Shown: positions 1 to 55,943 of the stretch, in pieces
How positions within the stretch are numbered: the first letter of the stretch is position 1
How the letters are laid out: the number at the start of each line of letters is the position of its first letter
From: an uncultured Candidatus Saccharibacteria bacterium
GTDB taxonomy: Bacteria > Patescibacteriota > Dojkabacteria > SC72
Length of the DNA stretch: 55,943 nt
Reading direction: 5' to 3'
Assembly: GCA_964536135.1 (NCBI GenBank)
Contig: CAZHVM010000003.1
Coordinates: 1 to 55,943 of the forward strand
Translations under genes and position numbers: made by a program
Notes under the pieces: model-generated
Seen by the model: only the letters and a program-made list of their open reading frames with translations
The model's database searches: none
Told to the model about the DNA's origin: nothing

Positions 1-55
1 ATATGATTGGAAGAAGGTGATGAAAAAAGTTGATGAGATATATAATAAATTATAG
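1..55 (+). CDS. 3' end of an upstream CDS (partial); the C-terminus looks like a GT4-type glycosyltransferase tail
   Basis: Frame 2 reads ...YDWKKVMKKVDEIYNKL, then TAG at 53-55. This resembles the tails of GT4 enzymes in this window (FTWDNVLMKVQEIYNDL, FSWEETARKTKLLYDKV). Confidence 0.4.
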   Translation, partial: YDWKKVMKKVDEIYNKL

Positions 56-57
56 GG

Positions 58-86
58 TTGAAAATTGAACTCTCTTTAAGTACAAT
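58..86 (+). promoter_or_regulatory. candidate sigma70-like promoter for the nucleotide-sugar operon
   Basis: TTGAAA (58-63), 17 nt spacer, TACAAT (81-86), upstream of the ATG at 125. Chance matches are likely in an AT-rich background. Confidence 0.3.
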
Positions 87-124
87 TATCAATCTATCGG
101 AAATAACTTTAAAAATAAAAAATC

Positions 125-1144
125 ATGACCAAAAGAAGAGTTGGAATAATAGGTTGTGGGCATATATTGGTTAGACATTTAGAATCAATAGCTCAGAATC
201 CGGAGGAATTTGAGTTAGTTGCACTATGTGATATTAACAAAGAAGTTTTAGACAAAGCAGTAAAAGAGAATGGTGATGTAAAAGGTTTCTTAGATTACAA
301 AGATATGTTAAAAGAGATGAACGGAAAGATGGATTTTGTCACAATATGTACCCCAAATCATCTTCATTATCCAATGGCTATGGATGCCATGTATGCAGGA
401 TATAATATTTTGATTGAGAAACCAATTGCATTTGAAGCTTCTAAAGTACAAGAAATCCAAGCTGAAGCAGATAAACTTGGAAGAGAAGCTTATTGCGTAT
501 TACAGGTTAGATATAACCCAACCGTAAAAATGATGGAAAGAGCTTTGGAGTGTGGACTGCTTGGGGATATAAGATCGGTTTGTTTTATTCAAAGATGGCA
601 AAGACCAGTGGGATATTTTAAAGACTGGAGAGGTTCTATTGAAGAGGGCGGAAGATCTTTATATGAATATGGTATTCATTATTTAGATATTGTTCAGAAA
701 CTTTTCGGAGTTCCAGAGGTACATTCAACAGATACTTTTAATCATAAGCATATGGATATTCCATTTGAAGATACTTCATACTCTATTGTTGAGTTCAAGA
801 ATGGAGCATCGGGAAGTGTAGAAGTTAATGTGTCGGTTGAGCCTTCAAATTTAGAATGTTCAATAGCGATAATGGGATCAAAAGGATATCTAAAAATCAG
901 TGGAAATGCTTTAGATCAAGTTGAAAGAGCATCTTTTGAAAATGAAGAATTACAGAAAAAATGGGAAGAGATACAGTCAACAAGTGGTGAGTCTTTAACT
1001 CCAAATTCTTATGGTACACATGTTGGTTCATGTCCAAATCATCCTACATTATATAAGGAAATAGCAAACGGAAATGGATTGAAAGTAAAAGAATCAATTG
1101 GTTCTATCCAATTCATTCAAAATATTTATAACAAAGACAAATAA
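125..1144 (+). CDS. Gfo/Idh/MocA-family NAD-dependent oxidoreductase; WbpB-like UDP-sugar 3-dehydrogenase candidate
   Basis: N-terminal Rossmann motif RVGIIGCGHI and the EKP motif (LIEKPIAFE). It lies directly upstream of acetyltransferase, aminotransferase and UDP-sugar dehydrogenase genes. Confidence 0.75.
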   Translation: MTKRRVGIIGCGHILVRHLESIAQNPEEFELVALCDINKEVLDKAVKENGDVKGFLDYKDMLKEMNGKMDFVTICTPNHLHYPMAMDAMYAGYNILIEKPIAFEASKVQEIQAEADKLGREAYCVLQVRYNPTVKMMERALECGLLGDIRSVCFIQRWQRPVGYFKDWRGSIEEGGRSLYEYGIHYLDIVQKLFGVPEVHSTDTFNHKHMDIPFEDTSYSIVEFKNGASGSVEVNVSVEPSNLECSIAIMGSKGYLKISGNALDQVERASFENEELQKKWEEIQSTSGESLTPNSYGTHVGSCPNHPTLYKEIANGNGLKVKESIGSIQFIQNIYNKDK

Positions 1145-1145
1145 G

Positions 1146-1802
1146 ATGGAGATAAAAGAAAATATAAACAAAAAAGAATATGTTGAACTTGGAGAAGATA
1201 TAAAAATTCATCCTGATGCAGAGATAACAAGTGGAACTGTTTTGGGATCAGGTACAACTATTCATGATTGCAAATTAGGAAAAGTAAATATAGGAGAAGG
1301 TTGTATAATCGGAAACTTTACCCTATTGGAAGATGCAGTCTCAATTGGAGATGGTTCTAAAATATGGCATTTTTGTCATATCCGAAACAATGTCCAAATA
1401 GGGAAAAATTGTATATTAGGGAATTATGTTTTTATAGATTCAGGAGTAAAGATTGGTGATGAAACAAAGATTCAAAATTATGTCCCTGTATATCACGGAG
1501 TCGAGATGGAAGAAGGGGTCTTTTTAGGACCAAATGCTCTTACAACAAATGATATGATTCCAAGATCTAGAACAGAGGAAGGAGAGATAAAGGAAGGAAC
1601 AGATTGGGAAGTTAGTGCTATTCACATAGGTAAAGATGCTTCTATTGGGGCAGGTGCTGTACTAAGACCGGGGATTAGGATTGGAGAGAAGGCTTTGATT
1701 GGAGCAGGTGCTGTTGTGACAAAAGATGTCCCAGCAGGAGCTGTTGTTGTAGGAAATCCAGGGAAGGTCATTAAATACATTGACGGTTACGGAGAGAAAT
1801 AA
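1146..1802 (+). CDS. hexapeptide-repeat (left-handed beta-helix) N-acetyltransferase, WbpD-like
   Basis: Repeated [LIV]G-x4 hexapeptides (IGKNCILGNYVFIDSGVKIGDETKI; IGAGAVLRPGIRIGEKALIGAGAVV). I prefer the ATG at 1146 (MEIKEN) over the track start at 1098, which overlaps the previous gene. Confidence 0.75.
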   Translation: MEIKENINKKEYVELGEDIKIHPDAEITSGTVLGSGTTIHDCKLGKVNIGEGCIIGNFTLLEDAVSIGDGSKIWHFCHIRNNVQIGKNCILGNYVFIDSGVKIGDETKIQNYVPVYHGVEMEEGVFLGPNALTTNDMIPRSRTEEGEIKEGTDWEVSAIHIGKDASIGAGAVLRPGIRIGEKALIGAGAVVTKDVPAGAVVVGNPGKVIKYIDGYGEK

Positions 1803-1819
1803 ATTTTAACAATTTTTAT

Positions 1820-2926
1820 ATGATTCCAGTATCAAAACCCTTAATTGAGAATGAAGAAATAAATGCAGTTGTGGATGTCCTTAAATCTGGAATGATTGCA
1901 CAAGGACCAAAGACTAAAGAATTTGAAGAAATGTTTGCAAAGTATTCTGGTACAAAGCATGCAATTGCTTTTTCTAATGGTACAACAGCAATTCATGCTG
2001 GAGTAATAGCATCTGATTTTAAAGATGGAGATGAAGCCATAACGGTACCGTTTACCTTTGTTGCTACTGCAAATCCTGTATTAATGGAGAGAGGAAAAGT
2101 AGTATTTGTAGATATATCAGAAGATGATTTCTGTATAGATCCTAGCAAAGTAGAGGAAAAGGTTACTGATAAAACGAAATTAATAATTCCAGTAGATTTA
2201 TATGGTCAAGTATACAAATATGATGAAATAAAAGAGATCGCAGATAAAAATGGTATTAAAATTCTTGAGGATGCATGCCAAGCTGTTGGTGCAGAAAGAA
2301 ATGGTAAAAAAGCTGGGAGCTTTGGTGATCTAGCGACGTTTTCTCTTTATGCAACAAAAAACATTACGACTGGAGAAGGAGGGATGCTAACTACGAATGA
2401 TGATGAAATAGCCAGGAGAGCTAAAATGTATAGACATCACGGACAAGATGAAGCTGTTAGGTATGAGTACTTAGCCGTAGGCCATAATTATAGAATGACA
2501 GATATCGCTGCAGCTATTGGAGTTGAGCAAATGAAGAAGATAGATAGAATAATACAAGCAAGAGTTAGTAATGCCACAAAATTATCGGAAGGATTAAAAA
2601 ATGTGGAGGGTATAATAACTCCAAAAATAATGGATGGAAATACCCATGTGTACCATCAATATACAATTAGAATTACAGAAGAGTATGGTCACAGTAGAGA
2701 TGAATTACTTGAATATTTGAAAGAAAATGAGATTGGATCTGGAGTTTATTATCCAAAGCCTCTACATATGCACGAACATTTCAAAAAAATGGGATACAAA
2801 GAAGGAGATTTTCCTGTTTCAGAGAAATTATCAAAACAGGTCCTATCATTGCCAGTAAATCCTTTTGTTACAGCAGAAGATGTAGAGAAGATAGTCGAAA
2901 AGATTGTCCAATTTGCAAAGAAATAA
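1820..2926 (+). CDS. DegT/DnrJ/EryC1/StrS-family PLP-dependent sugar aminotransferase, WbpE-like
   Basis: Family-typical N-terminus (IPVSKPLIENEEINAV) and a PLP-lysine region (FSLYATKNITTGEGGML). Confidence 0.85.
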   Translation: MIPVSKPLIENEEINAVVDVLKSGMIAQGPKTKEFEEMFAKYSGTKHAIAFSNGTTAIHAGVIASDFKDGDEAITVPFTFVATANPVLMERGKVVFVDISEDDFCIDPSKVEEKVTDKTKLIIPVDLYGQVYKYDEIKEIADKNGIKILEDACQAVGAERNGKKAGSFGDLATFSLYATKNITTGEGGMLTTNDDEIARRAKMYRHHGQDEAVRYEYLAVGHNYRMTDIAAAIGVEQMKKIDRIIQARVSNATKLSEGLKNVEGIITPKIMDGNTHVYHQYTIRITEEYGHSRDELLEYLKENEIGSGVYYPKPLHMHEHFKKMGYKEGDFPVSEKLSKQVLSLPVNPFVTAEDVEKIVEKIVQFAKK

Positions 2927-2944
2927 AATCTAATAAAGAAAAGA

Positions 2945-4264
2945 ATGAGTAAAGAAACAGTAGCAATTTGTGGTTTAGGTTATGTTGGGTATCCAGTAGC
3001 AATGTTGTTTGCAGATGCAGGATTTGATGTTATTGGAGTAGATATCCTGGAAGACAGAGTAAAGAGATTAAATGAAGGAGAAAATCCTATCAAAGGGCAA
3101 GAACCAGGTTTGGATGATTTAGTAGAAGAAGTCTTCAAAAAGGGAAATTTTAGAGCAACTGCAGATATGAAAGAGTACAATCTTGCAGATTATATAATTG
3201 TTGCTGTTCAAACTCCTGTTGCAGAAGAAAACAAAAAACCAACCTATGAGAATTTAAAAGGCGCTCTTAGAGGTATTGGAAAGAATATGAAGAAAGGTGT
3301 TACGGTTATTATAGAATCTACAATAGCACCAGGAACTATGGAACATGTTGTTAAACCAATCTTGGAGGAAGAATCGGGTCTAAAAGCTGGAGAAGATTTC
3401 TTGTTAGCAAATTGTCCTGAGAGATTGATGCCAGGACATCTTTTGGAAAATATCCGATATTACAATAGAGTTATTGGAGGTTGGACTCCTGAATCTGCAA
3501 AAAAGGTAAAAGAATTATATAAGAATGTTGTTAAAGGAGAATTGCAAGAGACAGATTGTATAACCGCAGAGATAGTTAAAGCTGGAGAGAATACCTACCG
3601 TGATGTGCAGATAGCTTTTGCAAATGAGATGGCATTACTGTGTGAAGCATATGGAGCAAATGTCTGGAAAGTTCGAGAATTTATCAATAATTGTAAAAAA
3701 GTTACTGAAACCAGGCCAGAGGCATTAAGACAGATGCATTTCCCAGGTGCAGGAGTTGGAGGACATTGTATCCCTAAAGATTCATGGTTACTTATCCATG
3801 AAGTAAGAGATATTGTAAATCCAAAGCTTATTCCTACAGCAAGGTATATCAATGATTTTATGCCATTACATATGTTTGATCTTTTGAAAGATGGATTAAA
3901 AGAGGCAGGAAAGAAGCTTCGTGAGGTCAATGTTTTAGTTCTTGGATATGCTTACGATGCTAATTCTGACGATGACAGAAATACCCCAACTGTTCCATTT
4001 ATTGAGAAATTAAAAGAAAATAAAGTGAGATTTGAAATCCAGGATCCATTTATTAAGGATTATAAAGGTGATGTAAAAGAAATGTTGAAGGGTAAAGATG
4101 CTATTGTTCTTATGACAGGTCATGGTGAGTATAAAGAATTAGAATATAAAGAAATTGCAAAACTCATGAACAAGAATCCATTAATAATTGATGGAAGAAA
4201 TATCTTTGATAAAGAAGATGCAAGGAAGAATGGATTTGTATATAAAGGAGTTGGAAATATATAA
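2945..4264 (+). CDS. UDP-N-acetyl-hexosamine 6-dehydrogenase (nucleotide-sugar dehydrogenase, WbpA/WecC-like)
   Basis: GxGxxG (ICGLGYVGYP), a catalytic Cys motif (GGHCIPKD), and a typical UDPG_MGDP_dh length of 439 aa. Confidence 0.85.
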   Translation: MSKETVAICGLGYVGYPVAMLFADAGFDVIGVDILEDRVKRLNEGENPIKGQEPGLDDLVEEVFKKGNFRATADMKEYNLADYIIVAVQTPVAEENKKPTYENLKGALRGIGKNMKKGVTVIIESTIAPGTMEHVVKPILEEESGLKAGEDFLLANCPERLMPGHLLENIRYYNRVIGGWTPESAKKVKELYKNVVKGELQETDCITAEIVKAGENTYRDVQIAFANEMALLCEAYGANVWKVREFINNCKKVTETRPEALRQMHFPGAGVGGHCIPKDSWLLIHEVRDIVNPKLIPTARYINDFMPLHMFDLLKDGLKEAGKKLREVNVLVLGYAYDANSDDDRNTPTVPFIEKLKENKVRFEIQDPFIKDYKGDVKEMLKGKDAIVLMTGHGEYKELEYKEIAKLMNKNPLIIDGRNIFDKEDARKNGFVYKGVGNI

Positions 4265-4275
4265 AATTTCTCTTT

Positions 4276-6300
4276 ATGAAGGAATTAAAGAAAATCTATT
4301 TATTTGATTTGTTTGTTCTTGCGATTTCGGTATTTAGTTTGTTGAACATTATTCTTTTAGCTCTAGGTCTTTTTTATCCTTTATTATCATTAGGTATTAC
4401 AATCATTTTTTTGATTATTGGTCTTTTTGTATTTAGAATAAAAATAAATATTAAGGATAAAAGATTTGGGTTATTATTTTTGGTAGTTATAGCCTTAGCA
4501 TTAGCACTAAGAATTGCTCCCAACCTTTATCTAACAGGTGGACAAGATCAGGGAACTTATGTATCTCTATCAAAACAATATGAGATTAATCGTGGATTGT
4601 ATATTAAAGATGAATTAAGAGAATCTTTGTCAGAAAATTTAAAAGAGATTTATGATAAGGGAAATGTTTTTTTAGGATTGAAGTTTAAGGATAAAACAAC
4701 TTCAGAGTATACAATGCCTTTTTACCCTGTATTTCCATCTTGGATGGCAATCTTTGGTTCTACGATAGGATCAGACAGTAGAATTTATGCTCTTACATTA
4801 TTTAGTGTCTTGTCTATAGTTGGAGTATACCTCTTGGCATATGAAATATCTGGGAAGAATAAAAAGATTGGACTTTTATCTTCTTTTATAATTGCAATCA
4901 ATCCATTACACGTATATTTTTCAAGAGTTCCTCTTACAGAAGTAGTCTCATTAGCTTTTTTGTGTTTTGGCTTTTACTATTTAATTAAATTTTATAATGA
5001 TTATTTAAACAATAAAAAGAATATTTTATTCTTAATACTTTCCTTACTTTCTTTTACAACGCTGTTTTATACAAGGATGAGTGGAATTTTTTTCTTACCA
5101 ATAATAATATTAATACCATTACTAATTTTCTTATTTAGTAAGAATCTAAAACTTTTTAAATATTTTTTTTGGTATTCTGTCTCTTGGATTATTTCTCTTT
5201 TTTTATCGTATGAATTTTACAGGGCATTTATTCCAAACCTTTATCGACAAATAATCGGAAAAAGGTTGTTTAATTTAATAGGCACGGAGACTTTAATTTT
5301 ACTCGGGATTTTCTTGTGTGTTGTTTTGGTTGCAATCTTTTTTGTAAAAAAAATACGAGATAAATTGAACAGCATCTTGAAATTTTTTTATAAATATTTT
5401 TATACCATTGCGTTACTATTATTTTTCGGCTTAATTTTTTACGAATTATATTTTTATATTAAAGATACGTTTGTAAACAACAATTATTCTTTGTTGTCTG
5501 ATGAAAGTTTATCTTTATTTAAACAGCAAAGTTTCTTAGTGGGTTTGTTATATCTTTCTCCATTTGGTTTTGCAGTATTACCAATATCATTTGTATATCT
5601 AAAAAAGAAGAAGGATATAAAGATGGTGTTGTTAATATTGATGATATTAATCTTTTTAATATATTATTGGGGAGTATTAAGGCTTACTCAGTATCATTAT
5701 TACTTTGCCAGATACCAATTAAGTGAATTGATTCCTTTTTGTACAATTTTGATATCAATGTTTTTAATAGATATATGTAAAAACAAAGTAGGAAAAATAG
5801 TAAGCATAATATTAATCTCCTTGATGACAATATATTTTGGATATTTCTCTATACTACAATTGAATGATAATGAGGGTGCCCAAAAAGAGAATTTCACTGA
5901 AATACAGGAATTAGTTGGAGAGAAGGATTTGTTACTAGTCGCAAAAGATGAGTTTGGTTCTTTCAATCAGATTATTTTCCCAATTAAGTACTATGACAAT
6001 ATAAATACTTTCTCATTATCTTCGTTAGACTATATTGATAATCCTGAAATTAAAAGATTGACCGAAAAATATAACAATGTTTACCTATTATCTACAATGG
6101 GAACAATATCAAAAGAAAATATAAAACTTGTAAAGGAGATAGATTTTAAGCATAATTACTTTGTGCATTGTAATAGAAGTGAAGATGCATATTTTGAAAT
6201 GGATGGACATTCTAAAGATATTCCATTCTGTAAATATATAATAATACCAAATAGATACTATTATGGTACATATAAAATGTATTTATACGAGTGGGAATAA
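4276..6300 (+). CDS. polytopic membrane protein; GT-C-fold (ArnT/PMT_2-like) glycosyltransferase candidate
   Basis: 674 aa with many hydrophobic helices. An acidic/polar loop follows the first helices (NLYLTGGQDQGTYVS), and the C-terminal part of about 130 aa is non-hydrophobic. It lies next to a polyprenyl-phosphate sugar synthase. Confidence 0.5.
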   Translation: MKELKKIYLFDLFVLAISVFSLLNIILLALGLFYPLLSLGITIIFLIIGLFVFRIKINIKDKRFGLLFLVVIALALALRIAPNLYLTGGQDQGTYVSLSKQYEINRGLYIKDELRESLSENLKEIYDKGNVFLGLKFKDKTTSEYTMPFYPVFPSWMAIFGSTIGSDSRIYALTLFSVLSIVGVYLLAYEISGKNKKIGLLSSFIIAINPLHVYFSRVPLTEVVSLAFLCFGFYYLIKFYNDYLNNKKNILFLILSLLSFTTLFYTRMSGIFFLPIIILIPLLIFLFSKNLKLFKYFFWYSVSWIISLFLSYEFYRAFIPNLYRQIIGKRLFNLIGTETLILLGIFLCVVLVAIFFVKKIRDKLNSILKFFYKYFYTIALLLFFGLIFYELYFYIKDTFVNNNYSLLSDESLSLFKQQSFLVGLLYLSPFGFAVLPISFVYLKKKKDIKMVLLILMILIFLIYYWGVLRLTQYHYYFARYQLSELIPFCTILISMFLIDICKNKVGKIVSIILISLMTIYFGYFSILQLNDNEGAQKENFTEIQELVGEKDLLLVAKDEFGSFNQIIFPIKYYDNINTFSLSSLDYIDNPEIKRLTEKYNNVYLLSTMGTISKENIKLVKEIDFKHNYFVHCNRSEDAYFEMDGHSKDIPFCKYIIIPNRYYYGTYKMYLYEWE

Positions 6301-6326
6301 CGAATCTAAATTGATATAATGAATTC

Positions 6327-7415
6327 ATGTTAAAAAATAAAACTATTGCAGTAGTAGTTCCTGCGTACAATGAAGAAAAACAGATTGGAATGGTAATTGA
6401 ATCTATGCCAGAGTTTGTAGATAGAATAGTGATCGTAAATGACTGCTCCAAAGATAATACTGCTAAAGTTGTAAAAGAATATATTGCTAAAGATAACGCT
6501 AAGGTTATTGATTTAAATCACAGAGCTAAAGTTGTTCCAAATAGATACAATTATGCAGAGGTGGTAGTTGAAAAGATGGAAAAGGAAGAAAAAAGCTATT
6601 TTATTCCATCAGAAATAGAGAGTTCCACAAATTCTAGAATTATTTTAATAAATCATTTAGAGAATGGTTCTGTTGGTGCGGCAATGGCTACTGGATATAA
6701 ATGGTGTTTGGACAATAATATAGATTGCGCAGGTTTAATGGGTGGTGATGGTCAAATGGATCCTGAAGAGCTTGAAGCTATATGTCTGCCTGTTGTTGAG
6801 GGTGAAGTGGATTATGTGAAGGGTAATAGACTTAAGCATAGATCTGCAAGTTTAGTTATTCCGAAGGTAAGATTTTTTGGTAATTCAATTCTTTCTCTTC
6901 TTACAAAGATAGCTAGTGGTTATTGGCAGGTTTCAGATACACAGACTGGTTATACAGCAATATCTTTGGAGGCACTAAAGGGAATAAAGTTATATACAAT
7001 ATATAAATCTTATGGTTGTCCAAATGATATGTTGGTAAAATTGAATATTGCAAATTTTACAATTAAAGAAGTACCAATAAAGCCTGTTTATCATGTCGGG
7101 GAAGAATCCAAGATGAAAATATTTAAAGTAATTCCAAGAGTAAGTTGGTTGTTATTTAAGCTTTTCTGGCTTAGGTTGTATAAAAAATATTTGTTTAGAG
7201 ATTTTCATCCTTTATTTCTTCTATATCATTTATCTTTTACATTATTGATTATCAATATTCCTTACTCTATTGCTGTGTTTAACGATATATTTCTAGGAGA
7301 CAAGATATCTACTAATTCATTAATTGCATTCATGTTCCTTTCCATAACGGGATTTCAATCATTGTTTTTTGCTATGTGGATGGATATGATGGATAACCAG
7401 AGACTACAAAAATAA
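6327..7415 (+). CDS. GT2 polyprenyl-phosphate sugar synthase (GtrB/ArnC/Dpm1-like) with C-terminal TM helices
   Basis: Motifs VVVPAYNEEKQI...IVIVNDCSKDNT and GGDGQMDPEE, plus two C-terminal hydrophobic helices (FHPLFLLYHLSFTLLII; LIAFMFLSITGFQSLFFAMW). Confidence 0.75.
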   Translation: MLKNKTIAVVVPAYNEEKQIGMVIESMPEFVDRIVIVNDCSKDNTAKVVKEYIAKDNAKVIDLNHRAKVVPNRYNYAEVVVEKMEKEEKSYFIPSEIESSTNSRIILINHLENGSVGAAMATGYKWCLDNNIDCAGLMGGDGQMDPEELEAICLPVVEGEVDYVKGNRLKHRSASLVIPKVRFFGNSILSLLTKIASGYWQVSDTQTGYTAISLEALKGIKLYTIYKSYGCPNDMLVKLNIANFTIKEVPIKPVYHVGEESKMKIFKVIPRVSWLLFKLFWLRLYKKYLFRDFHPLFLLYHLSFTLLIINIPYSIAVFNDIFLGDKISTNSLIAFMFLSITGFQSLFFAMWMDMMDNQRLQK

Positions 7416-7434
7416 ATGAGACTTTTTCTAGCAG

Positions 7435-9297
7435 ATGAAATTAAATCTAAGTAAACAAGACAAATGGGCATTGATAATAATTCTTATTAATTTTGCCTTA
7501 CTATCTGTAATATCCTATTTTAGGTATGCAGTATTTGATGAGAAGATCTATCTTCATGAGACTATCATGATGAGTGAGATCTTAAAACAAGGTGAATGGA
7601 TTGGAAATTACGGAGTCGGTTTGCACGGTTTTCTATTCAAGCTACCAGTGGCCATTACTTTTATGATAACTGGTCCTTCTACATATGTAGCAACATTTTT
7701 TCATATTATCTTGGCTTCAGTAACATGTTGGATCTTCTATAGAATCTTGGCTTACAACTTGAATCTAAAAAAATGGTCAATCATTGGGCTTGTTTTGTTA
7801 ATCTCTAATTATAGTATGTTTAGTTGGTCATTAACTTTTCATCGAGAAGTACCTGTTCTGTTTGCTTTGATGTTATTTACCTACTTCATCATTAATCACA
7901 AAGAAAGGATATTCTTAAATGGTCTGTTACTTCTACTAATACTAGATGCAAAAGAGTATGTTTTTTTTATTGTTTTACCAGTTTTGTTAATTTATCTTTT
8001 TGTTTTAAATGATGGGGAAAAGAAATTAATTCAAAGAGTATTGTCTACAGTAAAATCATTACTGTTCTTACTGTTTCCATCCTTAGTATATCTTGTATTA
8101 ATGTTTACAACCTCGATTATACCGGTCAATATGTTTGATGCGTCTTTGCTTGGTCTAACAGAAGGACATTTCGGGTATCAAATAGCTCACACCTTACCTA
8201 GTAAAGCTCTAACAGATTTAAGTAGTTATTTAAATAACAATATTTTATACCGCGTAATAAGAAATGTTTCTACAGATATATGGGGAATTATTCAAGTTAT
8301 TCCTTTGTATGTTGCAAGTTATTTTGAAAAATTCCTATACATTTCAACATTCTCTTTCCAAGGGATATCTATATTTGTTTTAATACCATCCTTCATTTCA
8401 TCGTTGTATATCTTCAAGAAGTGGAGGAAAAGTAAAAAACAGTTGTTGTTCTTAGTGTTATTCTTTTGGGTGTTTATCATTGTTTATATGATTAGGTCGT
8501 CTCATCAGCGATATATATTACCTTTATTGCCTTTTTTAATAATCTTCTTAATAATTGGTTTAATAACAGTAACAAAAGAATGGTCAAAGTATCGAAAATT
8601 CTATTTATCAACAATTATAATCTCAGCTTTTGCTTTTTTAACGACAATCTTATATCAAGACTTAACTGATTTACGAGTGCTTTTTAATATTGCTTCAGGC
8701 TTTGTTATATTACTTTTGCTTGGAGGGCTATCTTATTTTAAGAGATATCGTAAAGTAATAATCAATCTAATAGTAATATTTATTATTGGTGCTTCTTTGT
8801 TTATCAATATTTATGCAATATCAACAAAAAATCAGATATATAAAAGTTTAACTTGGGGGATTAATGGAGAGGCTAACAGGATAGCGCAAATGCTTTCTCC
8901 TGAAGACGTTATATTTGTTGATTGTAAATCAGGGACTATATCAGAATTCACTTATCTTATAAATTTTTACAGGAAAAACAATCATCTACCAATAGAATGG
9001 CATTGGAAGTTGGATAAGAATTTAGTTAAAAGAAAGCTTGATGCAGTAGAAATTAGACCAAATTTTTATAATGAATTTGACGTAACAGATACGGTGGCCT
9101 TTAAATCATATATAATTGAAAATGATATAAACAAAATAGTCCTTCTGAAGTCTAAATTAGAAGATCAGAAATTTCCATTAGAGGATTATATTGAAGTATT
9201 TGAAAAAGAGAATTGGCTGAAATCAGAACAAACTCAGCAAATGAAAAATAAGACAGTATATATATTTGAGATAATAGATGAAAACATTAAAGAATAA
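7435..9297 (+). CDS. polytopic membrane protein, GT-C-like glycosyltransferase candidate (paralogue A of 16613-18517)
   Basis: 620 aa and multi-TM. It has an acidic first-loop motif (FDEKIYLHET), then WIGNYGVGLHGF, and a soluble C-terminal domain. It shows full-length similarity to the 634-aa ORF at 16613. Confidence 0.5.
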   Translation: MKLNLSKQDKWALIIILINFALLSVISYFRYAVFDEKIYLHETIMMSEILKQGEWIGNYGVGLHGFLFKLPVAITFMITGPSTYVATFFHIILASVTCWIFYRILAYNLNLKKWSIIGLVLLISNYSMFSWSLTFHREVPVLFALMLFTYFIINHKERIFLNGLLLLLILDAKEYVFFIVLPVLLIYLFVLNDGEKKLIQRVLSTVKSLLFLLFPSLVYLVLMFTTSIIPVNMFDASLLGLTEGHFGYQIAHTLPSKALTDLSSYLNNNILYRVIRNVSTDIWGIIQVIPLYVASYFEKFLYISTFSFQGISIFVLIPSFISSLYIFKKWRKSKKQLLFLVLFFWVFIIVYMIRSSHQRYILPLLPFLIIFLIIGLITVTKEWSKYRKFYLSTIIISAFAFLTTILYQDLTDLRVLFNIASGFVILLLLGGLSYFKRYRKVIINLIVIFIIGASLFINIYAISTKNQIYKSLTWGINGEANRIAQMLSPEDVIFVDCKSGTISEFTYLINFYRKNNHLPIEWHWKLDKNLVKRKLDAVEIRPNFYNEFDVTDTVAFKSYIIENDINKIVLLKSKLEDQKFPLEDYIEVFEKENWLKSEQTQQMKNKTVYIFEIIDENIKE

Positions 9298-10588
9298 AAA
9301 AATAGTTATAATTACTGGGTTACCTTTTCGAAAACAGGGGAACCAAAGCCTTTTAAGGTTTGTAAATATGTTTTTGGATCGTAAGATTAAGGTTACAATG
9401 TTCTCTGCAGGTTTTGATCCAAACGGAGAGAACGTTCTCTCTAACTCATTGTTTTCAGTTAAGAGAATCAAAAGTTTGGAGATAGCTTTAACAATATTTT
9501 TAAATCAACGGTTCTTTAAAGAAAAGATTTTGGATGAACATAAAAAAAACATATTTCAAGAGATAAAATCAGAGACAGTATTGCCACCTTATGGGGAATA
9601 CAACCTTTTTACATTATTGGGCAAATGGTCGAAATGGTTTTTGGTGATTTTGGATAATATTTTACTCTTCCTCTCTTTAAATATAAGATTCTCAGATATA
9701 ATCAAAAAAGCAGATATTATAATTGGATATGAAGACAACTTTACTCTTTGTGCAAAGTGGATTTCCTCTGTTTGGAGAAAAAAGTATATTAATAAATTTC
9801 AGGGAACGATTCTAAGGGCAACAAATCGAAACAAATCTTTAGCAATAAGGTATTTTCCGCATAACTATTTCAGTTTGAACAAATCTGATTTGTGTCTTAT
9901 GGTCAATGATGGAACAGATGGAGATTATTACGCTAAAGAAATAGGTTGTAAGGAAATCTTTTTCGAACCTCATGGGGTTCTTCGGTATGAACATAAGGGG
10001 GATGAATTTGAGACACTAAAAAAATTAAAGAAAACCGGAAAATTTATATTATTCAACAATGCGAGTGGAAGTACTTGGAAAAGGCCAGACAGAGCTATTA
10101 GAGCATTGCTTAAGATTAGAAAAGATATATTAAAAGATATTCTTTTGATAACTACCTATTATGGACCAAATCGGGCAGAGCTAATTGAATATACTAAAGC
10201 AAGTGGATTAGACAGGAATGTTCTCTTTGTTGAAAGGTTAGACAATATCCAGTGTAATTACATACTACAAAATTCTGATGTAGTAATTATGACAAATGAC
10301 ATTAGTAACCTGGGTAATCCTGTCTTGGAAGCTATCTTTTATAAAATTCCAATTATATCAATAAATGATGGAAGTTTAGATGGTTTTGTTACTGACAAGA
10401 AGGATTCTCTTCTTGTAGATCTTGATGTCGAGTTTGATGAAAATGTCGCCAATGCAATTGAAAAGCTGTATAAGGATAGAGAATATTATCAAAATTTGAA
10501 AAGAAATATGAATAAAAACAACCAAGTAAAAGAGCTGTCTGTGCAACAAGCAAGAGAGTTTAACCATATTCAGAATCTATTTGTATGA
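9278..10588 (+). CDS. divergent GT4/GT-B-fold glycosyltransferase
   Basis: The C-terminal half has the GT-B donor-binding pattern (SDVVIMTNDISNLGNPVLEAIFYKIPIISINDGSLDGFVTD). It overlaps its neighbours by 20 nt and 4 nt. Confidence 0.55.
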   Translation: MKTLKNKKIVIITGLPFRKQGNQSLLRFVNMFLDRKIKVTMFSAGFDPNGENVLSNSLFSVKRIKSLEIALTIFLNQRFFKEKILDEHKKNIFQEIKSETVLPPYGEYNLFTLLGKWSKWFLVILDNILLFLSLNIRFSDIIKKADIIIGYEDNFTLCAKWISSVWRKKYINKFQGTILRATNRNKSLAIRYFPHNYFSLNKSDLCLMVNDGTDGDYYAKEIGCKEIFFEPHGVLRYEHKGDEFETLKKLKKTGKFILFNNASGSTWKRPDRAIRALLKIRKDILKDILLITTYYGPNRAELIEYTKASGLDRNVLFVERLDNIQCNYILQNSDVVIMTNDISNLGNPVLEAIFYKIPIISINDGSLDGFVTDKKDSLLVDLDVEFDENVANAIEKLYKDREYYQNLKRNMNKNNQVKELSVQQAREFNHIQNLFV

Positions 10589-11901
10589 TAAATATCAAGG
10601 AATATATAAATGGGTTCTTTTCAAAAGGGACATTCAAAAAAAACATAGCAATTATGTTTTCAGGGACAGTAATATCTCAAGGTGTGTATCTACTTTTTTA
10701 TCCTATTTTGACAAGAATTTATCAGCCATCTGATTTCGGGCAGTATGCAATATTTATTGCTTTTTTATCAATTGGCTCTCTTATTGTTACTGGTCAGTAT
10801 GAATCAAGTATTTTATTGCCCAAAAAGGAAAAGAATGTTAAATATCTAATTTGGGGTGCAGTTTCATTGGCTTTGATTTTCTTTCTGATTGTTACGACAA
10901 TTTTGTTATTATCATCTCAATTCTTAGCAAGCAAAAATCTTTTTAATGGAAACTTAATTCTTATTATACTAGGAGTTTCTATATTCATTAATGCTTTGTA
11001 TCAGATTGGAACATATATGTCTCTAAGAAATAGGGGATTTAAAGCATTAACAATTATAAATATAATAAATGTTGGTTTTAGTATTTCATTTCAATACATT
11101 TTTTCTTTAACAGAGATTAAAAGCATAGGCTTGATTGTTGGATATATGATTGGAACACTTGTCGCGATGATTTGTCTGTTTATATACAATAGAAAAACAG
11201 TAAAACTGAATTTTAAAACACCAAATTTGCATTTAGGGATATTCAAAGTGTTAAAAAGATATAAAAACTTTCCCTTTGCTAATCTTCCAGCAATGCTTGT
11301 AAATCTTTTGGCAAATCAGATGCCTCAACTTTTGCTTAATACTTTTGGACAATCTATTGTAGGGTACTTTTCTATGTCTCAGAAAGTTCTTGGTAGTCCT
11401 GTAACACTTTTTTCTACATCGGTATCACATGTCTTCAAAGAAAGGGCTAGTAGTGATTACAGAAACAAGGGAAATTGTCGGCCAATTTTCGTTAAAACCT
11501 TTAAAAGTTTATTCTTAATATCTATTGTTCCATTTGTTTTAATCTTTATTTTTGCTCCAACAATTGTTCCAATAATTTTTGGAACAGAATGGGTAGAGGC
11601 TGGAGTATATATTAGAGCTTTGACTCTAATGTATTTTTTCAAATTCACAGTTAGTCCGTTGTCTTATGTTATAGTTATTGCCGAGAAACAAAAGCTTAAT
11701 TTATTACTCCAGACAACACTTTTAGTATTAACAGCGAGCTCTCTCTATTACGGGATATCTCAAAACAATCCTTTAACTGCTGTTATCCTTTTTTCTATCT
11801 CATACTCTGCGGTTTATATCCTTTTCTTGTTTATCTCTTATAAATTGTCAAAGAATCAGAGACATAACGCTAAGATGATATCAGAGTATAAAGAACAGTA
11901 A
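10585..11901 (+). CDS. Wzx-type oligosaccharide flippase (MOP superfamily), paralogue A
   Basis: 438 aa, about 12 hydrophobic helices, and a Polysacc_synt-like N-terminus (NIAIMFSGTVISQGVYLLFYPILTRIYQPSDFG). Confidence 0.75.
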   Translation: MINIKEYINGFFSKGTFKKNIAIMFSGTVISQGVYLLFYPILTRIYQPSDFGQYAIFIAFLSIGSLIVTGQYESSILLPKKEKNVKYLIWGAVSLALIFFLIVTTILLLSSQFLASKNLFNGNLILIILGVSIFINALYQIGTYMSLRNRGFKALTIINIINVGFSISFQYIFSLTEIKSIGLIVGYMIGTLVAMICLFIYNRKTVKLNFKTPNLHLGIFKVLKRYKNFPFANLPAMLVNLLANQMPQLLLNTFGQSIVGYFSMSQKVLGSPVTLFSTSVSHVFKERASSDYRNKGNCRPIFVKTFKSLFLISIVPFVLIFIFAPTIVPIIFGTEWVEAGVYIRALTLMYFFKFTVSPLSYVIVIAEKQKLNLLLQTTLLVLTASSLYYGISQNNPLTAVILFSISYSAVYILFLFISYKLSKNQRHNAKMISEYKEQ

Positions 11902-11981
11902 TTTAATTGATTTATAGGCTATTTTTAGATATATTTTACTTGAATCGCTAGTATTTTAGTTTATTGATAATAATATTCTCG

Positions 11982-13103
11982 ATGAAAAAAATAACAGTAC
12001 TACTTTTCAACGATTTTGTTAACGATAATAGAGTATTAAAGGAGTGTAAAAGTCTGCAAGATAATGGTTATGAAGTGCAATTATATGCAACACATTTTGA
12101 CAACAAATTACCCAAAGAAGAAGTTGTAAAGGGTTTTAAAGTAACCAGAATTAATGTTGGAAGATTTGAGTTTCTGCTGTTTAATCTCCCCCTGTTTTGG
12201 ATTAAGACATTTTTTCAATGTAGAAAAGACGAAATCCTCCACTGTAATGATTTGTATGCTTTACCCCCAGCATATTTCTTAAAGAAATTTGTTAATAAAA
12301 GGATCAAGATAGTATACGATTGTCATGAGCACGAAACAGAAGCAAAAATTTATATTGGGAAACCAATTATTAAAAAATTGGCACAGATATTTGAAAAGAC
12401 AATGATAAAATCTGCGAATAAAGTTATAACTGTAAGTAATTCAATTGCAGATGACTACGTTAGCATGTACGGTATTCAAAAGCCAGCATTAGTGCTGAAT
12501 AGTCCTGTATTTCAAACTGTTCAAAAACAGGATCATTTTCGAGAAGACCTTGGTATCTCTAAGGAAAAAACTATATTTCTTTTTCAGGGTAAATATCTCC
12601 CTGGGAGAGGATTAGATAATCTTATTGATATCTTTAGAAAACTTGAACCAATTAACAAAGATATAGTCTTGGTATTTATGATATATGGTGAAGGTTCTGA
12701 AAAGGTAAAAGAACAGATAAAAAATGACAAGAACATATATTGGCATGAAAAAGTTTCAGTCATGGAATATATGAATTATGTCGCATCTGCAGACTGGGGG
12801 ATATATTTGATGGAAAATATTTGCAAGAACCATGACTATGCTTTACCTAATAAAATATTTGATTATGTTCTAGCTGGTTTACCCGTTGTTACCTCAAATT
12901 TAAAAGAGATGTCAAGATTTGTTAAAGATAATGGAGTGGGTTATGTTATAAATCCAGAAGATCAAGAAATGGTGGTTACTCTATTGCAAAAAATAAAAAA
13001 GGAGACCCAAAAACAATTTGTTCCAAACCTGATGAAGACTTCAGTGAAATATTGTTGGGAAGAACAGGAAAAAGTGTTAATTAAATTATATAACTCATTA
13101 TAG
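11982..13103 (+). CDS. GT4-family glycosyltransferase
   Basis: GT-B pattern (LPNKIFDYVLAGLPVVTSNLKEMSRFVKDNGVGYVI). The ATG at 11982 (MKKITVLLF) is preferred over the TTG at 11964. Confidence 0.7.
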   Translation: MKKITVLLFNDFVNDNRVLKECKSLQDNGYEVQLYATHFDNKLPKEEVVKGFKVTRINVGRFEFLLFNLPLFWIKTFFQCRKDEILHCNDLYALPPAYFLKKFVNKRIKIVYDCHEHETEAKIYIGKPIIKKLAQIFEKTMIKSANKVITVSNSIADDYVSMYGIQKPALVLNSPVFQTVQKQDHFREDLGISKEKTIFLFQGKYLPGRGLDNLIDIFRKLEPINKDIVLVFMIYGEGSEKVKEQIKNDKNIYWHEKVSVMEYMNYVASADWGIYLMENICKNHDYALPNKIFDYVLAGLPVVTSNLKEMSRFVKDNGVGYVINPEDQEMVVTLLQKIKKETQKQFVPNLMKTSVKYCWEEQEKVLIKLYNSL

Positions 13104-13105
13104 AT

Positions 13106-14179
13106 ATGAAAGTCGTATCTTTGATTGGTGCAAGGCCTCAATATATAAAAGAGGCGGTACTAAATAAGTCTTTTAAAGAGACTGGCATTGAAGAAATAAT
13201 TGTTAACTCAGGCCAGCACTATGATTATAATATGGCGGATATATTTTTTGAGAAGCTTGGCATAAAAGCTCCAGATTATAATTTGAAAGTGGGTTCTGGA
13301 TTACATGGTGAGATGACTGCAAAAATAATGGTCGAATTTGAGAAATTAATGATGGAGATAAATCCAGATATGGTATTAGTCTATGGTGATACAAATACAA
13401 CTCTTGCAGGTGCTATTGTTGCAGCAAAACTTAAGCTGCCTCTGGCTCATGTAGAAGCGGGGGTAAGAATGTTACCAAAGGATATGCCAGAAGAAATAAA
13501 CAGAACTTTAACAGACAGAGTATCCAATTTATTATTCTGTCCTTCGGAATTGGCTGTTAAAAATCTTACAAAAGAGGGTATTGTAGCTGGTGTCCATTTT
13601 ACAGGAGATGTCACATATGATTTATATCTTCAGAGCAAAGATCATTTCGATTATTCTTTATATGAAGGTATGAAATTAGTTGATGGAGAATATGTCTTAG
13701 TTACATTACATAGAGATTACAATGTAGACGACAAAGAGAGATTTGGGAAAATCTTAAAAGCTTTGTCTGAATTAGCAAAGGAGAAACGGATAATTTTCCC
13801 TATTCACCCAAGAAGTAGAAAAAGAATTCAGGAGTTTGGATATGAAGATTACATAAAAAACATAGATATATTAGATCCAATAGATTATCTAAGTCTAATG
13901 GGATTGTTAGAACATTGTGAAAGTGTCATCACAGATAGTGGAGGATTACAGAAAGAATCTTATTATGCTCAGAAACCAGGATATTTATTGATGCCAGATC
14001 CAGCTTGGCATGAGTTGGTAGAATACAAGATGAATCATCTGTGTGAACCAGAAGATTTGTTGGCAAAGATGAAGGAAGAAAGAAACTATGAATATATACC
14101 CCACTTATATGGTGAAGGTGATGCCGGAGAGAGAATAGTTAATATCATAGAAGAATATTTAAATGACAACAAAAAATAA
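13106..14179 (+). CDS. wecB: UDP-N-acetylglucosamine 2-epimerase (non-hydrolysing), WecB/WbpI family
   Basis: Motifs MKVVSLIGARPQYIK, VLVYGDTNTTLAGAIVAAKLKLPLAHVEAG and ITDSGGLQKE. Confidence 0.88.
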   Translation: MKVVSLIGARPQYIKEAVLNKSFKETGIEEIIVNSGQHYDYNMADIFFEKLGIKAPDYNLKVGSGLHGEMTAKIMVEFEKLMMEINPDMVLVYGDTNTTLAGAIVAAKLKLPLAHVEAGVRMLPKDMPEEINRTLTDRVSNLLFCPSELAVKNLTKEGIVAGVHFTGDVTYDLYLQSKDHFDYSLYEGMKLVDGEYVLVTLHRDYNVDDKERFGKILKALSELAKEKRIIFPIHPRSRKRIQEFGYEDYIKNIDILDPIDYLSLMGLLEHCESVITDSGGLQKESYYAQKPGYLLMPDPAWHELVEYKMNHLCEPEDLLAKMKEERNYEYIPHLYGEGDAGERIVNIIEEYLNDNKK

Positions 14180-15344
14180 AGATATCCTTTATTTGGTACA
14201 TTCTTATCATTCATTCCAAAAAGACTCAGTAGAAGTATTGGCTAAAAACTTTAGAAATGTATACGTAATTGTTAGATATAAACCATTGGCTGAGATATCG
14301 AATTTGTTAAAAATAAAAAAACTTTATAACCATAGAAAATCCTTTGTGATACAAGATAGTAACAAACCAGATAATGTTCATATATATACAGCAGCTCTAT
14401 GGTATCTCCCTTTTAAATTTTTTTATGATTTATTAGGAGATTATCACTTTAGGGTTGTGGACAAGATAATTAATATGAAGAATATTAAATTTGATTTAAT
14501 ACATTCTCATTTTACATGGACTGCAGGATATGTTGGAGCAAAATTAAAAGAGAAGTACCACAAGCCATTTGTTTTAACAGTACATGAGGACAATACATGG
14601 TTTGATGAAGAATTAAGAAGCAATAACGAAAAGAAATACAATACTTGGAGAAATGCTGATTCCTTGATTCGTGTAAACAAGGAGACGGTAAAAGATCTGA
14701 AGGTATTTAATAAGAACACAGTATATCTATCGAATGGTTTTAATCAGGGTATCTTTATTAATGGAGATAAAACAGAAGCCAGACAATTGCTAGGAATAGA
14801 TTTGAAAAAAAAGATTTTATTATCAATTGGTCATTTAGAAGAATATAAAGGTCAGATTTACTTAATAAGAGCAATAAATATTTTGGTAAATGACTTGGGG
14901 ATAAAGGATTTAAAGCTTTTTATCATAGGTGAAGGTAGTCAAAGAAAAAACTTAGAAAACGAGATACAAAATTTGAAGATTGAAGATTATGTCGAATTGT
15001 TGGGCAGTAAACTTCATAAAGATATTCCCATATGGATGAATTCTTGCGATGTTTTTGTTCTTCCGAGTCTGTCTGAGAGTTTTGGTATTGTTCAGTTAGA
15101 AGCTTTCGCATGTGGAAAGCCTGTGGTTGCTACGAAGAACGATGGAAGTAGGCAGGTTATAACATCCGACAAATTAGGTCTTTTATGTAATATCGGAGAT
15201 CCAGGGAGTCTGGCCGAAACCATAGCAAAAGCTTTAGAAAAGAAATGGAATGAAAAAGAGATAATAACATATGCTAAGAGTTTTACTTGGGATAATGTTC
15301 TAATGAAAGTGCAAGAAATTTATAATGATTTATTAAAGAAATGA
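14163..15344 (+). CDS. GT4-family glycosyltransferase
   Basis: Motif PSLSESFGIVQLEAFACGKPVVATKNDG and a typical C-terminal FTWDNVLMKVQEIY. Confidence 0.85.
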   Translation: MTTKNKDILYLVHSYHSFQKDSVEVLAKNFRNVYVIVRYKPLAEISNLLKIKKLYNHRKSFVIQDSNKPDNVHIYTAALWYLPFKFFYDLLGDYHFRVVDKIINMKNIKFDLIHSHFTWTAGYVGAKLKEKYHKPFVLTVHEDNTWFDEELRSNNEKKYNTWRNADSLIRVNKETVKDLKVFNKNTVYLSNGFNQGIFINGDKTEARQLLGIDLKKKILLSIGHLEEYKGQIYLIRAINILVNDLGIKDLKLFIIGEGSQRKNLENEIQNLKIEDYVELLGSKLHKDIPIWMNSCDVFVLPSLSESFGIVQLEAFACGKPVVATKNDGSRQVITSDKLGLLCNIGDPGSLAETIAKALEKKWNEKEIITYAKSFTWDNVLMKVQEIYNDLLKK

Positions 15345-15345
15345 C

Positions 15346-16650
15346 ATGAAGGAATTTATAAAGAAAGTGATTGGAAAGTATATAGGAAGAAGTATGTATA
15401 AGAGGAATATTCTAGTTATGGTCGGCGGAAGAATAATAGCTCAGGCTGTTCCAATCCTTCTGACACCTTTGTTGACAAGAATGTATACTCCTGCAGAATT
15501 TGGAATGTTTGGTGTGTATGCATCTATAATTGCTCTAATAGCTATGGTTTCCAATGGAAGATACAGTTTGTCAATTATTCTCCCAAAAGACGAAGATAAA
15601 GCCAAAAAACTGTTTTTATTATCTAGTTTATTGACAATTATAATAACCTTAATATTTGCGCTATTTATAGCTATATTGGGAGGAAAGATTTTTGGTTTTC
15701 TTGAGATTCCAATTTTTGAGAGATATCTACTCCTTTTGATTCTAAATATATTATTCATAGGATTATATGAGCCATTATATTATTATGCTCTCAGAACAAA
15801 GCATTACAAAATTCTAACAACAAATATAATTATACAGGCACTAATCTTGATCTCAACAAGAATTTTGCTTGGGTATTTGGGATATACAGAGATTGGGTTA
15901 ATTCTTTCCTATTTATTGGGTTATTCTTTTAGTTACATCTTATTGGTTTTAAGATTGAAAATCCCTGTATCTCCATTAATTAAGGATTTTAAAATTGTGG
16001 AATATATAAAACTGATAAAAGAATATTCAAATTTCCCGAGATTTTCTTTATTAGCTGATACTTTAAGTCTGCTTGCTACAAACTCTCCCAATATATTGTT
16101 AAATAAGGTCTTTGGTAGTGTTGCAACGGGATATTATTCTATGTCTGACAAGATTTTGGGTTCTCCTATTTGGTTTGTTACTTCTTCTGTCGGAGATGTA
16201 TTTAAACAGGAGGCTTCAGAGCAATTACGGACTAGAGATTCTTGCTTTGATGTCTTTGTTAAAACAACTAAAACATTATTTCTTCTGGCAATAGGTCCCT
16301 TCCTTATTATCTTTCTAGTGTCACCGTATATAATTCCGTTCATTTTAGGTCCTAATTGGGAACCAGTAGGGGATATTATAAGAATTTTTTCAATAATGTA
16401 TTTCCTTAGGTTCATTATTAGTCCTGTGAGTTATGTAATATACATAGTAGGTAAACAAAAATACAACATATTTTTTCAGAGTATAAATTTAATAACAACG
16501 ATTATTCCCTTCTTCTTGGGTATTTATTTTAAAGATTTGTATTTGTGTTTAATATCATTTTCAATCTTAACTTCTATTTCCTATATCATTACATTCCTGT
16601 ATTCGTATAAGTTTGCAAAAGAATCAAAATATGACAGAAATGAAAGATAA
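15346..16650 (+). CDS. Wzx-type oligosaccharide flippase (MOP superfamily), paralogue B
   Basis: 434 aa and multi-TM. It aligns by eye with 10585-11901 (NILVMVGGRIIAQAVPILLTPLLTRMYTPAEFG against NIAIMFSGTVISQGVYLLFYPILTRIYQPSDFG). Confidence 0.75.
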   Translation: MKEFIKKVIGKYIGRSMYKRNILVMVGGRIIAQAVPILLTPLLTRMYTPAEFGMFGVYASIIALIAMVSNGRYSLSIILPKDEDKAKKLFLLSSLLTIIITLIFALFIAILGGKIFGFLEIPIFERYLLLLILNILFIGLYEPLYYYALRTKHYKILTTNIIIQALILISTRILLGYLGYTEIGLILSYLLGYSFSYILLVLRLKIPVSPLIKDFKIVEYIKLIKEYSNFPRFSLLADTLSLLATNSPNILLNKVFGSVATGYYSMSDKILGSPIWFVTSSVGDVFKQEASEQLRTRDSCFDVFVKTTKTLFLLAIGPFLIIFLVSPYIIPFILGPNWEPVGDIIRIFSIMYFLRFIISPVSYVIYIVGKQKYNIFFQSINLITTIIPFFLGIYFKDLYLCLISFSILTSISYIITFLYSYKFAKESKYDRNER

Positions 16651-18517
16651 AAAATTTATTTATCAAATAAACGAGTTTTTACAAAGGCCTAAGGTTATTA
16701 AATGGTTACCGATAATTTTTTTCTTCTCTTGGTTTTTTCTTTTTTTAATATTATCTATCTTTCGTGATTCAAGATTGGATGAGAATATCTACTTTGGAGA
16801 GACAACCGTTATAACGGATCTTCTTCGGCGTGGAATCTGGATTGGTAATTATGGTGTAGGACTTCATGGGTTTATTAGTAAATTTGTAGTTGGAGTTATT
16901 TTCCTATTATCGGGCCCTTCTATCTTTTTAGCTACATTGTTTAATATAAGCTTGGGTGTATTGAGTGGAATTGTTTTTTATTTTATTTTAAAAAAACATT
17001 TCAAATTTTCTCTCTTATATTCTCTTCTTGGAGTCACTCTCCTTTTTTGTAATTTTCAATTACTAACTTATATTCCAACATATTATAGAGATATAGGAGC
17101 ATTACTATTTGTTTTATTAATATTAGAATCCATTCTAGGGGAAAGAAGTAAATGGTTGACCGGAGTTTATCTACTTCTTTTATTGGATTCGAAGGAACAT
17201 GTCTTTTATACTTTATTACCTGCTATTTTAATATGGATAATTATTAAGGCATATTTAGAGAATAAGGGTAAAATTATTCAAATACTTAAAGAAGTGTTGC
17301 TTAATTGCCTGAAAATGTTTTTACCATCTTTACTCTTTTTGCTTTTGATGTTTTCAACCTCTGTTATTCCCTTAAATATTTATGATGCAAAAATCTTGGG
17401 CCTAATTAAAGGTGGCTTTGTAAGAATGTTGTCTGATTTTGATACAAACTTAGCTACATATAATAGAGATATTGTCGAAAATGAGAATATTGCAAAAGCT
17501 GTTCCCCTTATCAAAGTTGAAAACCAAATGGAGTCTTTGCAAGCGTATTTTATTAACGGATTTAACACATTCCTTTCATATTTAGGCAAGATTTTCTATC
17601 CCAGAACTTTTTCTTTTCTAACCATTCCTTTTGTATTGTTGATACCCAGTATCTTAACAATGTTTAATTGTCTAAAGATTTGGTTTAAAAAGATGGATTC
17701 TAAAAATCTTTCTTTACCAATCATATTGATAGTTTATATTCTAATTTATATCTTCCATGCCTCAATCGGCAGATATTTAATACCAATATTACCAGTAGTA
17801 ATAATATTCTTTTTAATATTTTTGAAGAATTTCAAAAAAGAGAAGAAGTACTTGGCCATAATGCTTGTAACGCTAGCTTTTAGTATTGTAGGCCTCTTCT
17901 TTGAGTATAGTTATCTTTTAATCAAAATTGGATTTGTGGCTGGAATATTTATAACGTTTTTATTTATGTATTTTATAAAAGACCTCAACAGATTAAGGTA
18001 TAAATATCTGTTGATAATTATTCTATCAGCTTTTACAGCAGGTACTTCACTTTTGGTCTCTTATAAAAATGGTCCAATAGGATCTTATTTAAAGTTTGGA
18101 TATTGCAGAGAATCAGAAAAAATAATATCTCTAGTTAAGGAAGATGACAGGATATGGATTAATGATCTGGGATGGGATAGATTACCTTTTATATTACGAT
18201 CGGAGAACATGCAAAATCCAGAATGGAGATGGAGGCTGAAGCCTTGGGTCCCCAAAAAATCATTATTAAAAAACGAGAGGGATTTAAACACGTATAATTT
18301 CAACTGGAGTAGCGGGGCAAACTTTAAAGAGAAAATATCTGAAGAGAGTATAAATAAAATTGTTTTTATTAAACTTTCCCAAGATGTAAATTCAGAAGGA
18401 CTTCTTTTACAAGACAGATTAAATGTTTTATTGGAATCAGATTGGATAAAATTGGAAGAAAGTATTGTTATGAAAAACAAGGTTGTCTATATATTTAATG
18501 TTGAAGATAATAAATAA
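16613..18517 (+). CDS. polytopic membrane protein, GT-C-like glycosyltransferase candidate (paralogue B of 7435-9297)
   Basis: Motifs LDENIYFGET, WIGNYGVGLHGF, LLLLDSKEHVF and FSTSVIPLNIYDA are all shared with paralogue A. Start uncertain (ATG at 16613, 16631 or 16640); it overlaps the Wzx gene end. Confidence 0.5.
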   Translation: MQKNQNMTEMKDKKFIYQINEFLQRPKVIKWLPIIFFFSWFFLFLILSIFRDSRLDENIYFGETTVITDLLRRGIWIGNYGVGLHGFISKFVVGVIFLLSGPSIFLATLFNISLGVLSGIVFYFILKKHFKFSLLYSLLGVTLLFCNFQLLTYIPTYYRDIGALLFVLLILESILGERSKWLTGVYLLLLLDSKEHVFYTLLPAILIWIIIKAYLENKGKIIQILKEVLLNCLKMFLPSLLFLLLMFSTSVIPLNIYDAKILGLIKGGFVRMLSDFDTNLATYNRDIVENENIAKAVPLIKVENQMESLQAYFINGFNTFLSYLGKIFYPRTFSFLTIPFVLLIPSILTMFNCLKIWFKKMDSKNLSLPIILIVYILIYIFHASIGRYLIPILPVVIIFFLIFLKNFKKEKKYLAIMLVTLAFSIVGLFFEYSYLLIKIGFVAGIFITFLFMYFIKDLNRLRYKYLLIIILSAFTAGTSLLVSYKNGPIGSYLKFGYCRESEKIISLVKEDDRIWINDLGWDRLPFILRSENMQNPEWRWRLKPWVPKKSLLKNERDLNTYNFNWSSGANFKEKISEESINKIVFIKLSQDVNSEGLLLQDRLNVLLESDWIKLEESIVMKNKVVYIFNVEDNK

Positions 18518-18521
18518 AAAT

Positions 18522-19469
18522 ATGATTCCAAACCTAATATTAGAACTTTCTCTGAACTCTAAAGGTATCTTGAGAAAGATATTCTCTTTTTTAAGAAAAA
18601 TAACAATATATATATGGAATGACCCAGAGGTTAGATTTCACTTAAACAACAGAGCTATATATTTACCTCTATCACATAACTTACCTTTTTATTTAAGAGA
18701 TCATACCCTGTATGACCAACTTCTTGGTAGATTTAGTGAATATCTTCACTCTAAGAAAGGATCCGTTTATGGGGTAGATATTGGTGCAAATGTTGGAGAT
18801 ACAATTTTGTCAATGTATAGAAATAAGAAAGACTTATTTCTGGCGGTAGAACCTGAACCAAAATTTCTAAAATATCTTGAAAAGAACATGTTGGGTTATA
18901 AGAATGTTTTGATTGACAACACAATATGTTCGGCAGAAGAGATGTCGGGGGATTTCTCTTTTAGAGAACATGGTGGGACTGCCTCTATCGAAAGAAATAG
19001 TAGTTATATTAGTAATACTAAAATTGACAGTTTAGACAATATAATAAAAAAATATCCCCAAATCAGTTGTGTGGATATTTTCAAAATAGATACAGATGGA
19101 CACGATTTTGATGTTATAAGAGGTTCTCAAAACTTTGTAAAGCAGTATAAACCAAGTATCTTGTTTGAATGCGATTATTTTTCTAATAAGAATTATTTAA
19201 CAGAATTGTTGTCAACCTTAGAATTCTTCTTATCAAATGGATATTCAAAATGTTTGGTATATGATAACTTAGGGTATTTAATAGGGAAATATAGTCTTGA
19301 AGATACTGATGGATTTAAAAAACTTTTGCAGTATCAACTTATGAAGAAATCTTACTATTACGATATACTGGTTCTTCCGGATATGGTTTTTAAAGGATTC
19401 TACGATGAAGAGAAAAAATTCTATGGAGATTTTTTAAAAAAAGAAGGAAAAAAATCTTTTTTTGAATAG
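18522..19469 (+). CDS. FkbM-family SAM-dependent methyltransferase
   Basis: Motifs GVDIGANVGDT and FKIDTDGHDFDVIRGS. The ATG at 18522 avoids overlap with the previous gene (track start 18483). Confidence 0.75.
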   Translation: MIPNLILELSLNSKGILRKIFSFLRKITIYIWNDPEVRFHLNNRAIYLPLSHNLPFYLRDHTLYDQLLGRFSEYLHSKKGSVYGVDIGANVGDTILSMYRNKKDLFLAVEPEPKFLKYLEKNMLGYKNVLIDNTICSAEEMSGDFSFREHGGTASIERNSSYISNTKIDSLDNIIKKYPQISCVDIFKIDTDGHDFDVIRGSQNFVKQYKPSILFECDYFSNKNYLTELLSTLEFFLSNGYSKCLVYDNLGYLIGKYSLEDTDGFKKLLQYQLMKKSYYYDILVLPDMVFKGFYDEEKKFYGDFLKKEGKKSFFE

Positions 19470-19498
19470 TTTCATAATTTTATGATTAAGGGTTAAAA

Positions 19499-20602
19499 AT
19501 GAAAATTTTTTATGACTATCAAGCATTTTCCATCCAGAAATATGGCGGTGTTTCTAGACTTTTCTCTGAATTAATACGAATATATAAGAGTGATCCTTCT
19601 ATGGATTGTTATCTGTCCTCTAAGTTCTCTAGCAATGAATACCTAAGAGATATAGATCTAAAAGTGTTTTCTCAAGACATTTTTAAATCTAAAATAGGCA
19701 AGAAATTACCATTGTTAATAAATCATCTTAGTACAATTGGAGATTTAATAACTAGGGATTACGATATCTTTCATCCCTCATATTACAGTCCGTATTTCTT
19801 ACAATTTCTTGGATCTAAGCCATTTGTCCTGACAGTCCATGATTTAACTCATGAACTTTTATCCGAATATTTTCCCCAAAATGATAAAACCAGTTCGAAT
19901 AAAAAGATACTTATACCTAAGGCAAATAAAATAATTGCAGTATCGGAAAATACTAAGAAAGACATATTAAATCTTTATGCTTTTGATGAAAATAATATAG
20001 AGGTAATTTATCATGGATCAAGCTTAAAACCTTACGAAGGGAGAGAGAAGATTTTTAACTTACCTGAGAGGTATATTCTTTACCAAGGAGTTAGAGGTGG
20101 ATATAAAAATTTTAACAAATTTCTCTCTGCAACCTCTCCTTTGTTAGTTGCAGATTCTGGATTATATCTCGTATGCAGTGGGTCGACAGATTTCACAAAA
20201 GAGGAATATGAGTTAATAAAACTTTTGGATTTAGAAAAGAAAGTTTTACATTTTGATTATATTGGGAATGAAGAATTGGCTTATTTTTATCAAAATTGTT
20301 TGGCGTTTGTTTATCCCTCTCTTTACGAAGGATTTGGAATTCTTCTTCTGGAAGCTATGTCCTGTGGTGCTCCAATGGTGATAAGTAACAGAAGCTCCTT
20401 CCCTGAGATTGCGCTCGATTGTGCAATGTATTTTGATCCTACCAGTGAAGAATCTATTCGAAATTCCATTGAAGAGGTAATTAATAATTCAGAACTGAGG
20501 AAAGATCTTGTGAGAAAAGCAGACAAAAGAGTACGAGATTTCTCCTGGGAAGAAACTGCTAGAAAAACAAAATTGTTATATGATAAAGTATTGTTAGAAT
20601 AA
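19499..20602 (+). CDS. GT4-family glycosyltransferase
   Basis: Motif PSLYEGFGILLLEAMSCGAPMVISNRSSFPEI and tail FSWEETARKTKLLYDKV. Confidence 0.85.
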   Translation: MKIFYDYQAFSIQKYGGVSRLFSELIRIYKSDPSMDCYLSSKFSSNEYLRDIDLKVFSQDIFKSKIGKKLPLLINHLSTIGDLITRDYDIFHPSYYSPYFLQFLGSKPFVLTVHDLTHELLSEYFPQNDKTSSNKKILIPKANKIIAVSENTKKDILNLYAFDENNIEVIYHGSSLKPYEGREKIFNLPERYILYQGVRGGYKNFNKFLSATSPLLVADSGLYLVCSGSTDFTKEEYELIKLLDLEKKVLHFDYIGNEELAYFYQNCLAFVYPSLYEGFGILLLEAMSCGAPMVISNRSSFPEIALDCAMYFDPTSEESIRNSIEEVINNSELRKDLVRKADKRVRDFSWEETARKTKLLYDKVLLE

Positions 20603-20619
20603 TAAGTATTTCACAAAGA

Positions 20620-21423
20620 ATGAAGATATCAATAATAACGGTAGTTTTAAATAATGAGAAGACAATAGAAAGGGCAATTTCCTCTGTACTTAAGCAAGAA
20701 TATGCGGATATAGAACATATTGTTATAGATGGTGGCTCTACAGATAATACACTTAAGATATTAGATAAATACAAAAAAGATATAGACATTCTTAAGTCAG
20801 AGAAAGATGGTGGTATTTATGATGCTATGAATAAGGGTATTCTATTAGCAAAGGGCGATATAATATATTTCTTAAACTCTGATGATAAATTCTTTGATAA
20901 GCGCGTTGTATCAGATTTTATGAAAGAAATTAAGAAGAATGAAAAATATGACTATTTCTATGGAGGGATAGTATGTAACAATATTTTTGGGTGGAAATCA
21001 AAGAATATAAAAATGAAAGCGATTCCAAATCTCTCGATTAAGTTTGGTCACAATATCCCACATCAATCATTGTTTGTAAGAAAAGAATTGTTTGACAAAA
21101 TAGGTCTGTTTAATCCTGAGTATAGGGTAAATGGTGATTATGAGTGGGAGTGTAGATTAGTCAAGGGAGGATTCTCGGGTTTATTTATTCAAAGATTGGT
21201 TTCTTTTTATGATCAAAATGGTTTTTCCTCAAAAATCAGTTGGGATCCTTATAGAGAGAAGCTATTCATTATTAAAAGTTATTTCGGCCTTTTTTATTTT
21301 TTCATATTTTTATTTCATAGCTATTTGAAATATCCATTAGTCTTTATTTTATCAAGATTAAAACTTGCTGGACTGGTTTCTATGTTAATTAATAAGATCA
21401 AGAGAACATCATATGATAAATAG
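20620..21423 (+). CDS. GT2-family glycosyltransferase
   Basis: Motifs ISIITVVLNNEKTIERAISSVLKQEY...HIVIDGGSTDNT and YFLNSDD. Confidence 0.85.
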   Translation: MKISIITVVLNNEKTIERAISSVLKQEYADIEHIVIDGGSTDNTLKILDKYKKDIDILKSEKDGGIYDAMNKGILLAKGDIIYFLNSDDKFFDKRVVSDFMKEIKKNEKYDYFYGGIVCNNIFGWKSKNIKMKAIPNLSIKFGHNIPHQSLFVRKELFDKIGLFNPEYRVNGDYEWECRLVKGGFSGLFIQRLVSFYDQNGFSSKISWDPYREKLFIIKSYFGLFYFFIFLFHSYLKYPLVFILSRLKLAGLVSMLINKIKRTSYDK

Positions 21424-21432
21424 GTACTTTTT

Positions 21433-22224
21433 ATGAAAACTTCAGATGAAAAATGTAATATATGTGGTTCTGTAATGTCGCCCATGTTTAGGGCAAAGAT
21501 ATTAGATAGATATGAGATTCAATATTCTCAGTGTTCTAATTGTCTTTTTGTTCAAACAGAGCCAGCATACTGGTTAAAAGAGGCATATGAGGCTCCAATG
21601 GATAGCAGTGATACTGGCGTTTTGCAGAGAAATATACTCTTTAGTCTTAAGACATCATTGCTTATTCATTTTTTATTTAATAAAAAAGGACGATATCTTG
21701 ATTATGCCGGCGGATGGGGTGTTTTTACTAGGCTTATGAGGGATAGGGGCTTTGATTTCTATTGGTATGACCCTTATACAGAGAATAAATTCGCCAGAGG
21801 TTTTGAAGGGGAATTAAATACAAAATATGAGCTTCTAACGTTATTTGAGGGATTTGAACATTTTGATAACCCTCGGGAAGAATTTAAAAAAATATTCAAG
21901 CTATCAAATAACATCCTCTTTTCAACAGAACTTGTTCCGAAACCAACGCCAAACCCTAAGGAATGGTGGTATTATGGCTTAAACCATGGACAACACATAT
22001 CGTTTTATTCAAAGGAAACTCTTGAGAAAATTGCGAAAGAATACTCGTTTTTCTACAATACAAATGGCAACAACATACATCTGTTTTCAAAACAAAAAAT
22101 CCCAAGAGTTATCTTTAGATTTTTGACATCAAAATTTGGACTTCTACTTCTTCCTTTTGTATTTTATACAAACAAATCGAGGAGTTTTTCTGATTATGAG
22201 GAATTGTTAAGGCGAAAAGTATAG
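21433..22224 (+). CDS. class I SAM-dependent methyltransferase with an N-terminal Cys4 zinc ribbon
   Basis: CNICGS...CSNC at the N-terminus, then an LDYAGGWGVF (motif I-like) Rossmann start. Confidence 0.65.
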   Translation: MKTSDEKCNICGSVMSPMFRAKILDRYEIQYSQCSNCLFVQTEPAYWLKEAYEAPMDSSDTGVLQRNILFSLKTSLLIHFLFNKKGRYLDYAGGWGVFTRLMRDRGFDFYWYDPYTENKFARGFEGELNTKYELLTLFEGFEHFDNPREEFKKIFKLSNNILFSTELVPKPTPNPKEWWYYGLNHGQHISFYSKETLEKIAKEYSFFYNTNGNNIHLFSKQKIPRVIFRFLTSKFGLLLLPFVFYTNKSRSFSDYEELLRRKV

Positions 22225-22261
22225 AACATTTACAAAACTCAGTAGTTATCGTTAAGAATAC

Positions 22262-23023
22262 TTATTTTTTAAGAACAAAGATACCGTCAACTTGTAGCAA
22301 CCGACCCGTTGAAGGATCAGCAAATCCATTTTCTAATGAGAATAATTGAAAACCTTTTTTTTCAAGATATTTTATCATCTCAACAAATAACATTTCATTC
22401 TCGTACAAGGGAAGTAAAGACATCTCTAGTTGGATGATTCTGATATTCTTCAAAGATTTAGTTGCTCCCTCCAAGACGTTCTTTTCATATCCTTGTGTAT
22501 CTATTTTTATCATGACATTCTTTTTAGGAGTACAAAAGGATTTATAAATAAAATCAAGTGTTTTAATATTAATCTCTTGTTGAGCGATATACTTTGATTC
22601 TGGAGCACTATTTAAATGATTTGGAAGCATCTCTAAAATTGAGCTACTATATGAGTTTCCAGCTACATTTATTGTACTTTTCGTATTCTTATTCCCAAGT
22701 GCATAATTATTAACAATCCAGTTTTTATCTTTCGAGGAAACTTTTTCCAACTCCTGAAAAGCACTGTTTAAAGGTTCGAAAGATATTATTTTTCCGGTGT
22801 ATCCCATCTCCCTCATATTTTTAGAGTATTGCCCACAATTTGCTCCTATATCAAATAAAGTGTTGATTTTGTAATGACGAATTATCTTCATTCGTCTTTT
22901 AGTATCAAAATCAGGATAACTTCTAATCTCTAATCCAATCTTTTTGAGTAATTTGTTCGATAGACGGCCGATATTTTTTGTTGATGCAATTATTATATTC
23001 GGATTTTTGTCTTTTTTCTGCAT
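22262..23023 (-). CDS. FkbM-family SAM-dependent methyltransferase
   Basis: Motifs LFDIGANCGQYS and IKIDTQGYEKNVLEGA. It is the only minus-strand gene in the 24-kb glycan island. Confidence 0.8.
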   Translation of the reverse strand: MQKKDKNPNIIIASTKNIGRLSNKLLKKIGLEIRSYPDFDTKRRMKIIRHYKINTLFDIGANCGQYSKNMREMGYTGKIISFEPLNSAFQELEKVSSKDKNWIVNNYALGNKNTKSTINVAGNSYSSSILEMLPNHLNSAPESKYIAQQEINIKTLDFIYKSFCTPKKNVMIKIDTQGYEKNVLEGATKSLKNIRIIQLEMSLLPLYENEMLFVEMIKYLEKKGFQLFSLENGFADPSTGRLLQVDGIFVLKK

Positions 23024-23104
23024 TCTGTCTGATTATATAAATTATCCTTGTATTATATTCTATATCTTCAAAAAGAAGAAATATCCAGACACATCTGATA
23101 ATAT

Positions 23105-24286
23105 ATGTCTATGCACATCATAATTGATGCAACTACAACTCAAGACCAAATGGCATATGCAGGACCAGGAAGATATACTAGAAATATCATCCTCTCCCTT
23201 GTTAAAGAATACCCAGATACAAAATATTCCATTCTACTTTTCAATAACAAACAATCAACATTAGATGATGAAATATCTAAATATCCAAATGCAGAGATAA
23301 TTAGAATAGGGGAATATAAAGACAACGATTACAAAAATGACATTACATATTTTAAACAAATACTTCCAGTTGTAAAAAAGATAAAACAAAAAGACAGCAT
23401 ATACTTCTGTCCATACTTTTGGAGAAACTTCCCCTCATACAGTATGCCTGTTGTACTCTTCGTCCATGATATGAACCTTCCAATGTTCAATATGTACTCC
23501 CAACAGTCTCCAATCCACAACGCAATTAGGGGAATACAATACTGGATGACTCTAAACAAATCTATGAAATGTAAACATATAATTACTAATTCTTTAAATA
23601 CTAAAACAGATTTTCTTAAATACTATCCAAAGTACCCAGAGCACAAAGTCTCTGTATCGTACATAGGAGTAGAAATAGAAGAAAAAGAAACATCCCTTGA
23701 GAACATACTCCCCAAAGATTGGAAAGAAAAACAGTATCTGATATATTTTGGAGCAGGAATTAGTAAAACCAAAAACTCCAAAGGAGCACTACTAGCATAC
23801 ATCTCTTTCCTTAAGACTCTAGATAAAGAAAAAGCCCCATACTTTGTAATAGCGGGTGGTAAATTTGAAGACAAGACAAAACCAGAAATTAAAGAACTCT
23901 ACGACATAATTGAAAAGAACAATATACAAGATAAAGTAATATTTACAGGCTTTTACAAAGATGAAGACAAATACTCTCTACTACACAATTCATTCGCATT
24001 CATACACCTCTCTCTTGCAGAAGGATTCGGGATAGCGCCAATAGAGGCAATGAGATCTAAAACTCCAACTATATTACACAGAAGCCCAGTATATGAAGAA
24101 CTTTTCTCTGAAGTATCTGTGATGGTAGATGGAAATAATTCAGAGCAAGTAGGATGTGCTATCAAAGATATATACAACAACCCAGACAAATACAAACAAC
24201 TTGTTGAAAAAGCATGTACTCTCTCACACAAATATACATGGGAGCAAAGTGCGAAGGTAACACATGAGGTATTTGAGAACTTATAG
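23105..24286 (+). CDS. GT4-family glycosyltransferase
   Basis: Motif LSLAEGFGIAPIEAMRSKTPTILHRSPVYEE and tail YTWEQSAKVTHEVFENL. Confidence 0.85.
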   Translation: MSMHIIIDATTTQDQMAYAGPGRYTRNIILSLVKEYPDTKYSILLFNNKQSTLDDEISKYPNAEIIRIGEYKDNDYKNDITYFKQILPVVKKIKQKDSIYFCPYFWRNFPSYSMPVVLFVHDMNLPMFNMYSQQSPIHNAIRGIQYWMTLNKSMKCKHIITNSLNTKTDFLKYYPKYPEHKVSVSYIGVEIEEKETSLENILPKDWKEKQYLIYFGAGISKTKNSKGALLAYISFLKTLDKEKAPYFVIAGGKFEDKTKPEIKELYDIIEKNNIQDKVIFTGFYKDEDKYSLLHNSFAFIHLSLAEGFGIAPIEAMRSKTPTILHRSPVYEELFSEVSVMVDGNNSEQVGCAIKDIYNNPDKYKQLVEKACTLSHKYTWEQSAKVTHEVFENL

Positions 24287-24342
24287 AAAGATAGTTATTA
24301 ACTTTCATTTCACTTTTTACGATTTTTGTTACACTTCTATCT

Positions 24343-24993
24343 ATGATTGCATTCATAGACGAATCAGGAGATCCAGGATTAGATGTTAAGAAAGGTGCTA
24401 GCCCTTATCTTGTCTTTGCTATGGTTATCTTTGAGAAAGAAATTGACATAACAGAAATTCAATATAAGATGACACGATATAGGAAAAAGATTGCGTACTC
24501 CCCTTCGTATGAATTCAAATTTAGAAAAAGCAGAAAGAAAATAATAATAGGGCTACTGAGCTCTGTTAAATCTTGTAATTTCAGAATAATGTCTTTGATT
24601 GTAGACAAAAGAAACTTGAAATTCAGTAAGAAAGTAAGTAGCAAGGAAATTTACAATTCATTATTATCGTTACTTCTCGATAAGTGCCTAACAAAGAAGG
24701 GAAATGTAAGGATAAGATTAGATGGAAAGGCAGAAAGAGAACTGCAGGCAAGTATAAAATCTTTTTTAAAAAGATATCTTCGCGCAAAAACCAAGGATGT
24801 AAAGTTAGATTTTAAAATTATAAATTCAAAAAATGACGATATAATTCAACTAACGGATATTATTGTTGGCAGTATAGCAAGAAGCTATATGGCTAATAAA
24901 AAAGATTCTGCAATATACAAAAAGATAATAGAGAAGCAAATAGAATTAGAATGGGTTTTGAATAAAGGCGATCTAGAGCCTATTCTGAAATAA
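24343..24993 (+). CDS. DUF3800-family protein
   Basis: N-terminal MIAFIDESGDPG motif and a late QLTDIIVGSI motif, recalled as typical of DUF3800. Not verified by search. Confidence 0.55.
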   Translation: MIAFIDESGDPGLDVKKGASPYLVFAMVIFEKEIDITEIQYKMTRYRKKIAYSPSYEFKFRKSRKKIIIGLLSSVKSCNFRIMSLIVDKRNLKFSKKVSSKEIYNSLLSLLLDKCLTKKGNVRIRLDGKAERELQASIKSFLKRYLRAKTKDVKLDFKIINSKNDDIIQLTDIIVGSIARSYMANKKDSAIYKKIIEKQIELEWVLNKGDLEPILK

Positions 24994-25104
24994 ATTCAGA
25001 AACGCACACCTGTAAGGCGACAGTTCGGACTCCAGATCTTTTCATCTGCATTATATCCATATGTGGTATATTATGTAAATATATCATCATGAAATCTTCA
25101 TAAT

Positions 25105-25593
25105 ATGGAAATAATTAGCATCATAATTTACGTCCTCCTAGGTATGGTTTCCCTCGCAGGCCTTGTTCTTGTTGTCATAAATCTCCCAGGTATCTGGCTC
25201 ATATATATATCTACCATAATCCTAGCCATAATGGATAAATTTGAAAACATAACTCCATTAATCCTAGTTATACTCTTCATTCTCTGCTTACTCTCCACAC
25301 TCTCAGACAACATAGCAGTAGCACTTGGAGCTAAAAAATTAGGCTCTACAGGATGGGGAATGGTAGGAGCAATACTTGGTGGACTAGTAGGAATGATCTT
25401 TGGTGGAATAGCAGGTATGTTTCTTGGACCACTGCTTGGAGCTACAATATTTGAAATAATATTTGCACACAAAGATGCGACTCAAGGTATTAAAGCAGGA
25501 TTAGGAACATTTATAGGAATCATCTTAAGCATTGTTTTTAGATTTGCCTTAAGCATAGGAATAATCATCTTTGTCATCTCTCGTGTACTGTAA
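25105..25593 (+). CDS. DUF456-family small membrane protein
   Basis: Four hydrophobic helices and a glycine-zipper segment (GWGMVGAILGGLVGMIFGGIAGMFLGPLLGA). Confidence 0.6.
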   Translation: MEIISIIIYVLLGMVSLAGLVLVVINLPGIWLIYISTIILAIMDKFENITPLILVILFILCLLSTLSDNIAVALGAKKLGSTGWGMVGAILGGLVGMIFGGIAGMFLGPLLGATIFEIIFAHKDATQGIKAGLGTFIGIILSIVFRFALSIGIIIFVISRVL

Positions 25594-26123
25594 CTAACCC
25601 AAACATTACCAAATACATCCTCTCTTACATTAACAATCATATCTTTTTTCTTTATATCCTTAAGAAATATCTCCTCCATCTCTCCACTAGCAATATCAAT
25701 TTTGTAGAAATGCTTCTCTAAGAAATCTACTGCAGTAGTTGCAATGACAATATCCTTATCCATATACAATGGACGAATTGTTTCGAAAAAACTCAACTCT
25801 TTTACAATACCTCTCTCACTGTCCAACACAGTAAATTTGGTAGAAAATTCCTTCTCACGCTGTATTATGTAATGTTCAATTCTGCAGAATATCAAACCAT
25901 CATCATATCCTACAAACTCATTCCCCTCTCTCTTCCCAATTTCCTCAACATCTCTTTGTAAGACATCCATTTCTAATATACTTTCCTCATTTACAAGCAG
26001 AACCCTCTGCGTATCTACATGTATTACCTGCTGGACATCTACAATATTTGCAACCATATACTCTGTTCTCTGCCCAGAAATTAAAACTGAAAGAAGATAT
26101 ATTACTGTTTTTAAATATCCCAT
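25482..26123 (-). CDS. hypothetical protein, probably co-transcribed with the M23 peptidase
   Basis: 213-aa ORF starting 16 nt downstream of the M23 stop, on the same strand. No recognisable motif. Its last 112 nt overlap the 3' end of the convergent DUF456 gene. Confidence 0.45.
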   Translation of the reverse strand: MGYLKTVIYLLSVLISGQRTEYMVANIVDVQQVIHVDTQRVLLVNEESILEMDVLQRDVEEIGKREGNEFVGYDDGLIFCRIEHYIIQREKEFSTKFTVLDSERGIVKELSFFETIRPLYMDKDIVIATTAVDFLEKHFYKIDIASGEMEEIFLKDIKKKDMIVNVREDVFGNVWVSYSTREMTKMIIPMLKANLKTMLKMIPINVPNPALIP

Positions 26124-26138
26124 ACTTAAACAACTAAA

Positions 26139-27644
26139 TTAATATCCCGGATGTGGATTATCTCCACTTAATCTCCCTGGTATGGACTTTGCATTCAAAG
26201 TAACAATCTTGCTCCAGTCTGTATTAATGTAATTTACAGGATTTACATGTGTACTCTGGTTTCTCCCCTTCCTAGTTTCAAAATGCAGATGGTACCCTAA
26301 CTTCTGACAATTCCATGCTCCAGAATTCCCACTTACACCAATTTTCTGTCCTTTCTTAACCCTGTCTCCAGTATTAACTAAAGCCTTTTCTAGATGGAAA
26401 TATGTAGTGTACATACCATTGTCTTGCTTGATGAGAAGATAGTTGCCACCAGAGAAACACTTCCCATTGTAGCTATCCCAACCCTTGCCAACGACAGTAC
26501 CATCTGAAACAGCCAGAACACTTTCTTTCACTACTCCAAAATCTATACCCTTGTGCGGTTTCTGGAACGCAGTATTCCCATGCCACTGTGTAACACCAAT
26601 TGGTTTACTAAATGGAAAAGAGAAAGGTTTCTTTGAAGTAGAAATATCTTTAGGGTCAAGAGAGTAAGAACCACCACCAGAAATGGAGATGTTAAACTCT
26701 GGAACAGTCATCACATATTTAAATCTCATTCTTAACTTCTCCTTTTTACGGAAATACCCAGCAAACAAAGAAAAAAGATTGCCTTCTTTTGTAAAAGACT
26801 TAATTGGGATATATAGATCTCCTTGGTAAACAGAAAAATATACATTCGGTTCTAAGTTGTAATTATGTGAAGTCACTAGCTCCTCTTTACACTTAAAAAA
26901 AGATACAGGTTTAAGAATATCTCTCCTACACCTGTATTCATCTACAACCACTGACACATTGCTTAAGAAATTTCCCTTAACTACAACACTGTAATCATCT
27001 ACAAATGGATACAGAGTAATCTCATTCAATTGAAGGGTGGGAATATTACATGACTCAGTAACAATCTTCTTCTTCAAATATTTAAACCTACATACAGTCT
27101 CTTCCTTTGTTACTCCCAAAACAGAAGCCGTAGAAGTATCCCACTCCATGTGTTCCTCCTCGTTCTTTACAATTGCAGGAATTTTCTTCTGAACTGTTTT
27201 CATCTTGGGAGGAATTGTAACCTTCTTTTGCTCAACAAGAGGTTTCTCCACAGGCTTTTGAGGCTCCTCGGGTGGAATTTTCTCTTGTGGTAGAAGTGTA
27301 TTAATACTAAACCTCCTAGATTCGGAGACATACGGATATGTTCCATCGAAGATATCTTTTCTCGCATACAGAACCCTCCATGCAAAAACATCGTAATTGG
27401 AAAGAGCACGAGTATGTTGCGTTTCGCTTCCTACAGGTACGAGCATATATGTAGACCAATTAAGGTAAAAAGCAATATCTAGTCTGTAAACATATTCATT
27501 TACTGTATCTGTATTCTCCCATTTGAAATTCACAATTCTATTAGTTAGATACTCATCTTTCTGTGGAGATATTAAGGTAACATCCGCAAAACAAACCGTT
27601 GTAGAAAACAAGAAAAAGAGTAGTGAAAACAATATCTTGTACAT
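26139..27644 (-). CDS. secreted M23 (LytM-type) metallopeptidase
   Basis: Motifs HKGIDFG (HxxxD) and GYHLHFE (HxH). The signal-like N-terminus MYKILFSLLFFLFSTTVCFA supports the ATG at 27644 rather than the track start at 27710. Confidence 0.88.
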   Translation of the reverse strand: MYKILFSLLFFLFSTTVCFADVTLISPQKDEYLTNRIVNFKWENTDTVNEYVYRLDIAFYLNWSTYMLVPVGSETQHTRALSNYDVFAWRVLYARKDIFDGTYPYVSESRRFSINTLLPQEKIPPEEPQKPVEKPLVEQKKVTIPPKMKTVQKKIPAIVKNEEEHMEWDTSTASVLGVTKEETVCRFKYLKKKIVTESCNIPTLQLNEITLYPFVDDYSVVVKGNFLSNVSVVVDEYRCRRDILKPVSFFKCKEELVTSHNYNLEPNVYFSVYQGDLYIPIKSFTKEGNLFSLFAGYFRKKEKLRMRFKYVMTVPEFNISISGGGSYSLDPKDISTSKKPFSFPFSKPIGVTQWHGNTAFQKPHKGIDFGVVKESVLAVSDGTVVGKGWDSYNGKCFSGGNYLLIKQDNGMYTTYFHLEKALVNTGDRVKKGQKIGVSGNSGAWNCQKLGYHLHFETRKGRNQSTHVNPVNYINTDWSKIVTLNAKSIPGRLSGDNPHPGY

Positions 27645-27685
27645 ACAGAAAATATATATTTTAAGGATGAAAAATCTATGAATGA

Positions 27686-27694
27686 TGGTATAAT
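27686..27694 (+). promoter_or_regulatory. candidate extended -10 element immediately upstream of secA
   Basis: TGGTATAAT at 27686-27694, only 8 nt before the secA ATG at 27703. Confidence 0.3.
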
Positions 27695-27702
27695 CAAAGT
27701 CA

Positions 27703-30621
27703 ATGATCAAATTCCTTGAGGGTCTTTTTGACTCAAACGAAAAACAACTTAAAAAGATTCAACCATTAGTAGAGAAGATCAACGGATACGAGGATGAAAT
27801 GTCTAAACTCTCTGAAGATGAACTAAGAGCTAAAACAGAGGAATTTCGCAAAAAGATATTTGTAGATTTAGATACCTGTAGAACAGATTTCATAACCCAA
27901 AAAGAATCCATCCTCAAAGAAGAATTAGACAAAGAGAAAAGAAGACTCTACGAAATACTCCCTGAAGCATTTGCAGTAGTAAGAGAAGCTTCCAAAAGAG
28001 TAGCAAACCACAGACATTTTGACGTTCAACTTACCGCAGGTTATGTACTCTTTGACAACAAAGTTGCTGAACTCTTCACAGGAGAGGGAAAAACTCTTGC
28101 AGCAAATCTTCCCTTGTATCTCTACGGTATAACCGGAAGAGGTGCACACCTAGTTACAGTAAACGACTACCTTGCAAGAAGAGATGCAGAATGGACTGGT
28201 CATATACTTAACGCACTTGGAATGAGTGTGGGAGCAATTAACTCTGGTAAACAGTACAGATTCATAACAGACGAAGAAGCACTTAAACTGAAAGGAGACG
28301 ACGCAAAGAAATTAATAAAAGAACGAGATGAAAAAGTAAAAGCTTCTGGAAGATTGAAATACGACCATATGAGTGGAGTAAACCTTTTGGAATGCTCTAA
28401 GCAAGAAGCATACGGTTGTGATGTTGTTTACGGTACAAACAATGAATTTGGTTTTGACTATCTAAGAGACAACATGGCTAGAACAAAAGAAGAGAGAGTC
28501 CAGGGACCAAAATATTTTGTAATTGTAGACGAAGCAGACTCCATCCTCATAGATGAAGCTAGAACACCCTTAATCATTTCTACCAGTGCTCAAACTGCAA
28601 ACGATCTTTACAAAAGATTCGCTTCTCTTGCTAGCTCACTTCAAAAAGAAAAACATTATGCTGTAGATGAGAAAGCCCATGCAGTATCTCTTACAGATGA
28701 TGGTATAGATGCAGTAGAGAAAGCACTTGGAGTTAAAAATATCTACGAAGATGCACAGCTTACATACCATTTAGATAATGCACTTAAAGCAAAAGAACTT
28801 TATCAACTAGATGATGAATACATGATTAGAAATGGTGAAATCCTCATAGTCGATGAATTTACAGGAAGAGCCATGGAAGGAAGAAGATACAGTGAAGGAC
28901 TCCACCAGGCCATAGAAGCAAAAGAGGGTGTAGAAGTTAAGAGAGAATCCAGAACCATGGCGACCATTACACTTCAAAATTTCTTCAGACTTTACAAATA
29001 TCTCTCAGGAATGACAGGAACTGCACTTACTGAGGCAGAAGAATTCTCTTCCATCTACAAGCTAGATACAATCGTTGTACCTCCAAACAAACCAATCATT
29101 AGAGAAGATTACAACGATGTTGTTTACAGAAGCCAAGAAGGGAAATTCAAGGCCATAGTTGAAGATATTAAAGAGCATCATGCAAAGGGACAACCAATAC
29201 TTGTAGGTACAACATCTGTAGAAAAGTCAGAAATGCTCTCAAGCATGCTTTCTAAAGAAGGAATTAAACACAATGTCCTTAATGCAAAACAACATGAAAG
29301 AGAAGCAATTGTAGTTGCAGAAGCTGGACAAAAAGATTCTGTAACCATAGCTACAAATATGGCAGGAAGAGGTACAGACATTGCACTGGGAGATGGTGTA
29401 AAAGAAGTAGGAGGCCTGTATGTAATCGGTTCTGAAAGGCATGAATCTAGAAGAATAGATAACCAGCTAAGAGGAAGATCTGGAAGACAGGGAGACCCGG
29501 GTGAATCTAGATTCTTTGTATCTTTTGAAGATGAACTAATGAGACTCTTTGGTGGAGACAGGATGCAACTAATGATGACCCAAGTGGGCATGGATGATGA
29601 TATGCCAATTTCCATTGGAATACTTGGTAAAACCATAGAGAATGCACAGAAGAAAGTAGAATCACGTAACTATGACATCCGAAAAAATCTTGTACAGTAC
29701 GACGATGTTCTTAACCAGCAAAGAGAAATAATATATACCTTACGAAGAAAGATCCTAGATATTGAACTAAAAACAGATTTCAATGTTACAGACAAAACCC
29801 TTAAAGAAGATTTAGATATTGTTCTAAATGCAGATATTGAAGGAATGCAAGATGCTCTAGATTCTCTAGCACTAAACAGAGAAGATACATGGGAGATAGA
29901 GATACTAGATAACCTAACCTTCATTCTTTCTCCTCTTGAGAAATGGATTCTTAAGAAAGAATTTGAATATGTAGATTTCCTGCAAGCATCCCAACTTGAA
30001 GATGATATGAAGATATCAAATGTTGAGGAGAAGAAGATATACCAGCAAGTTATGAACCTTCTAACCGATGAAACATTTGAATCTGCAGTGAAGAAAATGG
30101 GTTTCAAAACATCCGTAGAGATGTTTAAAGACTTAGAAAAGAAAACGAATGTAGAACAGGCAGTACAACTAAAAAAGCTCATCCTTGTCTCCTTTATTCT
30201 TCATATCTATGCCATAGGAGTAGAACCAATGAAAGCACTGTCCAGATTACTCCTTTTAGAAGCATTCGATAGATTTTGGATGGAACATTTGGATACTATG
30301 ACCGACCTTAGGGAGGGTATATCTTTGCGTAACCTTGCTCAAAGAGATCCTCTTGTAGAGTACAAAAACGAGGGCTTTAGAATGTTCGATGACATGCTCA
30401 AGAAAGTAGATGAATCGATAGTAACAAGGTTTTTTAAGGTCAGATTAGTAAAAAGAGAAGAACAGGTACCTGTTAAAGTTAATACAGATGAAGACAAAAG
30501 ACCAGGCAATGTAGGAAAACAAAAAACTATTAAAAAGAACAAGAAAGTTGGTCGTAACGACCTCTGTCCTTGTGGTAGTGGGAAAAAATACAAGAAATGT
30601 TGCTTCCCTAAATATGACTAA
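27703..30621 (+). CDS. secA: preprotein translocase ATPase SecA
   Basis: Motifs AELFTGEGKTL, VDEADSILIDEARTPLIIS, NMAGRGTDI and GRSGRQGDPG, plus a C-terminal zinc motif CPCGSGKKYKKCC. Confidence 0.97.
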   Translation: MIKFLEGLFDSNEKQLKKIQPLVEKINGYEDEMSKLSEDELRAKTEEFRKKIFVDLDTCRTDFITQKESILKEELDKEKRRLYEILPEAFAVVREASKRVANHRHFDVQLTAGYVLFDNKVAELFTGEGKTLAANLPLYLYGITGRGAHLVTVNDYLARRDAEWTGHILNALGMSVGAINSGKQYRFITDEEALKLKGDDAKKLIKERDEKVKASGRLKYDHMSGVNLLECSKQEAYGCDVVYGTNNEFGFDYLRDNMARTKEERVQGPKYFVIVDEADSILIDEARTPLIISTSAQTANDLYKRFASLASSLQKEKHYAVDEKAHAVSLTDDGIDAVEKALGVKNIYEDAQLTYHLDNALKAKELYQLDDEYMIRNGEILIVDEFTGRAMEGRRYSEGLHQAIEAKEGVEVKRESRTMATITLQNFFRLYKYLSGMTGTALTEAEEFSSIYKLDTIVVPPNKPIIREDYNDVVYRSQEGKFKAIVEDIKEHHAKGQPILVGTTSVEKSEMLSSMLSKEGIKHNVLNAKQHEREAIVVAEAGQKDSVTIATNMAGRGTDIALGDGVKEVGGLYVIGSERHESRRIDNQLRGRSGRQGDPGESRFFVSFEDELMRLFGGDRMQLMMTQVGMDDDMPISIGILGKTIENAQKKVESRNYDIRKNLVQYDDVLNQQREIIYTLRRKILDIELKTDFNVTDKTLKEDLDIVLNADIEGMQDALDSLALNREDTWEIEILDNLTFILSPLEKWILKKEFEYVDFLQASQLEDDMKISNVEEKKIYQQVMNLLTDETFESAVKKMGFKTSVEMFKDLEKKTNVEQAVQLKKLILVSFILHIYAIGVEPMKALSRLLLLEAFDRFWMEHLDTMTDLREGISLRNLAQRDPLVEYKNEGFRMFDDMLKKVDESIVTRFFKVRLVKREEQVPVKVNTDEDKRPGNVGKQKTIKKNKKVGRNDLCPCGSGKKYKKCCFPKYD

Positions 30622-30642
30622 AATAGTATCTCTATGGGTTTA

Positions 30643-30670
30643 TTGACACTTTTAGGCTAAACAATATACT
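30643..30670 (+). promoter_or_regulatory. candidate sigma70-like promoter
   Basis: TTGACA (30643-30648), 16 nt spacer, TATACT (30665-30670), about 30 nt upstream of the ATG at 30701. Confidence 0.35.
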
Positions 30671-30700
30671 ATTCAATAGTACCAATTTATTATTATACCA

Positions 30701-31210
30701 ATGGCAAACCCTACAAAGAAGAAAAACGATGAGCTAATTCCACAAAGAAAGAGTGTACATGTCGTTTTCTTTTCATGCGCAGATTGTGGGGAAGAGGTAG
30801 ATGAAATCAAGATATGTCCAGAGTGTGGAAAGCCAATGAAGGTTATTAATGTGGTAGAGAAATTCGGAGAAGATGCAGAGAGATATCTTGAAAAGGCTGT
30901 ACCACTAAAGAAAAATGGTAATGAAGAGGAAGAAGAGGAGTATGTATCCATAGACAAAGAAGAACCCAATATCATCCTCATGGGTGGAGATGAAGATATT
31001 GCCAGTGATGGAGGTATAGATCCAAGCAAAGATGATGGTGAAGGCCTAGATGTTATATTCCCAGATGATGATCATGATGATTCTGTTCCTAAACCAGAAG
31101 TTCCTGTAGATGAAGAACTCTCAAAAGCACTTGAGCAGTTAGACTCTGAAGAAGAAGATGTTTCTGCGGAAGATTTTGGATTTGATGGAGAGGATATTCC
31201 CGAGCTATAA
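30701..31210 (+). CDS. small zinc-ribbon protein with a long acidic, probably disordered tail
   Basis: CADCGEEVDEIKICPECGKPM (CxxC-x11-CxxC) followed by about 110 residues rich in D/E. Confidence 0.6.
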   Translation: MANPTKKKNDELIPQRKSVHVVFFSCADCGEEVDEIKICPECGKPMKVINVVEKFGEDAERYLEKAVPLKKNGNEEEEEEYVSIDKEEPNIILMGGDEDIASDGGIDPSKDDGEGLDVIFPDDDHDDSVPKPEVPVDEELSKALEQLDSEEEDVSAEDFGFDGEDIPEL

Positions 31211-31216
31211 TGGCTC

Positions 31217-32404
31217 ATGTATAAACTAGAAAAACTTTTTCCTAAGGTAGCAATTGTAGCAGATCAGATGACTTCGTATGGTGGGGCAGATTCAGAACTT
31301 CTTTCAATGTTAAAAATTCTTCCTCATGCAGATATATTCACCGTACTCTTTGACAAGAAGAAATATCCTCAGATTAAAAACAGAGTGTACACGAGTTTCG
31401 TTCAAAAGATATCTAGATTTTTTCCGAAAGGATTTTCAAGACATCTTAAGATATTTACACCCCTAGCATACGAGAGTTTTAACTTTGATGGATATGATCT
31501 TGTAATCAGTATATCTGCAGGCCCTGCAAAAGGAGTAATTACTGGAATATACCAACCTCACGTAGCGATGGTTATGACCCCTCCAAGAAGCCTTTGGGAT
31601 AATGAACTCAATGTGAGAGGATCGAAGCTTAAATGGCTTTACAAGCCTCTTTCGAGGGTGTTAAACACTCGTCTTAGGATATGGGATTGGAGTATATCTA
31701 GAAGAGTAGATTACTGGAGTGCAAATTCCAAATATGTTGCTCAAAAAATACAAAAAATATATCGTAAGGAAGCCACAGTAATATATCCTGGAATAATCAA
31801 AAAGAATTACAAGAAAGTAGATGTAAAAAAGCTCTACAATCTTCCTAAGAAATTTGCTCTTGTTGTATCCAGACTCTACGACTACAAAAGAATAGATTGG
31901 GCAATCAATGCATGCAAGAAAACAGACATAAACCTTATCATAATTGGAGAGGGGCCAGATCTGGGATATCTTACAAGAATAGCTAAGAAAGACAAAAGGA
32001 TTACTTTCTTAGGTTTTGTTTCAGATCCTGATAGAGATTCTTTCTTTAAAGAAGCAGAAGTGTTGCTTTTCTGTGGAGTAGAGGATTTTGGATTAGTGCC
32101 AGTAGAGGCAATGTCACAAGGGACTCCAGTTTTAGCATTTAGAGAAGGTGGAGTATTAGAAACAGTAAAAGGGGGAGTAACGGGAGAATTTTTCAGAGAT
32201 GAAGAAGAATTATCTAATTTACTTAAGGATTTTGACAAAAGAAGATATAATGAACAAAAGATAATTTCTCAAGCAGAGAAATTTACTGAAGCGAAGTTCT
32301 TAAATAATCTTGAAAAATTCTTAATAAATGTCTCCAAGGAAGAAAAAAAGAAATATCCCGGAAGAAAGTCTCAGGGTAGCAGTTGTAGCAGAACCACTTT
32401 TTAA
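31217..32404 (+). CDS. GT4-family glycosyltransferase (tandem paralogue 1)
   Basis: Motif EDFGLVPVEAMSQGTPVLAFREGGVLETV. Confidence 0.85.
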   Translation: MYKLEKLFPKVAIVADQMTSYGGADSELLSMLKILPHADIFTVLFDKKKYPQIKNRVYTSFVQKISRFFPKGFSRHLKIFTPLAYESFNFDGYDLVISISAGPAKGVITGIYQPHVAMVMTPPRSLWDNELNVRGSKLKWLYKPLSRVLNTRLRIWDWSISRRVDYWSANSKYVAQKIQKIYRKEATVIYPGIIKKNYKKVDVKKLYNLPKKFALVVSRLYDYKRIDWAINACKKTDINLIIIGEGPDLGYLTRIAKKDKRITFLGFVSDPDRDSFFKEAEVLLFCGVEDFGLVPVEAMSQGTPVLAFREGGVLETVKGGVTGEFFRDEEELSNLLKDFDKRRYNEQKIISQAEKFTEAKFLNNLEKFLINVSKEEKKKYPGRKSQGSSCSRTTF

Positions 32405-33503
32405 ACATGGAGGTGCAGAGGTGCATCTAAGATATATCATAAAAGCATTCCCAAACTGTGAAGTGTATACAGCCTACTATGACAAGAAATTTGTTAAAGA
32501 ATTTTTTGGAGATATTAAAATACATCACTCATTCATGCAGTATCTGCCAAAGAAATTTCAATTTAGACAGCTTTATCTTCTCTTCCACCCATGGGCCTAC
32601 AGGAGTTTCAAGCTAAAAGGATACGAAGCGATAGTCTCCCTCTCCATAGCATTTGCTAAATTTGCTCATGCCAAAGGTGTAAAACACATAGATCTTTGTA
32701 TGACACCTCCTAAATTCTTCTGGGAGAAAGAAGGTAGAAGTATTAAGAGTGAGAGTCAATATACAGGTATAAATAAATCTCTTTTCAAATTCTACAGCTT
32801 CTTCATGGATACCTTCTTAGAAAGACTCTGGCAAAGATGGGATAAACAAGCTGCTACCAAATGTGACAAGATTGTTGCCAATTCTAAAGTGGTACAGAAG
32901 AGAATTAAGAAATATTATGGATTAGAATCGGATGTAATATACCCTCCAGTAGAAGTAAAAATGATACAGTCTTTCAAAAAGATGAACAGAAAAGAGAATT
33001 GGTTCCTGTATATGGGTAGAGTTGAAACATACAAAGGAGTAGATCTAGCAATTAAAGCATGTGCTATGGCAGACGTCCCTCTCAAAATTGGTGGAACAGG
33101 AGACCATCTAGAACAGATGCAGGAGTTAGTTAAGAACATGAACAAGAAAGGATTAATTAAATTCCTGGGATACATCTCAGATGAAGAAAAGATTAATCTT
33201 CTTTCCAGGTGTAGAGCCTTAATATTCCCTGTTCGTAATGAAGATTTCGGAATAATCCCTGTAGAAGCAAACGCAGCAGGTACACCAGTCATTGCATACA
33301 GAGAGGGTGGTGTTCTGGAAACAATATCTGAGAATAATCCAAAGACTGGAATATTCTTTGAAAAGTATGATGCAGAAACTCTGGCAGAAGTAATTAAAAA
33401 ATTTAAAGATTCATCATACGATCCAGATAATTGTAGAAAACAGGCAGATAATTTCGCTGCAGAAATCTTTATGTACAAACTAAGAAACTATGTTAAAGAG
33501 TAG
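32328..33503 (+). CDS. GT4-family glycosyltransferase (tandem paralogue 2)
   Basis: Motif EDFGIIPVEANAAGTPVIAYREGGVLETI. Its start overlaps the previous gene by 77 nt, and the N-terminus LRVAVVAEPLFKHGGAE parallels KVAIVADQMTSYGGAD of paralogue 1. Confidence 0.85.
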   Translation: MSPRKKKRNIPEESLRVAVVAEPLFKHGGAEVHLRYIIKAFPNCEVYTAYYDKKFVKEFFGDIKIHHSFMQYLPKKFQFRQLYLLFHPWAYRSFKLKGYEAIVSLSIAFAKFAHAKGVKHIDLCMTPPKFFWEKEGRSIKSESQYTGINKSLFKFYSFFMDTFLERLWQRWDKQAATKCDKIVANSKVVQKRIKKYYGLESDVIYPPVEVKMIQSFKKMNRKENWFLYMGRVETYKGVDLAIKACAMADVPLKIGGTGDHLEQMQELVKNMNKKGLIKFLGYISDEEKINLLSRCRALIFPVRNEDFGIIPVEANAAGTPVIAYREGGVLETISENNPKTGIFFEKYDAETLAEVIKKFKDSSYDPDNCRKQADNFAAEIFMYKLRNYVKE

Positions 33504-34134
33504 TATAAAAAGAATCCTCGACATACTGTTTTCGGCTGTTGTATTAATTGCTTTACTCCCATTCTTACTCATTTGTTCACTTACTATATTTCTAACCGAC
33601 AGAAAAGAGATATTTGTTAAAGAGCCACTTCGTCTTGGTAAGAAAGGTGAATTTAAAATGTATAAATTTAGAACCATGATTCCTAATGCACACAATGAAA
33701 TGGTGAAAAATCCAAAGTACAAAGAATTAAAAAAGAAATGGCAAGGTAATGATGGAAAATTGAAACTCTTGGAGGACCCAAGAATAACTAAGTTTGGGAA
33801 AATACTGAGAAAAACAGATATAGATGAATTACCACAGTTTCTGAATGTCCTCAAAGGAGAGATGTCTGTAGTAGGGCCAAGACCGATGTATCAAGAAGAG
33901 GTAGATAGATATATCAGGAAGAATCCAAAAGGGGAGAAATATATAAAACAAATACTGAAAGTTTCCCCAGGTATTACTGGAATATGGCAGGTATCTGGTA
34001 GAAACGATATTTCTTTTGAAAAAAGAATTCTTCTAGATTTTAAATATTCAAAGGAGATTAACCTTGTAAGAGATTTAAAGATATTAGTTAAAACACCCTA
34101 TGTTGTTTTAACTAGAAAAGGAGCATATGAATAG
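33490..34134 (+). CDS. small monotopic phosphoglycosyltransferase (bacterial sugar transferase, PglC/WbaP C-terminal type), priming enzyme
   Basis: One N-terminal helix (ILDILFSAVVLIALLPFLLI), then KFRTM and DELPQFLNVLKGEMSVVGPRP. Confidence 0.9.
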   Translation: MLKSSIKRILDILFSAVVLIALLPFLLICSLTIFLTDRKEIFVKEPLRLGKKGEFKMYKFRTMIPNAHNEMVKNPKYKELKKKWQGNDGKLKLLEDPRITKFGKILRKTDIDELPQFLNVLKGEMSVVGPRPMYQEEVDRYIRKNPKGEKYIKQILKVSPGITGIWQVSGRNDISFEKRILLDFKYSKEINLVRDLKILVKTPYVVLTRKGAYE

Positions 34135-34735
34135 AGATACTGTTACAGTCATAAAATCAATTAATTACTCTGAAGCAGATAAAATTCTTACTGTATTTGG
34201 AAGGGGGTTTGGGAAATTCTCTCTGTTTGCCAAAGGAATTAGAAAGATAAACAGTAAGAATAGAGGAAATATGCAAACACTTTGTACTAGTGACATAGCT
34301 TTCTATCAAGGAAAAGGGATGCCTGTTCTTACAGAATCCGTTCTAATTCGAAGTTTAGATATGGATAAACTTCAGGTTAAAAATATTGAAAGAGTTCTCT
34401 TCATCTTAAACAAATTCCTCCAAGAGTATGATCCGTACCCAAGTATTTTTGACGGATTACAATCTTTGCTTAAACGAGATGGAGATTTGGAAGCTACAAA
34501 CAAACTAAGAATTAAGATACTCAAAGATATGGGATTTCTCTCAGATTTCTCTTCTTGTTCACTTTGTGGGAGTAAAGATGATCTTAAATATTTAGATACT
34601 ACAAGTTTTGCTCTGGTATGCAAAAACTGTTACAGTAAAGGTAACGGAAAACCTTTAGGAGAAAAGCCGTATTCATCTAAAATACTTACCGATTCTCTAG
34701 ATCGGTATGTAAGGAGAATAGTTGAGGAAATATAA
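34127..34735 (+). CDS. recO: DNA repair protein RecO
   Basis: An OB-fold N-terminus typical of RecO (VIKSINYSEADKILTVFGRGFGKFSLFAKGIRK) and a C-terminal Cys4 (CSLCGS...CKNC). Confidence 0.85.
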   Translation: MNRDTVTVIKSINYSEADKILTVFGRGFGKFSLFAKGIRKINSKNRGNMQTLCTSDIAFYQGKGMPVLTESVLIRSLDMDKLQVKNIERVLFILNKFLQEYDPYPSIFDGLQSLLKRDGDLEATNKLRIKILKDMGFLSDFSSCSLCGSKDDLKYLDTTSFALVCKNCYSKGNGKPLGEKPYSSKILTDSLDRYVRRIVEEI

Positions 34736-36861
34736 TGAATATAAAAACTGCCTTAAAATTTTTGCTTACTTTTTTTTGTCTTTTTGTACCCTTTGGTTTT
34801 GTCAATGCAACAGATCTTCCAGAGCAGGATTTTGGTGTAAATGTAAATGCAAATATTAATGTGGATCTGTATTCTCAGTTAAGCATAAGTCCCATATCTG
34901 TAGAGATAAAAGAGAGCTCTCAGGTATCTTTGGATATTGTAGATAGTCTGAATAATCCAAAAGCAAACAGACAGATACAAATATACATTAACGGCTCATC
35001 TCTTGGAGTAACAATCACTCAACCATCACTTACAGATTTACTTGGTCATACCGTTGGTTATGTTAAATCCTCAATAGCAGGATCTTACGAAGTATGTGCA
35101 AGAGATGTAACAGAGTCTTTGGACATTGAAATACTAGATTGTGAGGTATTGTATGTGACACCAGTTCCAGTTCCAACAGTATTTGCAGAACCGCCATACA
35201 ATATTGGGACTAAAAACACGATTCTGTGGAGTACTGCTGGGAGTGGAATATATACATACTTTGCACAGGTTAGTACTAAAGCAGACTTTTCAACAATATA
35301 TGATGACAGTGGTTGGATAGGGGCAATGGGTTATGAATTTGAAAATTTAAAAAATGGCCAGATATATTTCTACAGAGTAAAAGCAAAGAACTCTTTCGGA
35401 GGAGAGAGTGCTTGGTCTAATTCGGTTTTTTCAGTACAAGATTCTCAAAAGCCAGAGATTGTACTTCTCAGTGTTAGTAGTCTTGGAGACAATACTATGG
35501 AAGATTGGGATCCAAATGATGAAATAATAATTCGCATGAGAGTTAAGGATAACATTACAGTAGCTAGTAAGAACTTTTGGTGTGTTTTAAATAATGATTC
35601 TCCAGATGACTGTAAGGATAGTGAGAGTACAGTTGGAGATATTTGGGAAGTAAGAATTAAATTGGGAGATTTAGAGCAAGATAACCATGGATATTTACTG
35701 GAAGAATATACCTTTTGTGCAGAAGCAGTAGATTCTGTCGGTAATGTAAGAAGAATTTGTAATATTAATCTTTACCTTTTACATACGGAGGGACCAATTC
35801 CTCCTAAGAAAACCCCAATTGACAAGGTTGTAGATAAAGCAAAAGAGATAATAGATGATACTATTGGAAAGATAGAGGTTGAGGATTTAGAGGATATTAC
35901 AGTTACAACGGTTGCTACAAATATTACAATTGGTATTGGTATATTAATTGGTAGTTTCAATTCTATCCCATACTTCATAGTCCAACTTGTTCTTGGCTTA
36001 CTTAGTATTCTTGGATTTAGAAAAAAGGGTCATCCAATTGGATATGTGTATGATTCTGTTACAAAGGAACCAGTATCTCAAGCCATAGTAAGAGTCTTTG
36101 ACAGGAATGGTATATTGGTATGGACGGATGTAACAGATGGTAATGGGTATTTCAGAGGTACGAATTTAAACAAGGGGACATATTCCATAAAGGTAACTGC
36201 AAGGGATTACACTTTTCCATCTAAGATAGTATTTGGTAAAGAGGATTTTCCTTTGGAGAATGTATACCATGGTAAAGAGTTCTCTGTTCGTGATGAGGAG
36301 ATTCCAAATTTCTCCATCCCTATGGATAGGGTAGAGTATGGTGCATTTAGAATATTCTTTGAGAAGATAATTTCGCAGAGTAAGTTTGTATGGAAGAGTT
36401 TGCATGTAATTTTATTTGTTGTTGGTTTACTGTTCTCTTTGTATGCTTTGTATATATCTCAAATATGGTTTAACTATTTAATTGTCGGTATATATATCCC
36501 TGCTCTTGTTTTGTTAGTATTTTCTTTGTTTGGGAAGAAGGGAAAGTACGGAATTGTAAGAAATACAAAGAAGAAGAGATTACAGGGTATAATAGTTGGT
36601 CTTAAGGAAAAAGAATTTGGTAAGTTAGTATCTAAGAGAGTAACAGATCATTTAGGAAGGTATAGGTTTGTGGTAAACAAAGGGGAGTATTCGATAGAGA
36701 TATTAAATAGTGGTATTGCGATAAGTAATTATACTGGATTAGATAGTATTGTAGTGAAAGATAATACCGTTATTGCCAAGGATATTGTTGTAAAAAAGAT
36801 TGTAGAGAATGGCGAGAGGGAGGAAGTAGAAGAGGTGCTAGAACCACTTTCTGAGTTGTAA
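34735..36861 (+). CDS. large exported/membrane protein with Ig/FN3-like and carboxypeptidase-regulatory-like domains
   Basis: A signal peptide (LLTFFCLFVPFGFVNA), internal TM segments, and a CarboxypepD_reg-like motif (GYVYDSVTKEPVSQAIVRVFDRNGILVWTDVTDGNGYF). The start overlaps the recO stop (TAATG). Confidence 0.6.
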   Translation: MNIKTALKFLLTFFCLFVPFGFVNATDLPEQDFGVNVNANINVDLYSQLSISPISVEIKESSQVSLDIVDSLNNPKANRQIQIYINGSSLGVTITQPSLTDLLGHTVGYVKSSIAGSYEVCARDVTESLDIEILDCEVLYVTPVPVPTVFAEPPYNIGTKNTILWSTAGSGIYTYFAQVSTKADFSTIYDDSGWIGAMGYEFENLKNGQIYFYRVKAKNSFGGESAWSNSVFSVQDSQKPEIVLLSVSSLGDNTMEDWDPNDEIIIRMRVKDNITVASKNFWCVLNNDSPDDCKDSESTVGDIWEVRIKLGDLEQDNHGYLLEEYTFCAEAVDSVGNVRRICNINLYLLHTEGPIPPKKTPIDKVVDKAKEIIDDTIGKIEVEDLEDITVTTVATNITIGIGILIGSFNSIPYFIVQLVLGLLSILGFRKKGHPIGYVYDSVTKEPVSQAIVRVFDRNGILVWTDVTDGNGYFRGTNLNKGTYSIKVTARDYTFPSKIVFGKEDFPLENVYHGKEFSVRDEEIPNFSIPMDRVEYGAFRIFFEKIISQSKFVWKSLHVILFVVGLLFSLYALYISQIWFNYLIVGIYIPALVLLVFSLFGKKGKYGIVRNTKKKRLQGIIVGLKEKEFGKLVSKRVTDHLGRYRFVVNKGEYSIEILNSGIAISNYTGLDSIVVKDNTVIAKDIVVKKIVENGEREEVEEVLEPLSEL

Positions 36862-36865
36862 TATA

Positions 36866-36894
36866 TTGAGAAATGGTTAATATAGTGGTATTAT
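36866..36894 (+). promoter_or_regulatory. candidate promoter for tRNA-Lys
   Basis: TTGAGA (36866-36871), 17 nt spacer, TATTAT (36889-36894), 16 nt before the mature tRNA 5' end. Confidence 0.35.
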
Positions 36895-36910
36895 TCTTCA
36901 GTCCTTTTTA

Positions 36911-36983
36911 GGGCGTATAGCTCAATTGGTAGAGCAAGCGGCTCTTAACCGCTAGGTTCAGGGTTCGAGCCCCTGTACGCTCA
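36911..36983 (+). tRNA. tRNA-Lys (anticodon CTT)
   Basis: Cloverleaf folded by hand: acceptor GGGCGTA/TACGCTC, D arm GCTC-AATTGGTA-GAGC, anticodon arm AGCGG-CTCTTAA-CCGCT, variable loop AGGTT, T arm CAGGG-TTCGAGC-CCCTG, discriminator A. No CCA is encoded. Confidence 0.93.
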
Positions 36984-37042
36984 TTTTCTTTAATGAAATC
37001 AATTTCACTAGATTATGTAGATATTTGTTGGTATATTCTGTT

Positions 37043-37738
37043 ATGAATGACCTACACAAAATACAAATGCTCATACTCAGAGAACTACTCTTCAGCCCAG
37101 ATTCCAGATTCTCAGATTTAAATATCCAAGGTTTAAGCAATGACCATTTCTCCTACCATATAAAAACCTTAATCCAAGGCGGATACGTTGAAAAAAACAA
37201 TTCTAAATATTCCCTAACAAACAAAGGAAAAGAATTTGCAAATACAATGGATACAGACAATATAGAAATTGAAAAACAGCCTAAAATTGCTGTCATTATC
37301 GTGGCAACAAAGAATATAAACGGAGAGAAGCATCTCCTTGTGCAAGAAAGAACAAAGGAACCATACTTCGGATATTATGGTTTTGTAACTGGTAAAATTC
37401 GCTTCGGGGAGAAAGTTTCTGAAACAGCTAAAAGAGAATTGAGAGAAGAATCTGGATTAGAAGGAGGAGAGCTAATAATTAAAAGGATAGTCCATGACCA
37501 TGTAGTTCTAGAAGAAAGTGGTAACTTAGTTGAAGACAAAATGTTTTATGTAATACTGATCAAAAATCCAAAAGGTGAATTAATGGATACAAGAAATGGA
37601 AAAAACAAGTGGATTACGGTAGAAAGATTTAAGAAATTAAAAAAGAAATATTACAATGAGGATAATATATACAAAATTTCTCAATCAAAAGGAGAGATGG
37701 AATTTACAGAAAAGACATATATGATAAAGGAATTCTAA
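37043..37738 (+). CDS. winged-helix DNA-binding domain fused to a Nudix hydrolase domain
   Basis: An N-terminal wHTH-like segment (IQMLILRELLF...FSYHIKTLIQGGYVEK) and a Nudix box (GKIRFGEKVSETAKRELREESGL). The ATG at 37043 is preferred over the TTG at 37025. Confidence 0.8.
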   Translation: MNDLHKIQMLILRELLFSPDSRFSDLNIQGLSNDHFSYHIKTLIQGGYVEKNNSKYSLTNKGKEFANTMDTDNIEIEKQPKIAVIIVATKNINGEKHLLVQERTKEPYFGYYGFVTGKIRFGEKVSETAKRELREESGLEGGELIIKRIVHDHVVLEESGNLVEDKMFYVILIKNPKGELMDTRNGKNKWITVERFKKLKKKYYNEDNIYKISQSKGEMEFTEKTYMIKEF

Positions 37739-37782
37739 TTGACTGTATATTCAAACGAGCATATAATCAAAATTATGAGGGA

Positions 37783-37825
37783 GGGAAGGTTGTAGATCTG
37801 TACTACAAGCAACACTCCCTTTTTT
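37783..37825 (+). terminator. intrinsic terminator between the convergent Nudix and NYN genes (possibly bidirectional)
   Basis: GGGA...TTGTAG-atctgta-CTACAA...TCCC forms an interrupted stem-loop, followed by a run of six T (37820-37825). Confidence 0.55.
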
Positions 37826-37826
37826 G

Positions 37827-38357
37827 TTACTTACTTCCGACCTTACCCCTCGGAGGATTCATATATATCATATATTTCTTAAATGGTATAAGAAGGCTAG
37901 AATACAATTTCTGGTTAGGTATAAGAATATGGTCTAGCTTATTTATCTTATCTAGATATTCTACTAAACATTTGTAATCCCCGTCCCCTGCAACAATGAT
38001 AGCTTTGTCATAATTTGGAAGCTCTATCATTGTATGCAATACAAGCTCAGTATCTACATTTCCTTTTACACTTTTCTTACCTTCTGGATCTGTATGTGCA
38101 ATTGTTGGTTTGAATATTAAGGTATATCCAGAATTCTTTAATTCCTCGTACATCTTCTCATTATCTTTTACATATCCCATAAAAAGGAAAAACTTTTCAA
38201 CATGATATTTATCTTCTAAATATATCTTGAGTTTCTTAAAATCTATTCTCCATCCCTTGTACTTACGAGTTGGAAGATCTGTAAGAAGACCTTGATAGAG
38301 ATTATTACTATCTATGAATGCATAGATTACTTCTTTTTTGTTTTGTTCTTGATTCAT
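37827..38357 (-). CDS. NYN-domain (LabA/DUF88-like) putative RNase
   Basis: Motifs YAFIDSNNLY and IIVAGDGDYKCLVEYL. The ATG at 38357 (MNQEQNKKEV) is preferred; the track start at 38405 is also possible. Confidence 0.75.
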   Translation of the reverse strand: MNQEQNKKEVIYAFIDSNNLYQGLLTDLPTRKYKGWRIDFKKLKIYLEDKYHVEKFFLFMGYVKDNEKMYEELKNSGYTLIFKPTIAHTDPEGKKSVKGNVDTELVLHTMIELPNYDKAIIVAGDGDYKCLVEYLDKINKLDHILIPNQKLYSSLLIPFKKYMIYMNPPRGKVGSK

Positions 38358-38454
38358 AATGAATGTTAACCTTTTTAAGACGTAGTTACAATCTGTTGCT
38401 TTCAAATAATAAACTTGCTAATCTATTAATATTAAAATATCAAGATAAAAATGG

Positions 38455-39291
38455 ATGCCTAATAAAATATCTTCGGAGATTGATTCGGATTCTCAACAAA
38501 ATCTAAACCAAGATGTTCGTGCGAATATACCTGTATCTGATGTAACCTCAACTCAATCACAAAAAGTAAAATTTAATCCTCTTCTTCCTGTTGTAATACT
38601 TCTCTTTATAATAATCTTGGGAGGTTCTTATTATGTGTATCAAAAGTTCATAAAGATAGAAGCAAAACAAGAAATGACAAATGAAGATTCTAATGCACAA
38701 GATACCACGGATGATTCTGAGGTAATAAAAAATGAGGAAGAAGATAAGGAGATTTCTTATGTAAAGAAGACTTTTACATTAACAACAAAGTCTACGGAAG
38801 TTGTGGCAGGAGAAACCATAAACAATGAAATGGAAATTCCTTCTAATTGGACTTATTCTACAGAAGTATTACCATCAGGGACAGTAATATCAGACTGTAG
38901 TAAACATATAATTACAAGTGATGATTCCAAAATGATCATATCTATAACTCCAAAATGCTCAAGTTGGAAGTCATCGATTATTTCTAAACCAAACAATAAT
39001 GTTATTGGAACGTATACTGCTCTTGGTAATGATGGTGTACATACAATTTCTGTTGTTAGAATTGGTATTGATTCTACTAATTATAGCTATATCCAAGGAT
39101 CATCGATTAGCGGATCTGAAGCTGAATATAACAATACTTTTTTGGTTGAAAAACATGGAAATTTAGCGAGTGATGGAGATCCAGTATTTTGGGCTGCTGA
39201 TATCAATACTAAATATATAGGAGAGTCAGTAAATGCAAAAACATATCTTGATATCTCAGATAAAATAGTGCTGTCATTGCAAATTAAATAG
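38455..39291 (+). CDS. hypothetical membrane-anchored protein
   Basis: A single TM helix (LLPVVILLFIIILGGSYYVY) after a polar N-terminus, then a Ser/Thr-rich ectodomain. No recognised motif. Confidence 0.5.
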   Translation: MPNKISSEIDSDSQQNLNQDVRANIPVSDVTSTQSQKVKFNPLLPVVILLFIIILGGSYYVYQKFIKIEAKQEMTNEDSNAQDTTDDSEVIKNEEEDKEISYVKKTFTLTTKSTEVVAGETINNEMEIPSNWTYSTEVLPSGTVISDCSKHIITSDDSKMIISITPKCSSWKSSIISKPNNNVIGTYTALGNDGVHTISVVRIGIDSTNYSYIQGSSISGSEAEYNNTFLVEKHGNLASDGDPVFWAADINTKYIGESVNAKTYLDISDKIVLSLQIK

Positions 39292-40915
39292 ATTTAATCA
39301 TATACAAAAGTACTTTTGTGTAACCTAGCTTTCTGTAGTACTCTCTAGTACCAATTGCAGAGATTACAGATATATTTTTAAATCTATTCTCTTTAGATAT
39401 CTCTTCTGCCTTCTCTATTAATTTTTTCCCAAGACCTAGATGCTGTGATTGTCCAGTACTATCTTCTGTTAAACTCATAACCTTACCATATACATGTACT
39501 TCACGAATGATAGAAGAGTACCTTAATTCTTTAATGTAATTAAATCTTTTGTAAATTAGATTTGGTAAACACAATCTAAGAAAGCCACATATTTTGTCTG
39601 TCTTCTTAGTTCTGAAAGATATGAACACTTCTTTACCAATTGAGGATTTGTAGTTAATTATTTCCATTTCCAAATCCTTCATTTTTATATTTGAATCCTG
39701 TATCTCTCTACTTCGTATCTCTTGCAATTTAAGCCCTCTCTCATCAATCTCTTTTTCTGCAATCTGTCTTAAATTAGTCTTTTTATTTCCTGCAACAATC
39801 TCTTCCGAAGGAATATCTCGGATAATTCTAGAAAGCCTACAATATCTTGGAGTCGTAGGCATAACAGAGACCAAAACTTCGAGTAATTCTTCCTCTGTGT
39901 ATGGTTTGTACATTTTTTTCTTATAGAGGTTGTTCAGATATGTGTTTGGAACAATGGAGGTAGGATATATTTTTAATTCATCAGGAGAGAAGCCTTTTCT
40001 CCAAAGTTTTTTGTAATCTGCAATATCTGAGTTAACAGTTGCTTTGTAAAGGCTTGGCATCCAATGCCCATGTATTTTAAACCCTCCAAGTCTTAATAAT
40101 TTTATTGCTTTTCTAACATCTTTTACTTTTCTTCCAATATTGTTTGCTTGTAATATTCTATTGCTCAAGGATTGGATACCGATTTGTATTTTTGTAGCTC
40201 CTAGTTTTCTCAAATGTATTACCTCTTCTTTGGTTATTAAGTCTGGCCTTGTCTCAAGAACTAATCCTACATTTCTACAGTATGCAGTCTCGTTTACTAG
40301 ATGTTCTTTCTCTAGATTAAAGAAAGATGCCTCGGATTCGTAATCTTTTTTAGGTTGTATGTACTCTGTATTATTGGGAGAAATATCGTTAAGGGCTTTG
40401 TAACACTGTGTAACAAACCAAAGTTGGTACTCTTTGGGATATGCACTCCAACTTCCTCCAAGAACAAGAAGTTCTACCTTTTCAATATTATGCCCAATAT
40501 TCTTAAGTGCAATTAGTCTATTGTAAACTTGAGCGTATGGGTCAAAATGATTTGTAAGAGCTCTTTGTGCACCTGGCTCTGAAGATATGTAGCTCTTGGG
40601 CATATTTGGATCATTGGGACAGAATATACATCTACCAGGGCAAGGAAATGGTTTGGTTAGTACAGTTACTGTAGCAACTCCAGAGTTTGTCCTTGTTGGT
40701 TTTAATCTAATTCTCTCTTCAATTGTTTTGTTTTGCAAATCTAATTCTTTGAGTGCATATACCAATTCATCATGACGAAACATTTTCTTCCCATCCTTGA
40801 GATATTTCCTAAGTATCTTGTTTAGAGAATCTTTCTTCCAGATTTCCTCCTCTCTTATCTTTTTGAAAATTTCTTTTAGTTCCGTTTTGTATTTTTCTGG
40901 TTTAAAGTATTCCAT
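39284..40915 (-). CDS. Elp3-family radical-SAM/GNAT protein (tRNA U34 carboxymethylation-type enzyme homologue)
   Basis: A radical SAM CxxxCxxC (PFPCPGRCIFCPN), Elp3-like spacing, and a C-terminal GNAT motif A (QHLGLGKKLIEKAEEI). At 543 aa the length matches Elp3. Confidence 0.85.
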   Translation of the reverse strand: MEYFKPEKYKTELKEIFKKIREEEIWKKDSLNKILRKYLKDGKKMFRHDELVYALKELDLQNKTIEERIRLKPTRTNSGVATVTVLTKPFPCPGRCIFCPNDPNMPKSYISSEPGAQRALTNHFDPYAQVYNRLIALKNIGHNIEKVELLVLGGSWSAYPKEYQLWFVTQCYKALNDISPNNTEYIQPKKDYESEASFFNLEKEHLVNETAYCRNVGLVLETRPDLITKEEVIHLRKLGATKIQIGIQSLSNRILQANNIGRKVKDVRKAIKLLRLGGFKIHGHWMPSLYKATVNSDIADYKKLWRKGFSPDELKIYPTSIVPNTYLNNLYKKKMYKPYTEEELLEVLVSVMPTTPRYCRLSRIIRDIPSEEIVAGNKKTNLRQIAEKEIDERGLKLQEIRSREIQDSNIKMKDLEMEIINYKSSIGKEVFISFRTKKTDKICGFLRLCLPNLIYKRFNYIKELRYSSIIREVHVYGKVMSLTEDSTGQSQHLGLGKKLIEKAEEISKENRFKNISVISAIGTREYYRKLGYTKVLLYMIKSI

Positions 40916-40962
40916 TATTTTGTTATCCTTGTATTATCTAATATTTCTAACATCATAGCTAT

Positions 40963-41571
40963 ATGAAAAGACCAACTATTGCAGAGGAAAGGACTTTAAT
41001 CTTAATGAAACCAGATGTACTACAAAGACAGATTGTGGGAGAGATACTTTCAAGGTTTGAAAGGAAAGGATTTAAGATTGTTGCAGTTAAGATGTTAAAC
41101 GCAACCAAAACACAGGTAGGAGAGCATTACGCAGCAGATGAGCAGTATCTAATTGAGACAGGAGAGAAAGCTAAAAAAGGAGCTGAAATGAGAGGACAGG
41201 ATGTTTCCAATTGGAATTCACTAGAATGGGGGAAAATAATTAGAGAGAGGAATATTGCATATCTTACATGTGGTCCAATCTTGGCTGTAGTTTTAGAAGG
41301 ACCAAGTGTAATCTCTAGTGTTCGTAAAGTTCTTGGTAGCACGAGTCCTGCAGATGGGGATGTCGGTACTATTAGAGCAGATTACTCTTTTGACTCATAT
41401 GCTCTTGCAGATGTTGTTGCAAGATCAACTAGAACCATGCTTCATGCGTCAGATTCAGTAGAGAATGCACAAAGGGAAATAAAGATATGGTTTAAGGAAA
41501 ATGAAATTTGTAATAACTACGAAACAGTAGCAGAGAAAATCTTTTATGATACAGGCTGGGACAATGTCTAG
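40963..41571 (+). CDS. ndk: nucleoside diphosphate kinase, long form with an internal insertion
   Basis: Motifs ERTLILMKPD, GTIRADY and a catalytic His region (MLHASDSVENAQREI). It is 202 aa. Confidence 0.85.
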   Translation: MKRPTIAEERTLILMKPDVLQRQIVGEILSRFERKGFKIVAVKMLNATKTQVGEHYAADEQYLIETGEKAKKGAEMRGQDVSNWNSLEWGKIIRERNIAYLTCGPILAVVLEGPSVISSVRKVLGSTSPADGDVGTIRADYSFDSYALADVVARSTRTMLHASDSVENAQREIKIWFKENEICNNYETVAEKIFYDTGWDNV

Positions 41572-41572
41572 T

Positions 41573-42220
41573 TTACATCCCGAGTATCTCTTCAATATCT
41601 TTCTTAGATTTTTTAGAAAAACCGGAAGAATCTTCAATACTGTTTTCAAGTAATATTCCTCCATTCTTTAGGAATCCTTTCATCTTTTCAAAATCTTTTT
41701 GTAATACCTCTCTTAGGTTGGGATTGTAGAGTGCAGCAGCTGGATGGTACATAGGGAGAATTGGAATACCGCTTGGATGAGCGTAGGCATTGCCATGTGC
41801 TACTGTAATTGCAGTGTCTGGAACAAATCTCGCTAATGCATGTCTACCAAGAGGAACTATGACCTTTGGTTGGATAAATATTAATTCGGCATTGAGCCAT
41901 ATTCTACAACTGTTTTTTTCTTCATCTGTTGGATCTCTGTTTTCAGGAGGTCTGTATTTAACTGTATTGGAAACATATACATCGTCTCGTGTAAAACCAA
42001 TTCCTTTGAGAAGCTGATCTAGGAATTTTCCTGCTGCTCCTACAAATGGTTTTCCCTGCAGATCTTCATTCTTTCCAGGTGCCTCTCCAATGAATACAAT
42101 CCCAGAAGATGGAAGGATTATTTCGTATACAGGTTGGGTAGCAATATCTTTTAACTTACAGTTGTTGTTTACTGCGTAGTATTCATGCAATTCTTTTAAA
42201 GAAGAAAAATCTTTTTTCAT
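41573..42220 (-). CDS. family 4 uracil-DNA glycosylase
   Basis: Motifs GEAPGKNEDLQGKPFVGAAGKFLDQLL and MYHPAAALYNP. Confidence 0.88.
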   Translation of the reverse strand: MKKDFSSLKELHEYYAVNNNCKLKDIATQPVYEIILPSSGIVFIGEAPGKNEDLQGKPFVGAAGKFLDQLLKGIGFTRDDVYVSNTVKYRPPENRDPTDEEKNSCRIWLNAELIFIQPKVIVPLGRHALARFVPDTAITVAHGNAYAHPSGIPILPMYHPAAALYNPNLREVLQKDFEKMKGFLKNGGILLENSIEDSSGFSKKSKKDIEEILGM

Positions 42221-42237
42221 ATATACATTATACCTGA

Positions 42238-43983
42238 TTAATTGACTCCTGAGAGAAGTTTTTTAAAACTTTTCATATCTCCATATGCATGCACTCGTGC
42301 AAGGGAAAGTCTTTTACTAAGATAATGGTCTATGGATCTTCCACAACTTCCCCCAATTAGGTATCCTGCACCTGCTACTCTTGTGAAGACTTTACGATCT
42401 GCTACACACCCAGGATATGCTATCCCATATACAGCTTTGCCAGTTCTTGTTACTAGGATACTTTTGCTAGAATATATCTCATATGTTAACTGATCCAAAT
42501 CTTTTAGATTAACAAGGTTAGGATGTGTTGCAGAGTGTGAAGCAATCTCCATGCCTGCCTTTACCATCTCTCTTAACTGAGGTGTCTTAATACTACTTTT
42601 GTTGGAGACGATATAGTATGTCGCTGTTAAGCCGTATTTTTTTAATATTGGAAATGCATATTTATATTGTCCATATGTTCCATCGTCGAATGTAATCATG
42701 ACTGTTTTCTGAGATGGATTTCCACCTTTTTTAAGTAAATTATATAGTTCAAGTGAATCTACTGTTTTGTAATTATTTTTTACTAAGTATGCCATCTGTT
42801 CTTCAAATTGCTCTGGAGTAACATATAAGCCTGCAACGAATTTAGAAGCACCTTTAGGAGGATATCCTATTTGGTGGTACATAAATATTGGAACTCTGGT
42901 TGAGCCTTTTGTTTGAGCTACAGGCTTAACATCGTATGGTTCATTGAAATTCTTATCGTTTATGACGAAGGACTCTGAGAATGTATATATTGGTGCTAAA
43001 TATGTTTTATCAGAAACTGTTCGAATTAAAAGATTGAGGGGTTGTTGTGTATCTAAGATATTTAGTCTTGGACTCGTAAGCATATCTTCCAATGGAATGT
43101 TTGTACTATTTGAATCTTTTAATCCCTGAGTATATTTCTTGAGTGTATTTATTTTGTTAAGAATGTCTTTGTTGTTTAATTTCGCTTGGGTATATACTTC
43201 TGTAAGGAAGGTAAGCATGTAGTCAATCTTAGAAAGCTGTAATTTGTCTGTATCAAAATATGTGACTCCTGTATAGGTATTATTAAAAGAAGAAAAAGTC
43301 TTTGAATCTTCCATTTTCTTTGTAGAAATATATTGATTGTATGTTTTGTCAAGAAATGTAGTGTAGCTATCATCTTCTACAATTTCTTTTGAGGATAGAA
43401 GCCATTTAGAAAGAATTGAGAAATCTGAAATACCAGAAATATTCTCCACAGTAGTATCGTTAAAAAATACTAAATCATTTATGAATATATTAGAAAGTTC
43501 TTTTGAAACAGTAGGTGTTGTGTTTAAAGATTTTATTTGTTTAGCAATTTCTTCAAATTGTGTAAGAAAATATATGTCTATGTATTGTTGAGGGATTAGA
43601 ATATTTAAATTGTTGTTGTATATGTCTTTATACAGTTCGGTTATTTTTGTTTTTTCTGTTTTGTGCGTAGTTGTTGAGTATCTCAGGAGTTGAGTTTTTT
43701 CATGTTGGGTTAGATCTCCATATTTCTTTGTAAAAGTAGAATATTCTTTTGGAAGTATATTTAAAGACTGAAGTACTGGCTCTTTTGTTATTTCTGGTTG
43801 TTGGTATATCAATTTAGAAGTATCTAAGGTAAAAGATATTAGATGTATGTTTGATACTGTGTCTTGTATTGGAGATTTAAGGAAGTAAGCTATGGCGAAG
43901 GTAAGCTCAATGCCAAGAAGGAACGCAATAGATATCAAAAGAATATCCAAAAGGCTTGGTTTAGCTTTTTTCTTCTTGGGCAT
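42238..43983 (-). CDS. membrane-anchored polysaccharide deacetylase (NodB homology domain at the C-terminus)
   Basis: An N-terminal TM helix and C-terminal VMITFDDGTYGQY...IASHSATHPNL. About 380 residues of unassigned N-terminal ectodomain. Confidence 0.8.
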   Translation of the reverse strand: MPKKKKAKPSLLDILLISIAFLLGIELTFAIAYFLKSPIQDTVSNIHLISFTLDTSKLIYQQPEITKEPVLQSLNILPKEYSTFTKKYGDLTQHEKTQLLRYSTTTHKTEKTKITELYKDIYNNNLNILIPQQYIDIYFLTQFEEIAKQIKSLNTTPTVSKELSNIFINDLVFFNDTTVENISGISDFSILSKWLLSSKEIVEDDSYTTFLDKTYNQYISTKKMEDSKTFSSFNNTYTGVTYFDTDKLQLSKIDYMLTFLTEVYTQAKLNNKDILNKINTLKKYTQGLKDSNSTNIPLEDMLTSPRLNILDTQQPLNLLIRTVSDKTYLAPIYTFSESFVINDKNFNEPYDVKPVAQTKGSTRVPIFMYHQIGYPPKGASKFVAGLYVTPEQFEEQMAYLVKNNYKTVDSLELYNLLKKGGNPSQKTVMITFDDGTYGQYKYAFPILKKYGLTATYYIVSNKSSIKTPQLREMVKAGMEIASHSATHPNLVNLKDLDQLTYEIYSSKSILVTRTGKAVYGIAYPGCVADRKVFTRVAGAGYLIGGSCGRSIDHYLSKRLSLARVHAYGDMKSFKKLLSGVN

Positions 43984-43997
43984 ATTTAGATAATATA

Positions 43998-44912
43998 CTA
44001 AAAATACCTGCTTGTATCTATATCAAGCTCTTTTGTCTGTGATTGAAATACATCAATTGCTTGCTCTTTTCCTAAAGTGTTAGCAGTCCAGTCTCCACCT
44101 ATACATATCTTGTTATATTTTTCTCCATAAAAAGATTTAAGAGTATCTTCATCTTCTTTGGATATATTCCAAGAAGGGTAGAAACAATCGTACTCGTTTA
44201 AAGGACTTGCATCTAATAGTTCATGCATACAGAAAAATTCACATTTAAGATTGTTCTTTTTACATATATCTGCAATCCTTTTTGATCCTTGATATGTTGA
44301 ATATACAGAGAAGAGTACAACCTTTTCTAAATTTGAGAATTTAGCTTTTAGTTCTTCAATGGAGGCTATTATGTTTCTTCCTCCTGCGATAGAGTCATAT
44401 ATTATTGCTAATTTAATATCTTCACGGATCTCTTTTGACTTGTTTTCTGGGATATCTATTTTGTAACTGCATACTCTTCCAGAGATGCCTTTTAATCCCT
44501 TTTCGTCTTCGACATGATGTACATCCATAACAGCATACAATCTAGATTCAAAACCGCTTCCCAGATATGTATTTAAAAATGGAGATTGAGATAAAGGCTC
44601 ACGAATAAGCATAGCACTTATTGCATTTTTCTCAGGGATATATTTGTGGTTAATTGCATCTTTGAATTCTTTTGTAGAAGCAATAGTATATGTAGCGATA
44701 CTAAGATCTTTTGCTCTTGCCATGCCAAGATACACTCGTGCGGGCTTTTTATCTTTACTTATTAACAAGGATCTTGTTTGAGGAGATTGTAATACTGTTA
44801 TGGGAATATCTTTACCTAACACATGGGTCTGGTATGTTCTGTAGTGAATTGTGGAGCTAGTATAGGGGCTTTCTGTAGAACCAGAAGAAGAAGGAGTCCA
44901 AGTAATTTTCAT
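43998..44912 (-). CDS. hypothetical protein with uracil-phosphoribosyltransferase-like (PRTase fold) features
   Basis: By-eye alignment to UPRTase: AIIYDSIAGGRNIIASIEELK against LIVDPMLATGGS..AI..LK, and ICIGGDWTAN against PGLGDAGD. The canonical PRPP-loop residues are not conserved. Confidence 0.4.
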   Translation of the reverse strand: MKITWTPSSSGSTESPYTSSTIHYRTYQTHVLGKDIPITVLQSPQTRSLLISKDKKPARVYLGMARAKDLSIATYTIASTKEFKDAINHKYIPEKNAISAMLIREPLSQSPFLNTYLGSGFESRLYAVMDVHHVEDEKGLKGISGRVCSYKIDIPENKSKEIREDIKLAIIYDSIAGGRNIIASIEELKAKFSNLEKVVLFSVYSTYQGSKRIADICKKNNLKCEFFCMHELLDASPLNEYDCFYPSWNISKEDEDTLKSFYGEKYNKICIGGDWTANTLGKEQAIDVFQSQTKELDIDTSRYF

Positions 44913-44937
44913 ATATTTAAGATAAATATTATGTATA

Positions 44938-44975
44938 TGCTACTTGGAATTCTATTGTAAAGTAGAGAAGTAGCA
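44938..44975 (-). repeat. 8-bp inverted repeat between the S8 protease stop and the next gene start (weak terminator or attenuator candidate)
   Basis: TGCTACTT (44938-44945) and AAGTAGCA (44968-44975). No clear U-run follows. Confidence 0.25.
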
Positions 44976-44994
44976 AAGTCAAATATTTACCTAA

Positions 44995-46731
44995 TTATTT
45001 ACCTAAGAGGAATTGCCTAAAGTTGTAGAATGTTGATATACCAAGGACATTACTATTTGTTTGTCTTTTTCCACTTGTTTTTAATTTCGTTAAATCTAGC
45101 ACAATACTATCTGTAGATTTCCTCCCATTTGAGAAATATGCTGTAACCCTTACCCAATTCTGAGAGTGATCTAATTGCTCCTTTTTTATGACATATTCAT
45201 CTGTTTGAGATGTGGTCTCGAAAAGTATCTCATTACTGAGAGAGAGAGTAATTTTTTGTAGTGTACTATTTTCTGAGAGTGGTTCAAGAGAAAATTTAAT
45301 TGTAATATCTTCCTCTGTTGTTGGAAGATATCTGTTGGAATTATTGGTGATTGGTTCTGTTATTGATATGTTTTGTATTACTACTATGTCTGTAGAGGAA
45401 GGAGTTGTTGTTGGCTCTGTCGTTGGAGTTGTCGGTTCTGTAGTTACTGTTGTTGGGCTAATAGATGCTATTGCTGCTACAAGATCTACTAAACCATATC
45501 CGAATATTGAATCTTGTCCAACGGCTCCTAAGTCAACTGCGGTAGTATGTAAAATATCTTTTACTTTGGTAGTTGTACAGTCGCTACAGAAAGACATGAC
45601 TACTGCAGCAGAAGCAGCTACATGGGGAGTAGACATACTTGTACCACTCATATATTTGTAGAGATTCCCGACATATGTTGAGTAGTTGTATACCCCAGGT
45701 GCAGCAAGCTCTCCTCCAACATTACTGAAACTTGCTAACTTATTGTAGCTATCTGTGGCTACGACACAAACGACTGAGGCATATGCTGCAGGATAGGAGC
45801 ATGGTTGTCCACCATCGTTTCCAGCAGCTGCTGCTATGAATACACCTTTTCTAACTGCATAGTCAACTGCAGCTTTAAGTGTTAGAGAATCTGTTGGTGC
45901 TCCAAGACTTAGATTTATTACCCTTGCACCGTTATCTGCTGCATAATAGATACCTTTTGCAACATCCGAAAGATATCCATATCCTTGATTATTTAATACC
46001 TTAACGGGCATTATATCTGCTTTATTTGCCCCTCCAATAACACCTAGACCATTTTGCACACTTGCAATTATTCCTGCTACGTGTGTACCGTGACCGTTAT
46101 CATCCATTGGTGAACTATCGTTATTTACGAAATCATATCCTGTGGTAATGTTAGCTGAGAGATCTGTGTGTAGTAAGTCTACACCAGTATCTATTACTGC
46201 AACTTTTATTCCATCTCCTGTACTTTTATCCCAAACCTTATCTGCCCCAATTCTTGTAATTCCCCAGTCTACTTTGTCTGTAGACATTTTTACTGGGATA
46301 TCTGTCTCTACGGTAGCATTTAGATCTTCTTCAAGGGTGGGGATATCACTTTCTTCGCTTATATTTATTACATACACACCATTATTAGGAGTGTCAGATG
46401 TAAATTCAACAGAATATTCTTCCTCTATCTCCGCAATCTGTGCTTTAGTAAGAGTCTTGTCAACATTCAATACCTGTCTGTCAGTATCTTTTTCAATAAT
46501 TCCTTGCTTAGATGGAGGAGTTGTATCGTTTTGAATTTCTTCTACTGGAGGATTTTGTTCGAGTGGCTCTTTGTCTTCAGAGATATATAAGAGGTTCGCA
46601 TTATCTGTTTCACTGTTCTGCTGTGGTTGAGAGTAGAGGAATATCCCAAAGGTTATTAAGAGGGCAAGGAGTATTGAGGAGAGAAGGATCAGAGATATTC
46701 CAAGGAGAGTGAATTTTGTATTGAATTTCAT
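44995..46731 (-). CDS. subtilisin-like (S8) serine protease with a signal anchor, Thr/Pro linker and C-terminal domain
   Basis: Catalytic triad motifs VAVIDTGVD, HGTHVAGII and SGTSMSTPHVAAS. The linker is PTTVTTEPTTPTTEPTTTPSST. Confidence 0.92.
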   Translation of the reverse strand: MKFNTKFTLLGISLILLSSILLALLITFGIFLYSQPQQNSETDNANLLYISEDKEPLEQNPPVEEIQNDTTPPSKQGIIEKDTDRQVLNVDKTLTKAQIAEIEEEYSVEFTSDTPNNGVYVINISEESDIPTLEEDLNATVETDIPVKMSTDKVDWGITRIGADKVWDKSTGDGIKVAVIDTGVDLLHTDLSANITTGYDFVNNDSSPMDDNGHGTHVAGIIASVQNGLGVIGGANKADIMPVKVLNNQGYGYLSDVAKGIYYAADNGARVINLSLGAPTDSLTLKAAVDYAVRKGVFIAAAAGNDGGQPCSYPAAYASVVCVVATDSYNKLASFSNVGGELAAPGVYNYSTYVGNLYKYMSGTSMSTPHVAASAAVVMSFCSDCTTTKVKDILHTTAVDLGAVGQDSIFGYGLVDLVAAIASISPTTVTTEPTTPTTEPTTTPSSTDIVVIQNISITEPITNNSNRYLPTTEEDITIKFSLEPLSENSTLQKITLSLSNEILFETTSQTDEYVIKKEQLDHSQNWVRVTAYFSNGRKSTDSIVLDLTKLKTSGKRQTNSNVLGISTFYNFRQFLLGK

Positions 46732-46810
46732 ATTTAAAATGCATCAATTTAAAAGAGTGTATTTCTTAGTACATATTAGATAATTTGGAGAGAAAAGGAA
46801 AGGGTTATAG

Positions 46811-46963
46811 TTAAATCAATATCTCAAATTTACAACCTTTTCCAACATCACTCATGCATTTTATTTTACCACCATGTTTTTCGATAATTTCTTTTGTTAT
46901 TGCTAATCCTAGTCCACTACCACCAGATTTTTTAGATCTGGATTTATCTACTCTATAGAATCT
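46811..46963 (-). pseudogene. relic of a histidine kinase gene: only the last ~50 codons of the HATPase_c domain
   Basis: The minus strand reads [50 protein letters not shown] then stop (G2 box GGSGLGLAI). In-frame TAG and TAA lie immediately upstream, and no HisKA or sensor part is present. Confidence 0.75.
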
Positions 46964-46992
46964 TTACTAGGATTGTTTTATCCTAGTAAAGA
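46961..46992. repeat. perfect 13-bp inverted repeat (hairpin) at the junction of the kinase relic and the small ORF
   Basis: TCTTTACTAGGAT (46961-46973), 6-nt loop TGTTTT, ATCCTAGTAAAGA (46980-46992). Confidence 0.85.
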
Positions 46993-47157
46993 TTTTAAGA
47001 GTTCAAATACTAAGAATGCAGGCCATACGATAGCTTTTAATACTCCCAATACTCCAATCCAGAATGTTGTCGCTGTGGAGATGAAATATATAGTGGCACC
47101 TATAAATCCCAATCCGTATACCGCACTACTGGGTGTATTGTTGCAACAATTTTTCAT
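46978..47157 (-). CDS. 59-aa two-helix membrane protein, below the ORF-track length cutoff
   Basis: Hand translation of the minus strand gives MKNCCNNTPSSAVYGLGFIGATIYFISTATTFWIGVLGVLKAIVWPAFLVFELLKSLLG then stop. The YGLG.IGA..Y......FW.GVLG.LKA.VWPAF pattern matches a conserved small membrane protein family as I recall it. The antisense 78-aa track ORF looks spurious. Confidence 0.6.
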   Translation of the reverse strand: MKNCCNNTPSSAVYGLGFIGATIYFISTATTFWIGVLGVLKAIVWPAFLVFELLKSLLG

Positions 47158-47240
47158 AATATTTGTTAAAAGAATTTATATGTATATATTACATATGTTT
47201 GAATTGTAACTGCAAGGGTGACTGTGGTGCTAGCTACTGC

Positions 47241-47269
47241 TTGACAGGATATCGCAATATCTTTATGCT
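47241..47269 (+). promoter_or_regulatory. candidate near-consensus promoter for the ELW-repeat protein gene
   Basis: TTGACA (47241-47246), 17 nt spacer, TATGCT (47264-47269). The spacer contains the small palindrome GATAT-cgca-ATATC. Confidence 0.4.
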
Positions 47270-47284
47270 GAATGTATATTCAAA

Positions 47285-50200
47285 ATGAAAAAATTCGGAG
47301 TTTTGTTATCTATTCTTCCCTTTGTCTTTCTATTTTTTTCGTCCATTTTTCTTTCTCATCCTAATGTCTCCTATGCACAAACAGAACCAACTATGGTGAA
47401 GGATATTAATAGCTTTGGGGAAGGGAGCAGTATAGGGGAATCAATTGTAATGGGGAATTATATCTACTTCCGTGCAAGTGATGGTGTTCACGGTGTTGAG
47501 TTGTGGAAGAGTAACGGAACAGATTCTGGAACAGTTATGGTGAAAGATATAAATGTTGGGAGTGGGAGTAGTGCAGATAATGTATACAGGGATATGATTG
47601 TGATGGGAGATAGTATATATTTCAAAGCCACGGATGGAATACATGGTTACGAGCTTTGGAAGAGCGATGGTACAGAAGTGGGAACTGTTATGGTTAAAGA
47701 CATTAGTAGTGTAGCGACACCAGGAAATCCAAGTCTATTTACTATCATGGATAACACTTTATATTTCTATGCCTACAGTGGTACTTATGGTTATGAGTTA
47801 TGGAAAAGTAACGGTACAGAAGCAGGTACTGTTTTGGTAAAGGATATTTACAGTGGAACATCAAATGCTAGTATAAGTTCTTTGGCCGTAGTTGGAGATA
47901 TGTTGTATTTTAATGCTTCGAGCACAGGTTATGGCTCCGAGCTATGGGAGAGTGATGGAACAGCAGATGGCACTGTCATGGTGAAAGATATACGAAGTGG
48001 AACTGGTAGTAGTACTCCTAAATACTTGACTTCTTTTGGGGGATATCTTTATTTTTCTGCAACAAATGGTACGAGTGGTATTGAGCTTTGGAAGAGCGAT
48101 GGCACTGATGTTGGAACTGTTATAGTGAAAGATATCTATAGTGGGAGTGGATCTAGTTCACCACTATATTTGAAAAATGTAGATGGTGTATTGTATTTCA
48201 TTGCGACTAACGGAACTGAAGGTGTTGAGTTGTGGAGGAGTGATGGAACATCGGATGGTACTGTCATGGTGAAGGATATACGAAGTGGAACTGGTAGTAG
48301 TACTCCTCAATACTTTACTTCTTTTGGTGAATATCTTTATTTTTCTGCAACAGATGGTGTAAATGGAATTGAAGTTTGGAGAAGCGATGGTACAGCATTA
48401 GGAACAACCATGGTCAAGGATATTCAGGAGGGTACTACTAGCAGTAGCCCAAGTAATTTTTTTGTAATTGGGAGTACCTTATATTTTGCTACATATGAGG
48501 ATGTTCATGGTAAGGAACTTTGGAAAAGTGATGGTACAGAATCTGGGACTGTTTTGGTAGAAGATATTTATGAAGGAGAATATGATAGCTCACTTGCGAA
48601 TTTTGTTTCTCTTAATGGTACTTTGTATATGAAAGCTGATGACAAGATTCATGGAGACGAACTTTGGAAGAGTGATGGCACAAGTACTGGAACGACAATG
48701 GTTAAAAATATAAATACTGGAACTACTGACAGCTATCCAATACTTTTAACTGTTGCTGGAAGTACCCTGTATTTTGTTGCTGATGATTGGTTATATGGTT
48801 CTGAGCTATGGAAAACTGATGGAACTGAGACCGGTACCTCTATGGTTAAAGATATTTATTCAGGTAGTTATAGTAATGATATTGATGTAATGTATGCAAT
48901 AGGAGATTCTATATACTTTACTGCAGAGGACGGTATCCATGGCATTGAGCTATGGAAAAGTGATGGTACAGAATCTGGTACATTTATGCTGAAGGATATT
49001 TATGCGGAGGATTATTATGATAGTAGTCCCGAGAATCTTACATCTGTGGGTAATATTTTGTTCTTCTCTGCAGATACTGCTGAATATGGAACTGAACTTT
49101 GGAAGAGTAATGGAACAGAAGCTGGAACTGTGATGATTAAAGATATTTATAGTGGTACCTTAAATAGCAACCCGAGTTATATTACTACTGTTGGAGATAT
49201 TGTTTATTTCAGTGCAAGTACTAGTTCATACGGTGATGAGCTTTGGAAGAGTGATGGTACAGAATCTGGTACGGTTATGGTTAAAGATATCTATAGTGGT
49301 ACGAGCAGTAGTAATTCTAATTATCTTACTAAAGTAGGAGATCTTGTATATTTTAGTGCGAGAAACTCTACTAATGGTTATGAGCTTTGGAAGAGTGATG
49401 GTACAGAAACGGGTACTGTAATGGTTAAAGATATTTATACTGGTACAAGTAGTAGTGCCCCATGGCAGTTGGTTGATGTAGGTGGAGCCTTATATTTCCA
49501 TGCGAATGATGGAGTGAATGGGACTGAGCTTTGGAAGAGTGATGGTACTGAAGCAGGTACAGTAATGGTGAAAGATATTTATACTGGAAGTACATCGAGT
49601 ACACCCATGTATCCTGTTGCTATTGGGAATACGTTGTATTTTACTGCTGACGATGAAACTTCTGGAAATGAACTTTGGAAAAGTGATGGTACAGAGGAAG
49701 GTACAGTATTAGTTAAAGATATCAAATCTGGAGTAGATGGTAGTCTTCCTAAAAACTTGATGGCGATAGGGGAGACCTTGTATTTTTCTGCTAATGATGG
49801 AGTGCATGGATACGAGCTTTGGAAGAGTGATGGTACAGGAGATGGGACTGTTATGGTAAAGGATCTATATGTTGGAATTAGTGAGGGCGATCCTATGTAT
49901 CTTGTTTCTTTTAATGATACACTCTATTTCTCAGGTAGTTCAATTAATGGTAACGAGCTTTGGGTTCTTGGTGCTTCTACACAGTCTGAGGAAACACCAA
50001 CCGAAGATCCTATTGTTGAAGAATCTAGTGATGATGAAGATGCAACAGAAGAAGAAAACGCAATAGTGGAAACATATACTGTGAGTCAATCTACAATGCC
50101 AGATACTCCAACAGAAACATCAGATGAATCTGTAGAGAAATTATATGAAGATGAAGAGAAGAATGATGTAATCGAAATCGCGGGGAAGGAATTAGCTGAA

Positions 50201-50317
50201 GAAGAGGGTGGAATTGCATGGATATTTATAGGCACCTCCTGTGTTTTATTACTACTTTTCTTTGTAATTATCTATATCCGAAAGAGGAAATCGCGAGAGT
50301 CTATAGAGAGATCTTAA
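47285..50317 (+). CDS. large secreted ELWxxDGT-repeat protein with an acidic stalk and a C-terminal TM anchor
   Basis: A signal peptide (LLSILPFVFLFFSSIFLSHPNVSYA), 17 full copies of ..G.ELW(K/R)(S/T)(D/N)GT..GT.MVKDI.. plus one degenerate copy, then a D/E/T-rich segment and IAWIFIGTSCVLLLLFFVIIYIRKRKSRE. Confidence 0.85.
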   Translation: MKKFGVLLSILPFVFLFFSSIFLSHPNVSYAQTEPTMVKDINSFGEGSSIGESIVMGNYIYFRASDGVHGVELWKSNGTDSGTVMVKDINVGSGSSADNVYRDMIVMGDSIYFKATDGIHGYELWKSDGTEVGTVMVKDISSVATPGNPSLFTIMDNTLYFYAYSGTYGYELWKSNGTEAGTVLVKDIYSGTSNASISSLAVVGDMLYFNASSTGYGSELWESDGTADGTVMVKDIRSGTGSSTPKYLTSFGGYLYFSATNGTSGIELWKSDGTDVGTVIVKDIYSGSGSSSPLYLKNVDGVLYFIATNGTEGVELWRSDGTSDGTVMVKDIRSGTGSSTPQYFTSFGEYLYFSATDGVNGIEVWRSDGTALGTTMVKDIQEGTTSSSPSNFFVIGSTLYFATYEDVHGKELWKSDGTESGTVLVEDIYEGEYDSSLANFVSLNGTLYMKADDKIHGDELWKSDGTSTGTTMVKNINTGTTDSYPILLTVAGSTLYFVADDWLYGSELWKTDGTETGTSMVKDIYSGSYSNDIDVMYAIGDSIYFTAEDGIHGIELWKSDGTESGTFMLKDIYAEDYYDSSPENLTSVGNILFFSADTAEYGTELWKSNGTEAGTVMIKDIYSGTLNSNPSYITTVGDIVYFSASTSSYGDELWKSDGTESGTVMVKDIYSGTSSSNSNYLTKVGDLVYFSARNSTNGYELWKSDGTETGTVMVKDIYTGTSSSAPWQLVDVGGALYFHANDGVNGTELWKSDGTEAGTVMVKDIYTGSTSSTPMYPVAIGNTLYFTADDETSGNELWKSDGTEEGTVLVKDIKSGVDGSLPKNLMAIGETLYFSANDGVHGYELWKSDGTGDGTVMVKDLYVGISEGDPMYLVSFNDTLYFSGSSINGNELWVLGASTQSEETPTEDPIVEESSDDEDATEEENAIVETYTVSQSTMPDTPTETSDESVEKLYEDEEKNDVIEIAGKELAEEEGGIAWIFIGTSCVLLLLFFVIIYIRKRKSRESIERS
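47381..49977 (+). repeat. in-frame tandem repeat array (about 48-51 codons per unit, ~18 units) encoding the ELWxxDGT repeats
   Basis: The recurring DNA core GAGCTTTGGAAGAGTGATGGTACAGAA and its variants recur with spacings of 144-153 nt (for example GAG at 47498, 47651, 47795). Confidence 0.9.
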
Positions 50318-50919
50318 TGTGTAGGTATTGTATTTCTACTTAAAACTTCCTCATACTCTTCTTTGTTATTTGTTTTAACAAGAGCTTTTAGTGGTGTTAA
50401 TTGTTTGCCTAACAAATTTTTAATTTTATTTAATTTCTCTTCCTCTAAAGTACGCATTGCAATATATATATCTCCTTTCTCTTCTCCCATATAACTAGTA
50501 ATGCTCTCAGTCTTTTGTATAAAGCCATATTCTTTGGAACTGGACAATGATTGTAATTTATTTTTGCTCTCATTTACTATTTTGAGAACTAAATACGGTT
50601 GAGCTTCATAAACCCCCATCCTTTTTGAAATCAGTAATTGAGTCTTAATATCCGTAATTTCCGAGAAATCAAATTTAATAATACTTTTTCCATCAGAAAT
50701 CTTAATATCTTGTTCTGTTATTTCACAGTAGATTTTCAAATTCTTTAAGTAAAATATAATACTACTTAAAAATAGAAGCCAAAGAATTCCCCAAAACGAT
50801 ACTCCAAAAATTCCGATACTGGGATATGAAAAATAGGCGACAACAGGCAAACCTATTACTAGTAAAATACTTGGAATCAGCAAGTTCTTTTTACTAAGAG
50901 AGAATTTTACAGAATTCAT
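50314..50919 (-). CDS. hypothetical membrane protein (two N-terminal TM helices plus a cytoplasmic domain)
   Basis: Hydrophobic segments LLIPSILLVIGLPVVAYF and IFGVSFWGILWLLFLSSIIFY. No recognised motif. It shares a TTAA stop overlap with the ELW gene. Confidence 0.5.
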   Translation of the reverse strand: MNSVKFSLSKKNLLIPSILLVIGLPVVAYFSYPSIGIFGVSFWGILWLLFLSSIIFYLKNLKIYCEITEQDIKISDGKSIIKFDFSEITDIKTQLLISKRMGVYEAQPYLVLKIVNESKNKLQSLSSSKEYGFIQKTESITSYMGEEKGDIYIAMRTLEEEKLNKIKNLLGKQLTPLKALVKTNNKEEYEEVLSRNTIPTH

Positions 50920-51075
50920 TGATGATTTTTTAGTAAAAATTATTATAAATACTTTATAGCAGATTATTAATCAAAGCAAATTAGAAATCTCCAATTTCTT
51001 GAATTATTCATTGAAGTTTGCTATTTGCCTAATGTGATAATATAATACCGTTAATATAATATTACTTCATTCAGG

Positions 51076-52380
51076 ATGAAAAAAGGTAATGAAGAAAAGA
51101 TTCAGTTTAGAGATGAGTTCTCAAGTGGTGTAGAGACTTTCAAAGATGTAAAAAAGGAGCAAGAATCTCTTAACGCTAGCTTGCTGATAAAAGCAGGATT
51201 CATAAATCCAGAATTGGCTGGAGTATATACATATACCAGATTGGGATACGAGGTTTTGAAAAATATCGAGGATTTGACTAGGAAACATATGAGCAAGTGG
51301 GGTGGAGAAATTCTTATGCCTTCTCTTCAACCAGTCGAAAATTGGGAAGTTACAGGTAGGTTAGGTAATATGTCTTCGCTGTTTGAAACAAGAGGTGCGA
51401 ATGAAGTTTCAAGAAAGCTAAATTCATCTAGATATATTCTTGGGCCAACTCATGAAGAGATAGTTACTCCGTTGGCAAAGAGATATATCAAAAGTTATAG
51501 AGACTTACCTTTGGCTTTGTATCAGATACAGACGAAGTTTAGGAATGAGGCAAGACCTAAATCGGGTTTGTTAAGAAGTAGGGAATTTAGAATGAAAGAT
51601 CTTTATTCCTTTCATGAAAGTGAGGAAGACTTGTTAGAATTCTATGAAGGAATAAAGAAGGAATATATGCTACTGTTTGACGATTTGGGATTAGGGGAAG
51701 ATACTTTTGTTACTTTGGCAGATGGAGGAGATTTCACAAAAGAGTTCTCTCACGAATTTCAAACATTAATACCACAGGGAGAGGACACGATATATCTAGA
51801 TAGGGGAAATAAGATCGCATATAATAAAGAAATAGTAAACAAAGAGAACGAAGAAAGATTGGGAGTTAATTTTGATAACTTAGAGCAGGTATCTGCTTCA
51901 GAAGTTGGAAATATATTTCCCCTTAATTTGAAATTCTCTGATCCATTTAGTTTGACATATACAACAAAGGAAGGAATAGTAAAACCAGTATATATGGGTT
52001 GTTATGGTTTAGGAACTTCACGTTTGATGGGTGTAATAGCAGAGAAGTTTGCAGACGAGAAGGGTTTGGTCTGGCCAGAGAGAGTTGCCCCTGCTAAGTA
52101 TCATCTTGTAACTATTGGCGAGGAGGAGAAGGTCTCCGAGTTATCTAAGGAGCTTTTTGAAGTAATAGGGGAAGATGCTTTGTGGGATAGAAGAACCAAG
52201 GTCAGTGTAGGAGAGAAGTTAAAGGATGCAGATTTAATAGGTTGTCCATACAGGGTAATTATTTCCTCAACTAGTATTGAAAAGGGAGGGGTAGAGATTA
52301 AGGGTAGAACGTCAGAGAAGGAAGAGTATCTCTCTATAGAGGAACTACTTAACAAGTATGGAGGAGTAAGGGAGAGTTAG
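51076..52380 (+). CDS. proS: prolyl-tRNA synthetase, bacterial-type core without the INS editing domain
   Basis: Class II motifs: LYQIQTKFRNEARPKSGLLRSREFRMKDLYSFH (motif 2) and GCYGLGTSRLMGV (motif 3), plus a C-terminal anticodon-binding domain. It is 434 aa, and only about 80 residues separate the post-motif-2 region from motif 3. Confidence 0.92.
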   Translation: MKKGNEEKIQFRDEFSSGVETFKDVKKEQESLNASLLIKAGFINPELAGVYTYTRLGYEVLKNIEDLTRKHMSKWGGEILMPSLQPVENWEVTGRLGNMSSLFETRGANEVSRKLNSSRYILGPTHEEIVTPLAKRYIKSYRDLPLALYQIQTKFRNEARPKSGLLRSREFRMKDLYSFHESEEDLLEFYEGIKKEYMLLFDDLGLGEDTFVTLADGGDFTKEFSHEFQTLIPQGEDTIYLDRGNKIAYNKEIVNKENEERLGVNFDNLEQVSASEVGNIFPLNLKFSDPFSLTYTTKEGIVKPVYMGCYGLGTSRLMGVIAEKFADEKGLVWPERVAPAKYHLVTIGEEEKVSELSKELFEVIGEDALWDRRTKVSVGEKLKDADLIGCPYRVIISSTSIEKGGVEIKGRTSEKEEYLSIEELLNKYGGVRES

Positions 52381-52919
52381 AGAATCAACTTAACATTTCT
52401 TTCTTTAGAGAGTTTCTTAATATAATCTGCAAGAGGTTCTAATCCAATATCTTTTCTTCTTTTGTTTACTAGTTCGGGATCTTTCAAATCTTTAAGTTTG
52501 AATGTATTCTCACTGTTTTCTACTGAAACAAACTGTGTCCCATATATCTGAGTTTTGTTTTGCCAAGTTTCTACTCTGTCACATAGCATAGCAAAATTAA
52601 GTGGTTCAATATCTTCTAAATTCTTTTTCATTAGATATAGATATTTCTTCATAAAAGATATCTCACTTCTTGGCATATGTTGAACAAGAAGAAAGGCTGC
52701 GAGTTGTGCATCTTTACCATATTCGGAAGTAATTAGTCCTGTTGTTTTAAATATCTTTTTAAATTCTTCTCTGTTTATCCTGTCTATTCTTTGCATTTCC
52801 TCAAGATCCTTTTTATCTTTTGTTTGTTCATACTTTCCTCTAATCTCTTGATCGAGTTTAGACATCTGTATGAGTTTTTGTGATACTGATTGTTTGTTTA
52901 GCATAACGAATTTTAGCAT
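52377..52919 (-). CDS. hypothetical protein (possibly DUF6624-like)
   Basis: QRIDRINREEFKKIF...DAQLAAFLLVQHMP resembles a family I recall as DUF6624. Not verifiable here. Confidence 0.4.
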   Translation of the reverse strand: MLKFVMLNKQSVSQKLIQMSKLDQEIRGKYEQTKDKKDLEEMQRIDRINREEFKKIFKTTGLITSEYGKDAQLAAFLLVQHMPRSEISFMKKYLYLMKKNLEDIEPLNFAMLCDRVETWQNKTQIYGTQFVSVENSENTFKLKDLKDPELVNKRRKDIGLEPLADYIKKLSKERNVKLIL

Positions 52920-53062
52920 AGAATTTATAATCCAAATATATTGAAAATAGAATTGTAATATGGGATATTGGTATCAATAGAAAACTAGATTAAAATAAAA
53001 AGGTCATGGATGTAATTTAATAAGATGAAATTATTAGTTATTTAAGATAGGAAGATATTTGT

Positions 53063-53593
53063 ATGGAGGAATTAATATTAGAATTTCCAACTTATGCAAG
53101 GGAAAAAGATGCGAAAGCATATATTGACGAATTAACGAGCTCTAATTCTAAATTTAATGGTTGCGATGATTTAGAAAAATTTGAAGATTATCGAGAATGG
53201 GTTGATAGGGTTGTCGATTGGAACAAAGGCGTAAACTTACCAGAGGATTATGCACAAGCTATCACTTATTTTGTGGTTAGAGCTAAAGATAATAAACTTA
53301 TAGGTATGGTAAACATTAGATATGGAGTAACAGAAGAAAATGTCAAAAGAGGTGTGGGACATATTGGTAGTGGAGTTAGACCTACTGAAAGAGGAAAGGG
53401 ATATGGAACCGAGATTCTAAAAATATGTTTAGAAGAGTGCAAAAAATACAATTTACCAGAAATTCATTTGAATGTTAATAATGAGAATATCGGTGCAATA
53501 AGAACTATAGAAAAAAATAAAGGGAGATTAAATAAAAAGATTGTAATGGACAATGGGGAGATCTTGCTTAATTATATAATAGAGAATAATTAA
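53063..53593 (+). CDS. GNAT-family N-acetyltransferase
   Basis: Acetyl-CoA binding motif A (VRPTERGKGYGTEILKICLEECKK). Confidence 0.8.
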   Translation: MEELILEFPTYAREKDAKAYIDELTSSNSKFNGCDDLEKFEDYREWVDRVVDWNKGVNLPEDYAQAITYFVVRAKDNKLIGMVNIRYGVTEENVKRGVGHIGSGVRPTERGKGYGTEILKICLEECKKYNLPEIHLNVNNENIGAIRTIEKNKGRLNKKIVMDNGEILLNYIIENN

Positions 53594-53720
53594 GACTTTC
53601 GGACCCCAATAATCCTATCTTTGTAGACTTTTGTGATTTTTAGACATACCAACTATAAGAGTTGAATGAATAACGCTTTTATTGTACAATGAGCTTCAAT
53701 AAGTTGTTATATCAAGTCTT

Positions 53721-54692
53721 ATTAAAAATAAACATAAAACAATAGGTATTATAACAACGTCGAGCCCAATTGATGGATTATCTGAAGAACAAATAGAAAA
53801 AGCGTATTCCTATCTTCGAAATAAGGGTTGGGTTATTAAAGAGGCTCCTATTTGTCGGAAAAGGGAGGGGTATCTTTCTGTTAGAAATATAGAGGAAAGA
53901 GTTAAATGTCTGCATGATTTTGTTATTGATAAAGATATTGATGTCATTATGTCCTTTTGGGGTGGTACGAATACTAATCAATTATTACCGTATCTTGATT
54001 ATGAGTTAATAAAGAAGAACCCTAAAATATATGTTGGTTATTCAGATACCTCCGCATTACTGTTAGCTATTACTAAGAAGACAAATCTTATTACATACCA
54101 TGGTCCAGCAGCAATCACATATTCTAAACCTGATTTAATGGAATATTGTTATGGATATTTCGAGAAAGCCATAAAGGGAGGCGAGTGGAGTATAGAAGAA
54201 CCAAAAAAGTATGCAGATGATTTGTATTTTCTTCGAGAAGAAGATGCAAATAGAAGAATATTTAAAAAAAATGAAGGGTTAAAGGTTTTCAGAAGTGGAG
54301 ATTGTGACGGGGAAGTTGTGGCTTCCAACTTGCAAACGCTTTTGGTATTAGCAGGAACAGAATATTTCCCTTCTTTAAAAAACAAGGTCTTGTTTGTTGA
54401 GGAAGCAGAGGATGAACAAACACCGATGATACATAGGTTCTTTACCCAATTGTCTTTGCTTAAGGATTTTAAGGATATTAAAGGTTTGGTTGTTGGTAAA
54501 TTTATGGATTATTCTAGAGTTTCTCAAGATAACTTGGAGACTATTTTTAAGGAGGTTTCAACAAGATTTAAAGGACCATTAATTTATGATGCTTCTTTTG
54601 GGCATACAGATCCAATTTTTACGATTCCTAACGGTGCTAGAGTTAAAATAAAGTCAAATTCTGGGGAGAAGATTAAATTCTACTATGATTGA
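53721..54692 (+). CDS. S66-family peptidase (LD-carboxypeptidase LdcA / MccF-like); 5' end lacks a canonical start
   Basis: Catalytic Ser (VGYSDTSAL), Glu (FVEEAEDE) and His (FGHTDPIF) are present. The conserved N-terminal part (TIGIITTSSPIDGLSEEQIEKAYSYLRNKGW...) is in frame upstream of the track ATG at 53949. No ATG, GTG or TTG occurs between the TAA at 53700 and 53949. ATT at 53721 is a possible start. Confidence 0.75.
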   Translation: MKNKHKTIGIITTSSPIDGLSEEQIEKAYSYLRNKGWVIKEAPICRKREGYLSVRNIEERVKCLHDFVIDKDIDVIMSFWGGTNTNQLLPYLDYELIKKNPKIYVGYSDTSALLLAITKKTNLITYHGPAAITYSKPDLMEYCYGYFEKAIKGGEWSIEEPKKYADDLYFLREEDANRRIFKKNEGLKVFRSGDCDGEVVASNLQTLLVLAGTEYFPSLKNKVLFVEEAEDEQTPMIHRFFTQLSLLKDFKDIKGLVVGKFMDYSRVSQDNLETIFKEVSTRFKGPLIYDASFGHTDPIFTIPNGARVKIKSNSGEKIKFYYD

Positions 54693-55830
54693 GCATTTAA
54701 AGGATGAATGTTGTGAAGACATCTCAACTAAAATTACAGATTTTTATAACTCTAAAGGGTTAGACTATCATGAGCCATTAGGGTTAATCCCAGGTGAAGA
54801 TGATAAAAGTGTCACCTTTACGTCTGCGACTATTAATAATTTCAAAGGATATTTAAGAGGGGAGGAAGAAATACCAGTTAATGGTGTATATACTATTCAG
54901 AATTGTCTTAGAACGCGGAATCTAGATTATAGGTATGAGCTTGAAAAAACTCCTAGATTTGGCAGTTATTTTAGAATGTTTGGACTTATAAGAAGGCCAG
55001 ACTTTTTATTAGAAACATATGCGGATACTATTGAATTTATTGAATCAGAATTAAAAGTTCCTTCAGAATCAATAGTGGTTCATAAATCTAGTGAACATAA
55101 GGTGTTCAACGAATTAATGAAAAAAAATTCGAAACAACATTGGCTTGAAGATAAAATTGATTGGTATAATTGGGAATATGGGGAGGAAGGCATTCGAGGA
55201 GAGGGTATTAGTATTGAAATACCTAATAAGTCAAATCCAACAGAAACACAAGTGATTGGAAATATTGTTGTTATATATAACAGTGATAAACCTATTGCTG
55301 TTGAGTTTGGCTTTGGTCTAGAAACAACAATGAGTCGATTGGAGGGTCTCCCACACCCAATATTTTCTTCTATTATAGGAGAGATATATCTTAAAAGAAA
55401 TAATAATTATGCTGATGAAAAAGATATCCTTTTCTTAGACTTTGCCAATATTCTTTATCATTTAGAAAAAAATAATGTAAAGCGAAGTACAAACATATAT
55501 GTTGATAGAACTATCAAACAATTATTTCAGGGATTATCTATGCAAATGCTTTTGACTTTAAGAGAAGTGTCAGATCTTAAGCCTTTGTTATCGGATTCTC
55601 AAGGTAGTTTATTTGAAGAGTTTGTAGGTTATAATTATTCGTTTCAAGGTAGGGCTTCCTTGTTTCTGAACTCTTGTAAACAAATAGTATCCAACTATAC
55701 AGGTGTTAGGGGTGAGGAGAAAATTAACAGAACGATTGAAAAAAGTGCTCGAAAATATGGATTTAACAAAGAACAGAAGGAAACTTTATTTAACTTTATG
55801 AACTCTCTTAATGGAAAATCTCTCAGTTAG
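54685..55830 (+). CDS. stand-alone paralogue of the alanyl-tRNA synthetase aminoacylation domain (divergent)
   Basis: By-eye alignment to the AlaRS N-terminus: DFYNSKGLDYHEPLGLIPGEDDKSVTFTSATINNFKGY against DFFHSKGHQVV.SSSLVP.NDPTLLFTNAGMNQFKDV; TIQNCLRTRN against TSQRCVRAGGKHND; RFGSYFRMFG against RHHTFFEMLGNF; VEFGFGLETT against VDTGMGLERI. There is no editing or C-Ala domain. Confidence 0.6.
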   Translation: MIEHLKDECCEDISTKITDFYNSKGLDYHEPLGLIPGEDDKSVTFTSATINNFKGYLRGEEEIPVNGVYTIQNCLRTRNLDYRYELEKTPRFGSYFRMFGLIRRPDFLLETYADTIEFIESELKVPSESIVVHKSSEHKVFNELMKKNSKQHWLEDKIDWYNWEYGEEGIRGEGISIEIPNKSNPTETQVIGNIVVIYNSDKPIAVEFGFGLETTMSRLEGLPHPIFSSIIGEIYLKRNNNYADEKDILFLDFANILYHLEKNNVKRSTNIYVDRTIKQLFQGLSMQMLLTLREVSDLKPLLSDSQGSLFEEFVGYNYSFQGRASLFLNSCKQIVSNYTGVRGEEKINRTIEKSARKYGFNKEQKETLFNFMNSLNGKSLS

Positions 55831-55943
55831 GGATATAAAAGACTTATCATATACCTCTTTTTTAGGACTTATCAACCAGTGGAATGTTCCACCAGGAGCT
55901 TATGAAACAGTTAACAAATGGGTTGAGTTTTCGAATATGAATG
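55811..55943 (+). CDS. 5' end of a CDS (partial), probably a class I SAM-dependent methyltransferase
   Basis: MENLSVRDIKDLSYTSFLGLINQWNVPPGAYETVNKWVEF resembles the N-terminal (Y/F)T.F.GL.N..N.PPGG segment of many Methyltransf_11-type enzymes. It overlaps the previous gene by 20 nt and runs off the window. Confidence 0.4.
   Translation, partial: MENLSVRDIKDLSYTSFLGLINQWNVPPGAYETVNKWVEFSNMN

Follow-up and report, generated by a model that had tools for sequence, protein, structure and literature searches.

The stretch of DNA analysed here (55.9 kb, referred to as the window) comes from a tiny-genome groundwater bacterium of the Dojkabacteria (Patescibacteria) and carries a cell-surface glycan (sugar-coat) gene island. 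Locus comparison revealed that the co-directional synteny of the island is kept in Dojkabacteria relatives. The positions of all ORFs were re-checked and found to be correct, and the genes are listed in Table 1.

Table 1. Surface-glycan genes of the window and the evidence for their assignment
Feature	Position	Strand	Evidence
GFO/IDH/MocA oxidoreductase, WbpB-like UDP-sugar 3-dehydrogenase	125..1144	+	Pfam GFO_IDH_MocA
Hexapeptide-repeat N-acetyltransferase (WbpD-like)	1098..1802	+	Pfam Hexapep 9e-33
DegT/WbpE-like sugar aminotransferase	1820..2926	+	Pfam DegT_DnrJ_EryC1 4e-125
UDP-N-acetyl-hexosamine 6-dehydrogenase (WbpA/WecC-like)	2945..4264	+	Pfam UDPG_MGDP_dh N, central, C domains
GT-C protein A, family with invariant GGQD loop, GT2 partner	4276..6300	+	AF2, Foldseek
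GT2a, predicted polyprenyl-phosphate sugar synthase (Dpm1/ArnC/GtrB/AglJ class)	6327..7415	+	Pfam Glycos_transf_2
GT-C protein B, ArnT-like fold, DE motif after TM1	7435..9297	+	AF2, Foldseek
GT4 glycosyltransferase	9278..10588	+	Pfam Glycos_transf_1
Wzx1, MOP-family flippase	10585..11901	+	Pfam Polysacc_synt_3 4e-24; NCBIfam MOP flippase/TuaB
GT4 glycosyltransferase	11964..13103	+	Pfam Glyco_transf_4, Glycos_transf_1
Non-hydrolysing UDP-GlcNAc 2-epimerase (WecB/WbpI-like)	13106..14179	+	Pfam Epimerase_2 7e-87
GT4 glycosyltransferase	14163..15344	+	Pfam Glycos_transf_1 2e-42
Wzx2, MOP-family flippase, Wzx1 paralogue	15346..16650	+	Pfam Polysacc_synt_3
GT-C protein C, B paralogue	16613..18517	+	Homology to B; DE motif 'LDENIY'
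FkbM-type methyltransferase	18483..19469	+	Pfam Methyltransf_21
GT4 glycosyltransferase	19499..20602	+	Pfam Glycos_transf_1
GT2b, membrane-anchored WcaE-like elongating GT2	20620..21423	+	Pfam Glycos_transf_2
SAM methyltransferase	21433..22224	+	Pfam Methyltransf_23
FkbM-type methyltransferase	22262..23023	-	Pfam Methyltransf_21
GT4 glycosyltransferase	23105..24286	+	Pfam Glycos_transf_1
DUF456 small polytopic membrane protein	25105..25593	+	Pfam DUF456 3.7e-30
Two GT4 glycosyltransferases, 5' of phosphoglycosyltransferase	31217..33503	+	Pfam Glycos_transf_1, both
Small polyprenyl-phosphate phosphoglycosyltransferase (WbaP C-terminal/PglC type)	33490..34134	+	Pfam Bac_transf 1.5e-56

The oxidoreductase matched the NCBIfam model of archaeal UDP-GlcNAc 3-dehydrogenase under the cutoff (2.3e-31), and the 6-dehydrogenase and the 2-epimerase scored over the cutoff with the NDP-sugar dehydrogenase (385.8 bits) and wecB (264 bits) models, respectively. 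The oxidoreductase gene is kept upstream of A in relatives, where the acetyltransferase gene also has a syntenic placement. GT2b had WcaE as its top NCBIfam match (6.5e-26) and lies outside the GtrB/ArnC class. The two Wzx flippases claimed in a preliminary description of this DNA both matched Polysacc_synt_3 and share 35% identity, and its several GT4 genes were recovered by their Glycos_transf_1 matches. Only A, B, C and the two Wzx proteins have at least seven TM segments in the window. No ORF of the 55.9-kb window matched the Wzy_C, O-antigen ligase, Wzz, ABC-2 or LCP families, so that the lack of Wzy, WaaL, Wzz and an ABC exporter noted before holds for the whole window.

The DUF456 gene marks the distal boundary of the island and recurs at the end of homologous islands. 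This conserved membrane protein had been overlooked earlier, as had the WbaP/PglC-type phosphoglycosyltransferase with its two GT4 genes (31217-34134). The phosphoglycosyltransferase matched NCBIfam EPS_sugtrans (9e-69) and WbaP (1e-62) and could be the starter of a lipid-PP-linked glycan. Large surface-type proteins flank the island both here (34735-36861) and in a relative (locus L002).

Fold and kinship of the three large membrane proteins

A, B and C contain approximately 12, 10 and 13 hydrophobic segments, respectively. The AlphaFold2 models of A (pLDDT 90.8, pTM 0.91) and B (pLDDT 90.7, pTM 0.91) both consist of a helical membrane core and a C-terminal alpha/beta domain (~535-674 in A and ~485-620 in B), in agreement with the soluble C-terminal domain described earlier. 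When compared with the PDB by Foldseek, the two models matched GT-C_A enzymes only, at probability 1.0 (STT3/AglB/PglB, ArnT, PMT, DPY19, ALG9/12); WaaL, Wzy and RodA were absent from the matches. The top matches of A were STT3/AglB/PglB (1e-8 to 1e-5), followed by Pmt4, ArnT, DPY19 and ALG9, and those of B were ArnT (5f15, 2e-7, TM-score 0.49/0.54), PglB, ALG12, ALG9 and DPY19. C aligned with B over the full length (32% identity, E 1e-65); the two are paralogues, and C is a putative GT-C enzyme through this homology. A, B and C are genuine predicted membrane lipid-sugar transferases of the GT-C type, by the models for A and B and by homology for C, as had been proposed for these polytopic proteins, and no Wzy_C or ligase family was matched by any of them. 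The acidic outside-loop motifs mentioned earlier are conserved: D35-E36 immediately after TM1 is nearly invariant in B/C, and A has an invariant G88-G89-Q90-D91 in the first large outside loop, after the third helix.

Between A and B/C, BLASTP detected nothing and hhalign gave a probability of only 22%; A represents a family separate from B/C. The window's A, B and C had zero Pfam matches even at E <= 10, including PMT_2, ArnT, YfhO and STT3, and matched no NCBIfam family. Among members of family A, PMT_2 was matched by 20 of 41 and PMT by 11 of 41. The PMT_2 link of A, B and C comes through relatives alone, which counts against the pathway favoured below. The B/C family is tiny, with 296 matches among 1.84 billion (1.84e9) representatives, and among the loci found here it occurs only in the candidate phyla radiation (CPR).

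The sugar synthase and the gene neighbourhoods

GT2a has two C-terminal TM helices (306-350). The profile of its family matched DPMS (5mlz, 1.7e-25), ArnC (1e-15, full length) and GtrB (3e-10), and in NCBIfam all 22 members matched AglJ and PpgS, and 13 of the 22 matched ArnC. These matches bear out the earlier description of this gene as a GtrB/ArnC/Dpm1-like GT2, and GT2a is predicted to be a polyprenyl-phosphate sugar synthase of this class. A GT2 gene (312-364 aa, two TM helices) lies directly downstream of A in 25 of 64 loci from many phyla, with carriers including Desulfacinum, Chlorobiaceae, Spirochaetota, Campylobacterota and Gammaproteobacteria. Within three genes of A, a GT2 was present in 24 of 53 loci and a Wzx in 2 of 53. 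Since the gene paired with family A encodes an ArnC/GtrB-like GT2 and Wzx is rarely nearby, the donors of this family are probably lipid-monophosphate sugars, which argues against oligosaccharyltransferase (OST) chemistry. The CAZy GT-C_A families use lipid-P-monosaccharide donors in all but GT66 (PMC10920833), which supports the favoured pathway, whereas the lack of A-GT2 adjacency in ~60% of family-A loci counts against it.

The preliminary description had suggested an OST-type system. Here, the phosphoglycosyltransferase would begin an oligosaccharide on undecaprenyl diphosphate, Wzx would flip it, and A or B/C would transfer it en bloc to peptidoglycan or to a surface protein, for example of the S-layer, standing in for Wzy, WaaL and LCP. 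The window contains the phosphoglycosyltransferase and two Wzx genes but no Wzy, WaaL or LCP genes, large surface-type proteins lie beside the island, the Wzx2 and C genes overlap, and STT3, AglB and PglB are the best Foldseek matches of A. However, OST structures, together with ArnT, are routine top structural matches of ordinary Gram-positive decorating GT-Cs that transfer monosaccharides (PMC8035078), and the TM-scores of A to OSTs (0.40-0.45) are not better than those to ArnT, ALG9 and DPY19 (0.40-0.42). Furthermore, the WWDYG motif is absent from the A, B and C sequences, STT3 Pfam matches were 0 in A, B, C and 92 relatives, and the cross-phylum partner of A is the ArnC/GtrB-like GT2, with Wzx almost never near. 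An OST-type system is thus quite improbable.

Within three genes of B/C-type genes, Wzx was present in 11 of 28 loci and GT2 in 12 of 28. The 3' end of Wzx2 overlaps the start of C (likely ATG at 16631 or 16640) in the window and in relatives, and the orders Wzx-C and B-GT4-Wzx recur among relatives. B/C-type genes often adjoin Wzx, GtrA or a GacJ-like gene; GtrA and GT2 (L163), GT2 and DUF2304 (L164 and another locus) and an ABC-2 permease (L123) are among their neighbours. Tandem C-C pairs occur in 18 of 73 loci. These pairs and the recurring orders with Wzx would also fit B and/or C as a repeat-unit polymerase or ligase, a functional analogue of Wzy, WpsI or WpsJ that joins Wzx-flipped units, with only A and GT2a decorating. 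A precedent is WpsI of Lactococcus lactis, described as a GT-C-fold polymerase on C55-P-oligosaccharide (PMC9574508). Since no structure has been solved for the Wzy polymerases of CAZy clan GT-C3, which have a long N-terminal loop and conserved Arg, Arg, Asp and His (PMC10920833), the Foldseek comparison with the PDB was blind to kinship with them. Nevertheless, the nearest structure to B is ArnT, a monosaccharide transferase, and GtrB-like GT2, GtrA or DUF2304 adjoin B/C-type genes as often as Wzx does. B and C (620-634 aa) also have a soluble C-terminal domain, and typical Wzy proteins differ from them in size and architecture. We consider this role of B and C unlikely.

Proposed pathway and known systems

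On the basis of the observed fold, family relations and synteny, we propose the following donor, acceptor and order of action, with a confidence slightly better than even: the Und-P-sugar made by GT2a is flipped, A transfers the sugar outside, and B/C add, join or polymerise. The WbpA/B/E/D/I-like enzymes (125-4264 and 13106-14179) would, judging from the gene set, produce UDP-2,3-diacetamido-2,3-dideoxy-hexuronic acid, and GT2a would put the sugar on undecaprenyl phosphate, as its profile homology to DPMS, ArnC and GtrB suggests. The lipid-monophosphate sugar would be flipped, unextended or after GT4 extension as in Lactococcus Wps, by one of the two Wzx proteins (cf. GacK, WpsG) or by another protein, such as DUF456. 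A, the cross-phylum partner of the GT2a family, would transfer the sugar to an acceptor outside the membrane, and the ArnT-like paralogues B and C, the latter probably translationally coupled to Wzx2, would attach further residues or units or act in their joining or polymerisation. Candidate acceptors are a glycolipid, a surface protein and a wall glycopolymer whose synthesis would start with the phosphoglycosyltransferase at 33490. Alternatively, this phosphoglycosyltransferase, 8 kb away, could supply the Wzx proteins with lipid-PP-oligosaccharides.

The closest counterparts are found in Gram-positive bacteria. GacI/GacJ/GacK/GacL of Streptococcus pyogenes attach the GlcNAc side chain of the group A carbohydrate by means of a GT-A enzyme producing C55-P-sugar, a Wzx-family flippase and a polytopic outside GT-C, with no Wzy (PMC9574508), which contradicts the earlier premise that Wzx always needs Wzy and a ligase. 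The island is likewise Wzy-free with a putative C55-P-sugar synthase, Wzx-type flippase and GT-C, and its relatives carry a GacJ-family DUF2304 protein beside GT2. The window differs in lacking a DUF2304 gene and a rhamnan/ABC-exporter acceptor pathway and in containing three GT-Cs and two Wzx genes; the comparison with GacL is by description, as A, B and C are outside Pfam/NCBIfam families. In the PSP pathway of L. lactis, a GT2 that initiates synthesis on C55-P is combined with cytoplasmic GTs, a flippase of the Wzx type and a pair of GT-C enzymes (PMC9574508, PMC8035078), so that known systems are not limited to one GT2, one flippase and one GT-C, as had been stated. In its 'dual-chain assembly' model, with the components WpsA/B, WpsC-F, WpsG, WpsI and WpsJ, WpsI is a polymerase and WpsJ a transferase to another polymer (PMC9574508). 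The island has a similar order of GT2, GT4s and Wzx with several GT-Cs, but its sugar chemistry is that of diacetamido-uronic acid genes, GT4 extension of a C55-P-linked primer is only putative, and the window lacks acceptor rhamnan genes, a WpsH/Wzz-like protein and an LCP gene. An arrangement of GT2, Wzx and GT-C without Wzy is already on record in Gram-positives (GacI/J/K/L; Lactococcus WpsA/B-G-I-J), and by analogy the island layout appears to match this streptococcal and lactococcal scheme and not a novel protein-glycosylation machine, although an acceptor-polymer pathway (ABC exporter, LCP ligase) is absent from the window, in contrast to these models. Of the preliminary interpretation, the GT-C fold, the sugar synthase and the lack of a polymerase or ligase are retained, whereas the limits set on known systems and the OST-type idea are not.

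The island shares a polyprenyl-P sugar synthase adjoining a GT-C with ArnC/ArnT, GtrA/B/C and CsbB/GtcA/YfhO, and resembles ArnC/ArnT further in the ArnT match of B and the full-length ArnC match of GT2a. Unlike the GT-Cs of these three-component systems, A, B and C all fail the PMT_2, ArnT and YfhO models. Since Patescibacteria, to our knowledge, have no outer membrane, the acceptor would not be lipid A. One relative has GtrA and GT2 beside C-type genes, but the window has no GtrA gene. STT3/AglB/PglB (CAZy GT66) share the GT-C_A fold and a C-terminal soluble domain with the island proteins, but the latter lack WWDYG and STT3 Pfam signals, and the partner of A is a lipid-monophosphate sugar synthase and not a lipid-PP-oligosaccharide pathway. 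A Dpm1-like GT2 acts with one or two GT-Cs in actinobacterial Ppm1/Pmt, eukaryotic Dpm1/PMT and PgfS/PgfM1/PgfM2 of Streptococcus mutans. Pfam PMT and PMT_2 matches among family-A relatives, and the PgfS model matched by 12 of the 22 partner GT2 proteins, recall these systems; however, there is no MIR domain, the window proteins are under all PMT thresholds, and the island genes sit inside a large heteroglycan cluster.

It was also considered that the island belongs to a conventional Wzx/Wzy pathway, in which A, B and C act only as side-branch decorators (Gtr, YfhO or GacL-like) and the genes for a polymerase, a chain-length regulator and an LCP ligase lie elsewhere in the genome. In favour of this, the analysis covers just 56 kb of the genome, and one relative has an ABC-2 permease after its C-C pair. 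There is also a precedent in Bacillus anthracis, whose SCWP involves both a Wzx/Wzy pathway and a multi-component glycosylation system (PMC8035078). However, such clusters normally contain their polymerase gene, and having three GT-Cs but a single GtrB-class GT2 would be unusual for pure decorators. Among the polytopic or hydrophobic candidates of relatives, the two inspected were a Wzx and a soluble enzyme. We regard this arrangement as improbable. In L163, a 559-aa neighbour of GtrA and GT2 matched none of the profiles used, and its architecture suggests a further GT-C candidate.

Fold and family of the three polytopic proteins

Among the proteins of the window, only the two Wzx flippases (Wzx1 and Wzx2, 35% identical) and the three polytopic proteins A, B and C of the glycan island had at least seven TM segments, with ~12, ~10 and ~13 hydrophobic segments in A, B and C, respectively. 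AlphaFold2 models were computed for A from an alignment of 41 relatives (A1; pLDDT 90.8, pTM 0.91) and for B from an alignment of 51 B/C sequences (A2; pLDDT 90.7, pTM 0.91). When searched against the PDB with Foldseek, A matched yeast and human STT3, AglB and PglB best (E 1e-8 to 1e-5, TM 0.40-0.45), followed by Pmt4, ArnT, DPY19 and ALG9, of which ArnT, ALG9 and DPY19 gave TM-scores equal to those of the OSTs. B matched ArnT first (E 2e-7, TM 0.49/0.54) and then PglB, ALG12, ALG9, DPY19, Pmt4 and AftA/B. Every significant match of A and B was a GT-C_A enzyme (probability 1.0), and no WaaL, RodA or FtsW structure was present among the best 50 PDB matches listed for them. The models indicate that A and B are glycosyltransferases of the GT-C_A fold with its core of 8-14 TM helices, and C, which is 32% identical to B over the full length (E 1e-65), is predicted to belong to the same group.

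Conserved acidic residues, which are characteristic of GT-C_A enzymes, were present in the first large extracytoplasmic loop of both families, the predicted orientation of the loops being based on the positive-inside distribution of their sequences. D91 within GGQD was invariant in the 41 A sequences, and D35-E36 right after TM1 was conserved in at least 90% of the 51 B/C sequences. Conserved Arg, Asp and His residues were also present in both families and are not specific to the Wzy clan GT-C3. Neither WWD nor WWDYG was found in A, B or C; B/C proteins conserve a PEWxWxL motif instead.

The window's own A, B and C represent two GT-C families that escape all curated models. None of the three matched any Pfam model at E <= 10 or any PDB sequence, and A1 and A2, used as profiles against the PDB, likewise matched nothing; the sole signal in the direct Pfam, NCBIfam and PDB searches was a weak match of A to LA_3751/3752 (3e-4). 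Matches appeared among relatives: PMT_2 was matched by 20 of the 41 A relatives (best 1.2e-9) and 6 of the 51 B/C relatives, and PMT by 11 of the A relatives, these models (PF13231 and PF02366) standing for the ArnT-like GT-Cs of CAZy GT39 and GT83. The STT3 model gave no match for A, B and C at E <= 10, nor for the 41 + 51 relatives at E <= 0.01, and the Wzy_C and O-antigen ligase Pfam models, which represent GT-C_B enzymes (CAZy GT119-121 and 125-129), matched neither the three proteins nor their relatives. A and B were unrelated by BLASTP, and since hhalign gave a probability of only 22% over ~84 columns, A and B/C were treated as separate families.

No ORF in the window matched the Wzy_C, O-antigen ligase, Wzz, ABC-2 or LCP families. 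An ordinary Wzx/Wzy pathway would have its polymerase and LCP protein encoded elsewhere in the genome, which we consider distinctly improbable. These results confirm the preliminary description in its observations, namely three GT-C proteins with acidic motifs in their outside loops and no Wzy, WaaL, Wzz or ABC exporter in the island. It had gone on to suggest that this could be an OST-type system; in such a reading, glycans would be transferred en bloc to proteins or the wall. Although A has OSTs as its top matches, and genes for a phosphoglycosyltransferase and putative surface proteins lie nearby, WWDYG and STT3 signals are absent, the TM-scores of A are not OST-specific, and B ranks ArnT first. 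In addition, the same OST structures are routine top structural matches of ordinary decorating, non-OST GT-Cs (PMC8035078).

The A-GT2 cassette and its predicted donor

A scan of 185,579 species genomes, guided by motifs, detected family A well beyond Patescibacteria, in Desulfacinum infernum DSM 9756 and other Thermodesulfobacteriota, Geobacteraceae, Chlorobiaceae, Spirochaetota, Campylobacterota, several Gammaproteobacteria, Vicinamibacteria and Bdellovibrionota. A GT2 gene encoding 312-364 aa with two TM helices lay directly 3' of A and in the same orientation in 25 of 64 loci; a GT2 was found within three genes of A in 24 of 53 loci and a Wzx in 2 of 53. Rhodanobacter, Frateuria and Dokdonella have family A alone. 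Family A and GT2 form a conserved two-gene cassette over many phyla, and since cultured species carry it, its chemistry is directly testable.

GT2a, the GT2 protein encoded behind A in the island, consists of a GT-A domain and two C-terminal TM helices. In a PDB search, GT2a alone reached only the N-terminal GT-A part of the 'Glycosyl transferase' chain 5tze, which we take to be TarS. As GT2a alone was too divergent, a profile of 22 GT2 genes located directly behind A-family genes (A3) was needed to reach known lipid-phosphate sugar synthases: Pyrococcus dolichol-phosphate mannose synthase (DPMS; 1.7e-25), three ArnC entries over nearly full length (~1e-15) and GtrB (3e-10). All 22 members of A3 matched the NCBIfam models AglJ and PpgS, 20 matched dolichyl-phosphate hexose transferase, 13 ArnC and 12 PgfS. 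The earlier assignment of GT2a as a polyprenyl-phosphate sugar synthase was borne out by these matches; it is, by homology, a predicted polyprenyl-monophosphate sugar synthase, and the conserved partner of A is a predicted lipid-monophosphate sugar synthase. The other GT2 of the island, GT2b, also has two C-terminal TM helices and was considered as a second GtrB-like synthase. This role was rejected, as its nearest NCBIfam model was WcaE, and from its sequence it looks like an ordinary elongating enzyme.

The predicted function of the partner of A also argues against an OST-type system; all GT-C_A families in CAZy except the OSTs (GT66) use lipid-P-monosaccharide donors (PMC10920833). The GT-C fold and the lack of Wzy and WaaL in the window stand, and en bloc transfer by an OST-type enzyme is very unlikely. 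The OST-like resemblance is generic to the GT-C fold, and the logic of the system is of a known kind, that of the A-GT2 cassette being the logic of ArnC/ArnT, GtrB/GtrC and CsdA/CsdB. The presence of Wzx without Wzy is no anomaly and has precedents. In S. pyogenes, the GT-C enzyme GacL has the Wzx-type GacK as its flippase. L. lactis builds a glycan on C55-P with WpsA/B as initiators and WpsC-F as extending enzymes; the Wzx WpsG acts as flippase, the GT-C WpsI as polymerase, and the GT-C WpsJ joins the product to rhamnan (PMC9574508, PMC8035078). The Dojkabacteria island, which combines a single predicted C55-P-sugar synthase with a number of GT4s and GT-Cs and with Wzx flippases, fits this Gac/Wps template.

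[quoted passage not shown] For the flippase there are the two Wzx proteins (Polysacc_synt_3); GtrA was absent from the window and present in one homologous locus, L163. The acceptor pathways of these systems build LPS, WTA/LTA or rhamnan, whereas the window encodes no ABC exporter, TagO/LCP or rhamnan genes. For the donors, acceptors and order of action in the island, we infer a scheme in which GT2a would make a lipid-monophosphate sugar that is flipped across the membrane and then used outside the cell by a GT-C protein, which for the GT2a product would be A. B and C may be additional outside transferases or joiners.

Ultra-small Patescibacteria live as episymbionts by way of their surface, and to our knowledge there is almost no experimental work on its construction. 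By analogy, the island fits the use by Patescibacteria of a Gram-positive style of outside-membrane glycosylation, with two GT-C families uncaptured by curated models. Should this ordinary reading hold, the benefit lies in better annotation and in the caution that protein glycosylation does not follow from an OST-like GT-C fold and a lack of Wzy.

The B/C family and its Wzx neighbours

In an exhaustive HMMER search, the B/C profile matched only 296 proteins among 1.84 billion representatives (E <= 1e-3), which indicates that the family does not merge with the huge PMT_2 and ArnT families. It is small and sharply bounded, and was seen here in CPR loci only. Wzx was encoded within three genes of B/C genes in 11 of 28 metagenome loci and GT2 in 12 of 28, while tandem C-C pairs occurred in 18 of 73 loci. 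Other neighbours were a GacJ-family DUF2304 protein next to GT2 (L104, L164), GtrA with GT2 (L163) and an ABC-2 permease (L123). Some members (P0212, P0222, P0193, P0241 and others) are 800-2300 aa long, and their profile matches fall into two stretches split near position ~287 in an outside loop, implying a very large inserted extracytoplasmic domain.

The frequent position beside Wzx makes the B/C family a candidate for non-Wzy finishing of Wzx-exported glycans. That B/C proteins are the polymerase or ligase of Wzx-flipped units is suggested by Wzx-C coupling and by the precedent of WpsI; moreover, the Wzy polymerases of CAZy clan GT-C3 (GT122-124), which have a long N-terminal loop and conserved Arg, Arg, Asp and His, are without a solved structure (PMC10920833). 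We regard this assignment as unlikely. In a further reading, B/C, and possibly A, would be the first members of new GT-C families doing the jobs of Wzy, WaaL and LCP in CPR. They would polymerise Wzx-flipped lipid-linked oligosaccharides or hand them over en bloc to surface/S-layer proteins or the wall. We regard this as quite unlikely; if true, a bacterial heteroglycan would be finished in a Wzy-independent, OST-like step.

Several neighbours were examined as Wzy-like candidates. The 484-aa gene behind Wzx in L163 has the sequence of a soluble enzyme, the 508-aa neighbour in L164 is another Wzx, and in L105 and L147 the polytopic genes preceding C encode Polysacc_synt flippases. Many relatives carry, between GT2 and a C-type GT-C, a conserved soluble protein of ~346 aa without a Pfam match.

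Gene order and surroundings of the island

Judged by the names of its homologues, the window belongs to Candidatus Dojkabacteria (WS6), Patescibacteria. Gene order was assigned by Pfam and NCBIfam. First come a MocA-type oxidoreductase, a hexapeptide acetyltransferase, a DegT aminotransferase and a UDP-sugar 6-dehydrogenase, followed by A, GT2a and B. Then come GT4, Wzx1, GT4, a WecB-type 2-epimerase, GT4, Wzx2 and C, and after these an FkbM methyltransferase, GT4, GT2b, a methyltransferase, a second FkbM methyltransferase (- strand) and GT4. The island ends with a DUF3800 gene, which together with an Rfam RNA match looks like an insertion, and DUF456. All genes in 125-22224 are on the + strand, and the gaps or overlaps between neighbours are tiny. 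Scans of 1-20000 found promoter-like and terminator-like sites at or below shuffle expectation, which is consistent with one long co-directional gene array and says nothing more. G+C ranges over 27-38% across the window with its minimum over the island (27-32% at 4001-22000, 34-38% in the flanks), which fits a variable, possibly exchanged, glycan locus.

Features of the island, its surroundings and homologous loci
Feature	Coordinates	Strand	Remarks
A	4276-6300	+	
GT2a	6327-7415	+	
B	7435-9297	+	
Wzx1	10585-11901	+	
Wzx2	15346-16650	+	
C	16613-18517	+	
GT2b	20620-21423	+	
DUF3800 gene	24343-24993	+	between last GT4 and DUF456
Rfam DUF3800-IX RNA match	24966-25038	-	53 bits; opposite to DUF3800 gene, overlapping its 3' end
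DUF456 protein	25105-25593		small, polytopic; distal end of island
Second module, GT4-GT4-phosphoglycosyltransferase	31217-34134		downstream of M23 peptidase and SecA
Putative surface protein	34735-36861		708 aa; Big_1, CarboxypepD_reg, SdrD_B domains
ELP3-like protein	39284-40915	-	radical SAM, Radical_SAM_C, weak GNAT match; bacterial genome
Putative surface protein	47285-50317		1010 aa; no Pfam match; hydrophobic segments at both ends
AsnB-like amidotransferase	L003/L004 13197-15170		GATase_7, 657 aa; one Dojkabacteria lineage
~346-aa soluble protein	L098:3449-4492, L163:8997-10037		also in many B/C loci; absent from window

Synteny was evident in Dojkabacteria contigs, which keep the core order MocA, hexapeptide transferase, DegT, (dehydrogenase), A, GT2, B, GT4, Wzx, GT4, epimerase, GT4; several loci have one or two C-type genes behind Wzx. 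Literature searches gave no paper describing this cluster, either for Dojkabacteria or for other Patescibacteria. The four sugar-nucleotide genes and the epimerase are predicted, from established pathway knowledge, to be a WbpA/B/E/D/I gene set for UDP-2,3-diacetamido-2,3-dideoxy-hexuronic acid; within this set, only the dehydrogenase subfamily and wecB models exceeded the NCBIfam cutoffs. In L003, the AsnB-like amidotransferase replaces B in the slot behind A-GT2, which hints at amidated uronic acids in the glycan of that lineage.

The second module and DUF456 were absent from the preliminary description. As in the window, the island of L005 ends in DUF456 with an M23 peptidase a few genes later, and in L163 DUF456 is directly followed by SecA; given this shared end, the locus has the look of a variable island that occupies a fixed position on the chromosome. 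DUF456 also lies at the distal end, just before the M23 peptidase or SecA gene, in 11 of 32 long B/C loci, and the protein may act as a flippase for lipid-linked sugars or in an accessory role. A 2013-aa Laminin_G_3 protein is encoded beside the island of L002; this protein and the two large putative surface proteins of the window are possible glycosylation targets.

Follow-up and report, generated by a model that had tools for sequence, protein, structure and literature searches.

Genes at the 3' end of the window

The window is the whole stretch of DNA that was analyzed (55,943 nt; CAZHVM010000003.1 positions 1 to 55,943, forward strand), and the genes described here lie at its 3' end, all on the plus strand. 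Positions 53063 to 53593 encode a GNAT N-acetyltransferase of 176 aa (Pfam PF00583, E = 1.2e-12; PF13302, E = 6.6e-11). Downstream of it, a 329-codon open frame of uncertain start (53703 to 54692) encodes an S66 serine peptidase that Pfam, PDB, and motif comparisons place in the MccF type; positions 54685 to 55830 encode a stand-alone AlaRS-like protein of 381 aa (PF01411, PDB 1riq, and Foldseek 3hxu); and positions 55811 to 55943 contain the first 44 codons of a gene for an MccD-family SAM-dependent transferase, which is cut by the window end and was recognized through its orthologue at a related locus, L001. The 8-nt overlap of the S66 and AlaRS-like genes (ATGATTGA at 54685 to 54692) and the 20-nt overlap of the AlaRS-like and methyltransferase genes (ATG at 55811, TAG at 55828 to 55830) were read directly from the sequence, and all four genes lie where an earlier note on this DNA had placed them. 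Identical 8-nt and 20-nt overlaps are seen again in relatives, and 14 homologues at 37 to 97% identity indicate that the window genes are real.

Within the open frame, the match to the Pfam model of the S66 N-terminal domain starts from residue 14, and no in-frame ATG, GTG, or TTG lies ahead of this domain. The first canonical start, at 53949, would remove the N-terminal domain. The spacer between the GNAT and S66 genes contains a sequence only weakly suggestive of a promoter (TTGAAT-17-TACAAT, 53662 to 53690, plus strand) that is kept in L001 and overlaps an out-of-frame ATG at 53689; promoter-like sites are not commoner here than in shuffled sequence.

The earlier note had regarded the S66, AlaRS-like, and methyltransferase genes as a trio preceded by the GNAT gene. 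This unit is too short, since relatives have two further genes of the DCD family (D1 and D2) downstream, past the position of the window end. The GNAT gene is present as described, but it is not part of the core: it precedes the S66 gene only in some close relatives (L001/L005, L024, and L025), whose AlaRS-like proteins are 76 to 82% identical to that of the window. We conclude that a conserved operon, (GNAT)-S66-AlaRS-like-MccD-like-D1-D2, is represented in the window by its 5' portion and continues beyond the window end, and that it is a five-gene operon of tiny-genome (CPR) bacteria if the GNAT gene is not counted in the conserved core.

Family relationships of the encoded proteins

Both Pfam S66 domains are matched by the peptidase (E = 3.5e-32 and 6.6e-26), which is 32% identical to E. 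coli MccF (E = 4e-47). When PDB structures are ranked against it, the top 15 are all MccF or MccF-like, at 146 to 174 bits, compared with 44 to 84 bits for LD-carboxypeptidase (LdcA-type) structures. The S66 proteins of related loci give the same picture, scoring 140 to 185 bits versus MccF and 69 to 97 bits versus E. coli LdcA. The Ser/Glu/His triad motifs are GYSDTS, FVEEAE, and FGHTDP, and the protein has an insert of approximately 35 aa that is present in MccF but missing from LdcA. This insert carries a conserved ADDLYFLR, and the position of the nucleobase-stacking Trp186 of MccF is occupied by Phe or Tyr in a part of the alignment that is uncertain. The score for the muramoyltetrapeptide carboxypeptidase model NF008424 is 90.4 bits, far below its cutoff of 378. 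Based on these sequence comparisons, we classify the enzyme as MccF-type and not LdcA-type. Because the enzyme scores higher against MccF than against LD-carboxypeptidase structures, the suggestion in the earlier note of a module for cell wall remodeling is disfavored.

The methyltransferase had been called from 44 aa, which align to the N terminus of MccD, and the call is confirmed only through L001, a locus 81% identical to the window. In the L001 orthologue (272 aa), a stretch of 260 aa that includes the segment present in the window can be aligned with E. coli MccD (26% identity, E = 7e-25), and the sole PDB match of this orthologue is MccD itself (5fcd, E = 1.7e-21). A profile built from methyltransferases of the related loci scores genuine MccD at 134 to 139 bits; in a search of 72,556 plasmids, the near-full-length matches listed or inspected were mccD of mcc operons and one Exiguobacterium cluster. 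On the basis of the L001 orthologue, we therefore assign the protein by homology to the MccD family. The GNAT protein has no specific similarity to the C-terminal domain of MccE. GNATs recur in distant clusters, with two at L037 and a GNAT-AlaRS-like fusion at P0111/L039, and the gene is an accessory one that may serve in immunity.

D1 and D2 lie past the window end and are known from the relatives, in which they are tandem DCD-fold proteins of approximately 170 aa with a conserved GRSS.GR motif. They have this fold in common with dCTP deaminase(-dUTPase), e.g., M. tuberculosis 2qxx and M. jannaschii 1ogh. Whereas the bifunctional enzyme has both catalytic residues together, here they are split between two proteins whose genes in every case form part of the module: D1 has retained the deaminase Glu but lost the dUTPase Asp, and D2 has retained the Asp, with Met in place of the Glu. 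These complementary losses are found in all eight loci aligned. D2 scores above the TIGR02274 cutoff of 92.8 (96.0) and D1 scores below it (81.6), so neither polypeptide combines Glu and Asp with a passing score. The pair offers an example from nature of a bifunctional dCTP deaminase-dUTPase divided between two complementary paralogues.

A stand-alone relative of AlaRS

The similarity of the 381-aa protein to AlaRS is apparent in profile searches (PF01411, E = 1.4e-9, with the sequence match confined to residues 16 to 148), in a match to PDB 1riq (E = 2.7e-7), and in its AlphaFold model (pLDDT 80.8). In Foldseek, the best matches of this model are AlaRS catalytic fragments, and the match with 3hxu, from E. 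coli, covers the whole protein (E = 1.5e-13, TMq 0.66), indicating that the predicted structure has the AlaRS class II catalytic fold. There are two domains, an aminoacylation domain and a helical domain of the tRNA-recognition type. The earlier claim that the protein matches AlaRS motif by motif goes too far for the sequence itself; beyond residue ~180, only profile or fold reveals the match. In an alignment with E. coli AlaRS, the equivalents of Arg69, Trp170, Asn212, Val214, and Gly237 are kept, and both the alanine pocket and a Phe for base stacking are retained. Asp235 is replaced by Glu207 and the motif-3 Arg by Thr214, the motif-2 loop is absent, and the loop corresponding to GGKHNDLENVG is not conserved. 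The motif-3 Arg is absent from all members of the aligned families. The alignment also confirms that the protein has neither an editing domain nor a C-Ala domain, and Pfam finds no tRNA_SAD or DHHA1 domain in it. Together with a score of 39.2 bits for the alaS model TIGR00344 (cutoff, 457), these substitutions indicate that this is not the housekeeping AlaRS, a role that the earlier note had already called unlikely. The protein belongs to a large family of stand-alone paralogues that has 391 representatives at E < 1e-10; none of the best 150 is longer than 549 aa.

The recruitment of an aminoacyl-tRNA synthetase (aaRS) catalytic core to a nontranslational role has counterparts in AsnA, EpmA/PoxA, HisZ, and the amino acid:carrier-protein ligases; those enzymes have class IIb, HisRS-type, or SerRS-type cores and defined functions, whereas here the core is of the AlaRS type and the partners are different. 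A closer likeness is found in AcmF, which acts in ascamycin biosynthesis in Streptomyces sp. 80H647 as an alanyl transferase dependent on Ala-tRNA. AcmF is a truncated AlaRS that has lost the activation residues and in which the Glu that replaces Asp235 is essential (PMC12945691). Compared with the published description of AcmF, the protein studied here likewise consists of only the aminoacylation and tRNA-recognition domains, has lost the residues for ATP and alanine activation, has Glu where AlaRS uses Asp to bind the amino group of alanine, and retains both an equivalent of Arg69 and an aromatic residue for base stacking. In both clusters there is also a hydrolase able to undo alanylation, AcmE there and presumably the S66 enzyme here. 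In contrast, the Asn212 equivalent is kept here and is Gln in AcmF; the partner genes are entirely different, encoding MccD-like and MccF-like proteins and DCD paralogues instead of enzymes for making sulfamoyl-adenosine; and the host is a CPR bacterium rather than an actinomycete. We propose that the protein is better read as an AcmF-like alanyl transferase than as the ligand-binding or sensing protein suggested earlier. Dependence on tRNA may not be general in the family, since a fusion of an AlaRS-like domain with an HD phosphohydrolase (P0160 and P0173) lacks the helical C-terminal domain.

Conserved linkage and proposed function

Approximately 25 distinct loci with related genes were examined. 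In all of them an MccD-like gene lies next to the AlaRS-like gene or not far from it, an S66 gene is present in about 21, and D1 and D2 occur together in about 15 complete cases, so that the co-occurrence of the trio in other genomes is borne out. In CPR-type loci, the S66 gene and tandem D1 and D2 usually accompany the AlaRS-like/methyltransferase pair. Gene order is permuted between loci, and the flanks are unrelated and different at every locus. Besides the fusions already mentioned, a methyltransferase-S66 fusion is found at L037. Extra genes in distant relatives include an MccE-like decarboxylase, AsnA-like enzymes, ATP-grasp enzymes, glycosyltransferases, and additional aaRS copies, a variability like that of biosynthetic gene clusters. 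The decarboxylase, present in some loci, is an Orn/DAP decarboxylase with 26% identity to the MccE N-domain (E = 5e-14), and the AsnA-like genes co-occur with the AlaRS-like gene in non-CPR clusters. Among the aaRS copies are two tandem AspRS genes and a LysRS gene at L017, LeuRS at L028, SerRS at L029, and, in the Exiguobacterium plasmid cluster, a second AlaRS, encoded by a separate alanine--tRNA ligase gene alongside the AlaRS-like family member. AspRS is the target of microcin C (McC) (PMC8323819). The adjacency of aaRS genes could also be due to chance in gene-dense small genomes.

Several of these features recall the mcc operon, in which the functions of MccD, MccE, and MccF have been published and MccD and the MccE N-domain are biosynthetic (PMC8323819). 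An MccD-family methyltransferase and an MccF-type S66 enzyme are common to both, as are, in some related loci, an MccE-N-like PLP-dependent decarboxylase and PF13302 GNATs, and, at one locus, duplicated AspRS genes. The difference is that MccA, MccB, and MccC are replaced by the AlaRS-like enzyme and two DCD paralogues, with an AsnA-like enzyme instead of the DCD paralogues in other bacteria. No MccA peptide gene, ThiF-like MccB, or MccC exporter is found in any related locus; with genuine mcc operons as the comparison, a ThiF-family gene is absent from the Pfam annotation of all related loci. The CPR-type operon has no conserved exporter or uptake-mimicking moiety. We found no description of this operon in the literature.

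We consider the chances about even that this is an operon for biosynthesis of, and self-immunity to, an aminoacyl-nucleotide antimetabolite that is made without MccA and MccB. The predicted product would most likely be a small amino-acid-nucleotide toxin of the microcin C/ascamycin kind that has not yet been described. The steps of such a pathway can be inferred from family membership and conserved residues. D1 and D2, acting sequentially or as a mixed trimer, would convert dCTP to a deoxyuridine-type scaffold at the monophosphate level. The AlaRS-like enzyme, which would not activate alanine with ATP, would place an alanyl group on the nucleotide, probably taken from Ala-tRNA(Ala) as by AcmF. 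The MccD-like enzyme would carry out a SAM-dependent alkylation of the phosphate, adding either a 3-amino-3-carboxypropyl group, as happens in McC, or a methyl group. The S66 enzyme would hydrolyze the aminoacyl-nucleotide amide bond for self-immunity or turnover, and the GNAT, where present, may provide a second means of immunity by acetylating the free alpha-amino group. Of the three hypotheses in the earlier note, the best fit is given by the one in which a small module synthesizes a modified aminoacyl compound, and the S66 and GNAT components of its immunity hypothesis find a place within such a module.

A more detailed version would be a peptide-free counterpart of microcin C. In it, a D1/D2 heterotrimer would deaminate dCTP, and the ammonia set free, instead of water, would attack the alpha-phosphate to yield deoxyuridine 5'-phosphoramidate; the AlaRS-like enzyme would N-acylate this with alanine from Ala-tRNA, and the MccD-like enzyme would decorate the phosphate. 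The nonhydrolyzable alanyl-nucleotide would block an aaRS and be used by episymbionts against hosts or competitors, with the S66 enzyme as the antidote. This version is improbable as a whole.

If the antimetabolite reading is true, this is a new and widespread class of aminoacyl-nucleotide natural-product clusters in which aaRS-derived enzymes replace the peptide/ThiF machinery of microcin C, and the recently found AcmF chemistry extends far past one Streptomyces pathway, as does MccD-type phosphate decoration. Ultrasmall CPR genomes would then maintain a dedicated toxin-and-antidote pathway, which bears on interactions between episymbionts and hosts, and the loci would be a source of new candidate aaRS inhibitors and resistance enzymes.

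The wide spread of the operon in minimal CPR genomes, sometimes amid housekeeping genes, would also fit a physiological role. One copy (L013) sits among ribosomal-protein, RF-1, and aaRS genes, and the operon is kept across several CPR lineages. D1 and D2 could be simply the dcd and dut of the cell, supplying dTTP, which is consistent with the residue split and with the score of D2 above the NCBIfam dCTP-deaminase cutoff; the S66 enzyme would then be a murein LD-carboxypeptidase, and the AlaRS-like protein, with Ala-tRNA, would modify a cell wall precursor or other cellular target. We consider such a housekeeping operon unlikely, given that the S66 enzyme is clearly nearer to MccF and far below the LdcA-model cutoff, that the methyltransferase is MccD-like, that non-CPR relatives, located on a plasmid and next to conjugation genes, carry accessory genes of the natural-product type, and that the flanks vary at every locus.

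Resistance to McC can be conferred by stand-alone homologues of MccF (PMC8323819), and an MccF-type S66 enzyme next to a PF13302 GNAT might serve only to destroy or acetylate incoming McC-like compounds and aminoacyl-sulfamoyl-adenosines; the AlaRS-like protein would then be a decoy or binder, and the remaining genes would be bystanders. This module of detoxification or immunity alone is distinctly unlikely, since it leaves unexplained the obligatory linkage in permuted orders with two DCD paralogues and a transferase resembling MccD, which like the MccE N-domain is a biosynthetic enzyme, as well as the methyltransferase-S66 and AlaRS-like-HD fusions and the additional genes for a decarboxylase, for AsnA-like and ATP-grasp enzymes, and for glycosyltransferases.

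Known defense effectors include dCTP deaminases. Depletion of dCTP by the DCD pair, combined with a translation-blocking aminoacyl-nucleotide and with the S66 enzyme as a restraint, might act in abortive infection or against phage, and two loci do adjoin defense-type genes (type I R-M, GmrSD, and DUF4411/M78 at L003; McrB and SocA/Panacea at L017). Against this highly improbable reading, the majority of loci lie outside defense islands, no sensor or regulator gene is present, no relatives were found in viral contigs, and PADLOC matches none of the GNAT, S66, AlaRS-like, D1, and D2 proteins and gives one match only, to a mad2 model, for the methyltransferase.

Although the AlaRS fold, the tRNA-recognition-type helical domain, the kept alanine-pocket residues, and the lack of a full-length alaS in the 56-kb window would suit a housekeeping AlaRS in split or minimal form with its tRNA(Ala)-charging activity intact, this is exceedingly improbable given the family-wide loss of the motif-3 Arg, the Glu at Asp235, the absent motif-2 loop, the low alaS-model score, the lack of an adjoining gene for a C-terminal half in any locus, and the Exiguobacterium plasmid cluster, in which a family member stands beside a separate alanine--tRNA ligase gene.

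Gene layout and conservation of the operon

The four genes at the end of the window were all found again where the earlier note had placed them: the GNAT gene (53063 to 53593, + strand), the S66 peptidase frame (open from 53703 and ending at 54692, + strand), the 381-aa AlaRS-like open reading frame (54685 to 55830, + strand), and the methyltransferase (MTase) frame, which has its ATG at 55811 (+ strand) and, 44 codons on, is cut by the window's end. Pfam identifies the GNAT and both S66 domains. The overlaps of 8 nt between the S66 and AlaRS-like genes (ATGATTGA) and of 20 nt between the AlaRS-like and MTase genes can be read in the sequence, and both are seen again in relatives. The S66 gene stops at TGA, which indicates the standard bacterial code and rules out an alternative one. 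The window has a G+C content of ~33%, and the named homologues are from Candidatus Dojkabacteria (WS6), a CPR lineage. Promoter and terminator scans gave counts at chance level and are uninformative.

The S66 N-terminal domain starts at codon 14 of the frame open from 53703, and from that position up to 53949 there is no in-frame ATG, GTG, or TTG. An 18-codon reading frame starts at a conserved ATG (53689) that is out of frame with S66, and it stops at a TAG inside the S66 frame. Because this arrangement, with the canonical start missing, is found also in a related locus, L001 (81% identical), while a 75% identical relative, L006, has a normal ATG, the anomaly is not a sequencing error. The S66 gene likely uses a noncanonical start, and an ATT or ATA start or a frameshift is a possible source of the N terminus.

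The earlier note had described a linked trio of S66, AlaRS-like, and MTase genes. These three do recur together in related loci, but the unit is larger than a trio and extends beyond the window, with two DCD-family (dCTP-deaminase-like) genes following the MTase gene. In L001, which is also from Dojkabacteria, the order is GNAT-S66-AlaRS-like-MTase (272 aa)-DCD (171 aa)-DCD (173 aa). The block from S66 to the second DCD gene recurs at 37 to 51% identity with unrelated flanks, and the same five genes, more distant still, lie among ribosomal and aminoacyl-tRNA synthetase (aaRS) genes in L013. A Saccharimonadales genome has a DUF1826 gene (3407 to 4237 of L015) between the S66 and AlaRS-like genes, and L017 has a rearranged block with an added Orn/DAP decarboxylase. 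A metagenome scan yielded 12 further loci, and three different gene orders are seen; by local HMMs, the MTase gene adjoins the AlaRS-like gene in all 12, and both DCD genes (D1 and D2) and the S66 gene are found in most of those on sufficiently long contigs. No S66 gene is present in the 14.5 kb covered of one related locus (L028). The genome-collection scan gave three Dojkabacteria loci only. Of the close relatives, only some (76 to 82% identical) have a GNAT gene upstream of S66. These genes are real, and their linkage is both conserved and permuted. Radical-SAM-like genes come after the module in L028 and L031.

An AlaRS-like protein with a residue pattern like that of AcmF

The earlier note had matched the 381-aa protein to the AlaRS catalytic domain, and this is borne out by profile and by predicted structure. 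The PF01411 match is weak (E value, 1.4e-9) and covers residues 16 to 148 only, and the protein scores 39 bits with the alaS equivalog model, for which the cut-off is 457. The AlphaFold model (pLDDT, 80.8) matches the E. coli AlaRS fragment 3hxu (E value, 1.5e-13; TMq, 0.66), and the fold match to AlaRS catalytic fragments spans nearly the whole protein, including the helical domain C-terminal to the catalytic core.

Residues were compared in an alignment with residues 1 to 441 of E. coli AlaRS, the C-terminal part of which is unreliable, and the G3:U70-recognition residues (Asn303 and Asp400) were therefore left unused. Equivalents of Arg69, Trp170, Asn212, Val214, Gly237, Gly239, and a base-stacking Phe are retained. 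Asp235 is replaced by Glu207, the motif-3 Arg is replaced by Thr214, and the GGKHNDLENVG loop is missing, the last two as previously claimed; all three changes hold family-wide. Judged by this alignment, the protein lacks residues needed for amino acid activation. The same residue pattern is published for AcmF of ascamycin biosynthesis, a truncated AlaRS-like enzyme in which the activation residues are lost and the Glu that occupies the Asp235 position is essential (PMC12945691); the likeness described here is one of that pattern. AcmF takes alanine from Ala-tRNA(Ala) and attaches it to the sulfamoyl nitrogen of dealanylascamycin (PMC12945691).

There is no full-length alaS in the window, and a 972-aa open reading frame considered for that role is SecA. 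The sole tRNA gene of the window is a tRNA-Lys gene at 36911, and there is none for tRNA-Ala in the vicinity of the operon. Only 14 close homologues of the AlaRS-like protein came from a word-indexed search, and a second one, with a 41-sequence profile, gave 22 matches, mostly known already. When the profile search was exhaustive, it recovered 1001 representatives at an E value of ≤1e-3 and 391 at ≤1e-10. The best 150 of these matches are all 115 to 549 aa long, which indicates that they are stand-alone proteins rather than full-length AlaRS; some family members are named "alanine--tRNA ligase-related protein" at NCBI. Among plasmids, tblastn matched only a Streptomyces alaS, and an Exiguobacterium plasmid relative came to light through the MTase search instead. 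No relatives were found in viral contigs.

Partner enzymes and proposed function

That the 44 codons at the window's end begin a methyltransferase-like gene, as the earlier note had it, is upheld by the L001 orthologue, of which 260 of 272 residues align with E. coli MccD (26% identity; E value, 7e-25), including the N-terminal segment encoded in the window. The only PDB match is MccD (5fcd). In a plasmid search, 48 of 72,556 matched at all, and the near-full-length matches among those listed or inspected were mccD of mcc (microcin C) operons and one Exiguobacterium gene. A profile of the module MTases gives genuine MccD 134 to 139 bits. Based on these comparisons, we assign the MTase to the MccD family. 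MccD transfers 3-amino-3-carboxypropyl from SAM onto the McC phosphate, and the MccE N-terminal domain then decarboxylates it (PMC8323819). The L017 decarboxylase is 26% identical to that domain (E value, 5e-14); the GNAT has no similarity to the MccE C-terminal domain.

The S66 protein is 32% identical to MccF (E value, 4e-47), has a score against MccF roughly double that against E. coli LdcA, carries an insert absent from LdcA, and keeps the Ser, Glu, and His motifs. Its top 15 PDB matches are all MccF or MccF-like, and these similarities identify it as MccF type. D1 keeps the deaminase Glu (TLE) and has Gln or a similar residue at the dUTPase-type Asp position; D2 keeps that Asp (LIDIG) and has Met in place of the Glu. 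This split is present in 8/8 aligned loci, and by their residues D1 and D2 are complementary.

Taken together, we infer that the operon may make an aminoacyl-nucleotide and guard the cell against it, a reading in which our confidence is evenly balanced. D1 and D2 would provide a deoxypyrimidine scaffold at the monophosphate level, the AlaRS-like enzyme would add alanine, probably taken from Ala-tRNA, and the MccD-like enzyme would decorate the phosphate. Immunity would come from the S66 protein, plus the GNAT in loci having one. The operon is not an mcc operon, because it is without MccA, MccB, and the exporter. A housekeeping operon for nucleotides and the cell wall, to which DCD-family and LdcA-like enzymes could be assigned, seems rather unlikely next to the closer resemblance of the S66 protein to MccF. 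We also think it unlikely that this is a pure detoxification module, which would retain the immunity part of the scheme without the synthesis. A defense system is quite improbable: in PADLOC the MTase gave one match, to a mad2 model, and there was otherwise no match. A minimal AlaRS, despite the catalytic fold, is highly improbable, with residues needed for activation lost.

As a possible producer of an aminoacyl-nucleotide, the operon would belong with aminoacyl-nucleotide antibiotic clusters, among which it is unusual in host range and in its split DCD pair. We found no description of this combination of genes in a literature search of incomplete coverage, which is absence of evidence only.

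Distant relatives and neighboring genes

On the Exiguobacterium sp. Helios plasmid (NZ_CP053558.1, record 70678 to 84407), an AlaRS-related gene adjoins an MccD-like gene, and its product matches the family profile with an hhalign probability of 99.6. This apparently undescribed cluster also contains an AsnA-like enzyme, two ATP-grasp ligases, a glycosyltransferase, CDP-sugar enzymes, a deoxynucleoside kinase, and a separate 595-aa AlaRS. Other distant loci bring together MTase, AlaRS-like, GT4, and S66 genes with an AsnA-like core. One (L037) has an AsnA-like gene, two PF13302 GNATs, and, at 8001 to 11442, fusions of AlaRS-like to HD phosphohydrolase (549 aa) and of MccD-like to S66 (601 aa). 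Another (L039) has a GNAT fused to the AlaRS-like protein (549 to 2111; 520 aa), together with AsnA-like, S66, ATP-grasp, MTase, and decarboxylase genes, and conjugation genes adjoin it. In L017, the module variant, which includes the MccE-like decarboxylase, is flanked by two tandem AspRS genes (8420 to 11250, - strand) and a LysRS gene (1015 to 2295, + strand); the AspRSs are nondiscriminating (438 and 435 aa, both above curated cut-offs), and the LysRS is N-terminally short. LeuRS flanks the module in L028 and SerRS in L029. Such variability, together with fusions and additional copies of aaRS genes, is expected of natural-product clusters that carry resistance genes of the target type; chance could still account for the aaRS adjacency.

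In the window itself, a short-type ProRS (434 aa; 51076 to 52380, + strand; above the TIGR00409 cut-off) is encoded three genes upstream of the S66 gene, and the 3' end of the ProRS gene shares 4 nt with a convergent DUF6624 gene (52377 to 52919, - strand). Further upstream (47285 to 50317, + strand) is the gene for a 1010-aa protein for which the Pfam search gave no match; it has a signal peptide, ~28 "ELWKSDGT...GT.MVKDI" repeats in tandem, an acidic linker, and a membrane anchor at the C terminus. A 543-aa protein (39284 to 40915, - strand) has Radical_SAM and Radical_SAM_C domains and a weak C-terminal GNAT match, an Elp3-like architecture that is uncommon in bacteria.
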